64,000 bases of DNA from Obrimoposthia wandeli. Lineage: Eukaryota. The notes under the pieces were generated by a model. It did no database searches. It was not told the DNA's origin and saw only the letters and a list, made by a program, of their open reading frames with translations. The stretch covers positions 310,001 to 374,000 of the forward strand of contig CDROCS010001889.1 in the NCBI GenBank assembly GCA_977020255.1, in the 5' to 3' direction. Positions 1-64,000 of this stretch are shown here, piece by piece (the first letter of the stretch is position 1; every line of letters starts with the position of its first letter). A program made the position numbers and the translations under genes.

Positions 1-238
1 CCAGAGCTGGCCGATTGGGATGACGGAGGAAGATGATGGAGAAGGATGGTGGAGGAGGACGATGGAGAAGGAATCGCGACCACTTTCCTGTTCGGTACCT
101 TGATAGGTTAAACCAATTATATCCTTATCTCCCATTTCCACATGCACCCGTCATCTCCTTGTCGAGCCTGGCAAGGTGAAACTGGTTAAGCCGGTTGGAG
201 ATTAAAATCCTCCTGATTACTCTAATGCCAAAGTGCAT
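1..238 (-). pseudogene. 5' part of RING-like cargo gene family member (copy 1, cut by window edge)
   Basis: ATG at 238: MHFGIRVIRRILISNRLNQFHLARLDKEMT, then a frameshift into VEMGDKDIIGLTYQVPNRKVVAIPSPSSSS; paralogous to 10384-11098. Confidence 0.6.
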
Positions 239-1090
239 TAATCAATTAACTACTTTTAATGATAGTCCATGTCCAATTGAGGAAATAATTAATAATTTTC
301 AAATATTTTGTTTTAACTTTTTCGAACATATATGCAAAAGAAATTCATCACTTTAACAAAAAGGTTTTTTATATTTAATACATTTTGGTTTATTTTCTTA
401 TTTGTATTTCAATTCGGTTTGAAAAATTATTTAAAACATACAAATATTTTTGATCAACAACTATGATATATTAACTTTCTAAAACTTAAATAAAATAATA
501 TTCATATGATAAATGATTTTTTTATATTAATTTTATTGTGACTGATTTCACATCATAAAGATTGACAGTGAAAACTCGAGTCTTGTTTTAAACGATGAAA
601 GTAAATTTGTTCTATTTAAATTAAAAATTTCATATTTGCATTTTCAAATATTCTCAAAATGTAACCATATAAACAACTGAAACTATTTGACGTATTGAGA
701 AAACAGGAATTGAGCAAAAATAATAATTTTATTTTATTGTATTTTATAATTATTACAAATATAAAAGAAAATTTTACATAGTTAAAAGATGAAATTTGGG
801 TATGTTTCATGTCAGTCTTCAAACAAATAGTCATTGTACTTAGGCTATTATTTTATTTACAAGTGTTCTAACGAATGTAAACATCCGCTTTCTATCAGCA
901 GAATGCAGAAATAGATAATTGTGACATACTTTATTATTAAAATTACTATTTATAAATGATTTAACATAGCAAATAAGATGGTAAATTAATTTAGAAAATA
1001 CTTTTTTATAAAAATAAATTTTAAAAGTAGTTATAAAAGTAATATAGTTATAATCTTCATTATTAGTTGTTTGATTTGGTAAGTTTGATT
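1..1090. repeat. Dispersed repeat unit A+B, copy 1 (A = 5' part of RING-like gene, B = AT-rich upstream region)
   Basis: Colinear high identity with 10865-11934; B part also at 2735-3370 and a ~100-bp fragment at ~41978-42075. The duplicated 72-aa ORFs 616-834 and 2980-3198 are a by-product of this repeat. Confidence 0.95.
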
Positions 1091-2733
1091 ATTGTAATGG
1101 TCTTTGATCTGTGTAAACATAAACATTTCGACCTAATAAGTAATGTTTAAAATGTTCCTTTGCAAAAAAGATAGCTAGGCATTTTCTTTCTATTGTTGAG
1201 TAGTTAATTTCATGATTTTTAAGACCTCTACTTGCATATACTATTACATGATATTTTTCGTTATTAACCTGTTGTCCTAAAACTGCTCCTAACGCATAAT
1301 CACTGTAGTCCGTCATTACCAAAAATGAAATTAGAATATCTGAGTATAAGTTTTTCGATTAATTTTTGTTTTAAATATTCGTTAGATTCTTGTTCTTTTT
1401 CTTATTTAAATTTTTCATATTTTCTAATAAGTTTATTCAATGGTGTTGCTATTTGTGCGAAATTTGTAATAAATCTACGATAATATCCAGCAAGTCCTAA
1501 AAATTCTTGTATATTTTTTACTGTTTTTGGGATCGGAAAATTTATTATTTTTTCTATATTACTGTCGTCTGGTTGTATTCCTTTCACTGATACAGTATGT
1601 CCTACATAATTTACTTTATGTTTTATCCATTCACACTTTTTTGGTTTTAATCTTAATCCAGCTACTTGTAATCTTAAGAATACGTTTTCTAAATCTTTTA
1701 AATGTTTTTCAATTTTTTTTGAGATAATAAGAATGTCGTCGATATATACCATAACATGATATGTGTCCATTAAAATATAGTTCATACATCTCTGAAATGT
1801 TGCTGGAGCTCCGGTTAATCCAAATGGTAAGACATTAAATTTAAACAATCCTTCTTCTGTTGAGAAAGCTGTTTTATTTTTGTTTGACTCCTCAATTTCT
1901 TTCTGCCAGTACTCACTCTGCAGATCTAAAGTAGTGAATACTTTTGCATTTATGATTTTATCCAGTATTTTATCAATTCTTGAAAGTGGATAAGTATCTT
2001 TGTGAGTGACTTCGTTTAGTTTTCTATAGTCGTCGCAGAATCTTAAAGAACTATCTTTCTTTTATACTAAAACGAAAGCTGATGTCCATGCTGAAAAACG
2101 TCTTCTAATAATTTCATTTTCTAACATTCCTTTTATTTGTCTTTGAACCTCATCTCTGTAGACATATGGAATTCGATAAGGTCGTTGTTTTATTGCCGTA
2201 TTTGTTGTTAACGGAAGATTATGTTTTATCAGATTTGTTCGTCTTAGATCGTATTCATTTTTAGCGAAAATTACGTCATATTTTATCTTCTATTTTTTCA
2301 TTATTTATTAATTCAATATTTCCAATGACACTTATTTTCCAAAGCGTCCTCCCACCTTGAGATGAATTTCGTTAATATCTACATTTAGTATTCTGACTGG
2401 TATTGTGTTGTTTTTTATTTTACAAATTATATAATAAAACCTTTCTTTTTGATATTTATAAGGTTCAAATAATATATCCTTATCTGTGATTATTTTGGTT
2501 TCGAGCTGTAACATTGTTTCTGTTCTTGGTTAGAGAATGATATCTCCTTTTATTTCTAATTTGTATTCAATTTTAGCGTTAGGTCTGTAAATGTATTTTA
2601 TTTGATTTTTCTCAAAACCAAAATGGAAATTATTTCCTAATTTTCTTAATGTATACCTATGATCTTTTAGCAAGGACAATTTTTCATCAGTCTTGTAGGT
2701 ATTTTTATGAATTTATCTCCTAAAAATGTTTTT
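1089..2733 (-). pseudogene. pol: Ty3/Gypsy pol fragment (protease C-half, RT, RNase H), decayed
   Basis: RT motifs FNVLPFGLTGAPATFQR and VYIDDILI, thumb NIQEFLGLAGYYRRFI, RNase H TDYSDYALGAVLGQ...YSTIERKCLAI...VYTDQRPLQ; stops and frameshifts; no integrase; truncated on both sides by repeat B. Confidence 0.95.
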
Positions 2734-2734
2734 C

Positions 2735-3370
2735 ATATTTAATAAATTTTGGTTTATTTTCTTATTTGTATTTCAATTTGGTTTGAAAAATTATTTAAAA
2801 CATACAAATATTTTTGATCAACAACTATGATATATTAACTTTCTAAAACTTAAATAAAATAATATTCATATGATAAATGATTTTTTTGTATTAATTTTAT
2901 TGTGACTGATTTCACATCATAAAGATTGACAGTGAAGACTCGAGTCTTGTTTTAAACGATGAAAGTAAATTTGTTCTATTTAAATTAAAAATTTCATATT
3001 TGCATTTTCAAATATTCTCAAAATGTAACCATATAAACAACTGAAACTATTTGACGTATTGAGAAAACAGGAATTGAGCAAAAATAATAATTTTATTTTA
3101 TTGTATTTTATAATTATTACAAATATAAAAGAAAATTTTACATAGTTAAAAGATGAAATTTGGGTATGTTTCATGTCAGTCTTCAAACAAATAGTCATTG
3201 TACTTAGGCTATTATTTTATTTACAAGTGTTCTAACGAATGTAAACATCCGCTTTCTATCAGCAGAATGCAGAAATAGATAATTGTGACATACTTTATTA
3301 TTAAAATGACTATTTGTAAATGATTTAACATAGCAAATAAGATGGTAAATTAATTTAGAAAATACTTTTT
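2735..3370. repeat. Repeat B, partial copy
   Basis: Near-identical to ~370-1005. Confidence 0.95.
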
Positions 3371-3371
3371 A

Positions 3372-5034
3372 CTCTATTTTGATGATGGTTAAAAATAAGA
3401 AATCTTGCTAAAAATATAAAACATCCTAAGATTAAATTCCATGTTAATCCACCAACTTTATAAATATAGTAAGTAAATAAAATTTGACTTAGAAGAATTT
3501 TAAAACAAATTAATAGAGCAAATATTCCAACTTATCCAGAAAATGCTTGACCAAAATTTAAAAATTTTACCCATATTTTTGACATAGTGTTTTAAGTGGC
3601 TTTTATAAAATGATTTGGAGAAAGTAATAAGTCGTAATCGGGATGGCTAATTCCGTCTGGTACCGATCTTTTTATGATTTATGTTAAAATTGTCGATCTT
3701 ATTTTGGGAAATAAAATGTATTTGCTTAATTTATCTATATCTTGTATGTAAATTCATTTGTGTTTAATTCATTATCTGGTTGTATATTGATGTCGTTATT
3801 GAGAGTGGTTAATTTTAATTTTAGTGGTTCTGTGACTATGTCTCTTCTTAGAAGTGAAATCTAAATATCTTTCGAAATTTGATAATGAGGTGTCATTATG
3901 TTTGAACGGTTTATTTATTTTATGCTCAATGTGTTAAAAAGTATGATTCTAGTGATTGGCTGTACAAATAATGAATGATTTTTGTAAGAAATTGGTAATT
4001 CTTTTGTACATTTGGGTGATTTATTATGTTAACTATTACTTTTTGACTGTGATAAGTGTATAACACTTCTCCCATTACTCTTCCAAAAGTACCGTCAGCT
4101 AATGGTAATAATGGTGCTATTAATTCTGGGTCAGTAGCAATAATTTCCAATTTTGTTTTTAATATTTCTTGATTTAATTTACAATCATTCATTATTGTTT
4201 CTCTATATATTGCTTATATTGTCGTTAATCCTTTGTGATAGAAATAATCTAATTTATTGTTAAAATAATCATAATTTATATCAAATTTAGTTGGTGTCGT
4301 TTTGCATTATGTATTTTCTCATTACTTATATATATTACTTTATAATTAGTTGTATAAACAGAGTGTCCACATCGGGATTTCTATTTATTTTTAATAAATC
4401 GCATTCCTGAACCTTGTTCAATGGACATTAATATAGTTGGAGTTGATGGTTTTTGTAATTTTCAAGTTCTATATCTTTTACATATGTATTTTAGAATTTG
4501 TTGATCTAGTTCCGGATCGTCTATAAATCATTTTCCTTGAATTATTTGAAAAGTTTCTAATTTAAGATGCATTCATTTACATTGATCCATTTTTACTTTG
4601 TAGTAAAGTATTAAAAAACCTGTGTTATAGTGACCTATATTTGCTTCACAAAATGTCCATGTTACCATTGTGTTTGTGAAAGGGTCGAATATTACTTTGA
4701 AAGTTCTTAATTTGACGTCAAAACTTTTAGTAACTACTAAACTTCTTTGCTTAACACCGATTACAACGTAAGTTCCAGTTGTACATTAACTATCAGATTT
4801 AATCGTACTTACAACTGATATAATTTGCTGAATTATTTTATTCTTCATTGCTCGAACTTTAATTTCTCTATCTAATCTCAATTCTCCTGTTGCAAAAGCA
4901 TCTTTACAATTTAAGGCGTCAACTATTATTGGTGTTTTTCCTAATGCAGACTTTACTATTGAATTGTGACTATGCTGTCCACGATATGTTATAAATGTCT
5001 ATACGTGTACTCTGCATTCAAAAACCTCTGCATT
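3372..5034 (-). pseudogene. env: env-like class III fusion glycoprotein (chuvirus G / herpes gB-like), main body
   Basis: Reads AEVFECRVHV*TFITYRGQHSHNSIV...NCKDAFATG...DPELIAPLLPLADGTFGRVMGEVLYTYH... and ends in a hydrophobic region FWSSISG*VGIFALLICFKILLSQILFTYYIYKVGGLTWNLILGCFIFLARFLIF. This matches the remembered pattern of chuvirus-like glycoproteins in LTR retroelements. Confidence 0.8.
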
Positions 5035-5469
5035 TGTTGGGGTTTCTATACGAAACTTGTACAGATCCTCTTATGTGCGGAGGGCCCCAACGTGAGTTCG
5101 AATAGAAGCAGGTCTTAAGTTGGTCGTGGCCTACTTAGTGTTATGGTTGCCTATCTCTCTTATTTATCTGAAGGTGTTTGGTTTGACGTCTCTTAATCTG
5201 AAGGTTCAAAACAACGTTTTCTACTGTAGGAAATCGTTTATTGGTAACACACTAAACTACAACACAACAATACGTTTATGTACGTATCTTCTAAAAAGTA
5301 TAGTAAAAATTCCTAGGACTTCTGCAAGTCTCCACTCTAGTGGGGATGAACCACGTATCGATTTTAGGTGTTAGGGTTGGTTAAGTTCTTAGAGTCTTTC
5401 CTCTAACTCGCGACTAAGCTCAAGTTATAGATTTTACGGAGCTGGTTGCTCTAATTCAAATGGTGAATT

Positions 5470-6043
5470 TATAGACAAAACAATGTTACTTCAAATTGTA
5501 AAATTCTAGACAAAACAATATTATTTCAAATTGTAACTTTAGGCAAAACAATGTTATTCAAATTGTCAAATTCTAGACAAAACAATATTATTTAAATTTG
5601 TAACTTTAGGCAAAACAATGCTATTCAATTGTCAAATTCTAGACAAAACAATATTATTTAAATTTGTAACTTTAGGCAAAATAATGTTACTCAAGTTGTC
5701 AAATTCTAGACAAAACAATACTAATTCAATTTGTGAATTTAGGCAAAATAATGTTACTCAAGTTGTCAAATTCTAGACAAAACAATACTAATTCAATTTG
5801 TGAATTTAGGCAAAATAATGTTACTCAAGTTGTCAAATTCTAGACAAAACAATACTAATTCAATTTGTGAATTTAGGCAAAATAATGTTACTCAAGTTGT
5901 CAAATTCTAGACAAAACAATACTATTTAAATTTGTAACTTTAGGCAAAACAATGCTACTCAATTGTCAAATTCTAGACAAAACAATATTATTTAAATTTG
6001 TAACTTTAGGCAAAACAATGCTACTCAATTGTCAAATTCTAGT
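5470..6043. repeat. Tandem array, ~67-bp unit (two ~33-bp subunits), ~8.5 copies
   Basis: AAATTCTAGA recurs at 5501, 5568, 5634, 5701, 5768, 5835, 5902, 5968, 6034. Confidence 0.95.
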
Positions 6044-6132
6044 CGTTTCGTCTTACCTATTTGATCTGATTGTTAAGTCCCAGGTGGAGTCTGCTGCTCG
6101 CCCGAGAAATTGTGAGTGCTGCGACGACGTTT

Positions 6133-6525
6133 GAAATCAGTTGTTGTGGTTTTGAAATCAGTTGTTGTGGTTTTTTAGATCAGTCGTTGTGATTTTGAAA
6201 TCAGTTGTTGTGGTTTTAGATCAGTCGTTGTGATTTTGAAATCAGTTGTTGTGGTTTTAGATCAGTCGTTGTGATTGACAATCAGTTGTTGTGGTTTTAG
6301 ATCAGTCGTTGGGATTTTGAAATCAGTTGTTGTGGTTTTAAATCAGTCGTTGGGATTTTGAAATCAGTTGTTGTGGTTTTAAATCAGTCGTTGTGATTTT
6401 GCAATCAGTTGTTGTGGTTTTAAATCAGTCGTTGTGATTTTGAAATCAGTTGTTGTGGTTTTAAATCAGTCGTTGTGATTTTGCAATCAGTTGTTGTGGT
6501 TTTAAATCAGTCGTTGTGATTGACA
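6133..6525. repeat. Tandem array, ~41-bp unit, ~9-10 copies
   Basis: GAAATCAGTTGTTGTGGTTTTAGATCAGTCGTTGTGATTTT repeated without spacers. Confidence 0.95.
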
Positions 6526-7124
6526 ATCCCGAAGCGACTCTAGAATAAGGAATCAATAAAATTGAGACACACTAAATAAATCACCTGTTCTGCTGCTCCG
6601 CTCTTTTTTCCTCGTTGTAGTTTGGTATTTTCCCCGTGTGTTTCGATTGCCAATTTAGTGGACTTATATAGACTGCTTTCACCTGGCAATCTGCTAGACA
6701 AATAAATTAATCGATTGCACCAAAGTGTGCTTACCCTTGATTTCACCTGGCGAGCTAAGATTGAATTCTTGGATCTGCTAGGCAAATAAATTAATCGATT
6801 GCACCAAAGTGTGCTTACCTTTTGCTGACGTTGGCAATTTTCTTCAGCAATTAACTTTCTTTAATTAACTTTCTTTTTTCTTTTTTGCTTGTTTGCTGAT
6901 TTGTCTTTTTTGCACTTTTAGTTAATTAATTCTAACCTTATATACTACACACTATACACGACCTTCGTGGTCCTCCTAATATTTATTCTTATCTTAATTT
7001 CAATAATTTTAGTTTTGAATTTTAAAATTAATATTTTATTTAATTTTCAACCTTGCTTTCAAGGATTTTTATTTTAGTATAAATTCAACTAATTATTTTA
7101 ATTTTTTAATTCCTAAACCTAACA

Positions 7125-7345
7125 CATTTAGAAAACCTGTTTCTTGATATACTTGATAGAATTTAGTATTTTTAATTTTAACCTCATTTGGGTCAGAGTC
7201 TGCACATTTTTGTAAATCCATTAAAGAATATTTATTTTGAATTTTATATTTTGAACAGTTATATTCTAAAGCATTAATTGGTTTTATCATGTTCATAATT
7301 AGACATATTGTTAATATTATTTGTATAATTTTCTGTAAACTCTGT
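7125..7345 (-). pseudogene. env: env N-terminus with signal-peptide-like segment
   Basis: IIQIILTICLIMNMIKPINA-LEYNCSKYKIQNKYSLMDLQKC...VYQETGFLN; continues in frame at 5034 after removing the insertion. Confidence 0.8.
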
Positions 7346-7539
7346 AAAATTTTGTTGAAATTATTTTTATTTTTAAAAAAAAATTATTTGTAACTTTTTG
7401 ATGTTTTTCGTTTTTTTTTTGTGTTTTTTTTCTTCTTGTGTTTCAGTAGTTTGGTTTGTTTTTGTTATTGTATATTTATTCTTTTGTAATGTTAGACAAC
7501 CATCTCTAAACATGTCTCCAAATTTGGATTATAAGTTTG

Positions 7540-9030
7540 TTATATCTGTACGCGGTTCATTGTTATGATGTTGTTGATGTATTTCTCTGTAGCGATTATC
7601 CATTTTTTTAAAAGTTGTGATTTTAATAACGCAAGTTCCTCTGTGTTTAGAGTTGTTTCTGCAATTTCAATAGTGGGTATAGGGTTTCTTGGAGTGTATT
7701 GTTGATATTGAGTATTGAATTGTACTGTTTTTTGAATTTGTGATTGCTGTTTTATTGTTGTGTTTCCAAATTGATTCATCATTGTGTTTAATTTTTTACA
7801 GTCATCGGTGTTGTGATTTTCATATTACATATCTTACAAAATGTTGTATTGTTATTAAAATATATATTTTGATTATTGAAATTATTATTCCTTGGTAGTG
7901 TATTATTACCTTGCTTATTCATTAGTTTTCTACAAGTTTCGATCGTATTATTGTCTGTTTTGCAAAATCTGCAGAATTTTATGTTATTTAATTTTCGACA
8001 ATTTTCTTTTGTGTGATTTTGGAGTCCACAATTTGTGCATTTCCGAAAAAATCTTTTTTTGTAAATTGTGAGTCTGTAAAAACTATATTTGACTGACCTC
8101 TATAAAAATTATTTGTTGGTGGTCTAAATTGTTGAAGATTTAGAAAATTATATTGAGTATCTGGGTTAAAATTTTGAGTTTGGCTGTAGTTTGGCGGTGT
8201 TTGTGATTTTTGTATTTTTTCAAAAGATAATGCTGAAACCTCGGTTTGCTGTAACATATTTAGTTTTGTTTCTACTAATTGAGATTTTCCTATATCTTGT
8301 GGAAAGTTTTCTACTTATAGTAATGCTGGGTGATCTCTAATTTTGTTATTTAATCCATGTAAAACTGATGTAAAAGTAATCGTTCTCTTTGTGCTTCTTC
8401 TATTTCGGGAAAAGATTGTAGAGCAAGTCGTCGTAATTAGACTTCGAATATATTTGTGAGTTCTCCTACATGTTGTTCTCGTTGCCTAAATTGATTTAAG
8501 TAGTTCTAGTCCGACTGTGCTCCTAAAACCATATTTTGAAATGTTTTGGACTAAATGTTCCCATTTGTCCTTTTGTACATTTGTTAGTCCTCTTTAAATA
8601 GTTAGGGCAGTGCTTTTTAGGTATGTTGGAAAAACTCTAAGTTATCTGGGTCAGTTCATTCGGATGCTTGAGCAAAAGAATCGTATATATTCAAGAATTC
8701 TGGCAACGATGATTTATCGCCATTAAATGCGTCTAGTCTATGATTTGCCATTTGAGGCACTTCGTTTATTTACTCGTTATTTATTTCTATGTTAGGTGTT
8801 ACTGGTTTTACCACTGTTTCTGTTGTTTCTGACGAGTTTTCTGAGTCAGATGTTTGTGGCAAGGATAAACTTTCTGTATCCGAATTTGACGGTAGGTTTT
8901 GATATTCTGAGTTGGTTGATGTTGATTGGTTTGTGTGTTGATTTAAAGAAGTTTCTGGAAAGAATTCGTTGAATGTTCCTGAAGTTTATCTGTGACTTAG
9001 GTCTTTGTGGTGATGTTTTGTTTGCGTTAG
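7540..9030 (-). pseudogene. gag: gag with two CCHC-type zinc knuckles, decayed
   Basis: MANHRLDAFNGDKSSLPEFLNIYDSFAQA (ATG 8751); knuckles CRFCKTDNNTIETC (~7935-7975, H>N) and CKICNMKNHNTDDC (~7800-7845); Q/N-rich linkers. Confidence 0.8.
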
Positions 9031-9048
9031 TTCTGACTAATCTAGTTT

Positions 9049-9061
9049 GAATGCGTCTCCA
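9049..9061 (-). promoter_or_regulatory. Putative primer-binding site next to the 3' end of the 5' LTR
   Basis: Minus strand reads ...GCTAGTTTTCA-C-TGGAGACGCATTC directly upstream of gag. The LTR begins at 9063 on plus coordinates; its far end was not defined. Confidence 0.6.
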
Positions 9062-10383
9062 GTGAAAACTAGCGCTACGTGTTTGTTTATTTATTTTGTG
9101 TGTCTGTTTTGTGATAGTTTGTTGGGTTTGTGTTGTTTTATGTTTTTTAAAAATAGTGATAGATGGGAAATGCGCAATGCGTAAGGGAATTCAAATATAT
9201 CTCGGTGATATACGGAAAAATTATTTTTTTGATCTCAAAATCAACTCTTTTAGCAAAATAAAAAATACGTTATCAGAAAATTTTTTTGGAGAAAATTTAT
9301 CTATTTTTGAAGTTTATTTTTATATTTTTTGTTTTTATGTTTTTTTAATTAGAAAAATGCCAAGATTCAAAAAACTTTCTCGAAAAATCTTTGTCCCTTA
9401 TCACTTTGAGCACTACCTACGTCAACCAGTATATATTCTTTAAATTGGTAGCACTTGACGCAACTTGGGAAACAAGACAGTTCGTGACAAAAATTTAAAT
9501 TTTTGATTAAATTTATATTTATTGAAAAACATTTTTTTGTTACAAATTTAATAGACAAATACACTCCAATTTGTAGTTTTCAAAAACGAATTTTATTTGT
9601 TTACTTATTTAACGGAAAAATGTGAAAATTTATTTTAAAATTAATATTATTTGAGTTGTGCCTTGTTTGTTGATTATTTTAAAAAATATATTTGTGGGTG
9701 TTCAAAACTCTGTCCTACAAGGGCCAGTTTATAGCCTTTATGAACAGAATTCCGAAAACCGAAATATTATCCTTTATTAATATCACGATTAAATTGATCT
9801 ACACAACTCAAATTACAAAAAAAAATTAGAGAATGTAAGCTGATAATATTTCGGAAGACAAAGTTATAAAGTAATTTTCAGAGATCCTAACTCACTTAAT
9901 TTATAGTTTTTAAAAATATGTAAGTAAATCACGTAAAGTCAAATAAATGTATTTGTAAAAATGACTTTTGATGTTATAATGTAAGTTTTAACGACTATGA
10001 TAAATAATATATGATCTATAGTAACAAGACTAAAACCAAATTTTATTAAAATAATTGTTTTAACTTACGAGACTTGTGCCCAAAGCTGCAAACACCTCAA
10101 CTATGTTTACTTTATATTGTACTTACAAAGCTTGTGCGCAAAGCTGCAAAAACCTCAACTACGAAAAGGTTAAGTCCTACTATTTTTAGTAAGCTATTAA
10201 AACTATTAAAACGGTTAACAAATAAATCAAACAAAATAAATCTACTTTAGACAAAATTCAGATAATTTGAGAATAGGTAGGCTACATACATCTGTAAGCC
10301 ATATCGCTATAGAACTCACATACGACGATTTTAATCAAATTTCAGATTCTAAATTTTGTGTCGATCAGTAGTCTGTATATATT

Positions 10384-11098
10384 TCAGCAGCACACATCAC
10401 CTCTAAGGAGTTTGGGACATACTTGTGTATGTGTGTACTACAGAGAAATGTGCAAATCACATGTGCAGTTTTGTATTGCAAGGCTGTAGCGTGTGTGATC
10501 ATCAAAAGTGAGGAGACATTCACGTAGCTGTACTGGTACTCGGGGAAAGAGAAAAGAGTATTGATTGATAACATGGCACAGGGAGAGAGAAGGGAACTGT
10601 AACCAGTTTTACAGCAGTTATTGTTGTGTCGCCTCCGTCTTTTGGGAGAAAATGACATTGGTTCGGCAGCTAGGGCAATAGGATCGTCGATCAATATTAA
10701 CGCACTTAAAGTGCATTGGAGTGCCTGGTGATAGTAGAAAGGGGAGATATTAAGGGAACAGATATCGGGAGAGATAATAGAAGAAAACATTGTCACCCCG
10801 ATCTGCAACTCCAACATCGCTGCAACGTCAAGGCAGTAACATAATGGTAGTAGGAGATTGTCATCCGAAGCTGGCCGATTAGGATGACGCATGAAGATGA
10901 TGGAGAAGGATGGTGGATGATGATGTTGAAGGAACCGTGACCACTTTCCTGTGCAGTACTTTGATAGGATAAACCAATTCTATCCTTATCTCCCATTTCC
11001 ACACGCACCGTCATCTCACTGGCGAGCCTGGCTAGGAGAAACCGGTTAAGCCGGTTGGAGATTGAAATCCTCCTGATTACTCTAATGCCAAAGTGCAT
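10384..11098 (-). pseudogene. RING-like Cys/His cargo gene (copy 2), frameshifted with stops
   Basis: MHFGIRVIRR...GDKDRIGLSYQ. A shifted frame contains MHFKCVNIDRRSYCPSCRT (~10716-10660) and ECLLTFDDHTRYSLAIQNCTCDLHISL*YTHTQVCPKL. Confidence 0.55.
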
Positions 11099-11934
11099 TA
11101 ATGAATTAACTACTTTTAATTATAGTCCATGTCCAATTGAGGAAATATTTAATATTTTCAAATATTTTGTTTTAACTTTTTCCGAACATATATACAAAAG
11201 AAATTCACTTTAACAAAAAGGTTTTTTATATTTAATAAATTTTGGTTTATTTTCTTATTTGTATTTCAATTTGGTTTGAAAAATTATTTAAAACATACAA
11301 AATATTTTTGATCAACAACTATGATATATTAACTTTCTAAAACTTAAATAAAATTCATATGATAAATGATTTTTTTGTATTAATTTTATTATGACTGATC
11401 TCGCATCAAAAAAATTGACAGTAAAGACTCGAGTCTTGTTTTTAACAATGAAAGTAAATTTGTTCTATTAAAAATTAAAAATTTCATATTTGCATTTTCA
11501 AATCTTCTCAAAATGTTACGATATAAACAACTGAAACTATTTGACGTATTGGGAAAACAGGATATGAGCAAAAATACTAATAATTTCATTGTATTTTATA
11601 ATTATTACAAATATAAAAGAAAATTGTACATAGTTAAAAGATGAAATTAGGGTATGTTTCATGTCAGTCTTCAAACAAATAGTCATTGTACTTAGGCTAT
11701 TATTTTATTTACAAGTGTTCTAACGAATGTAAACATCCGCTTTCTATCAGCAGAATGCATAAATATATAATTGTGACGTATACTTTACTATTAAAATTAC
11801 TATTTATAAATGATTTAACATAGCAAATAAGATGGTAAATTAATTTAGAAATACTTTTTTTTATAAAATAACTTTTAAAAGTAGTTATAAAGTAATATAG
11901 TTATAATCTTCGTTCTTAGTTGTTTGATTTGATT
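10865..11934. repeat. Repeat unit A+B, copy 2
   Basis: Colinear with 1-1090. Confidence 0.95.
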
Positions 11935-12521
11935 ATATCGAGTCACCATGATTTTCCAAGGTCCATTGAGTTCCACTAAGAATCACAGAAATTCTTGGAA
12001 TATTTGAACATTGTAACGTGTAAGAACGATTATATTACTGCAGTTTGTCGGCAGTTAAATACGGTTTTCTAATTCTTATGGTGCTTTCAAATCTTGCAGA
12101 AGCTTACTTCGTTGTTCATTTGGTGTCAATGAATTTAAAACGCTCATTATCTAAATATGGTTTGGTATTGTCATTACTGTGCTACTCTACTCTTTATTTT
12201 TTAACAATAATGAGTAATTATTTATTTGAGAATAAACCTCTAGTAGGTGGATGTGTCCGGTCAAATCCAGCCCCTTTAAAACCGTGCATGTGTGTGGAGT
12301 GAAATTTTGTTTATGTGTGTGGAGTGTCATTTTCTACCCTCCCAACACTCAAAAACTAATTAACCCCATATAACACCCTTTAAAATTGAAAATCTCATAG
12401 TGCTCCCCCAGAGTGAGGAAGTGTCTGAGAGGCGGTGGCCTGACGAGCAATACATATATACAGGGTCGCGAAAACAGGTCGTGAAACAGGATAGGTGATC
12501 TCGATGTTCACCGAAGAAGTC

Positions 12522-12726
12522 TCAAAACTCCTTCTCCTCCATTGTTCTGCAGAAGGGACAGACGAAGAATTGAAGCCCATGAGACTTTGTCCGATAGTAG
12601 GCGGACATTATCTCAATGCAGGACTCTCCTCCATGCGTTGCCGAAGCACAACAATAATGGGTTACATGTAATCTAAAATTAAATATTAATAAAGAAATAA
12701 AAAATAAAGTTCCTTACCATAGTCAT
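12522..12726 (-). pseudogene. Tiny spliced gene encoding a half-RING-like peptide
   Basis: TATA at 12767-12774; ATG ACT ATG, then a 45-nt GT-AG intron (12717-12673); with one frameshift it reads ITCNHYCCASATHGGESCIEIMSAYYRTKSHGLQFFVCPFCRTMEEKEF*. Confidence 0.45.
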
Positions 12727-13549
12727 TATTTTAAATAGTCTGAGATTTAAATGAAGAAAGTGTTTGCTTATATACTAAAATTTATGCACACATGCTCTTT
12801 TCTTATTGGATGAAAAAATTGAATTTATTTCTCTACTGAGACGGATTTTTTATCTGTTATTGGTTGATAATATTATTGTTTATATTTTTTATTTCTCCAA
12901 TTAAAAGGCTTATTTGTAATTGGATGAAAAATTTATTTTGTAAATAATGAATTTCTCCAATTAGAAGAATTGTTTATCTACCTGTCAAGTAATAATAAGA
13001 TGGACTTAAACATTTTTTATATGCGCAATGGTCACCATGATCACTATATGGACAGCAAATATTTTGCGAAATTTTTAATAGATGATCACTTAAAATATTT
13101 AAAGTATTCAATCTCAAATTTGACAAATATTTTTTAAAGTCTTATACTTTTTGCGATCCATTTCATCTAAAACATAAAAAAAATCCATTTTCAATATCAA
13201 AATTAGATTTAATGGTATCGAAAATACATATTTCACAAAAAGCCTTATGTCCTTCTTTCCATTTTAATAAATGAAAATAATTAGTTTGATATAAATTAGT
13301 AAATTTTTTCTTATAATCTAAACTCCTAAACGGGATATCTACATGAAATATGAAATGCAGAGAATGACAAACGTTGCATATATCCATAATACATAATTCT
13401 TTTATAATATAATCCCCATTTTTTTTAATGAAAGCCTCAAAGTTTATGATATATTCTTGCCTAATTACACATATAAGTGTTGGGATATTAATTAAAAGAA
13501 ATAATTAATTTTTAAGTCAATTTAAATTGACATTTAATATTTATCAAAA

Positions 13550-14340
13550 ATGCCAACAATTTGGGAGGTTTTCAAGTTCAGCCTCCGACGGGGTGGTCCC
13601 GTTTCGCCTTGCCAGGCTCATCAGGAAGGCGGCTAGTTAATTGATAAAGATAAGAAAGTGGTTTTTACCACCAAAGTTTTCCGCCCAGCTCCTACCACCT
13701 CTCCAATCAAACTCTTCCTCTTTTGCCAATTCTGCTGCTGCGAGGATTTCCGCAGATATTCTCGTGTTTCCTGATCGCAGTCGTCAGCAGCATTGACAAC
13801 GACATGCAGACACGGATCGATCTAGATCAGCAGTGGCAGCAACAACAACTGCTACACTCGCAGAAAGTCCGGATCCCAGACTGTCAATTCCCCTTCCACT
13901 ATCTCGGGCAGCTCTAGATCTCTCCCTGCCAACTGCACTGTTGTCGGCGGTTCCTCCCTGATACCAGCACTGCCCATCGGCTTCTTGGCCAGCACAGTTT
14001 TTCTTCAATCATCCTTCACCGTTTCCCTCAGCTGCACATGTGTGTGGGCCGGGGATTATTGGTTTTCCCCATCTTCCCAAATTCTCTCTCTATCAGAGAA
14101 GATCTCTCGGACACACACTCACCTGCCCAATGCCCGCCTGTCTGTGCTAGACCGCCGAATCGTGACCTTATCAATATTGGAGTTATCTCTGGACATGACG
14201 TCCTCCTCAATCGGTTCCAGTGTGGCCAACCAGATCAGCAACAACTTCCAATAATGCCTGACACAATTATTATCATCTCTGGCCTATTCAGTAGTTGCCT
14301 TGACACATCGATTTTACAGTGTGTGTGTCTCTCTTTCTAG
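13550..14340 (+). pseudogene. Cys-rich cargo gene (family copy 3), decayed
   Basis: AAAAATG start; shares CCTTGCCAGGCTC...GATAAG with the other copies; residual motifs IPDCQFPF, HTLTCPMPAC, FQCGQPD in shifting frames. Confidence 0.45.
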
Positions 14341-14479
14341 ATGGAATTTTTCAGCGGCGACATTTGACAGTGATGGCCGATTTATCCCATATAAAACAGT
14401 AGAGTTACAGCGAGACACCACGCATTTCTAGTGACTGTAGGAAAATTTTGACAACAATTTCCTGTGCAAAAGTATTGAA

Positions 14480-14685
14480 TATTATCCAAATATATTGAAA
14501 CTGATATTGACTATTATCCAAATATATTGAAACACAATTGTCTGAATCTATCAATCCGCAGAAGCTAAAATATATAACCCTTTTTGCGAAGCGATATTGA
14601 CTATTATCCAAATATATTGCAACTGATATTGACTATTATCCAAATATATTGAAACTGAAATTGAACCTTATCCAAATATATTTTC
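14480..14685. repeat. 32-bp tandem repeat in two blocks
   Basis: GATATTGACTATTATCCAAATATATTG(A/C)AACT, ~5 copies. Confidence 0.9.
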
Positions 14686-15125
14686 CCTGGAACCTGTTAA
14701 CATAAGTAACAAATCCCTTTGTTTATAACGAATCAAAATAAGAAACCATTAATTAAAAATTTATTATAATATCAAAGTACTCAGGATTCATTTATCTCGT
14801 TAAGATTGGTACACATTTTCAATTCTTCTATGAATATTAAAATAAATTATATTAAATGTAAACATACCTAAATATTTTGAAAGTAAATTACATATTTTAT
14901 CTGCAACAATTTCCGGAGTATCATTTTTTGAGAATTTTTTTTTTCATAATCTTCCATTAAATCTGTAGATAATTTAATGTATAATTTATTCCAATTTATT
15001 TTATCATCCATTTTATAAAAAAACATAATATATAAAATTGTTTAGATTTAGTATGCTTATGTAAAATATTTAGACAATTATGAAAACACAAAAATAATCA
15101 ATAAAGCCAAAAGAAAAAATATTTT

Positions 15126-15425
15126 TCATTCAGCTTTAATCTGGCGGATTCTCTTTCTTACAGATCGCCGATTGTCCTCCATCTCCTCTTCTCTTTTTTC
15201 ATCCAGTTTATTTTTTTCCAATTCAATCTTTTTGATCCACTCCACGATCCGTTTTCGTTCTGCTAGCCGCCTGTCTTGAATTTCGACCCGACGATTCCAC
15301 TCGGTCGCGACAGCAGCGTAGAGATTCTGATTGAGGACCCTCTTTCTTAAATCTCCTTTCTTCTCATTTCTCCTGATGTTTTCTTCAATCTTCGTCACTA
15401 GACTTTTCATTTTAATGAATTCCAT
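15126..15425 (-). CDS. Intact 99-aa charged coiled-coil-like protein, unknown function
   Basis: Uninterrupted E/K/R-rich ORF; AAAAAATG context; TATA-like run ~40 nt upstream; higher GC than the flanks. Confidence 0.6.
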   Translation of the reverse strand: MEFIKMKSLVTKIEENIRRNEKKGDLRKRVLNQNLYAAVATEWNRRVEIQDRRLAERKRIVEWIKKIELEKNKLDEKREEEMEDNRRSVRKRIRQIKAE

Positions 15426-15759
15426 TTTTTAATTATGAAGAGGTTAATAAATTTGAACCTATATATATATATAAATTTAAGATATTTTTAATCCAATCAC
15501 ATTCAATTAAATGATATATTTTTATTTATCAAATGACAGTTTAATAAATTTATAACTAATAATTGCATTTCTATTTAAACCTAAAAATTTTTAATGTTGA
15601 ATTATTCCTAATTAATCCAATTACATTCGAATAAGTTAACTATTTTTTCATCTTGATATTTTAATTAACTTAAAGATAGTATTTTAATATTTCTAAATTT
15701 GTAAAAGAAATTTAAAGTTTTTTAAAATAAATATAAAGAAGAAAAAGAAACATATGAAA

Positions 15760-17355
15760 TTATTGTTTATAAATTATATTTTTAAAAATCTTTACAAAGT
15801 CATCATTGGAATCATCCTCATCGATATCCCGCCGACTGAGTTTTATTGGAGGAAGCGGTACTGGCTCCTTCTTCTTTGGCCGGTCATGTTTCATTTTCGG
15901 CTTCACCGGTTGTTGTCTAACAATTGCCGTTCCCTGAGGTTTTGGCAATAGTTGCCACAACGTTTTGGGAGGAGGTGCAGCCGATGTTGATGGCCCGACA
16001 TAGAAGTAGTAGCTTTCCTCTTCCTTGGAGCTTTCTTCTGTTTCTCCTCCTTCTCACGCTGAAGCTGGCGTGAGACGGCATCCTGTTGCCCTCGCGAATC
16101 TGGAAGAATTGTCGGTGTATCCAGTTCCGCCAGGAATTCATCCAATCCAGCTTCATCTCAGGCCCTCTTCAAGTTCTGGCTGGTTGTTGGACGAGGAGAA
16201 GCAGTCTCCCAAGCCCTAGCCAAATTTTGACTGGTATCCAATGAAGCCGATGATGTTTCCTGTAGGCGTCGTTGACTTGGTGGCGGACTAATCTCGATCG
16301 GTGAGACTGGAATCCTCTCGTATAGAATTGGCCCGTCGTCCACTGGAGATGGGAGAATCTTCTGCCGTCCAATCACCGCCTCAGCAGAATGTCGAATTGT
16401 GGTGAAACATTTTCTCGAGCGCTTCGTCTTCTTCACATCTGCTCGCTTCGTCCGTTTCTTGGGGAAAGGAGTAATTTCTCCCAAGTCTCCTCAATTATCC
16501 GGACGGATTCCTGCAAAAGAAAACATTAATAAAATTCATTTATTTAAAAAATATATAAATAACTAAAAATCTATCTCAATAATCTGATACGGAAGTTTTT
16601 CCTGCCGCTCTATTGATACTTCAGTCGATTTGAGCAGACAAGATTTCGCCTTTTTAAAGCGCCTCGTCTTCCGTACAGCAGCCCGCTTCGTTCGTTTCTG
16701 CGGGAAAGGATAAATTTTGCCTCATGTCTCCTCAGTTTATTGTATTAGTTCCTGCAACAAAAAACATCAATAAAATTTAAACATATAAATAATTTACCTC
16801 AATGACGGGCAAGTTAGCCTGTTTCACAAACTTGGCCTTCTTCCGATGGACCGTGTGAATTTTGACCTGATGGCGTCGAGGTTTCTTAACCGCCGCTTGC
16901 TTCCTATCAACGGGTAGTCTGAGAGTTGCCTCCTCCAAAATTTCCTCCACTAATTCGGCTTCCTATGTGAATAATTAAAATTATTATCTAATTTATAATA
17001 ATTTACCTCAATTTTATCCGGAGTCGGTAGGTATCGCTGCTCACTCCTGGGATCATTCTAGCTACATTGACTCGCCAAGTACTGCAGTTCAATCAGCCTA
17101 TCCGCCGTGGTCAGTGACGGTGCCAAATCCAGTTGATGTTTCTAAAAATGAAATTAAAAAACATTTTAAATAAATTAATAGACTAACCTCATTCGTCGCC
17201 TTTATTCTCCTAACAGGACGTATTGGAGATTGCGGCTTTCTGAACGGTTCAGGCATCGTATTGTCGGTTATCGGAGTTGGAGTTCCAAAGGGAGTGAGAC
17301 CATCCCAATCGTCGGTGAACAGGTGCCACTCATCTTCGTCCAATTCTGCCACCAT
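15760..17355 (-). pseudogene. Five-exon gene for a basic, Pro/Ser-rich disordered protein, inactivated
   Basis: Exons 17355-17188, 17141-17007, 16962-16798, 16751-16575, 16510-15760; introns 46, 44, 46, 64 nt, all phase 0; in-frame stops, frameshifts, and the last donor mutated GT>AT. Confidence 0.75.
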
Positions 17356-17394
17356 CGACTCGTTGGCTCCTGAGGCTCCGATACTTGGCTGTAT

Positions 17395-17890
17395 CCATTT
17401 GATCAGTTTTCAATAGTATATTTAGTCTCCGGCAATTGTGAATCCCCCAAATAAATAGAGATAATATATTTTTCCTGAATCCCACAAATAAAATTGATCA
17501 GTTTTCAATAGTATATTTTGTCTCCGGCAATTGTGAATCCCACAAATAAATAGAGATAATATATTTTTCCTGAATCCCACAAATAAAATTGATCAGTTTT
17601 CAATAGTATATTTTGTCTCCGGCAATTGTGAATCCCACAAATAAATAGAGATAATATATTTTTCCTGAATCCCACAAATAAAATTGATCAGTTTTCAATA
17701 GTATATTTTGTCTCCGGCAATTGTGAATCCCACAAATAAATAGAGATAGTATATTTTGTCTCCGGCAATTGTGAATCCCACAAATAAATAGAGATAATAT
17801 ATTTTTCCTGAATCCCACAAATAAAATTGATCAGTTTTCAATAGTATATTTTGTCTCCGGCAATTGTGAATCTCACAAATAAATAGTTAT
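17395..17890. repeat. 95-bp tandem array (~5 copies, one with a 47-bp internal duplication)
   Basis: GATCAGTTTT at 17401, 17496, 17591, 17686, 17828. Confidence 0.95.
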
Positions 17891-17991
17891 GAAATTTTTT
17901 GTGGAAATTTCTGTATTGCTTTATTTTTGTAGAGCCTGACAGAAATCATGCTGTTATATATGTCAGGGAAATAAAACTGTTGTGCAGACTT

Positions 17992-18715
17992 TTACCAGTC
18001 GATGATCGAGACTGGGCATAAACAAGTGCATCTGTTACAGATGTGTGCGTGTAACATTGACAAAGTCGGCACACAGACCGGGAGGAGAGAGAGAGTTGTG
18101 TCAATTCTGGCTGATGTTGATAAATCCCTCTTTGATAGGAAAGGAGGTAGCGTTATACCTTTTCTCTCTCTCTCTCACACACACGCACACACAAAAATGT
18201 TTAGTAAAATGTTTGCAATGGCGACTTGCATAATGATAGGAGGAAACCGATGAGGCAATAAATGAGAGGGATAGGTGCAGCACACAAACACAGCCGTTGT
18301 TGTTGGTGCTGAAATAAGTGGCAGCACCTGTTAGAGAGGAGAAACTGCTAAGAAGTCCATCATCTTCGTCATCTTTGGGGGAGAGAAAACCGGACTGCAT
18401 CCGAGGAAGGCAGTCAGGACAGCGGAGGTTGCCGAGCGATGAAGGTATGGAAGGAGGTTCGGCGAAGATGGTCAGGAATTGTGGAGTGGCGCTGATCCAT
18501 TGATCAAGGCAGCTGGACCAGACCTGTCGCTGGCCGAGAAAGGGCAGACCGCCGCCGCATCCGCTGTTATTGCTGGGCTGAAAAATCTTTGGTGGTCAAA
18601 ACCACTTCCTTATCTCCATCAAAAAAAACTAGCCGCCTTCCTGATGAGCCTGGCAAGGCGAAACGGGACCACCCCGTCGGAGGCTGAATTTGAAAACCTC
18701 CCAAATTGTTGGCAT
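17992..18715 (-). pseudogene. RING-like cargo gene (family copy 4), decayed
   Basis: The 5' end is an inverted near-copy of the 13470-13640 region; residual motifs LRCPDC, LCLCAAPIPLIYC...FLCVRVC, HAHICNRCTCLCPVS. Confidence 0.5.
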
Positions 18716-18754
18716 TTTTGATAAGTATTAAATGTCAATTTAAATTGACTTAAA

Positions 18755-19312
18755 TTAATTATTTTTAATTAATTTCCCAACACATTCATCGATGAATGGA
18801 GTCAAGTCCTCCTCCCCATCATACGGTACGTCATCGGTGAATAGCTCCTCGTCTGAGTCTGGTGCGAGTACTATCTCCGGCTGAGACAGCGGGATCAATT
18901 TCCAAAGGCGTTTGATTGCCGCCTTAAAATTGTTGAAGATATTGGATCTCCTTGCTGCTACTGCTGAAGTTGCTGGACGAGTGGCTTCTGTGTTCTGCCG
19001 GGGAGTACAGTCTTCCCAATTCTCAATCGAATCTTGACTAGGCAGGTTGATATATTGGGATCTCTGTATCCCACCTCTCGCATTCATTGGTACTTCTCTC
19101 GGAGTTGAGCTGGCCAATGGCGATACTTCTAGTAACAGCTTCGCTCTTCCTGCTGCTTCTCCTTTGTCTCCTTTGTTCACCACCGACGAGTCTTGACTAA
19201 GTAAGTCAATGTACTGCGCCGGTGGTGGCGTTCGCTGCTGTACTGGAGAGAGATCCCCATACAGTTGAGCCTCCATCTCTTCGTCTAGATCAACGTTGTT
19301 GTAGAATGGCAT
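18755..19312 (-). CDS. Intact 185-aa acidic/Pro-Ser-rich, probably disordered protein
   Basis: MPFYNNVDLDEEMEAQLYGDLSP...; TATATAAG at 19359-19366; internal repeat QYIDLLSQDS / QYINLPSQDS. The ORF track's upstream start at 19420 lies upstream of the TATA and is probably not used. Confidence 0.65.
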   Translation of the reverse strand: MPFYNNVDLDEEMEAQLYGDLSPVQQRTPPPAQYIDLLSQDSSVVNKGDKGEAAGRAKLLLEVSPLASSTPREVPMNARGGIQRSQYINLPSQDSIENWEDCTPRQNTEATRPATSAVAARRSNIFNNFKAAIKRLWKLIPLSQPEIVLAPDSDEELFTDDVPYDGEEDLTPFIDECVGKLIKNN

Positions 19313-20046
19313 TGTTGATTTATGATTTTGATTTATGAAAAATAAGGAAAGAGGTTTCCTTATATACAAAAAACAACAGACTAACCCTCTTTTGTCGTTT
19401 AATGAGAGTGGGTTATTCAAATAATTTATTTGAAACTCCGTAGGCTTTTCTCAATTTTTCAACTACGTTTGAATGCGGGAATGTCATTGGATAAATAAAT
19501 ATTTCATTCGAAAATAGAACTATTTTCTTAAGTTTTTTTTGACTGAGTTCAATGTCCAATAAGAGTGTATTATTCAAATAATTTATAGTATTTTCTTAAT
19601 CTTTGTTGATGATTGAATACATGTATATCTGTGGATTTAAAATAGTAATATTTTCTTGACTGTACATGTTTGGAGGGTATAATGTAAGAAAAACTAGCCT
19701 TTTGAATGTATATGGATATAAATTATAATAAGGAAACTTTTTTCGCGACCCTGTATATATGTATTGCTCGTCAGGCCAATGCGGGCCCGAAGGGCACGCG
19801 TTGACCCTTAGATGGCCTTTCAGGCCATTCCTCACTCTCGGAGAGCACTATGAGATTTTCAATATTTAAGGGTGTTATATGGGGTTAATTAGTTTTTTTG
19901 AGTGTTGGGGTGGGGTAGAAAATTTCACTCCACACACAAACGAAATTTTACTCCACACACATGCACGGTTTTAAAGGACAGTGGTACCCCCGGGGGAGGG
20001 GGTGGATTATACCGGACACATCCACCTACTATCTCTTTCTCTGGTT

Positions 20047-21231
20047 TGTAGTATTTAGTGTTGGTACTAACTCAAAACAATAAACCACAGCGGGTAAGGC
20101 TTTGTTGCTTTGAGTTAGTACCAACAATATAGGCCTTTAAATGTCTAAATATAGTCAAAATAACGTACAAAGTAGTCAAAATGATCAATCAATTCTCGAA
20201 ATCGTGCATATGACGCCAACGGTAATAGATCCGCCCTTTGCTGCAAAACTACTTTGGTGTCATATGCATGATTTCAAGACTTTTTCAAATATTGCGTAAT
20301 TTCCTACGGTTTAAACAAAGATGATGATTTTAAGTGACCATTGTCTCCCTTGCGGATCCTCCTAAGAGGGAGCCATTCATCCGAAGACCGAGCAGTACCT
20401 TTGGCAAAGAATATATTAAATGTATATTTTGTTCATAATAAAAAGACGATAAAACTAAAATCAATATATATTAAACTTTCTTTTGTCCTTCTGTAATTCT
20501 TCATATAGGCTTCTGTCTCCCGAGCTTATCGACTTTGAATCCTTGAATTTGAACGAATAAAATCCAATATTTTCTTTTGTGAAATTCTTCTTCAGAGTAA
20601 TTATATAATCCATAGATTAGATTTTCATCGGCTCTAAGGAAAGTACTAAAGTTTTCATTTTTAATATCCAACTTCATTCCTTTGAAAATAGCAAATAATA
20701 TTATTAATATCCGTATTGTGGATTCTCGAGATGACATAATCAAACTTGGATTTTGTTAGTATAACAGGTTATAGAATTCCATAAGTAAAATGTGTCTTGA
20801 AGAAATTCATTGGATAGCTGAAATTAGGTACAGCTTCATTAAACATGTTTTCATTGAAAATATCTTCTAATTCTGATACATCATCGTAATCTATGTGGAT
20901 TGCGTTAACCTTGGTTGCATTTAAAATTCCATTCTTTGTCTTTTTCGTGGTCTCCAAAATCGGTTTTTGTAAATTGAACATAATTAATGAGAAAAAACTG
21001 AAATGTTTTGATAGTTATAGTTGACTACTTGAATCTGATGGTTGTTGATTATCATTGGATAATATGAAACTATATAAGTCTGTGACACCATCAATCACAT
21101 AAGGAAAATAATCAATATAAATTATAAAGATAAATTTAATGGAAGTGTTGGTCACTTCCCTTTTCGATCAAAGAAACATATACAATATGTTGAAAAGGTA
21201 AAGGATTATACTAATGTTATATTTCCATCAG

Positions 21232-21277
<46 letters not shown>

Positions 21278-22650
21278 TCTTATTACTATTTAGGCTCATG
21301 CAGGATTATAGGTTGCAAACAACCAATCAAACATGCTCAAAATATAGAAATTGAACGTATTTAATCTCTAAGTATCCTAGTGAATATCAACAAGAAGGTT
21401 AATCTGTATAAGATATCTATTAAAATGGGAAGAAATTGTATGTTTGATCCAGAATTGTTTCCAGCACTCAGAATTTTAAAGTTTAATACTCTATGTGTTA
21501 ATGTGTTTGGTAGGTAAAAAGTAATAATTCATGGTATAAAGGTTTTGATTACCATTGTCATGTTGAGTCTTTTGTATTTTTTCTTGAATGTTTCTTAAAA
21601 ACAAATATATGTTTTTCGCTTTTTGAAAATGCTTATTGATAATATACTTCATTATACTACTGTTAATAATGTTTTAGTTAAACGAAAAATAGAATATTCT
21701 AGAATAAAAGTTTTACATGTGAAATAAAGACATGAAAGTGAAAGATTGAAATCATTATTTATAAATTATAAAGGGAAACTATATAAAAGTGGTTTAGCTA
21801 AAGCCGGATTTTATAAACATGTTGATAATTTAACCGATAAATTAAAATGTATATTATCATTTGTAAACACATTCAATCATTTGTATATAATAATACAACG
21901 TTTGTGTTTAATCGCTTTATTTATTATATAGAATTAATTTGATTATTAAGGTTTTTATTTAATCGAAACACTTTAGTTTTATAATCATTTCATCATTATG
22001 GCATCAAGTACTTTCCATATGTTATGTGCTCTTTGCATCAATATTAAAAAAGACATTTTCAAAATATATGCATCTAGCAAATTTTTTATTATATTGTGCT
22101 CTGGAACTTTTCGAAGATAGGATATTAAAACCTTTTCTATACTACCATAGTAAGGTTTCATTTTTTAAAAATTTAACATACATTTAATAGCTATGGGAGA
22201 TATTCAATATTGTGATCACATGAAAAAATGATTTTTAATTGTATATTTATTTTTATTATTATACTTTAAATTTTTTCAAGGCCAAATGTGTTGCCCGGTC
22301 TTCGGATGAAGGACTCCCTTCTTAGGAGGCTCCACAAGGGAGACTTTGGTCACCTTATTTTTTTTAAACCGTGGGAAATAGCGCGATATTTAAAAAGTCT
22401 TGAAATCGTGCATATGACGCCAAAGTAGTTTTGTAATAAAGGGTACTTCCCCATGGGGCCTATTTCCGTTTGCGTCATATGCATGATTTTGAGACCAAAT
22501 TTAGGTCAAACCTTGAAATCGCGCTTACTGTCTTAAATATATTTTGCAGTAAAAGGTACCTCCTGGGGCGGGGATAGTGGCATCGTATGCAGGATTTCAA
22601 GACTAAATTTAGGTCAAGTCTTGAAATCGCGCATACTGCCTCAAATAAAT
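20047..22650. mobile_element. Second TIR element (AGTAGT-type left end) with palindromic subterminal repeats
   Basis: Left arm 20047-20405 starts TGTAGTATTTAGTGTTGGTACTAA; inverted copy at 22281-22650 (outer end missing); 1.9-kb AT-rich core with decayed ORFs. Confidence 0.7.
21377..22161 (-). pseudogene. Decayed tyrosine recombinase resembling nudivirus/baculovirus VLF-1
   Basis: MKPYYGSIEKVLISYLRKVPEHNIIKNLLDAYIL; LSCLYFTCKT (where TG-x-R is expected); KHFQKAKNIYL; TKHINT*SIKL*NSE; KHTISSHFNRYL with H-to-Y spacing of 9 codons, as in the VLF-1 motif NHESSASTKHYL. Based on remembered sequence only. Confidence 0.45.
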
Positions 22651-23579
22651 TTTACACTAAAAGGTCCTTATTAAAAAGAAATATTAGTAAAGTATTTTAA
22701 GTATATTAATATTATTATTTTTTGAAATTACAAGTATTTTATCAGAACCTTTTAATTTTATAAAACAAAATTGTTTTCACATAGCATAGTGTGTATTATT
22801 ACGTAATACATTCCTTACACGAGAAGAGTGAACTTTGACTTAAATTTTCACATAGCGTAACTGATTGATTACTGTAGATGTGTTTGGTACTTTAATATTT
22901 TATTTTAAAAAATCTGTTAAATCAAAATTTGTTTAACTTTAACAAAAAATAACAAATTAAATTGGCACAAATTAAAATTTCAAAAATTATTATTTTCCAC
23001 CAGCATCTCTTAATTTTATTAAACAAAATTGTTTAATTACATTAATAAAATTAATAAAAAAATGCGTAAATTTAAATATTTATAAAAAAATAATGGTAGT
23101 AAAGTATTTTGAGTTTGTTAAACATTTTTCCTTAATAGTTATTTTAAATAATGTTATTTTAATATTTTATTTTAGAAATCCGTTAAATAAAAATTTGCTT
23201 AACTTTAACAAAAACTAACGAATTAATTTGGTATAAATTTAAATTTGAAATATTTTTATTTTTGAAATTACAAGTATTCTTATTTTTCACCAGGACTTCA
23301 TAAGGTATGCATGATTATAAGAGTATGGTTGAACTCAATTTTGATAGACAAATACAACCATGTAATAAAATTATCATGTTTGTTCCAAATCTGACCCTTA
23401 ACTTGTGGAATTTTACATGATTAAACGCACAATATTTTGACAAACACAACCATGTACTTAAAACTTTGAAATTCAAACTGTTTTCAACCTTTCATCTATG
23501 GTTGGCTATACCTTTATGGATGAATTCGTATTTTAAAGATGATTCAAACCATGTACAAAAATATTGATATTTTAAACTT

Positions 23580-23898
23580 GATTTTGTCTTCATTTATGGA
23601 CGACCACAACCCTTTAGATGTGATGGCCAACCATAGCAGACCTCAACCATATCTTCAAACCTTCAAGTCAAAACTGAGTCTGACCCTAACATATATGGAT
23701 GACCACAACCCCTTGGGTATGTTTGTCGATCATAGACGTTCATGTTCATATCTTCAAACCTTCATAACCTTTCCGAACCAGATCCCTTGTGGTGTGACAC
23801 ATATACTCTTATGGTGTGACATCCTTATGGTGAGACAACATATACTCTTATGGTGTGACATCCTTATGGCGAGATAACATATACCCGTATGGTGTGAC
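23580..23898. repeat. Two ~100-bp repeats plus 39-bp tandem repeats
   Basis: ATGGA(C/T)GACCACAACCC...ATATCTTCAAACCTTCA twice; ATACTCTTATGGTGTGACATCCTTATGG repeated. Confidence 0.85.
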
Positions 23899-24296
23899 AG
23901 TAGTATATAGTGTCGGTACTAAACCAAAGGAACAACAAATGTATAGTCATTTTTTAGACAGAGTGTCCTTAAATGACTTAAATGGCTTAAATTGACTCAT
24001 CAAGTCTCAAAATCCTGCATACAACACCAAGTCAGGTCTGGTGTTGTATGCAAGATTTTGAGACTTGACAAATCACGCATACTACGCCAAAGGTAATAGG
24101 TCCTCCCCGGGGGTACCCTTTACTGCAAAACCATATTGGTGTTGTATGCAGGATATCGAGACCATTTTCAAATATCGCACTATATCTTACCGTTTAAAAC
24201 AAAAGTAGATTAAGTAGATTTTTAGTGATCAAAGTCTCCCTTGCGGAGCCTCCTAAGAGGGGAGCCCTTCATCCGAAAACCGGGCAGCACCTTTGG
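23899..24296 (+). mobile_element. Left TIR of a third element, same family as 20047-22650
   Basis: Starts AGTAGTATATAGTGTCGGTACTAA; colinear with 20047-20405, including the CCTCCTAAGAGGGGAGCC...CATCCGAA block; partner TIR not found. Confidence 0.75.
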
Positions 24297-25989
24297 CAAA
24301 GATTATATTTTATATTACTTTTGTTTATAGTAAACCTTAAAAAAAAATCATTTAAAATCTTGCAAATCGTTCAAAAGGATATTGATGTAATGAATGACAT
24401 TTTCAAAAAGATGAAAAGTTTTATAACTATTGGCAATAACATTTTTCATGGAAATGTTAATTTATTCAAAGACAAGTTTTGTACCGGCCTCAAATGGATA
24501 TTATATGTACAACATGTACAATATAAGGCGAAAAAAAGTTATGTTGTTTGAGAAAGTACGCTTTAAACTCTTAACTTAACGATATTAATAATATTTGATA
24601 GACTTTTACTTATATTGTACCAGTACTAAAATGCATTATATTGGATTGGTAGAAAGTTTTTTTTGCAAAATGTCAACAAAATAATTTGTGTTTACTTCAA
24701 TTATATTTCCTAATAATGAACTAATTATTTTATAACTATGTTGAAGAAATTCCTATCACATTTGGAAAAGAACTCTTTGACAAAGTTTTCATCTTCGTAA
24801 TTCATACAAAAACATTTTACTATTCAGACTATTTTGTGTAGACCAAAAATGTGGTATTTACTAGGTTCTATATCAGGAGAATTTTGTGGATGTTCCATTA
24901 ATCTCATTTGTAATGCTCGAAGGTGTTTACATATTTAAATTCTTACATGTATCCCAGCCTTATTTTGGGGTAACAAAACATTTTTTCATTTGATCACGAA
25001 GTCTTTTTTCATTTAAAGATTTTTCCATGTTGTATAACAAGGAAGAATTTATATTAGAATTAATCATTTAATTAACCTCCAATACCTTCTAGTATCTTAT
25101 TTTTTATCCCACTACACACAACATTACCTTATTAACAGTGAGGTTTTATTTTGCTTCAGTTTGAGGACTTTGATACCTTTCACAACTGTTTTTCTTGGGA
25201 TTATCAAATTTGATGCATTTTTACTCGGTGTTACTATTCTGTAAATATACTTATCTTTAGCATTTAGTCAAAATATTGATGCACGTACTTACCCGATCAA
25301 CAAAAGTTTTCTCACGTAACACATATGGAACTCTCATCGCATAATTTCTTTATCATGTCAATAGATTTTAAACCATCAATTATGCACAGAATAAACATTT
25401 AAATGTTAATGCCAATTATCTAACCGTTATATGTCTACCACTACGTACTGCGATTTTACAACTTATTTTGTCCAAAATCTTTGGTTCGAACATTTGTAAG
25501 CATTTTCATATCAAAAATATTTAACTTAATTTGAGGACCATATCTGTACTACACGAGAACTGACGAAATTTGTCCAAATACTTCATTTATTCTTAAATCG
25601 ATTTCATGATTTTTTGTACCTCTCTTAAATTCAAAGTATATAAAAGCCTTAAATCGGAGCTGATCGTTTTACATTATGTGAATGATTAAAATATTATAAC
25701 GTAAATTCATAAATTCACCTTTAGAATGTAATTCTAAATAAGTAAAATCACAAACTTTAGAGTTGATTTGAAGATAAAATAAAATTTCGGTTTTAATTAT
25801 GCAACAAACGCTTTTAACAAGCCAATATTATTAAATAAATAACAAACAAAAAAGATTTTTTATAATATTTTATATTAAAAACGGTAATCAATTGATCATA
25901 GGAAATATAGCGTATCTAAAGGAAGGTGAATGCGATAAATCGAGAGAGAGAGCATGTGTGTCGTATTTGTGGAAAGATCAAGGAAGTCG

Positions 25990-26130
25990 TCAGAAATCAA
26001 ATTCCTGTTCCACACTGGACAAACAGCACGCCATAATGCTCTGGAGCAGGGTTAGAACGCACATAAGTGCACCGACAAACAGCACTATGATGGTCTCCAC
26101 CTTGGTGTCGGTGGCCGTCAGACAACCAAT
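25990..26130 (-). CDS. Tetraspanin exon 6 (GC motif, TM4, stop)
   Basis: 141 nt ending in TGA. Confidence 0.95.
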   Translation of the reverse strand: MGCLTATDTKVETIIVLFVGALMCVLTLLQSIMACCLSSVEQEFDF

Positions 26131-29100
26131 CTGCACAAAACATCCATTTCTTAAACTGTGAAACTTTGACTATTGACAATTATAATCCACTTGAATAATA
26201 GTTTTAGTTAGAATTCATGTAAAATAATAAATTATTTAACGTTATTTAATACGATCATTTTTATTAATTTATTTTAGTTATAAGTAGTCGTATTCTGTCC
26301 ACGGAAGAAATATCTCTTTTGCACTAAAAATCTTTGAAATCATTCATTTTTTTAGACCCTCCATGCCTGTATAGTATCACAGAAATTTTACATAAATCAT
26401 TTAAAGCTAAATAAATATCCAAACTTATGTTATTTCTATTTGAATTAAACTTAAAGATTTCTGAATAATGTTCAGAGGTGAAAGTCTTATAAAGGTGAAA
26501 ATTGAGATGTTTTGTTTAAAATATATGATTTAAATATATATTGTCAATATTGTAAAATGTAAATCAAATCAAATAGTTACCTTAATAATACAATAAATTT
26601 AAATTTGTGATTAGAAGTTATAGAAAAGAAAAAGGAGTGCACCAAACAGAATTACCGTGTTCTATTATTGTAATATTGATGCATAACAAATTTCATGCAG
26701 CTGATATTTATAATTATTTCCTGAATACATGGGAAGGTATATTGCTAAATCCGGTACATAGACTTATGCAGGAATTATGTCTTGACTCATGACAACACTT
26801 TCTTTCAAAGGAGTCACGAAAAGACCAACACCATATTCACCTTACATAAATCTCGATAATTTCTGACTATTTTGCAATCTTATCGAAACTTATCAAAAAA
26901 TCCGAGTAGATTGAATCGTGTATGCAGTTAGACTTCATATTCGTATTTTATTTTTGAAATTTATTCTTAAATTTCTACTTTTTAACTTAATATTTCATGA
27001 TTTTACAATTAAAAAATTGTTTATAATATCATATATATTTATTTCAATTCATTTTATTTGGATTGTATAAATTTATGTTTTGTATTGTAATATATATGTG
27101 CGAAATGAAATACTTTAAATGAACAGAATGAAAAAATTCAATGCCGTTATATTATTACATTTTTCATCAATCAGTTGTCTACAATCTGTAATTAGTAATA
27201 AATTATTATTTAACCCGTACAATTTTAATATATGAATGCCATTGGGCAAAAATAAAATCGATAAAATTATAGTACAATTGTATTAAAAATGATGAATTTT
27301 CAATACGAACAATCAGAGCTTTCCAGAAGGAATTTAAATGTCACCGAACTCCTTTTAATAATTCAAAGGTATGTCGAGTTATCAAGAAATGGAACGAAGT
27401 ATTGATAACAGTAAAAAGACGAATTGGAAGTGGGCGACCAAAATTATTCAAAGATAATGGTGATCTTATAAAGGAAATGACTAAAAATCAAATGGCCAAA
27501 TCTCTTCCAAACATCGGTTTCCAAAGTTGCACAGGCTAAGTGCTCTAGGTCAACAGCGTTTAGAATGCTACATGAAATTATCTTCAAGCCTTATAAACCA
27601 CAGAAAGTCCAACAATTACAACGGCAGGATTATGAAGCTTGTGTAAATTTTGCAGAATGGGCATTGGCCAACATTATTTATACAGTTCTGAGGAAGTGTG
27701 TGGTCAGACAGTCCAGCTACTTTTTTGGTTGAAAAGCCTCTTTATCCTCAGAAAGTTTTAGTCTGATGCAGTTTTGTGGATAGTAAAAACCTTACTTTTT
27801 TGAAGGGACTCTAAATGAACAACGATATATTCAAATGCTACAGAATCATGTAATACCGCAGCTAAGGAAAGAGAGAATTTTATCGAAAATTGTATTTCAA
27901 CAAGATGGAGCTCCTCCTCATTTATCAACTGAAGACAAAGATTTTATTTTAAAAAAACGTTTAAATCAGGTCGTGTCATTAGCAGATATTTTGAAAACAC
28001 TTGACCTGGTCATTCACCAGATCTAACCCCAATGGACTTTTTATTTTTGGGTCACCTTAAATATAAGGTTTATAAAAACAAAATTGATAGCTTACAACAA
28101 CTTCGAGAAACAATTGCAATTTGTTTTTTTTAATATTGGTACTTGGTGTTTTAGAGGAGCTTCGGCGAGGATTACTTAAATGGGCTCACTAGTTTATTTT
28201 TTTTCTTTAGTCTCTTTATTTATGTGTATAAGGTCTCATAAAATTTTGTGGTTGTGTTTGTCTTTGGAGTTAAAACTTTATTGTGTCTTAGTATTAATAT
28301 TATTTTGAAAAGATAACCACGCCAACCCACAAATAATAAGGTATTTTGTGGTTAAAATTTTAAGTTCTTTTTTTCTTTATTTATCTATTATTAGTCAAAT
28401 GTATAATGTCAAATGTCGTGAACATTGATGAATATATGTTAAAAAAGTTGTGAAATCTGTTCCCAAACGTTTGTAGTATATTAAATCCCAAAATGGTGGA
28501 CATGTTGAAATTTTTTTAGTTTAATGTAATATTGCGGTTTTTAATATTGTTAATTCGTTGTTGTTTAATAATATATATTTGTGTCTATAATTTCATTTAA
28601 AGTGTTGCATTTTTTTTAAAACGCACTATATATATATATATATTATTACTGAATGTAAATTAAGGTCGTTAGTGGTGTTTTCTTATGTTACCTTGTTATA
28701 GCCAGTTCCTTCGGTACAGTTGTCTGAGCTGCAACAGCAAGATACTGGTATGGGAATCATCATCTTCGAGTAATCATCAGTTCCATTCAGACCACAGCAA
28801 TAGTTCTAAAATACAAAAGATATAAAGTAAAGCATACAACGCATGAAAGAAATAATGTAGAGTTGAAAGGAAGAAATGTTCAAAAAAAATTATTTTCAAT
28901 CTTTCAGGGATTTTTATTGCAAACACTTGGTAGAAATATTTGATCTAAATAAATAGTAATTATTCAGCTAACTCTTTTTTTCCAAAAAATATTGAAAAGT
29001 TAAATGTATACTTTGATGTAAAATAATAGTATTAAATTACACACAAAGTATTATATAAAATTAAGATTTTTCTAAATATACCAGTTTCAACTCTGGTACA

Positions 29101-32100
29101 AATTTTCACAATTTTAATTATTTTAATTTTAGCTAATGTTGGGGTGTCGAATCCAAATTTAGCTTCATATTTTGTAAATCACATCACATATTTCAGATCT
29201 GAAATCTTGAATTTTCACAAGAAAAGCAATTTTATGCTCACAACAGGAGAATTAAATATACATAGATACAAAATTTATCGAGTTGTACCATAAAGTTGTG
29301 AGAGTGAATGCTCCTTAGCATGTAATTATTAATTGTTAACATAACAAAATATGAAAAAAAGTCTATTTATTGTGGTTACTGCAAAAATTCCGCTTCTTAG
29401 GCATTCTTTGATGAATATCTTCTGGAATATCTCTCAATAAGTCACATCAGCCTTGCTAATGTTCTCCCATTACATTAATGTCTTGATCAAAACGCTCACT
29501 TTGCTTTTCCATCATATAACCAAGATTATCTCTGAACTCGCCCAAATGATCTTTGTACATTTAAGTTCTTACTAACTCATGAACATATGCTCTACAATCT
29601 CGGGATAGTTGTCAGCTTTACTGTTCTCCGGGAAATTATTCACCACCATCAGAGAATGCATTCCAAGCTCTAGTCTTAGCCACAGTCATTATCGTAACAA
29701 AGTGTGAATCCCTGCAGGATGTTCTTATATGAGGTACATCAAATATTCCAAACTTTTTCTTCTTGTCACTGAGACTTGAAAATGTTTAACACTCACACAG
29801 ACACACACATATATATATAATATGTCCAGTGAGGGAAAGACAATGTTTTCTTATAATACAGATACTCATCAGTGTTGTTTTTGTCACCAGGCTTCAAACT
29901 CTTTATTTGTGGATATTTCTTTGTTACCTAATAGTCTACTTTAGGCCTACTGTCACAGTAACACATGAAACAGAAGATTTGTTGTAACATATTTGCTGAC
30001 CCAGCAGAAAGATCAACATTTTCAAATTCAACCAAATTAACCATCCATAAATATATATTGCAAGATCTCCAGAACAAACTTCTTTCATTTTTTACAGTAT
30101 GCTTTTTTGGTATTGAACCATTCATATTTCCATTGTGAAGTAAATCACGTTACAAGGTCATTTTTAGAACTATCGATAAAAAGTTTACACTCACTTGAAT
30201 CATATGCAGATAGTCCAATAGTGAAATGAAGCCCTTCAACATTATTACTATAAATGAACGGACCATATGAATGGAAGTTCTTCTTCATTCACTAAAAAGG
30301 TGAAAAGGTCAAAGAAAGTCAAACAGTATGTGGTTGTAAAACAAGATTATGCATGAAAATGTTAGTTAAGATCAATATGCATACTACAATTTACAGCAAA
30401 TAATGGTGAAAAGTTAATTTTTTTTTAAAATACCGATAGCACAAAATGTGATGTGATAGATCAAACCTGATTTAATATTTGGTTTCAGCATCACAAAAAT
30501 AGTCTAAATCTTTTGTTCATGCCAGATCCAAAAATCCTAATTGTTAACCAGTGTTATGAATATTCTTTTAATAACTTCAATAATAAAGTTGATAAATAAT
30601 TGTATTTAAAATTATTTACAAAAATAAATTTACATATATAAAAGTATTCATTGAAATAGAATACTGAACTTAAAAAAACTCACTTCTTTTTCCACTTTGC
30701 TAAACTTCAACTTGTGGTGAATTGTATCATTTGAGTTATCCAGTACGTTTAATGATTCATTGAATATATTCTTTAACCGTTCTCTTGAATGATATTGAAC
30801 CTAAATAACCGATTCAATTATAAATGTAAAAATATTTTTAATTTTACTTAGGTTTCAATTATTTATATTCTTAATATATTACTAAATACCAGTTTTTAAA
30901 ATCATTTGAAATAATGAAATTTTGTGAACATTAGTGCATCGTTGAATGTTTTAAGAAGTTTATAATTTGTAGGTTTAACATTTCACTATGGATTTGTTTA
31001 TTTTATATAGTGATCGACTATGTTCCCATGTATCTTATATTACAGGGGTGTTTTTCTGTTTCATCACTATCTAAATGATAGAAAACTCAATGATATTTAG
31101 CCCTTTATTCCTAAGTTAGGATATGGATAATGACATCTTTAAATAAAAAAAGAAAATTTCTATTGGTATATAATAATAGACAAGCTCACATTGACTAGAA
31201 TATCCCTGTAACTGGTATTAACTACTATGCATTGTTTCGTGCTGTGTAAATTAATATAAGTTGTTTTATACCTATATTGGAAGTTAAGGGTTAAGAAGAT
31301 TATGTACCATTAAATCATTTCGAAATAAAATAATATTTTACAAATCAAGCCAATAATACACATCATTTTTATGCTCACCTACACATTTTAAATTTCCAAT
31401 TGTTCTACTTGTTTGATGCTCTAACTTCACAAAGACAAATTCGAAAGAGCGAATACAAAAAGCAGATAAGTTAAAAAGAATGAAACTATGACTGAAACAT
31501 TTATAAAAGAAAATACAGTTAAACAAAACGCCCTTTATTCTTAATCAACACAAAGAGATAAACGTGAAATAAACGAAATATATCGTTCTTTGATCACAAT
31601 ACACTGAATTAATCGAATTGAGTCAAACATTGTCATTATTTGTTTTCCTTTTAAATTTCACATAATTTAATCTCTTAAATAATAATGATGATGTTTGTAA
31701 CTATCTGTTGTACAAGCTAAATTATATAGATTAAAAAAATGTATTTTTCATCTAAAATTCTAAAATTTTACGCTGAAAAGTGATTGGCTTTTGCAATAAA
31801 AAAATGCTAAGAGTAAAAATATATAAAAATGTTAAAGTATAATTTAACAACATTTAAAAATGAAGAAACTTCCATACGAACGAGAATATTTTGAGCTGTA
31901 ACTTACACATATCAAGTAGATGTTGATTACAGTCATAGGAGAGTTTTTTAAAATAATGGAAAATTCAATTTTAAAAAAAATATGAATCATAGCTCAAGAT
32001 TGTTTAATTTTAATCGATTCAGACCGGATGTAACCATGTCGTAATACAAAAGATGGCCAATGTTACAAAGTAATAAATAAAAGATAACCAATTAAATTAA

Positions 32101-34160
32101 TAAAATGTTTACGTATGTCACTTTAAGCGTCAACCTTAAGCATTTTAGTTGTTTATAAGTGCATTTAATTTCGAATAGATTTGTTGTCTCTTTGAGATGC
32201 GTCTTGTTCAATAAAGAAATTCGTTATTTCACATAAGTCATGGTATATAACGCGAAAAGAGAGTAATTACAAAGTCGTAAATATTTATCATCTTTATAAT
32301 GTTAAAAGCATAAATATGCAACTATATAACTTGCAGATTATGTTATATCAGTTTCAGTTTTAGAAATTGTTTTCAAAATATTCGCAAATAATAATTACCT
32401 CTTCTCTAACTGATATGACAGTTATGGAAATAATACATTGGTAGATGAGAAGAATGAACACCAGCACCGCATACTATAATGTAATCTAATCAATTAAATC
32501 AAATCTTGAAAATATATCTTCTTTAATAATTTCTTTACTCGTTAATGTCAATTTGATATAAAACAAATATGTTTAATCCGTTTTAATTGTCGACAACTAT
32601 TTGAGAAAGTAGGGTATACAATTACGAGAAAAGTCTGCTTGTAAAATCTTAATATAGCTTCAGGGAGATGTTTTGTTTATTAAAGCTTTTATAGTAATGT
32701 TATTTAACATGTATTTATTGTGAACAATGTACAAATAGACTGCGGTTAATTTAAGATTAATCAAAAGATAAATAGTTAAGGGTTTTGTTAAATTCATGTC
32801 TGTAGAGAAATATTTTTGTGAAAATTTACAAAATAAAATAGATTTTATACCGTAATGGATAAATGAGATAATATAGAATTTCTTTATTTTTGATCAAACA
32901 AGTCCTTTTAGCTTTTTAAAAAGATAAATTTAATACAAAATTATTAGACTGCTACATAGTTACATCTATCATATAGATAAATATACTAAATGACTATTAT
33001 ATAGCAATGATAACATAAATTGGCTTTCAATTGAATATGATGTCTTTGATCGTAATAAAAAATCAACATCAACTCGAACTTTGCTTAAATTTTGTGTATT
33101 TATATTAAAAAATAAGATTCGATGTTTGATTAAAAAATTATATTTATTTCAAAAGTAAGATTAAAAGAATATACGAAAATGATATTAAAAACGTGACAAA
33201 AAAAGCTGTGTCAGTTAAAAATTCTTTTTGAAAGTGTGAAAATCAAATTGTATCTATAAAATTTAACAACTGTTAAAAGATTTAAATATAGATTTTAATT
33301 GAAAACTAAGAGTATTTTTCTCATAAAATAAAGACAATAGAATAAATTATATTTTTTATATATTATTTGAGCGGAATTTTAATTGAAAATGTTAGTATAA
33401 TTTTTATCTTTGTTCTCAGATTTTATATGGATTTTAACTTGACGATTTAAAACAATTTCATTTTATAAGTATGATTATTCCACATTATTTTATTTAAAAT
33501 ATCTTGGAAATAAATTTTATAATGATCAATAAAGTAAATAAACAATAAAATAATTAAAATATAAATAAAATTGTGATTTTTCGTTATATAAGCATTAAAA
33601 TTAACACTTCACTGAATTACAATTTAGCATTAACCAAAATAAAGTATTTACAAACAAAATTTACACTTTTAAAACGCACCAAAATTAGTCTATCAATTTT
33701 TAAATATTTTTTCTAGTTTTGAATAACAATTTATTTAACGAATTATAAAATAACTACCTTTTTAGTTTGATGTACGTAAATTTGAATACAGATACTATTT
33801 TAACGTCATACAATATTAAAATCCATATAAAATCCATAGATATAATAAAAATATGAAGGTAGAAATGATCTTACAGATTTAAGATAGAATTTGTTCCCGG
33901 TCAATGCTGCGAAGGTGCCGCAAACTGATAGTATAATGTTGATGCAGCCGGCAGCAAGTATAGTTATATTGATGGCATTATGCTTGCTGAGAATGTACTC
34001 TGGGTAATGATCCGTATACGTTTTATCTTGAGCCCAGACGATTACACAAAATATACCTATCAGCTGTAACTCCGATAATGTATGCTTATAAAATAAATCT
34101 AACCAGAAATATAAAATTGAAACAAATAAAGCAAATTTTGATTGATTTACGTCCACACAT
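25990..34160 (-). CDS. Tetraspanin, 6 exons, 230 aa
   Basis: All GT-AG phase-0 junctions give an open frame: MCGRKSIKICFICFNFIFL / LIGIFCVIVWAQD...NKFYLKS / YAVLVFILLIYQCIISITVISVREE / VQYHSRERL...KVEKE / NYCCGLNG...PVSCCCSSDNCTEGTGYNK / IGCLT...IMACCLSSVEQEFDF*. Four TM segments; CCG and PxSCC motifs. Confidence 0.95.
26580..26800 (+). mobile_element. Possible MULE transposase remnant
   Basis: DIYNYFLNTWEG resembles the MULE F-x-x-YF-x-x-TW motif; very decayed. Confidence 0.35.
27290..28630 (+). mobile_element. Tc1/mariner-superfamily transposon remnant (tetraspanin intron 5)
   Basis: IVFQQDGAPPH; a SPDLNPMDF-like segment followed by GHLKYKVY; terminal QNGGHVE. Confidence 0.9.
28692..28805 (-). 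CDS. Tetraspanin exon 5 (CCG / PxSCC)
   Basis: 114 nt. Confidence 0.95.
29060..30570 (-). mobile_element. Decayed DNA transposon (tetraspanin intron 4), superfamily uncertain
   Basis: CFMCYCDSRPK and HLGEFRDNLGYMMEKQSERFDQDINVM match the widespread CFLCxWDSR / HSHLDFFPENLGAVSDEQGERFHQDI transposase pattern; inverted subterminal motifs at ~29130-29195 and ~30440-30505. Confidence 0.75.
30684..30800 (-). CDS. Tetraspanin exon 4 (large-loop helices)
   Basis: 117 nt, TTTAG acceptor and GTGAGT donor. Confidence 0.85.
32399..32473 (-). CDS. Tetraspanin exon 3 (TM3)
   Basis: 75 nt, YAVLVFILLIYQCIISITVISVREE. Confidence 0.9.
33875..34063 (-). CDS. Tetraspanin exon 2 (TM1 end, small loop, TM2)
   Basis: 189 nt, AG/GT bounded. 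Confidence 0.95.
34104..34160 (-). CDS. Tetraspanin exon 1
   Basis: 57 nt, ATG at 34160, followed by a 40-nt intron. Confidence 0.9.
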
Positions 34161-35784
34161 TGGTCAGAGTAAAAAATTATAAAATTGGTTAATGATAAAT
34201 ATTTGCTTGGAAGTATTGAAATGCATGCGTTTTGTGTGTGAGTCTTATACTTTGGATTTATAAAGAGAATATTTAAAGTGATAAATAGAAACAATGTACA
34301 TATTGAGTGTGCTCTTAGTATTTTAAATTAAATAAATAATAGAAAGATTGAATTTATTTTACTGAACTTCTTTTCAATTAAAACGTATATTTATTATTTT
34401 ATATGTTATATAATTTAAATAAAATTGTAAATGTGCATACATCGTCTAAGCTCATTATTAGAAGTCAAGGAATGATAGTACAAAGGTTTGGATTTGTTCT
34501 GAACACTTGTAATGACGTTTTGTAAACTTATTTTAAATACTAATTAAAATTTTGTTATTTCAAAATAAAATTTTAATTTGACAACATTCAAATATTTCAA
34601 GTATTTAAAAGATTTGATAAACTGTGTTAAATTTTTAAAATGTAAATTAACTACTTGTCAAACTTTTTAAACGTGTATTTTTATTGTTCTAATAAATGAA
34701 TTAAAATGATATTCAAAAGAAAAGTTGTCATCTAATTTAAGCTTACATTTATTGGATTAGTTATCTTGAATTTGTATTCAATTTTTTATTTTAATAAATG
34801 AATAATTTTGTCTATTAATAGATTAAACTCTCATACTTGGTCGGTGACCCATATGCTGTCTTAAACTGTTATTTATAATTGTTTATTTCATTTTACTGTT
34901 TTCAATTTTTCTTTTATTTCAATACATTATTATTTATTTTAAAATTCAGTGCTTTGTTTGAGAAAAAAAACGCTATCAAATTGATGTATTTGTTCTTTTA
35001 TTTTTGCACGTTCAAGGCTCATCACAATCTTTGTGAAATTTGTACAGTGAATAGGATTATGTGTTCTTATTCAGATCTATTGTAAGTCAAATTTGATTCA
35101 AACAATCCAAAACCAACCTGCATTTTGACAATCCAGTGCGACGAGACCTAAATAACAAATATATTTGTTTTCCAGTAGAACTGTTCAACATAAATATAAA
35201 GAAACAGTACACACCATATAAATAAGTCGCTGCCACAAAGTCAGATTGGTAGAGGAAAGCCTTCCTAATACAATTGATAATAGGAACGATATATTATACC
35301 AAATATGAGCATATACTAAATAATTTAAAAAGAATCAATAGGAGACAAGTCTAGTGCTACATTGGATTGATTCTCCAAGTTACCCAATATGTTTTAGTTT
35401 CACTGAAAATACAAATCATTAAATATCTTTGTAAAATTTATTTTCACTGTTTCCGCTTTACAAATGCATATTTGATTTTGAAACTATTTTCAGAGCTGTA
35501 CTTTCAGATTTAGCAATTTAGTGAAAACTTGTTTCAGACTATTCATGACGACAGGTTACACAATGGGAATAAAATAAACCGTACCCAGATTAATTTTCCA
35601 TTTATGATGTCTGGAACCACAGGCCAGAACATCTATTAAAATTAATAGGGGAAAGGATCTTGATCTAATTGGGAAAAATAATAATATTTCTATATTACTT
35701 TTTTCGAATATTTTTAAAGCTGTTTAAATACATTTGTTCGATAAATTTATTTACTTCAAACTAAAGAATAACACTTTATACTAT

Positions 35785-37626
35785 TGTTGGGGTTTTCTTT
35801 AAACTTTTAGAATCCTCGTACAGAGGCCCCAATGTGAGTTTTGTGAATTATTTAGTGAGTTCCTACCTGTTCTAGTTTCTGGAGATTTTTTTGATTTGTT
35901 AAAATATTGTGTACAGGATAACTTGAATTTTCTAAAACTATTGTTGTGTTGTTTGGGGCTGAATTTATAAGCCGATTAGGCCAAATTTTATTTTATATTC
36001 AAAATTAGTCTGACAAAGCCAATACCAGAAATAGGCAAAATTAAGCTGGACTCAATCATGGCCGACAATAACCCTCTGAATATGACAGGACTTAGATTAT
36101 CGTCTCACAGGTTAATTCTTGGCTTTGTACAGTTATCCTAGTTGCTATCGAATTACGTCGACCTATCTGAATTCGTAGGTTGTTCCTTTACAAGTCTTAT
36201 GCTAAAGCTTTGCATTTAATTTATCGATTTATTAATATAACAACGTGGATACTAGTTCTTTACAGAGAATTTCTAGAAGCAATTACTAATTATCTATTTG
36301 AGAATCTATAAAACAATTATGAATTATCCACTGTAGAATCCAAAAAGGAAACAGTTACTAATTTTCGAATGGAGAATTTATAAGCAAACTAACGGTGACA
36401 CTCTATATGTTTGTAACCAATTTTGCCTTTCACAAATACGTTATGAATTCGCGTTTAATTCTATCAAATACTCAATTATTAACTTTATAGATAATTACAA
36501 AGGTTTTTCACTTTATAATTCAATATATTTCCAAGAGATTTAAACTTATATCATATGTTCTTTCTCACTATTACACTCACTATGTAGTTCTGAAAGATGT
36601 TGTCAAATTGATCAGTCTTCTTTTGTTCTCTAATACGTTGTCCTATGGTTCGATTCAAATTCTTCAGATTTCCTTTGTACTCTAATATGCAGTCATTTAA
36701 TACGCAGTCCTCTGATACGCTGTCCTCCAATACACAGTCATATGCTTCAATTCTTCTAGCTCGATCGTAATTCAGTATATTTCCAAGAGATTTTAACTTT
36801 ATTTTATGTTATTTCTCACTATTGGTTCTGGAAGATGTTGTCCAATTGATCAGTCTCATTTTGTCCTCTAATACGCAGTCCTCAGATACGCAGTCCTCTG
36901 ATACGCAGTCCTCCAATACACAGTCATATGCTTCAATTCTCCTAACTCGGTCCTAATTCAAGAGATTTAAACTTTATTTTATGTTATTTCTCACTATTGG
37001 TTCTGGAAGATGTTGTCCAATTGATCAGTCTCATTTTGTCCTCTAATACGCAGTCCTCAGATACGCAGTCCTTCCATACTCAGTCTTCCAATACGCTTCT
37101 TCCAGCTTGCTCCCAATCAGTTTTCATCCTATTTTCCCCGATTTAGTTTCTAGAATTAAGCAGTTTGCGAAATAAATCGATCGCATTATATTCTTAGTTG
37201 ATCGGTGAATAAATCTCGAGGCTGGGTGCTGTCATGACAAGATCGCGATGTTTCTGCGCAGCTAATTCGTCGAACTGGGCTTTTATTGGCGGGATACCAC
37301 TGCAGCTAATTTGTTGAATTGGGTCATAATCATCCATTATCTGCTGCTGTCAATGGTGACTAAATGTCCCTGACTTTCACCGATAATTGTGATGTCGCCC
37401 TCTCGAGTTTTCGCTCCAATCTTCCACGGCACTTTTTCCCATTTCCCCCTTAGATATAAATACATTTTCCTGACCTTTTCGAGGTTCTAAATTATGTAGT
37501 TTTCATTTTAAATTAATAAATTATTTATTTTAATTTTATTATTTTATAACCTTTAATTTAGAAGATTTTTTATTCAGTCTAAATTCTTATTTTATTATTT
37601 AAAAATCATTTTTTCTAATACTAACA
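35785..37626. mobile_element. 1.84-kb solo-LTR-like element with 4-bp TSD (CTAT), related to 5035-7124
   Basis: TGTTGGGGTTT...ACTAACA; CTAT at 35781-35784 and 37627-37630; first ~70 bp similar to the 5035 element; internal ~190-bp duplication and 14-bp ATACGCAGTCCTC repeats. Confidence 0.85.
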
Positions 37627-39134
37627 CTATTACAGAACACAAAAAATACAAGTCATTTCAAGATTATACAAAAAATACAAGCTATACATTATGCAAACCC
37701 TTTAGATTAAACAACTGTCATCCAATACTACTTAACAATCCATTGATACATCCGTTACAAATGTTTTTGATTAAATATATACGATTCATTATCAGATTAA
37801 AGAAGCTTTAATGAATTAAACTCTGTTTAAAAATTGTAGTCTTTCGATATAAAATGTTTTAAAACACATTTTTATGATCATTTAAAATATTCTTTATTTT
37901 TAAAGTCTGAATTTGAAGGATATATAATTGATTAAAACTGAATCGTATAAATTTCCGAAGGAACGATGAAGAAAATACATTACTTTCAGTTAGAGGTTCA
38001 AACTCTTCAGAAGAACGTTTTTCATAGATTTAATGTGAGATTACACCCTAAATTGCCACTTTGAATAAGAAATTTCAATAATCTTCATATCTACAAAGGG
38101 TTTTAGAAGCCGTTCCTATATCATGACGAGTACATGGTACATGTTTTCGAATAGATATTACCATCTAAATTCTAGCACTATTTTAAATCGTATATGTTTG
38201 ATTGTTTGTACATACTTTTAGTTCCTCTGTGACGTTCGTTGATTCAGGTATCTAGCAGTACATGCAATTATATATTAGGGGAACTATGTTAGACCCAATT
38301 TGTGTAAACAACGTAAATGTGACCCGAACTAATGTTCACAAGTTCAGAGCGAACTCAGGAAATTAATCAAATTATGCTTGTTTGTTCAAACACCGGAAAC
38401 ACCCAGCTCTATAATTAAAAATTGAATGCACTTTGTACTTGATTTACACGATTTTACCAAATAAATACGTAATATTTATTTTGATAAACTCCATTTTAAA
38501 CACAAAATGCATTTTCATTGCAGTACCATCTCATTAAATAAATGAAGAAAATAACAAAACTTCTTCATCAACTTGGTATTCAAAATAACACATGTTATAC
38601 AATCTTCCTTAACACTGAAATAGGAAATATTGTAAATAAAAATATCAGCATAGATTATAATCAAAAAGTGTTAAAAAACTTTCTCCTTTGCAAAATAATA
38701 AATTCATGAAACAATGTTTATCTGGTTAAAACATAGCAATTAAAAGTTTATATTATATTCTATTTAAAAATCTTTCTCCTTTGCAAAATAATAAATTTGT
38801 GAAACAATGTTTATATTATATTCTATTTAAATTATTTTACATTAAACATGTAAATATAGTTATAACTTTTAATTAGTCACTCTAAAGGTTAATTTTAAAA
38901 GGTCTTAAAATTATGCTTCCTACTATAAATACAATTGATAATGAGTGCGATAGTCTATTTTACTTATATATTCCTTGGTAAGCTTTGAATGTATGCATTT
39001 TTAGTTATCTGGGAAATCTGATATAACTTGGACATACATAATCTTGTAAAATCTAATTACTGTTGTTTACATTAGGAATTATTTTAGATTCAAAATTGAT
39101 AAAAACAATTTTATTCATTAATATTTCGTTAGAC

Positions 39135-39420
39135 CAAGAATTCCCAAAGTGGGTTCCGCGAGCCGAAATTTAATGAAATTTTTTTGCAAAAATTAGCATT
39201 AACGTTACTTGCCTCTACCTACTAGGGCATAGGCTCACTATAATTACTTAATAAAAACTTCATTAGTTTAATTTTAATTTTTTTATTCATTTCTCAAAAT
39301 AAAGAAGTTTTCTTTTTATTCTTAACTTTATGGTTTTAAGTATTTTTAAATAGGTAGGTGTTACAATATTTTTAAATAACACTAAAGGGTTCCGCGGCCA
39401 AAAAGGTTTGGGAACCCCTG
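39135..39420. mobile_element. hAT-type MITE
   Basis: Ends CAAGAATTCCCAAAGT / AGGTTTGGGAACCCCTG; 8-bp TSD CGTTAGAC / CGTTAGAT with central TA. Confidence 0.85.
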
Positions 39421-42165
39421 CGTTAGATCACTTAAGTAACTGCCAGGCCAACATATAACTAATATCATTGGACGTTTAGCATTATTCAGACGTATCTTTC
39501 TGTGAGGTGGTCCGAAATGACTGTTGTGATTAGGATAGTAACTTCTCTAAATGCGCTTAGTTAATCGTTGATATCTAGTTATTAAGAAGTACTCCTTGCT
39601 AAATTAAAAATATTTAAACTTTTAAACCATTGGAACTGACATAAATTGATGAATGGTAACATCAAAAACAATCCTTTTTCTTGACGAAACACTGCAAATT
39701 TAATTTTTAGACATTCTCAATGACAGAAATGTTAAGTCATTTAAACAAAATTAAATAATATAATTTCCCTAAAAATAAAAGGACAAATAATTTAGATTTC
39801 CCAATAAAATTGACTAAGCAGTGACAATGACAACAAGGAAACTCTAGAACACCACATCAGTCTCTTACAAGATAAGTTATCAAAATGGAAATGACAAATA
39901 TTCATCATATTTACAAAATACTCTCAAAAAGAATTATCACGATCAAACTTAAAATATAAGCTCCCCTAAAACGTTATCAGAGATATAAATCAAATCAGTA
40001 AGTTTATACGTAATAATATTGTTTAAATACTTCGTTCCTATGGATTTCATAAATTTAACTATACAAAAATAATTTAAATTGGAAATAAATCTATTTAAAG
40101 AAGCAAAGTTGAAATAATTATTAATAAAAAGTTATATAGTAAATAATAATAATTATGTTTAATAATTTCACTTTTAAAAATGTGGTTATATTTTTAAAAT
40201 AATTTTAACCTAAAAGAAGAAATAAATAATTATATAAATATATCTAAAATAATGAAAATAAAAATCTTTGCTAACCAAATTGTTTAAGGATAAATAAGTA
40301 AATTTTAAAATTTCAAGAAAATCCGTGATTTTCCCATTTATGACTTCCCTTGTTAATTGACGTTCGTGAGGATCAACTCTGGTGAATACAGTAACATAAA
40401 TAGCAACAAACGTAGGTCTCAAAGTGTGTCTTATATAGTATTACAGTTCTTTAACAGACCCGATAATATTGACGTCATTTAGGAGTTTTCTGGTTTACCC
40501 TTGATCATTTACCTTCTTGTGTGTATTTTTAATCTTTCTCATTTTGTTTCGTTAGAAGGTATACTATCGTAAAGAGTGTAAAGAACTTTAATCTAATATA
40601 TTTTTAATACTTAAATGCTAAATTCATGTTTATTGGGTTATTATTTTCTGACATAGTTCAAATTCAACAAAAAATTTTCGATTAATTTTGGCATTTATAT
40701 TATATTATGACATTTCCTTCAAAAGTTTTTAAAATTAATTATTTAAATTAATTTAATATAAATTGTCCTAACTAAGATCATATTCTTAATTTAGACTCAA
40801 ACACATTGTAAGGTTTTAATAAATTATATATTCTTAAATATATTTATTAAATATTTAACATTTTTCTGACTAATTGGTAAATTATCTAATATGAAATTTT
40901 AAAAATTTCAACTATTTAAAATAAGTCTTTTCCCCAATCATTATATTCAAATGTGGCTTCTTTTATTAAAGAAATTGTAAAATAAATTCAGAATTTCTAT
41001 GTCGTCAAATGATTTTAAGTCACAGTGAATGTTTTGTCTTGCATTTGAAGTAATAGTCAGTGAAGTGTTTTATTTTAAAAGAAATAATTGAAATAAATTA
41101 TTCTTATGTTTTTATAATTGTTTGATTTAAATTAATTTTAACAACTTTATTTTAAATTTATATTTTATTACAAAGATTATTATTTAAGCCAAGAATTTTT
41201 TACTGAAATATGTGAAAGCTAATGTAGTAGGGAAATTGAATAAATCAATATGATCACGTCTAACATATAATAAATAAATTGATTTATTAATTTATTATCT
41301 GTTTGTTTAAATTGTAGAACAAATTAGATTGATATTATATTATTGATTTAATATTATATGGAAATTATTTCGAAGTTTAATATTAAATTTAAAATGTGAC
41401 CTAATATTTGAAAATTATTTTTAATAATTTAACCTAAACATTATTTTTAATTATGGTTAATAAAACGTTTGTTTATTTGCATAGTTGCATATTAATTTCG
41501 GTTTAAAACATTATATAAATCATACAAATATTTTAGATAAACAATAGTTACATTAGTATATTAAATTTTTAATTTAATCAACTTTCTTTGCATATATAAA
41601 AGTTTTACCTGTTTTTTTAAACATAACTCATTTAAATATTTACAAACAGTTTAGTCCTGTTTTTTAAAGAGAAATTAAATTTTAATTGTTTTATAATTAT
41701 TATACAAGCTTAAATTATTTCAATACACAAAATATACAACAATATATATTTTTTAATAAATATATAAAATAATTTATATAAAATCTAAAATAAAATAGAT
41801 AATAAAATTAATTTAACTAAAAAGTAGTTTCTATCAATTATCAAAAATTATTATTTAACTATTATGTTCAAAGATTATGTAAATTAGAAAAATAAAGTTT
41901 TAACTAACAAAAATTAAAATGTTAAATGTTATTTCAAAATGGGCAAAAGTATTATAACTGCCACCTTCTAAAACATAAAATAAAATCATATTCATATGAT
42001 AAATGATTTTTTTGTATTAATTTAAAAGTGACCGATTTAACATCAAAAATCTGATTGTGAAAACTCGAGTCCTGCTTGATAATACATAACGTTGATAATT
42101 TAAAAAAGTACAATAAAATAATTTGTAAGATTTTAGAGTCAGTTAAATTGAATTTTGTATAAAGG

Positions 42166-42284
42166 ATGTTTCTAAATAATCAAAAAGTTCATATCTATGA
42201 CAATCATGTCAAGTTCCAAATCAACCTCTACCGAATGCTAGATCGACCTAGAGACTGGAAATGCGTACTTTACCACTTCATTGT
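42166..42284 (+). CDS. KCNQ: KCNQ exon 1 (short N-terminus, S0)
   Basis: 119 nt, ends phase 2 at GTGAGT; an upstream exon cannot be excluded. Confidence 0.85.
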
Positions 42285-45200
42285 GTGAGTATTTTTAATG
42301 TCTTTTAAGAAATATAAGCGATTTTTTGGCGAGTTTCTGCCTTCACATAATTAAAATTTTAATTTTATTACTGAAAGTAGTAAATAAAAATAACCACAAT
42401 ATCAATTTGTATTTTCAGATTTTCCATCAGCTTTGCTAGTTTCATCCTCAGTGCTTTGCAAACCGTACCTTTGTTGCCGTCATATCATACGTACTTTTAT
42501 TGTTTGGTGAGTCTGTTGGGAGTTTTTCCCCAAAATATTGATATATTTAAAAAGAAAATGACACAGATTTCAATGTTTAAACATGAAAAAGCGAATTCCT
42601 GGTTAGATAAAAATCGGGGTTGTTTGTAGAGATCGTAATTGAACAGGTCTATATAAACAGAAATAGTACATTTACTTTAATAACATACAAAGAATTTTAT
42701 GACCTAAAACATACAAAATTATAGAAAGCTTGATAAATATATTTTGGTTTTTGAAACTGAATCCTCTTTTTAGATATTTACTAGTCCAATAAAAATGATC
42801 AGCAAAAACATCCCTTTAATATTTCTAGATTCCTGAATACCTTCTGGTGATATTTTGTATAATTTGCCACATGATATTTTATAACACAAAAGTTCTCCAT
42901 TATCGACCCTACTTACTGTAGATAGTGCAATTTTATCAAACCCTTTGTTATTTTAAAGGTAAAACGCAGCTGTATTTAATACGGAATTATATTTTCTGTC
43001 ATTCCGCCATTAAAACTATTCTCACAACTTATTGAGACAGTCTGATGTGACTGAATGGACAAATAAACGCATTATCAACAAAATTACCAAATTGGGGTCG
43101 TGAAAGCCTCTTTTAATTGCTGTCCTTTCTGCTGTATCTGCATAAGGCTATCAAAGATTTTTTAACCCGTTCCACATGACACTTACGTATCCTGGAGTTA
43201 TTTTACACAAATTACAAAGCGTAACAACAAAAACTAATGAAAATAAGTTCTTATGGATAGTTTTGCATCCTGATTGTCGGGACAATAATTTGAATGCACC
43301 AACACATCCAAGAATGACATTTTCATATTTTTTCTTTATTTTATTAAATGGTCACTGAGGTGGATACTGAAAAAATTATTATGAAATGCCGATTTCTGGA
43401 GAACCCTTTATTAATGAGTCAGGGTCAGTTAAACGGAAAGCCGAATTGTATGTTTCTCCAATTTTGTAAGGTTCCCGTTTTAATCAGAATTTGTAATTAA
43501 TTAGAAAGCATATAATAAAATTAATTTTAAAGGAAAATAAAATTTTTAAATTGGCATTGACTATCGGCTACAGAAACATTTTTCAACACCAGGTGAGGTA
43601 CATTTACATATATATATTGTACATTCTGTTATATGTTGCATTTTGTCTTTGAAATGTTAAAAAATTCTGTTTCCAAAGATTTTAAAATTTAATTTGTATG
43701 GCCCATTTATGCAAAAAATTTAATAAAATTAATGACATATTTTTAAAATGTTCATAATTTAATGAAACAAAAAAGAATATGAAAATTCATTACACTACTT
43801 GTTTTCTAACTTAGAGAATTAATTTTATATTTTGTTAGTTAAGTTGATTTTATATCATTTAAGAATGGGGAAAATAGTAGAAATTGGTACTCCCAATTTA
43901 TGTTTTATTGATTTTTATAGTTAAAGTTTTATTAATTAATATTAAAACTTGATTATTATAAATTAATACCTTTTTATCAAAATAATTTTATGTTAGGATT
44001 ATTTTATTTAGTGTTAAATGAATTTCATTTCGTATTCTTTTGTCTAATAAATTCCTTCTATGATCTGATAAATCAAACAATCAACTTTTAAAAGATACAT
44101 TAAAGTCAAATTAAATTTTATCACATGAACTTATAAATAATACGAGAAGGCAATTTAATGATTTTAAACAATCTGTATTAAGTTGTAAGCTTAGTGGACG
44201 TTTTCTGAGTTAAAACCTTTGACGAATGTTACTTTGTAGAATAAATTTCACATAATTGAGAGAAAAGGTTTCATATCAAAATGAAAATAGTCATTATTTA
44301 AATTTCAAGTTTAATTGGAATCCAATACTTATCGGAAAAATCTTTCTAAAACGAGTAAACAAAAGTATTAATTGATATTTATTGCATAACCAAGATAATA
44401 TTTTACTACGAGTATCCAGTACTTTAATTGCTTAATTCAGTTAGTCCCAATTAAATTGTTTGATGTTTTATTTCCCAAAAATCGAGTTCAGTGTTAAATA
44501 GCCACTGAATTATTTATTTCAATTTTTTAATCAATTTATTTAGTTCAACAACAACATATCAAATATATTATAGTGCAAATTTCATTGCAAATAAGTCAAA
44601 CATTGTCGACTCAAAAATTCACTTCTCATCTGGAACTTTGGCTAATAACAGAGAGTAATTCTGAACAGAAATGCATACACCTGTCTTTATACCTAAATTA
44701 ACCATCGTTTACATATAATTACAAAAAATTTGTTTCTATAAATAGTCTATAAAATTGTGTAAATGTATAATTTGCTATATGTTATGAAATATTTTACTTT
44801 TAAAATGAATTTAGATGTACTAGTAAAGTTGAATTAAAAATTGATTTATACGTATATAATTGAGTTGCTTATGAATGAACTGTGTTCTAAGCCATATGAT
44901 TTCGGGGTCGTTAATTGTTGAAGAAGAAATTTACATATTTATGATAAAATAAAATATCAAGAGAGGTATAAATGACAATGAACCAGAACTGTACAATAGA
45001 GCCATATGCGGTCGGCGGCGTCAGAACCATAATCGGTGCTGGGTCAGCATTGACAAATTTGTAAGCAATGAAATGAAAATATTTTTATTTAAGTGTTTTA
45101 TTTAATTTCACATGCTTATTAAGAAAACAACTTTAGTCGAACTAAAGTATTTTATTTAGATAAAGATTCACTTAATTTATCACCCGCTACCGGCATTGAA

Positions 45201-48200
45201 ACATTTTTAAGTGAATACAAAACTATCCTAAATTAAAAATTTAGATATTTCAAAAGAATTTCAAATTCCTTTAAAGAAAATCGACTCTCAACTAGTTGTA
45301 CCACTTGATCCATGTCAATGCATATTGTACAAAATATTCAAATATAGACTTTTTTTGTTATATTGACTTAATTTCCCTTTGTATTTTATCAAAAAAATAT
45401 TTTAACATCTTCTAACAATTTAAATACGATTTTAATACGAATGACTAGCTCTTTGGTAAAACAGAACTGGTGAGGTGAGATTAACTAGTTTAAAAAATAT
45501 TTTAATCCTTAGTATTAAACAAACTTTTAAAAAGTTTTATAATAATTATACTTCTTTCAAAATTATTTACTATACCCCAAGTCGGTCATTAGATCAAATG
45601 AATGAGATTATCCTTCATCAAGTTGACTCAAGGGACCTTGAAATTGCAGGAGGCTGTGCTGCTGGTGGTGTACTGTTGTGAGTACGCAGCGCGACTATGG
45701 GCAGCTGGCAGTCTGTACCGCTACAAGGAATGGCGAGGCCGTCTACGTTACTGCCTTGAATTTATCAAAATCATTGGTCAGTTTCTATCTTATGTTTGAT
45801 TTCGAACGAAGCAGGCAATTTTCGCGTAATTATGGTGTATTCAAAAAACTACCAGCCGTGTAGTCCTTTGGGATTTGCACTTCAAAAGAAATAGAATGTA
45901 TTCCACAAAAGACGTGGACAAATTTAATAAGAGTGTTGAAAATACAAAAATAATTTTATCACAGAATCAAGGTAAAAATAATAATATAGATGACAAAAAT
46001 CGTTTAGAAATAAGAAAGTATGCTTTTGAAAATGATACTAGGGCATCAGTCAAAGCAGATTAGAAAATCTTGGATAATCTTAGATAATAAATTAAGTTTC
46101 AAAGTCTTAAAGAAAATGAATTTATTATTTCATTTTAATTTAACCTCAGCAAATTTAACCTATCGATGTCACCCAAATGATCACTTACGAAATGATTGTA
46201 CTAAAGAGAGTTTAAAAGTTTTTAAAGCTTTTTATACGGAACATTTTATCAGAAAATTTGAAAATGAGCAAATATCAATGACATTTAAGTTAAATCATCG
46301 AAATAAAATCGAAGGCTGCCAAATGATTCATAATGAATTTTAATAAATTGTCAGTGCAGAAAGAATGGATAAAAACAATTCGATCATTAACTGAAATCAA
46401 AGGGTGTGTTTAAAGACTAAATTATGTCATGAGAATCACCAAAAGTTACAGTGTCCCAACTTTTATGGATTTTCCATATATATTTTGTTCTACCTTTTAT
46501 CTATTTTCTTCACTTCACTTTTTAAATCTTCCACTCATTTCTACCTCCATTTCAGACCTCGGCATTATACTGGGCACAGTCTGCACTTTAGTGCTAGGAA
46601 TTGACCGCAACCCAGCCTCTGGTTTCTATTCGAAGTGAATTTGGAAATGTGTGATTGTAGATTTTTACTAATTCCAGGTTTCTGTGGATCATACAAGCGG
46701 CCCGGATCATCCGCATTGATCGATTATGTACGTCATGGAAGCTGCTGAATTCTACAATATATACACACAGAAAGGTGACTAAGGGAATTCGTTTATTAAA
46801 ATAACTCAAATTATTTAAGTCAATATCTGAGATGATGCACTTTGTCGCCATTTTAATGATTTCACTTTTTTATCATTTTGAATAATTTTGATAAGTTAAT
46901 AAACTTTTTAGTTTTTATTATTTTTGTTTAACTACATCGCAATAGGTTTCATTTAATTCTTATTGCTGAATTTTAAATAATATGTCAGTCACTCTCGAAT
47001 TTGATGCGAGTTGCATAAGTGTCAGTCTGTAGCCATCAGGTTAGGGTGTCGTGTCTACTGGCTTAAGGGCGAGATCGGGTGAGCGGTTTATGTTTTGAAG
47101 ATGAGGCACTATTTTTGCAAGGTTTCTGTTAAGGTTTCTATTCCTACGTTACCAGGCGGCTGTCCTACGTATCAACATAAAAAGCTAATAAAGAACATGT
47201 AATAGTTGAAATCTTCATATGCTTTATGACAATAACACAGCTTTTCATTTCGAATTCAATCAGTGTATAAAAATAGAAGTGCCTGTGAAAGTTAAATATT
47301 TATTTTCTGATAAATCTTCAGAGGAATGCTCATTTTAGTGGTTATTCGTGTTGAAAATCACAAAATTGAAATGTCATAGTTTATATGCAGTAAAACACAC
47401 TCTAATATGATTAGTTTGGATTCTGTTATGCTTATTAGATGGTTCAACTAAAAATACATTAAAATGTCTTACTTATAAAAATCTAGTAGTAATTATTACG
47501 ACATTTTTGAATTCAAAAGTATCTTTTATGTACACTTGTGGAGCAGTATGTCATGTCTTGACTGCTGACCTTCTGATAGCATGACAGGAAGATGAATATG
47601 ACTGTGATGAAGATGTTGATAAAGACATTTTTGAGAAAAATATTTAAAACACTGATTTTTTATTATAATTTAGTTATTGTGACCATATACCGCACTTCGT
47701 TCTTTTCAATCCATGCTCTTTTATTGTTGTAGCCCTTTAATGCAATTTTATCTGATTCTATGGCATATACTTGGTGTGGTTTAGGTTTGTTACAAGCTGT
47801 AATGAGGGGAGCACCGGTCCTTAACCATCTGTGAACTTTCTTTCTCACACAAGTAGCATCTTGAAGCAGTACTGAGATTTATTCTATCTCCATTCTAGGT
47901 TTGTAAAGGGGAGCAACAACAGCTCCTCGCATGTCATTCAACTTGCCAGCGAAGTCGGTGGCGCAGTTGAGGCCGTAAAAGTCAAGGTGTTGAATATTGT
48001 TATAGTTATTTTCCAGAATTAGTTTTATAGAAATCGGTTTATGTTCATGTCTTTATTTCATGTAGGGCTCAATGGTCTTTATCAATAGTCTAACCGCTAC
48101 TGACCTCTGTTTAGTTTTCGAGTTTATTATTTAGTTTATCACACCTACTTCACCATGAATTCACAACAAACGTGCCAGGATTTGTATTCTTCCTCAATGT

Positions 48201-51200
48201 TTGCAAACTCGGTTTGTACATCAAAATCAATTTTACATGAACCAAATAATGACATTTTATTGTGCAAGCCGGTCAATATACTACTGCTTATTTCTACCTT
48301 GGTCAAATTCTGGTTTAAGACATCAAAATGCAATTACATTGAACTGAACCTCCTAATTGGACTGCATTATCATCCTCATCCCCATCCTCATCATCCACAT
48401 CACCATCATCATAATCAGGTTTTGCTAATGTTTGGAGTAGGGATTGATTTTTTAAACGATTTTGATGTTGAGATAAAAAGATGATTACTTTTAAATTCTT
48501 AAGTTTGAGCAGTTTATTTTTATTTGACTTGTTTCAACGAAAATTTGTAGAATTTTAATTATAATTAAAAAATGGATTAGTTTCATTTGTTTGATTATTT
48601 TCAAAATTTCATTTTTTGGTCGATTGCCAGTCGGATTTTCTCAGCATACATAGACCAAATGGTGAACGGATTTTATCTAACCAGAGTGCCACATTTGGCT
48701 TAATTTTCGAAGTTATGGCAAAGTCGGTGAAACGAGCCAAGACTAAGATCTTGAATAATACTGTAGTGTCTGGTGGGGAATTAATCGTGGTTTTGATAGA
48801 TGTAGAACAGCTGGTAAATTCAAGACCAATTGGTTATAAAAGTACAACCGAGGGTGATCTCGAGGCGTTGACTCCAAGCTATTTTGTTAGAGGTGAAGGC
48901 TTCACCAATAGCTCATTCGAAAGTAGAAGAGGACTCATATGCTGTTGGAAGTTAATTCAAATGTTTAATAAACATTTATGGAATCAATAGACGTAAGAGG
49001 TAACTCAATGGTCTAGGTGACACTAAAAAAGAAAGAGAAACGTGGCTGCTCGGAAGAGTCATTGAATTAATACCAAATAGTGATGTTAAGGTTAGAGTTG
49101 CGAGAATAAGATGTCAAGGTAAAGAAATAGTCAAGGAAATTCGTAAATTATGTTTGATAAATGCAGAATAGGTTTTAAATGTAGAAAGTTTGTAGTTTTA
49201 AGTAGGTAGAAGCAGTCTGGAGTAAGAGTTGTTTGAGGCGAGTTGTTTGTGAATGTTGATGTTGTGGGGAATGTGTTTTTATTCATCCTTGATTTGTTTG
49301 TTTCACAAAATTGGATTGAGTACTTTATGTTGTGATAAAAAATTTAACTGTGCAAGTTTTTTCGTGTGGGATCTGCATCCTGATGTTACTGAAGCGATTC
49401 ATTACGATTGATTGCAGCAGCATGAAAATGTTCTGACTATTTAGTTACGAGAAAATATCTTAATTATGCGTATGTGAATAACAATTTTGCAACTGAAGCA
49501 AAGGCAGCATTTCATCAAGTTAATTTAAAGACCACTTTATTCTTTCCATGACCTTTAGTTTTCAATCTTTCCTGAATGATATGCATTTCAGGTTTTCTCG
49601 ATAATTTGCGATTATTGTTCATTAACTTTCCTCCCAACGACTTCATCATTTTCAACAGTTATATTATACATTACAGAATTTGCACTTACATGTATTTTAG
49701 AAATTTTAAATACTTCATCACTTCAATTTTGATTGAAAGTTTTAATAAATTGTGTACTAGCTAACTTTGATATTCTCCCATAATCACTCACATCATACTT
49801 GGGACGTTAACAACTTCAGTTTGATGACGTTCAAACCATGAATCAAATTTTACGGCAATTTGTATTTTATCATTTATACTCCATGTGATGAGTGAATATA
49901 TGATATTATCAATTTTAGTAGTACAACAACCCATTTTATTACCTATTTTAGTAAAGTATTTCTATAATTTGACTCTTATTGTCCTTTTAAATCGTTCAAA
50001 CATTGCTGGTTTACAAAGTGAATATACAGAATAATGATTTATATTAAACTTTTTAAATAGAAGATCTACATTTTCTATTATAAAAATTTATTCCTGCATC
50101 ATTATAAACATGTATGGATACAACATCAGTCATTAGCTTTATAGCAGCTTCAGTATCTTTACCTGGGTTTGATTTAACGGTACAACACGCTCAATACATG
50201 TTAAAATGTACTTGTTGTCAGTATTTGTGTCTGCATAAAGTATCATTTTGATAAAGTCCATTTGCCACAAGTCTTTATGTTCACTCATTTTATTTTGTAG
50301 CATAGGTAACCTTTTCATCTTTGGTCTGTAGGGATTGCAAACAAATTGATTTCTCAACCATTTCTGGATTACCATTGATTGTGGTTAATTCTCGAACGCC
50401 ACCTATATAACTGGGTCTTCGGTATCGTACCACCTCATTTATATTTGAACAATTCATTTTAAAATCAACAAAAGGTAAATTATTACACATAATGTTTATT
50501 ATTATATCACTACTTTTTAATTCATTAGACCTAAATGTAACTTTTGATGAAGTCGTTATAAAGAGAAATAGTTATGTACAAAATCTTCTTATGTCTGTGC
50601 TAAAGCAGAGAAATATGTGGGATATTTGATGAACAGTACTCTCAAACCTAAAAAGTCGTCAAAGAAAGACAAAAAAGCTAAGTCTAAATTTTTTTAAAAA
50701 TATGTAATAATGTAACAGTACTATAAACAAAATCTAGAAAACAAAATAATAAAATGATTTGAAAAAATATATTAACATTCTTTTAAATATTGATAAAAGC
50801 TCCTAATTCTCATAGAGTTCGAATACTTAAGTAATTTCCCGATTTCGTAATTGATAAATCAGTTGAAATTCTATATAATGTTATAAAAGGAAGAATCAAC
50901 GTTGATAAAGACAAATAAAAAATTTTGAAACCTTAAAAAAGGTTTTGCCCGATATTGTCAATACAAAGTGTAAAGTCGGTAAAAGTGAAATCGTATTGAA
51001 TCAAAAAAGAAGATTTATTGGTGGTATTAAACGGAGAAATGTCCTCTTCGGGGGCTCAATGTGGTATCACTCAAGTGACGCTTTGCTTTTGCAATGGTTG
51101 CTTGTTAAAAGTCATTAAAAAAATGTTGAGATTTTAATTATAGAAAACATTTATTAAATATGTCTGTTCTAACACGTAAATCAATAGGTCATTCCTGTAA

Positions 51201-54200
51201 AGATTCTAGAGAAATGTAACCATGGGGACACTTAGTAGCATCGTGATATGCATCAACTAAATATGATATGTTATGAAAGCATGCTTCCAGCCAAACCACA
51301 ACAGTTTGATCACTGGGATTTCTTAAACATTGCAATGTAATGGACATTTACTTGTCAATTCAAGCATCCTGTGAAATCAAGCCAATCTAAATTTGATTTT
51401 TAATTTCCAATATCAATTTTACTGATTTAAGACAATTACATGGTCAAATTTTTATTTAAAGAATTGAAGACACTTTGAAGAACGATCCTGACCTTGAAAA
51501 GTTTGGTTTTGCAAACGGAAAACTTTGAATGTTGACAATACTTTTTCAAGACTACAAGGATACTTCCCTGGCTTGATGGCTTCGGACTGACACTGTATAC
51601 TACTGATGCGACTTTCCATGTCCGCTAAGTGTATCGGCGATCAAAGTCCGCTTAAATTGTTTATAGAAAAAATAATTGGATTACTTTTGAAAATATGACT
51701 CACTAAATTTAATTAAAATTTCCCTAAATCAATTTACTGATATTCAGGAAAGCTGATAAGTGCAATAAAGAGTAAATATAATCTGTATGTTCTACTGCAT
51801 AGGAACTGATAACAGCAGTCTACATTGGGGGAATAATGCTGTTTGTGTCCTCGTACACAGTGTACCTGGCTGAAAACTACCGTGAGCCGAGTACTAAGTT
51901 CGAGACCATAGCAGATGCGCTCTACTGCTGTATCGTGAGTTTCTTCCCTTATTTGTAGTTTTTATTTAGAGTGTAATTATAGAAGTTCTAAAATGTTTTG
52001 TGTATATGCTAACCTTGTCTATTCAAGCATGTCTTTTCCCACCCGCATTGAGAACAATTCCTGGTAACCATTTCCCTCAAATGTAACCTTCAAACATAAT
52101 TCTCTCTTGTACGGCCTTTGGAAACAAAAATCTGGCAAGTAAATCCATGTTAACAGAGGAGTTTTCCGATTGCGCAATTTCTAAATCCGATTCTCCTGAG
52201 TACGGGTCTTAGGCGGTGTATTTTTCAGCATTGCCCAAGACTCCTGATTTCACTCTACTTTTGTGGTCTGATGATTACAATTGAACACCAGAATACAAAA
52301 GTTTGATACCGTCAAGAACTTTCTGCTTGGTTGTTAGAACAATTGTCATGTATCATTTTCAAATCAAGTTGATTCTTTCTTCAATGTTTTACAAAAGAGT
52401 CAAATTAAAATTATAAAGCACTTATTTGCTTAATAATAAGCGGAAGTCATTTTCAAACATTTTAATTCGATTTCTTATATGAATTATATAATAACACACA
52501 GAAACATGATGAAATTAAAATTTACTTAATTTCAAATAATCACATGTGATTATTAACATGTTTATGTTCTAGAATTTTTCTATTCATTGATCAATTTAAA
52601 AAACTCAACAAAATTTCAAAATGACGTGAATATTAACTATTCGAATACCTCAATGTTATGATGTGGCTTGAATTCCCAGTTCATCTACCATCCATAAATC
52701 TACGATGGCATTTTAAACAATTGTCGCTATTTAGATATGCTTGTTAACCCTATCGAACCGTTCTTAAATCCACACTTGACCAATACGTTGGTGCTCCTAC
52801 ACACAGAAAATGCAGTTCTAAAATAGATAGTTTGAAGATTTCCCAGAAACAAAAGGATTAGCCCTCATTTTGAGTTATAATAGCAACGAAGATACCCTGA
52901 TTTGAATCCAGGAGACCTTTTCTATTAAGATTACCGGAAATAAAAATATTACTGAAATAAACATTTACAGAATTTAAAGCATCTTTTGAGTAAGTGTTGT
53001 ACTAACGAATGTAATTGAAAACATTATTACACGCTTAAAAGCAATTGTGGATAGAGGAGATTGGAAAAATCTTAATAGCTTTTCTTCAGTTGCTTTTGTT
53101 TATTTGATATACTGAAAAAATAAAGTTATTGAATTTTAAAATTCGACATGTTTGTTTAAACGGATTATACAAAGTTCCTAATAATTTCCTAAGATATATT
53201 GAAGGATTATTTTAATAAATAGTAAAAAGAATTTCTTTTGAAAAAAGGTACATGAATGTCTTCTCCCTAATATCGTTCTGTGAAGCCTGGAACCACAGAA
53301 TAGAACATTTGTGCGGCGTGAATCATCCTTCTGTGTGGAAACTCATCCACTGGCTCAAAGGTGATTCTGCTCAAATAAGTGCCACTTTACTGAACAATGC
53401 ACGCGGTGAACCTCCACGTAAACGTGTCAAGCGGGTCTATGTGCAACTTCAGGCTCGCTTGTACCAGTTGTGCCGTGACCGCCAGGATGAATCCAAGAGT
53501 GTGGAACAGTTTCTGCGAGGAGCCGGCCATAATATCCGCTGGAAGCCCCATGCAAACCAACCCAACCAAGTGGTTGATGAGTGAACTATTTGCCTAATTA
53601 AACATGTGCTTTTGGTTATATATAATGTGTAAATAAAATGGCATAACTGTACTATGTTTTAATGTAAATAAATGTGAGAACAACAAATGTATCTTTGTTT
53701 ATAATAATTTTTTGGTTTTACTTATTAATTTATTTTATTTTTATAAAATAAAATAAGTTTGCCATTTCTTCCATATTTTGCATATTGCCATTTTTTCTAT
53801 TGCCATTTTTTCTATTGCCATTTTTTCTATTGCCATTTTTTCTATTGCCATTTTTTCCATTGCCATTATTTCCATTGCCATTTTTTCCATTGCCATTATT
53901 TCCATTGCCATTTTTTCCATTGCCATTTTTTCCGTACCCCCCCTAACCCAGATCACCGTCACCACAGTCGGCTATGGTGATATTCATCCAGAGACTTGGC
54001 TCGGTAAAACAGCCTGCATTTGTACAGCCATTATCACCATACCCTTCTTTGCTTTACCTGCCGTGAGTCCTCCTTGTTTCTATTGAATAACTGACCGATG
54101 GCAAATGCTTCAGGGAATTCTGGGATCAGGTTTTGCGCTGCAGGTTCAACAAAATGAGCGCGATAAGCACTTCAACAGGAAAGAAACGATGGCTGTCTCT

Positions 54201-57200
54201 CTGATTCAGGTTTTTTTCTTTGATATAATTTGTCAGTATTTGTTCATTTTTATAAAACTTGTCTAAACTGCAATTTGTTGGGATTAATATTTTGTTGAAA
54301 TAGAAAGTGTATTATTTCTATCACAGTAGCTCAAAATGTTTATCTAGAAATAAAGATTATATCGAAGTTTTGAGAGAGAATTTAAAAGTTATCTATCAGA
54401 TTAACAGAATTTATTTTTTTTAATTTCTTAACTTTCAGATAAAACATGTATTTTAATTTTATTTAACATGAAAATTTTAATAAAGCAACATTACTTTGCA
54501 GTAATGTTTCATTTCATTGATATTTCTTTTATATGTAAAAATATATTTAATTCACAACAAGACTTGAAAAATTGAAAGGGAACGACTATATATTTATAGA
54601 AAAGTGCTAGATTAAATGATTATTTAATGAAGCTTCATTGACTACCAAACAATGTAAAAAATTTATTCTCTCTCAAAAAGCCAAATATTTATGTTATCTT
54701 GTCGGGCATGGTGCAGTGAGCATGTATATGCATCTTAAGAGCAACGATGATGATTACAGAATGAGTGCTATGGAATTTTTGAAATTTATGGTCCAAATGT
54801 CTACAAAGATTTACTGGTTGATATATAAATCTAACAATGTTGAAAATTTTAAGAAGAAGCTAAGGATTTTACTATTCAAAAAGTATTACAAAGAACAATA
54901 TATAATTGAAGCAATTTTGAGTAATAAATCATAGATATCTTTCTTCCGTCAGATACTGGGTTACGAGTAAATATAAGTCACAGAAGCTCAGTGTAAAAGT
55001 ACACAGCTGAAATTACTCGATTGGTGCTTCCAGAAGTTATTTTATCTTCATTGAACTTGACCTATTCTTCTGCAGACCTGGTGGAGATTTTACCGTACTA
55101 CGAGTTGTGTCTACTCCAATTCCACTTGGAAGAAACATATTAACGAACTGAATATGTACCAGAAGCCAGTTAGACCTTCTATGAAGATTCAAAGAAATTT
55201 CTGTATCTCACCGAAGAATATTTACACTAAACTATTCTCTAGTCATTTTAAAATGGGTAAATTGTTTCATGGCTTTCATTAACGTTTTACTTTAGTTTCA
55301 ATTTAGTATGGAACTTTTAAAGTTATTTACGCAAAATTTCTAAAGTATAATTTTACATTAAGTGGGGAAATAAATCCAAAAGAGTGAAGTGATTGATAAC
55401 TAGCATTCTTTCCAAAGTCATGTAGAACTAATGCAAATTTAGAGTATGTTATTTAATTCTGAAATGAATTATTAAATTACAATTGTAATGGTATCAAGAA
55501 ATTATTGCATCCATATCATTTTTTGATTTTAATGCAACGATGAAACGAAATGTAACTTCAATCAACATGCTGCCGGCTAAATTTCCTGAACAAGTTCTGC
55601 AGTTTTGTAGATCATCAACAACTCTCTTCTACAGAAAAGAAGTGCGAGTTCGTGCTGAACAATTTTCTCGATTCCCAAATTTTAAGTTGCAAAGTTTGCT
55701 TTGGAATCAAGCCACAATAAAACTAGCTAGATTCGGGATTTTTTCGTTTTTGTTGCTCCACCACGCCTTCTTTTAAAGCATATTGGACAATTCTTTGCGG
55801 CTAGTGGATCTTGGCATTTTTTAAATCGAAGAGCCATTCTAACAACATGTTTCAATATGTAAACTTTTAAGATTGATTGTTTCCATTCATCATACACCAA
55901 ATATTTGAATTTTTAACTTATCAAATGAAGTGTACCTTTGAGATTTGTTCACCAGAACAGTTAAATAAGGCAATTCATTGATTGGTGTATAATACATTGT
56001 TGCATCATCACAACCTTCTACTTGTACTTTTTTCAGACTTTGGCCAATGATAAGCTGCGGTTCATAATGCAAGATTTTGGGTGGTTCATTTTGAAATGGT
56101 TTTGAATAAACATTAGCCGGGTCACGATCTCTTGACCAATTCACGACTATCATCTTCATAACGACTAGAAATTAAGACAATGGCAGTATCTGTCTGACTT
56201 TGGCTACTTTCTAAATTCTTAACATTTTTGCCATTTAAAAATATTAGAATATTTATATTAAAACAAATTCAAATTAATTCCTTTGAAAATGGGAAAATGT
56301 AACAGCAAAACCGCAGCTCTTATCCGGTTATTTAATTATCTGAAATACAGGGAACCCTTAACAAACGTATCAAATAAATGTCTAGTAGAAAAGGAAGCAC
56401 CAAAGGAATATTGTGTGTGTTAATTTAATGGAAAACTATGTGTAGATAGTGTATTTCTTTTAGACTATCATAATTTAATTGTTTTGATTTGGACAGTTAA
56501 ATTAAATGCGAGTCGAATGAATTAAAATACAAAGTTCATTTTGACCATTAGCGTTTTCAATACTGTAAATAATTAAATTTGCCAGAAGTGACTGTATCAA
56601 GACAAATAGAAAGGGAAACCAATCATATGTGTACATGGATTCCCACGATCTTTTGGGACGTCTAGAATTGTATGAGTTACTAACTCGGAATACTAATTGA
56701 ACATTATCGAAAAGTAAAAAGAAAGAAAAAATGTTTCTATTTAATTTCTGCAAAACAATGCACCCATTTATAATATTGTAAAAAATGGCCTCTAGTTTTT
56801 CACAAATGTATAAGTGGTGTTGGAGCTTATTTAAATATTGTTTAATTTAATTGAATATTATACCAATTAAATAAAATTATTTCTGTATTAAAAAGTATTC
56901 AAAGATATCTCAATATTGATTTGTTTTATATTCTTGTGATAATGAATATTAAACATTTGGATTCTCTAATACATAAATGATTTAAGCGCAACCACGCTAG
57001 TTGGAGCTACCTGTTCAGAAAGCTGTATTAATTACGATATGTAAACGCTTCTAAGATACAAAGTTAGCTAATCTGTTAATGCAGCATATAAGTCACAGCA
57101 AATTGAGTGTTTGAGTGTTTCTTACTTGTGTGGTTTGCTTAGAGACGCCTACATAGTTTATTATATATTTAACAGCTTCAATATGCTGCATAAAGTTGAA

Positions 57201-59596
57201 ACTTGGTCATTTCATAAGAATTTTAATGCTTTTCGTCATTATTTATGTTGATAGTTGGTGAGGCAATGGGAGTTTTTCTGTTAGCTTTCATTAAAGTGTC
57301 AGAGGAATATAGTTACAATTAGTGATGAATGTCAGAATTAATCATTTGAAAAACTGGCAAAACGTGTATCTTACGTGTTTGAAAATATGATAAACCTTTT
57401 ACAATGCATAATTCAGTTCATTGATATTTGTCTTATCGGTAAAGAATATTTAATTCATCTATATTAAAATTGTAATGATGATAAATACAAGCTGATAATT
57501 AATTATATATAGCTGACTTCAATTAATTTATATTTTACACATATTTCGAATTTTAATAAACACATGTTTAAAACTAATTAATTTAAAATATTGTTTACTC
57601 ATTTTCTACATAAATATACATCTGCATTCTTCATTAATTACCTTTTAATTTATTACCTTCTGAATAATTTTAAAGTTGTTCTTATATACTACTATAATTT
57701 AAGCTGTATTCCCTTGTTAATTTATCACAGAAAAGCTATCGATTTGTACGTATCATGTTATTTTGAAAATATGAAAAACCAGACTCATCACTTTTAAACT
57801 TGAGTTAGAATTCGTTTACATAATGCACAAATATGGTTGCCATGACAACATCGAGTGTGTAATATACGTAAGCGGTTGACATGGAAACAAGCTATTATGT
57901 CAGCCGTCTATACGGTTACCATGCCAACAAGTGCTTTTATACAGACACATTACTTTTAAATTTGAATTAGTATTTGTTATATGCAAACATAGACAAGCTT
58001 CAATTACTTTGATGTGTATGTATTGCTGCCACTTTTTACATTTTGTAAGTTAATTATATGTTTTGTTCTTGTTCATTTCTCACTGAAATATGGACAGAAA
58101 CCAATGGTTTATAGTGTCATTCTTGGCAACTGGCAAAGTCATTCTCGAAAAATCAAAGTTACTGAACCTGAATCGTTAGAGACCTTCGAACCATAGAGAA
58201 GTAGTATTAAAACTCGTAGAAACAACGGGCACTCCGAGACAGGGCAGTCTGATGTGTGTTCTAAGCGACGGATGACCATATTAAAGAAAGTGTCAAGTGG
58301 CCATTCGGTCTCAACTAGTAATAAAGTTTGTATCGACGCTGAAATCCATTGTTGGACAAGAGCTGTGGACAAGAGCTGTGGACAAGGAAGAAAATTTAGA
58401 CAGACTCCAAGCATCTTATCTTTACTGATGAGTGCTGTGCCACCTTAGATGGGTTGGGCAGTCAATGGACAGGATCTTTCACCTAAACTACCGGGGCAAC
58501 ATGTCGGTATGACCTCAAAAGGTGTGTGAAAATGAACACTGACAGATACAATGAGTTTCAAAGAGTTAATTCCCCACTTTACTACAATCAATTACCTCAA
58601 GCAGGTAAAAGAAAAGCAATATATATGCAATACGATCTCAGCCATTCGTCGATACATAGGAAGCAATTTCTTGAAAAGCAACGGCTTGCAGGCAAGAAAT
58701 CTATGGACTGGCCAGCACAATCAGTGACCTAAGTCAATCACCTGACCTAAACCCAATCAAAAATCATTGGACAGTGTTTAATGAACATGTTATATGATCG
58801 TGTAGGGTAGTTCGACAACAAGGAAGAGCTATATCGGAGACTTTGCGAAAGATGGGTAGTACCTTAACTTGACGACTGACTGTCAGTTGATACGCGTATT
58901 GAGGACTATTTCAAGAAAGTGGATATGATATTAACCATTACCTTTGTTTAGGATGTACTAGAAATATATTTAGTTGCCAGTTTGACTTCATAAACAAAAC
59001 TTTCACACTTTACCTATCACACTACATTCAAAATTTAACTAAAAATTAAACTATACTAAAGAACTGCGAAAATAATAAGTGTATCTGGTAGTATAATACA
59101 GGATACACTTATTATTTTCGCAGTTCTTTAGTATAGTTTAATTTTTAGTTAAATTTTGAATGTAGTGTGATATGTACTTAAACCTGGTAAAGAGCTAGTA
59201 AAATAAAAATTCACTCAAAAAAATTCAAAGTACAACTCGGGCTTAAGTTAATTGAAAACTTAATTTTCAGATATTGCAGATTTCCAAAAAGTAAACTTAA
59301 TTAATAGTTCTCAGCGTACTAAACTTGATTTTAAAAATGTGATTATTTAAATTAAATAAACGTTAATTTTCAAAGTATCAAATTTTGATTATTTATTTTA
59401 CAGTCTTTGTACAATTCAGATGTTGAAAATCAAGTTATCAGAAGTCGGAGGGACGGTATCTACAATCTCTGCGAGTGAATATTTTCTTAATAAGTTTGAG
59501 AATATAGTTGTCTTCCACAGGCTCAAAGATGCTCAATTGATCCAAATCAAAATTATCTACACCATGAAATTGCTGATGTTCCGCAAGAAATTCCAG
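42166..59596 (+). CDS. KCNQ: KCNQ (Kv7)-family voltage-gated K+ channel, divergent; 3' end not found
   Basis: Phase-compatible exons give [30 protein letters not shown]...WRGRLRY, RIIRIDR...[46 protein letters not shown] and helix [18 protein letters not shown]. Confidence 0.95.
42419..42506 (+). CDS. KCNQ: KCNQ exon 2 (S1)
   Basis: [29 protein letters not shown]. Confidence 0.9.
42700..43480 (-). mobile_element. Possible piggyBac transposase remnant (KCNQ intron 2)
   Basis: [12 protein letters not shown] and a GVD..D-like segment in the expected order; very decayed. Confidence 0.4.
45650..45776 (+). CDS. KCNQ: KCNQ exon 3 (S2, S2-S3 linker)
   Basis: [42 protein letters not shown]. Confidence 0.95.
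46556..46634 (+). CDS. KCNQ: KCNQ exon 4 (S3)
   Basis: [26 protein letters not shown]; a 43-nt intron follows. Confidence 0.9.
46678..46774 (+). CDS. KCNQ: KCNQ exon 5 (S4, S4-S5 linker)
   Basis: [33 protein letters not shown]. Confidence 0.95.
48616..49275 (+). mobile_element. BEL/Pao integrase C-terminal remnant with polypurine tract
   Basis: KSVKRA...[12 protein letters not shown]...LTPSYF...[11 protein letters not shown]...EIRKLCLI; GGGGGAA followed by TG at ~49266-49274. Confidence 0.85.
49580..50460 (-). pseudogene. Maverick/Polinton retroviral-type integrase, decayed
   Basis: RRPSYIGGV...IQKWLRNQ...DLWQMDF...KYILTCI...NHYSVYS...[10 protein letters not shown]...GRISK...[10 protein letters not shown]. 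Confidence 0.9.
50745..51050 (+). pseudogene. Small basic Maverick conserved ORF, decayed
   Basis: [14 protein letters not shown]...[23 protein letters not shown] fits the remembered Maverick N-x-L/I-K-G-x-I/V small-protein pattern. Confidence 0.6.
51165..51655 (-). pseudogene. Maverick packaging ATPase, decayed
   Basis: Degenerate Walker A ([13 protein letters not shown]), [26 protein letters not shown]...DLRVRTDIF. Confidence 0.85.
51803..51934 (+). CDS. KCNQ: KCNQ exon 6 (S5, turret, pore helix)
   Basis: [44 protein letters not shown]. Confidence 0.95.
52000..53100 (+). mobile_element. Decayed Tc1/mariner fragments (KCNQ intron 6)
   Basis: DQYVGAPTH (QDGAPPH-like) and [10 protein letters not shown] at ~52780-52920; a PKTPDFT-like segment at ~52235. 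Confidence 0.6.
53252..53941 (+). mobile_element. MULE transposon 3' fragment with terminal 15-bp tandem array
   Basis: [22 protein letters not shown]...[11 protein letters not shown]...[10 protein letters not shown]; (TGCCATTTTTTC(T/C)AT)n at 53760-53933 ending CCGTACCCC. Confidence 0.85.
53952..54062 (+). CDS. KCNQ: KCNQ exon 7 (selectivity filter, S6)
   Basis: [37 protein letters not shown]; a 51-nt intron follows. Confidence 0.97.
54114..54209 (+). CDS. KCNQ: KCNQ exon 8 (S6 end, pre-helix A)
   Basis: [32 protein letters not shown]. Confidence 0.97.
55076..55256 (+). CDS. KCNQ: KCNQ exon 9 (helix A/IQ); donor either 55168 or 55256
   Basis: [21 protein letters not shown]; two candidate donors, GTTAGA (phase 0) and GTAAAT (phase 1). 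Confidence 0.85.
55880..56165 (-). mobile_element. MULE/SWIM-type transposase remnant
   Basis: [11 protein letters not shown]...FQNEP...YYTP...YTSFDKLK resembles the region preceding the SWIM finger in invertebrate MULE-like proteins (remembered pattern). Confidence 0.5.
57836..57928. promoter_or_regulatory. Cluster of three RFX X-box-like motifs
   Basis: GTTGCCATGACAAC (57836), GTTGACATGGAAAC (57875), GTTACCATGCCAAC (57915); 39-40 bp spacing. Confidence 0.7.
58197..58604 (+). CDS. KCNQ: Probable KCNQ A-B linker exons, boundaries uncertain
   Basis: GC-richer block; a 39-nt intron at 58507-58545 and an exon at 58546-58604 end in phase 0, compatible with 59404. An in-frame TAG at 58446-58448 requires another intron or a lesion. 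Confidence 0.45.
59015..59172. repeat. Perfect 71-bp inverted repeat, 16-nt loop
   Basis: 59015-59085 is the exact reverse complement of 59102-59172. Confidence 0.97.
59404..59474 (+). CDS. KCNQ: KCNQ exon before helix B
   Basis: [23 protein letters not shown]; ends phase 2; 46-nt intron follows. Confidence 0.7.
59521..59596 (+). CDS. KCNQ: KCNQ helix B exon
   Basis: [25 protein letters not shown] followed by a GT donor, matching the KCNQ ...KKKFQ helix B end. Confidence 0.9.
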
Positions 59597-61793
59597 GTAC
59601 AGTTTTATTGCTTTAGAAATATTATCAAAAATGCAAACAGGTTTTCAGAGGCTTAATCAATATAATAGCGTTCATTAAAAGATAAGAGCTCGCTATTTAA
59701 AATTTCTCACTTTATGTAAATTAGAAATGGGTTCATAAAAATAAAAAGGAACTTCTTGTTGATTGGGAATTATATTTTCTGGATGCATGTATCGAAGTAA
59801 TTTTGGTATACTTATTAAATTGCAAAATGTTTTATTCGTTAAAGAAAACTAAATTGACTGTAAATATAATTTAATTGGATATGGTGGATTATTTTATACC
59901 GATATACATATATTACATATTGAGCTAAAAATTAGAAGAATCTTTTTAAACCTGTCACAAATTAATCTATTTTATAAAAAAATATATATTTAAAAAGTGT
60001 CAGACAATTGATTGTATTATATATATATATATATATATTATATGAGGGTTATGAATAAAAACTTATTTTTTTTAATTTTACAATGATTAAATTGTAGATC
60101 AATGTCATTTGACGTATAATATCTGCATTTTTTTTCAAATTTAAATAATACGTCTTTCAAAGTCATAAACCATAATACAGTATTCTATAATATAGCGTAT
60201 AATATAAATTTTGTAATTAACTATACAGATATAAAAGTCTCATTGAAATACATGTTTCCATTGACACCTGTTGACATGATATCTTGTATAACTTTAATTG
60301 ACCTTTCTGCTTTCGAATGGCTGAAGTGCAAGTTAGAATAGTGAAGGGGATAGTTATGTAATCAGAAGATGAAAATATTCTACAGAGAATATCTGTTCAT
60401 AAAATTCCTGTATACAAGAATAAATCTTGTGTTAGTAGAATTTAACTCTTTTTAATGTATTAGTAGATGTAGTCTGAACTTGTGTGATATCGGGTTTCTT
60501 TTTCTGAATTTTGCTATTAACTTCTGTCAATGTCTTTACTTCTTTTGGTGTCTGCGGTTTTAATAAAGAATATTTTTTTAAAGTTTTTTACTTCTTTCCC
60601 TATCTTTAAAAAGAGCGTCAGTTATCTCATCTTTGCTAACATTGTTTTCCATCATGGCCTCAACGAGTTTTACAACTCTAATGCTGAACGCCTTTGCGAG
60701 TTCACATACTTGATCAACAATGGATTTCTTTTCTAAGAAATTTTCTTCAAATCATTTTTAACTTCGATTGCTGAATTTACCTTTTCATCGGCATTCTTCC
60801 TTAATAATGCAGATTCATCAAACAACAGAAAATCAAATGCATCCCCGATATTAAGATCATTTGCGTCGACCCACTCTTCTATATATTTTAACTCCTTTTC
60901 ACCTTCTTATGAATTCGTTGGAAAAGACTCGAGAACATTCGTCTTTGATTGGTTTCTCATCAATACATTTATTTTAGCGTGGTTTCCAGTTATGTTTACC
61001 TTCGTAAACATAATTCAAAAGTCAGATTCCCCAAACAGAAGATATTCATGTATACAGGAATTTTATAAACTAATATTATCCGTAGGATATTTCCAGATTC
61101 TGATTACATAACTGAATACTTTGGGAAATATTGATCAGAGATGATATTAATTGCCAATGTTTATTTAAATATGTTTGCCTTTTTATAAGACCCTAAACAA
61201 TTAACTAACTCATTTTCTGAATCTTGATGACATTTTCCTCCTAATCCATAACTTTGCACATGGCCCACAAATTATTTTGCAAATTGATTGTAATGTTGAT
61301 CACCGGGATTCTATTAAAAATATGCAACAATAGCGCTTATGGAATGAGTGAAAACCTGTTCCCATCAATTACAGGCCATAACTTACTTTTATCGTTATAT
61401 TTATATGCTTCGCATTAAATGTATAACAACTTTATATAATCTTCTAGATTTACATTTGCTGGATAACTTTATTGAAGTTCTTCGTATTTACTCATGAGTT
61501 CAGTTATGAAAAAATAGTTCATTCGGTGAAATAGAATATGTCAGAATGACATCTTCCATTATAAGTCGGACAACTCTGTCAAGTATATGATGTTGACACC
61601 CTACGTTATTATTATATATATTATGTTAATAAATGTATGTTTCGTGTTTTAAGAAGTCTTTATATTTATGCAAAATAAATGTAAACAAGGTAGTATATAT
61701 ATATAGTTTTAAACCAGAATTAAAATTACATGTAATAGTTTGCATAAAATAAAAAATTGTATTTTTCATTTAAATACTGATAAATAAATTTTA

Positions 61794-62830
61794 CAGGGTG
61801 TCACACAGATAGACCCAATGAAAGAATCCATCCAAAAATCAAAGAGTTGTTTAGAGAAGTTTTGAAAATATATAAATTTTTTGACATTTCAAACCGATAT
61901 CAGTTAAGAAACAACTTAAAAGCCTTATTAGCTTTTTGGGAATATTTCTTTCTTTAAAGATTGCACAAATATTTTATGATAAAAATCCTAAACGTAATGT
62001 CAGTCATATAACTACAAAACCTAAAAGATACTCGAAAGGTCAAATGGATAACTATAGACATCTGCAACTGCTGGCGATATAGTCACTGATGTTTTCTGTC
62101 AACTAACGGGAAATCCTATAACAACAATCAGAAAATTGAGGGAAGAGACAGATGTAAGTTGGGGATTTATCGAATACTTAAAATTTATCATGTCCATCCT
62201 TTCCAAGTTTCGTTAATCCAGCATTAACCCAAACACGATTTTGACTGACATCTGCAATTAGAACAACTCGGTAATTTTGTGCCATCAATAATCTTCAGCG
62301 CTGAAGCCAATTTTATCCTAGTGGTTAAGTCAATATGCGCAATTGTCTCTATTGGTACGATACTAGTCCATACTGGATATGTGATACCAATGGCCAAAGT
62401 ATGCTACTATTTAGCAACATTGATTAATTACACCTTGTCTTTTACCTGGTCATCTTTTCAAATACACTTATTTAGCCATGCTTCTCACACCGATTATGAG
62501 TGATTTCTCCCTTGTTTCACACATGCGACTGTGCTTTCAGCAGGATGTTTCTCCATCGTACTCTGGTGTCGATGTTTGAATATCCCTTGATGATGCTTTT
62601 CATCATCAATGAATAGGTTGTCGATGTACCGTTGAGTGACTTTCTCTATCCCCAGATACATCTCCTATTGACTATTTTCTATGGTATACGATTGACACAA
62701 TAGATGAAAATTCAACCACAGAGATGGCAAGAATCATTGCTGATACTATCCAAAACATTCTAATGTCATTTAGAAACCTCTGCATTAAATGCCGTGAACA
62801 CGATGGGGGAATCACTGTGATCAATTTTGT
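61794..62830 (+). mobile_element. Tc1/mariner remnant
   Basis: TA|CAGGGTGTC terminus; IFSAEANF (FSDEAHF-like), FQQDVSP, SPIDYFLW, CIKCREHDGG. Confidence 0.8.
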
Positions 62831-63674
62831 AATTTTTGTTCTGTAAATATTTTCAGACCCGGTTTTCCTTGTTGTGAGAACCGTAAAATAAAAATATAAT
62901 GAAAATCTAAAAGTAAAAAAAACTTATTACATTAAAAGCGTCCTTTCTTCAATTAAATGTCCATTAAGCGCTTCGTAAATTTATTATGTAGAATTTCTTC
63001 TAAGCTTTTGGGAAGTCAATTTTCTATATTTTTTTAATCTTCTTAGTGAAAGACTCTTGCTGGTATTTAACTGGTCAAATTCATAAAACTAATAGCAAAG
63101 GCCAAGCTGGGCTAATTATGGGTTTCAACTGTGTAAGTACTGGGTTGGTCTCAGCATGAATTTTGCAGAACCAAAATAATAATTTCCCATATTTGAGTCT
63201 ATAACTAGGTTTTGTTACATTTAACAAATCAGTACACCATGGTTTCATCGCATTTAAACAACTTTGTATGAGAAATGTTAAATGAAAACATTTTTTATAG
63301 TTCAGCTAATGATAAGTTCATCGATTTCTAATAAAAGACAATATAAGAAAATAAAAGAAATATGAGGAGAATTGGAAATCCAATTAAATTTTACATCAGA
63401 AATGTTCGCTATAAGCAAATTTTTTGTCATAATGTCCCATGAAACATTTAAAAATTAATTATTTTGAGATTTTATTTTGGAATATTGTAAATATAAATGA
63501 AAATATTTATATATTAAAATGAATCTTTTAAGAAATTTGAAACAATTTTCTGATAACTAGATATCTTTTTAGCAACTAACCTTTTGGTACATTTTTAAAA
63601 TTTTCTTATTAATATAGAGACGGGGATTTTAAGGCATAATACAATATAAAGGTTGCATAATTAAAAAACTATTT

Positions 63675-63968
63675 AAAATCGTCAACAAATCAAAAACACC
63701 TTTGCTAAAAATCGATTAAAATCGTCAACAAATCAAAAACACCTATGCTTAAAATCGATTAAAATCGTCAACAAATCAAAAACACCTATGTTAAAAATTG
63801 ATTAAAATCGTCAACAAATCAAAAACACCTATGCTAAAAATCGATTAAAATCGTCAACAAATCAAAAACACCTATGCTAAAAATCGATTAAAATCGTCAA
63901 CAAATCAAAAACACCTATGCTAAAAATCGATTAAAATTGTCAACAAATCAAAAACACCTATACTAAAA
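63675..63968. repeat. 43-bp minisatellite, ~7 copies
   Basis: AAAATCGTCAACAAATCAAAAACACCTATGCTAAAAATCGATT, head-to-tail. Confidence 0.95.
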
Positions 63969-64000
63969 ATAGAAATTTTTTGTTTCAATATTATACAACA

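Follow-up and report, generated by a model that had tools for sequence, protein, structure and literature searches.

Linear DNA viruses can give rise to copy-back (snap-back) defective genomes, which carry an inverted duplicate of one end, have lost the core and need a helper, and for Mavericks replication is inferred mostly from gene content. We compared ends, target site duplications (TSDs) and gene content with the Mavericks/Polintons of adintovirus type as presented in the accessible text of PMC8097293 and PMC8502044, and mael-linked polintons are named in the accessible part of 10.1101/2025.02.07.637071. Figures given in such texts include a mean of 22 and a maximum of 287 Mavericks per vertebrate genome (PMC8097293) and a Maverick share of 5.08% of the giant isopod genome (PMC9107163), and large Maverick expansions are stated for flatworms (10.64898/2025.12.11.693146). 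Outside subscription papers, Repbase and bioRxiv supplements (the last of which may list non-autonomous families), our literature searches yielded no description of copy-back geometry or of minis for Mavericks.

The window, a stretch of 64,000 nucleotides of Obrimoposthia wandeli (contig CDROCS010001889.1, positions 310,001 to 374,000), contains a 7,789-bp element (12242-20030). It is a decayed piece, found in a single copy, of a Maverick that is itself very abundant, and is mostly ordinary. The element starts with AGTAGG and finishes with CCTACT, and is flanked by ACCTCT on the left (12236..12241, forward strand) and ATCTCT on the right (20031..20036, forward strand), a 5/6 agreement with a chance of ~1% (0.01) given the local flank sequence. 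The AGTAG ends and 6-bp near-TSD described in an earlier sequence-only reading are real, and the AG-type terminal inverted repeats (TIRs), the 6-bp TSD class and the Maverick origin are supported by full-length relatives with the same termini. The left arm (12242..12476, forward strand) shares the accessory-side end type of the right end: in place of the family's usual far end it repeats the right terminal ~290 bp in inverted orientation, apart from two small gaps; the right terminus (19737..20030, reverse strand) is, by comparison with full-length copies, the natural accessory-side end of the parent. The reported TIRs of 230-290 bp stand as homology between the arms (236 bp against 294 bp; 16 of the 231 aligned columns are mismatched), but not as the true TIR of the family, the end-to-end homology of which is only 82-123 bp in the five full-length copies measured. 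No empty site was found in the genome, and the contigs of four runs from one sample, possibly the source of the assembly, showed no informative joint; matches to the right flank are termini of another Maverick family, with the left flank present in 0/14.

About 4.8 kb of the element is collinear with one end of full-length Mavericks of 16-17.5 kb in the same genome, with 4,733 of the 17,513 bp of one such copy (C12a) covered at 79-88%. These full-length relatives, from which the element derives, have the ends and the arm in common with it and encode pPolB (PF03175), an rve integrase (PF00665), an A32 ATPase (PF04665) and a TBP-like protein (PF00352); their major and minor capsid genes had no Pfam match, and are presumed capsid-like from position and motifs. 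As far as described in PMC8097293 and PMC8502044, Mavericks/Polintons resemble the parent in their AG-type termini, 6-bp TSD, size of ~17 kb and accessory flanks, and in their pPolB, rve integrase, A32 ATPase, capsid-like, protease-like and PW/Adintoc-like genes, whereas the core ORFs of intact vertebrate Mavericks are given as intronless (PMC8097293) and introns are predicted in the parent, both for pPolB and for the accessory genes. The 7.8-kb element differs from all of these in having no core: ~12 kb of the parent is absent (the rest of pPolB, the protease, capsids, integrase, ATPase, TBP-like gene and far end), and tblastn with parent-family core proteins detected neither the catalytic part of pPolB nor an integrase, ATPase, capsid or protease within it. 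The earlier statement that no pPolB, integrase, ATPase or capsid is visible holds, with the pPolB 5' zinc-finger exon as the sole core remainder. Helpers do exist in the genome, as had been proposed, in the form of full-length relatives with the same termini; the remnant at 49.6-51.3 kb, which had been put forward as evidence for them, belongs to a different lineage, since it has only 34-52% protein identity to the parent family, and was rejected as the helper.

The left arm is joined to the interior of the pPolB 5' exon at a junction (12474..12480) marked by a short near-repeat, GAAAACAGG / GAAACAGG, which has one exact match in the genome and was spanned by itself only (40 scored of 1,692 candidates). 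Because both ends are of the same type, the left arm is the right terminus copied in inverted orientation, in copy-back geometry, and as the arms have no shared private mutations (8 variants are left-only, 11 right-only, and the 2 shared ones are common variants), the duplication is about as old as the insertion and not much younger. We consider it probable, at roughly 0.6, that we are dealing with a defective, dead-end Maverick genome consisting of one 4.8-kb parent end and an inverted copy of the same terminus, likely produced by a template switch during replication and likely integrated by a helper. Protein-primed strand-displacement synthesis would begin at one terminus, jump into the pPolB 5' region of the template and then run out to the same terminus, giving a molecule with two functional ends and without polymerase, integrase or capsid; the 6-bp TSD suggests that this molecule was integrated via a helper's integrase, after which it decayed and gained two solo LTRs. 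The geometry and timing of the element fit such copy-back formation, and it is like the viral copy-back genomes in geometry, differing as a fixed chromosomal insertion. On the other side, no sister copy shows replication of the 7.8-kb molecule, the TSD is only 5/6, and repair soon after integration, with a break in the left TIR, copying from the right end and then microhomology joining, would leave identical sequence and TSD.

Repair is the main rival explanation, though less probable than the defective-genome reading: a full-length Maverick would have inserted and soon lost ~12 kb by host double-strand-break repair templated on the right end, through break-induced copying and microhomology joining. 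The retained TSD and the private junction agree with this, the near-repeat at the junction is typical of templated end joining, and 90/120 junction clusters were likewise private when 79 stretches were compared. Against it, the lack of shared private arm mutations places the event near the time of insertion. Elsewhere in the genome, duplicated arms, fold-back hairpins at the termini and minis flanked by perfect TSDs turn up repeatedly, and some gene-breaking junctions are common to separately inserted copies.

The sequence-only reading had taken the element for a Maverick of satellite or Pack type, non-autonomous but propagated, with its own captured cargo, possibly ubiquitin-pathway effectors, and its Maverick ends, near-TSD, missing core and available helpers, together with real arm genes and weak RING model scores, would agree with that. 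This is now very improbable, and largely refuted by the single-copy junction: instead of several copies with one internal structure and different TSDs, the defining junction occurs once, so the element is not a propagated family. Nor does it contain captured genes that the autonomous parent lacks; all non-LTR genes are collinear with the full-length copies, where they form the standard accessory end in the same order, and most of them are broken in the 7.8-kb element. The core was lost and the parent end kept, and therefore the 'cargo' is the parent's own genes.

With regard to the proposed effectors, the 'RING-like' gene is likely the truncated pPolB 5' end (12477..12726, reverse strand), with a predicted layout of a TATA box (~12774-12767), a 9-nt first exon, a 45-nt intron and a CCHC+C2H2 zinc-finger exon, which contains one stop and is severed at the junction. 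Its ligand pattern is C-C-H-C plus CxxC...HxxH and not the C3HC4/C3H2C3 cross-brace of RING domains, RING models reached E 0.11-0.27 (below cut-off) in 1/5 members, and the domain is fused to the pPolB N-terminal region in 3/27 relatives, which rules out a RING E3 ligase and leaves the ubiquitin-pathway proposal without support. The zinc finger had no match of at least 0.9 in the Atlas, PDB sequence searches gave nothing significant, and a 213-aa zinc-finger-plus-acidic ORF had no homologue within the length limits searched; a HACE1 match (E 0.03) was weak and dismissed as chance, and a fold predicted from the zinc-finger sequence alone, with a pLDDT of 43, was left unused.

A gene missing from the earlier gene list and conserved in the family is mael-like (Maelstrom/DEDD-fold; 12977..13462, reverse strand), and is decayed in this element, with no start codon and two frameshifts. 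Its natural copy in another stretch (L143) gave a model (pLDDT 80) with the MAEL DEDD/RNase-H-like fold, for which the best PDB matches were Maelstrom (E 3.5e-4), and the protein also matches an adintovirus protein (E 3e-6). The only arm ORF free of stops and frameshifts encodes a coiled-coil-like basic protein of ~100 aa (15126..15425, reverse strand; shared-variant omega 0.15), with no database homologue within the length limits searched, while a weakly supported two-exon gene of ~60 aa (14780..15011, reverse strand) is frameshifted and has a shared-variant omega of 0.45 on only 7/3 changes. The separate 'disordered' ORFs proved to be exons of one low-complexity five-exon gene (15760..19312, reverse strand; TATA ~19364-19357; omega 0.30-0.42), which is interrupted by an LTR, carries stops and frameshifts, and contains putative SIM-like motifs (YIDL). 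The claim of at least six compact cargo genes is correct insofar as the coiled-coil-like and other genes are real, but they are not six independent cargo genes; that they are TATA-driven, some with introns, is borne out by TATA boxes that precede two ATGs by 40-50 nt and by predicted GT-AG introns. Pfam searches with 13 window ORFs gave nothing above cut-off. Across the family, purifying selection has acted on the arm genes, with a shared-variant omega of 0.15-0.45 (compared with 0.27 for pPolB and 0.44 for MCP), whereas in single copies they evolved near-neutrally. Nematode Mavericks with wasp/krma cargo, as described in the accessible part of 10.1101/2022.07.12.499685, similarly have genes with introns close to one end, in a region of 2-5 kb. 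Their cargo is a toxin or kinase of host type that has passed from species to species, whereas the end genes of our element are either known Maverick genes or lack relatives in hosts and databases, and nothing indicates an effector role.

About a third of the element (2,608 of 7,789 bp) consists of two nested solo LTRs with TG...CA ends, one on the forward strand (13478..14702; TSD TAAG; 32-bp minisatellite) from a ~13-kb Gypsy-like retrotransposon, and one on the reverse strand (17400..18782; TSD CATT; 95-bp minisatellite), which interrupts the five-exon gene. They are of the same LTR superfamily, with the first ~211 bp 91% alike, and related paired LTRs that are 97-99% alike (3/3 loci fetched) surround gag, RT and integrase. 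ORFs within the LTRs were rejected as cargo, as they belong to the retrotransposon. The sites were empty in 18/18 and 19/19 other arm copies matched, respectively, and the LTRs probably arrived after insertion, because no other copy was seen with them at these sites. Polintons that have no polB and contain nested TEs occur in butterflies according to the accessible part of 10.1101/2025.02.07.637071, but form several related insertions, whereas this element is single-copy, has lost all core genes and probably acquired its LTRs after insertion.

An assembly chimera of two Maverick copies, conceivable in so repetitive a family and with no contig listed across the inner junction (31-letter rule), is scarcely credible given flanks that are 5/6 alike, mutations specific to each arm, and a single-copy-depth contig that extends from the left flank across the first 30 letters of the element and is identical throughout.

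The exact terminal 20-mer occurs 17,727 times in the genome (reversed control, 0), which implies ~8,900 end pairs, far above the vertebrate counts in PMC8097293, although the counting methods differ. Exact 6-bp TSDs were present at 18/25 sampled end pairs and at 2/2 further pairs. All four normal copies typed at both ends (C12b, C10a, C8a and C5b) have one accessory-side and one far end, whereas both ends of the 7.8-kb element are accessory-side and both ends of C4a are far ends; the 3.6-kb arms of C4a are 99% alike and its TSD is perfect. Minis of 161-201 bp with perfect TSDs were also found, and extrapolation gives roughly 1,200-1,750 copies of these MITE-like forms of ~180 bp; repeated collapse at the GAAATTTC palindrome is one conceivable source. 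Three separately inserted copies, ~94% alike, hold one common pPolB deletion junction, which makes helper dependence plausible. Taken together, the genome-wide ends, minis, inverted-arm copies and common pPolB deletion point to helper-dependent, defective-interfering-like Maverick genomes. Tentatively, and at slightly less than even odds, the genome may hold a fossilised swarm of such defective-interfering genomes (deletion, copy-back, fold-back and mini forms), replicated and integrated in trans by helpers, of which the 7.8-kb element would be one copy-back member.

As one decayed copy among thousands the element matters little in itself, although its setting could matter, and it cautions that rearrangement and nested LTRs can give Mavericks long 'TIRs' and 'cargo'. 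If the swarm interpretation is true, the copy-back genomes, hairpins and perfect-TSD minis would be a natural record of polymerase errors, of the minimal cis-signal and of helper riding: they would provide direct genomic evidence of protein-primed strand-displacement replication of Mavericks with template switching, and ~90 terminal bases would suffice for Maverick integration.

The element at 12242-20030 is a defective copy of a Maverick, with LTRs nested in it, rather than a cargo satellite. It starts with AGTAGG and ends with CCTACT, and its flanks (ACCTCT left, ATCTCT right) are identical at 5/6 positions, a match with a computed chance of ~1% among random local pairs. The alignment of the two arms (12242-12476 and 19737-20030) extends over 236 and 294 bp, respectively, and shows 16 mismatches across its 231 columns, and no core Maverick genes were found inside the element, so the AGTAG-type terminal inverted repeats, 6-bp near-target site duplication (TSD) and missing core of the sequence-only reading were all borne out. 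The exact terminal 20-mer occurs 17,727 times in the 1.35-Gb assembly (8,973 + 8,754; reversed control 0), a count which spans more than one family because several Maverick lineages have the same termini. Exact 6-bp TSDs were also confirmed at other copies: of 25 neighbouring plus/minus end pairs drawn from the first 100 matches listed, 18 had a perfect TSD, one matched at 5/6 and one at 4/6, and the five matching at 0-2 positions are probably mispaired or inverted. The terminal repeats are common to full-length copies of 15.8-17.5 kb, which by Pfam encode pPolB (PF03175), an rve integrase, an A32 ATPase and TBP-like genes (PF00352, E 1.7e-11, L142:5120-5818), together with ORFs which we take, from position and motifs, to be capsid-like, protease-like and PW/Adintoc-like; their accessory genes have TATATAAG promoters. 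The element covers 4,733/17,513 bp of the natural copy C12a, entirely from one end, and the nearest copies examined are at a substitution distance of 6-8%. Another Maverick lineage has a dual-specificity phosphatase gene (PF00782; L045:6528-7043, L190), a candidate for a real accessory or cargo gene.

Other Maverick copies are continuous across two segments of the element, which are solo LTRs at 13478-14702 (forward strand, TSD TAAG) and 17400-18782 (reverse strand, TSD CATT); the sites are empty in 18/18 and 19/19 of the other arm copies matched, respectively. Related LTRs are 97-99% identical pairs flanking gag, env-like and RT/RNase H/integrase ORFs (3/3 loci examined), and hence the ORFs within the solo LTRs were rejected as Maverick cargo. 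The assembly also has ~13-kb Gypsy-like elements (L195-L196, L191-L194), with LTRs alike only over the first ~211 bp. Judging from motifs, the ORF that separates gag from pol in these elements is presumably env-like, and one close to the 3' LTR exonuclease-like. Window positions 1-11890 are taken up by a decayed element with a similar layout.

With regard to the genes, the Cys/His-rich ORF at 12726-12477 (reverse strand) is probably the one described earlier as RING-like, but RING models reach just E 0.11-0.27 in 1/5 members, and it is therefore not RING. Its C-C-H-C plus CxxC...HxxH pattern is kept across other Maverick lineages of this genome, and it is the predicted truncated start of pPolB: in a full-length copy the GT-AG phases would join the finger exon in frame to the pPolB ORF, and in 3/27 database relatives a single protein contains both this finger and the N-terminal region of pPolB (E 3.5e-11 to 2e-23). 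This N-terminal CCHC+C2H2 finger is without a Pfam model; it also occurs in tandem arrays (P0011, P0013, P0019, P0023 and P0026), with at least 25 stretches for P0011. Omega was derived from variant counts in 17-33 copies per gene, separately for shared and single-copy variants. For every gene of the retained accessory-side end the shared-variant omega was 0.15-0.45 in the assigned frame (pPolB 0.27, MCP 0.44), with single-copy variants nearer neutral (0.4-1.2), compared with 0.6-1.2 in frame 0 for two non-coding controls; these are thus real Maverick genes, the case for the small two-exon gene being based on few changes. The ORF at 13462-12977 (reverse strand) is mael-like, with 10 relatives and, for the protein of a natural copy (model pLDDT 80), Maelstrom and an adintovirus protein as best fold matches. 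The coiled-coil ORF is the only arm ORF in the window with neither stop nor frameshift, and no database relative was found for its protein within the length limits of the search. The multi-exon gene had no match in the Pfam scan; its exon 1 (19312-19030, reverse strand) contains two YIDL(L/T/P)SQDS repeats, presumably resembling SUMO-interacting motifs, which are retained in a more distant lineage (L188).

The window contains further Maverick sequences. The remnant at 49.6-51.3 kb (49600-51335), previously placed at 49.6-51.7 kb, is a true integrase/ATPase fossil as proposed, with a PW/Adintoc-like piece on the opposite strand, but at just 34-52% protein identity to the parent family it is not the helper of this element. 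A second, older Maverick (20047-21541) with an AGTAGT-type terminus starts ~10 bp beyond the right-hand TSD of the element and has TBP-like and La-like remnants (28-48% protein identity), and another AGTAGT-type terminus lies at 23900. Other inverted repeats are a perfect hairpin with 83-bp arms (59011-59176) and arm pairs of 71-86 bp (60352-61113, 22268-24310).

The two ends of the family diverge beyond ~80-125 bp, and one accessory-side end (next to the small accessory genes) and one far end were present in 4/4 copies typed as normal at both ends; for many of the 18 elements examined, the type of one or both ends could not be assigned. The window element is of the accessory-side type at both ends, and thus its left arm repeats the right terminus in inverted orientation and runs into the pPolB 5' exon at a junction at 12474-12480. 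This junction is present once in the genome (of 1,692 candidates 40 were scored, and none but the element itself crosses it) and has no sister copy, which argues against the gene-carrying satellite suggested earlier. In a comparison with 33 other accessory-side ends, 8 differences were confined to the left arm and 11 to the right, and just 2, both common variants, were found in both arms, so arm duplication and insertion are of about the same age. Repair soon after insertion could have given the same structure, and is a possible but less probable origin. We favour, at a probability of roughly 0.6, a template switch during protein-primed replication, after which the resulting molecule would have been integrated in trans. 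Counting against template switching are the private junction clusters (90/120, 79 stretches), the lack of a sister copy, and searches for an empty site and a junction-bridging read, neither of which was found.

Non-autonomous Polintons were reportedly named in the original Polinton descriptions. In the text available to us, 96% of vertebrate Maverick copies are defective, with a mean of 22 per genome, ~17 kb and accessory flanks (PMC8097293), while polB-lacking polintons with TE cargo and a mael-linked group (10.1101/2025.02.07.637071), and 'oncoid' CxxC genes upstream of PolB and TBP-like genes (PMC8502044), are also described. From this printed record, as far as it was accessible, Mavericks with defects, with accessory genes and in large expansions are therefore already known (also 10.1101/2022.07.12.499685, PMC3014272, PMC6431247, PMC9107163, 10.64898/2025.12.11.693146). 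No description of copy-back Mavericks or Maverick minis was found in the accessible open literature, with subscription journals, Repbase and preprint supplements outside the search.

Finally, rearranged copies are present elsewhere in the assembly. Copy C4a (L147-L148) has a far end on each side; its 3.6-kb arms are 99% alike and its TSD is perfect. Copies C11b (L139-L140) and C1618 (L105+L048+L047) likewise have one arm duplicated in inverted orientation over kilobases. There are 4,384 sites with a 30-nt palindromic fold-back centre, and 15 sampled sites comprised six minis of 161-201 bp (TSDs matching at 6, 6, 6, 5, 5 and 2 of 6) and nine hairpins, each at a single terminus of a longer element. 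The minis are palindromes of the two terminal ~90 bp alone (e.g. L117, L119-L121, L123, L125, L162), mostly with TSDs that match fully or nearly so, and the first 100 ends listed include seven mini pairs (14 ends). The genome-wide figure of roughly 1,200-1,750 minis is an extrapolation and not a count. At one terminus, many longer elements have a fold-back hairpin of ~140 bp, with centre GAAATTTC (L156, L157, L160, L161, L163-L166, L168). A terminal hairpin is also present in the second Maverick family with AGTAGT ends (20047-20130). One pPolB deletion junction is found in three copies, two on one contig and one on another (40 scored of 257 candidates), which are ~94% alike, with different flanks, TSDs of 6, 6 and 4 of 6, and further private deletions, and a capsid-gene deletion is common to two copies 45 kb apart (shared-deletion copies in L137-L138, L177-L179 and L228-L229; C11, C465). 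Gene conversion between copies could lie behind deletions common to several copies; the alternative, which these copies suggest, is that defective genomes have been copied with helpers.
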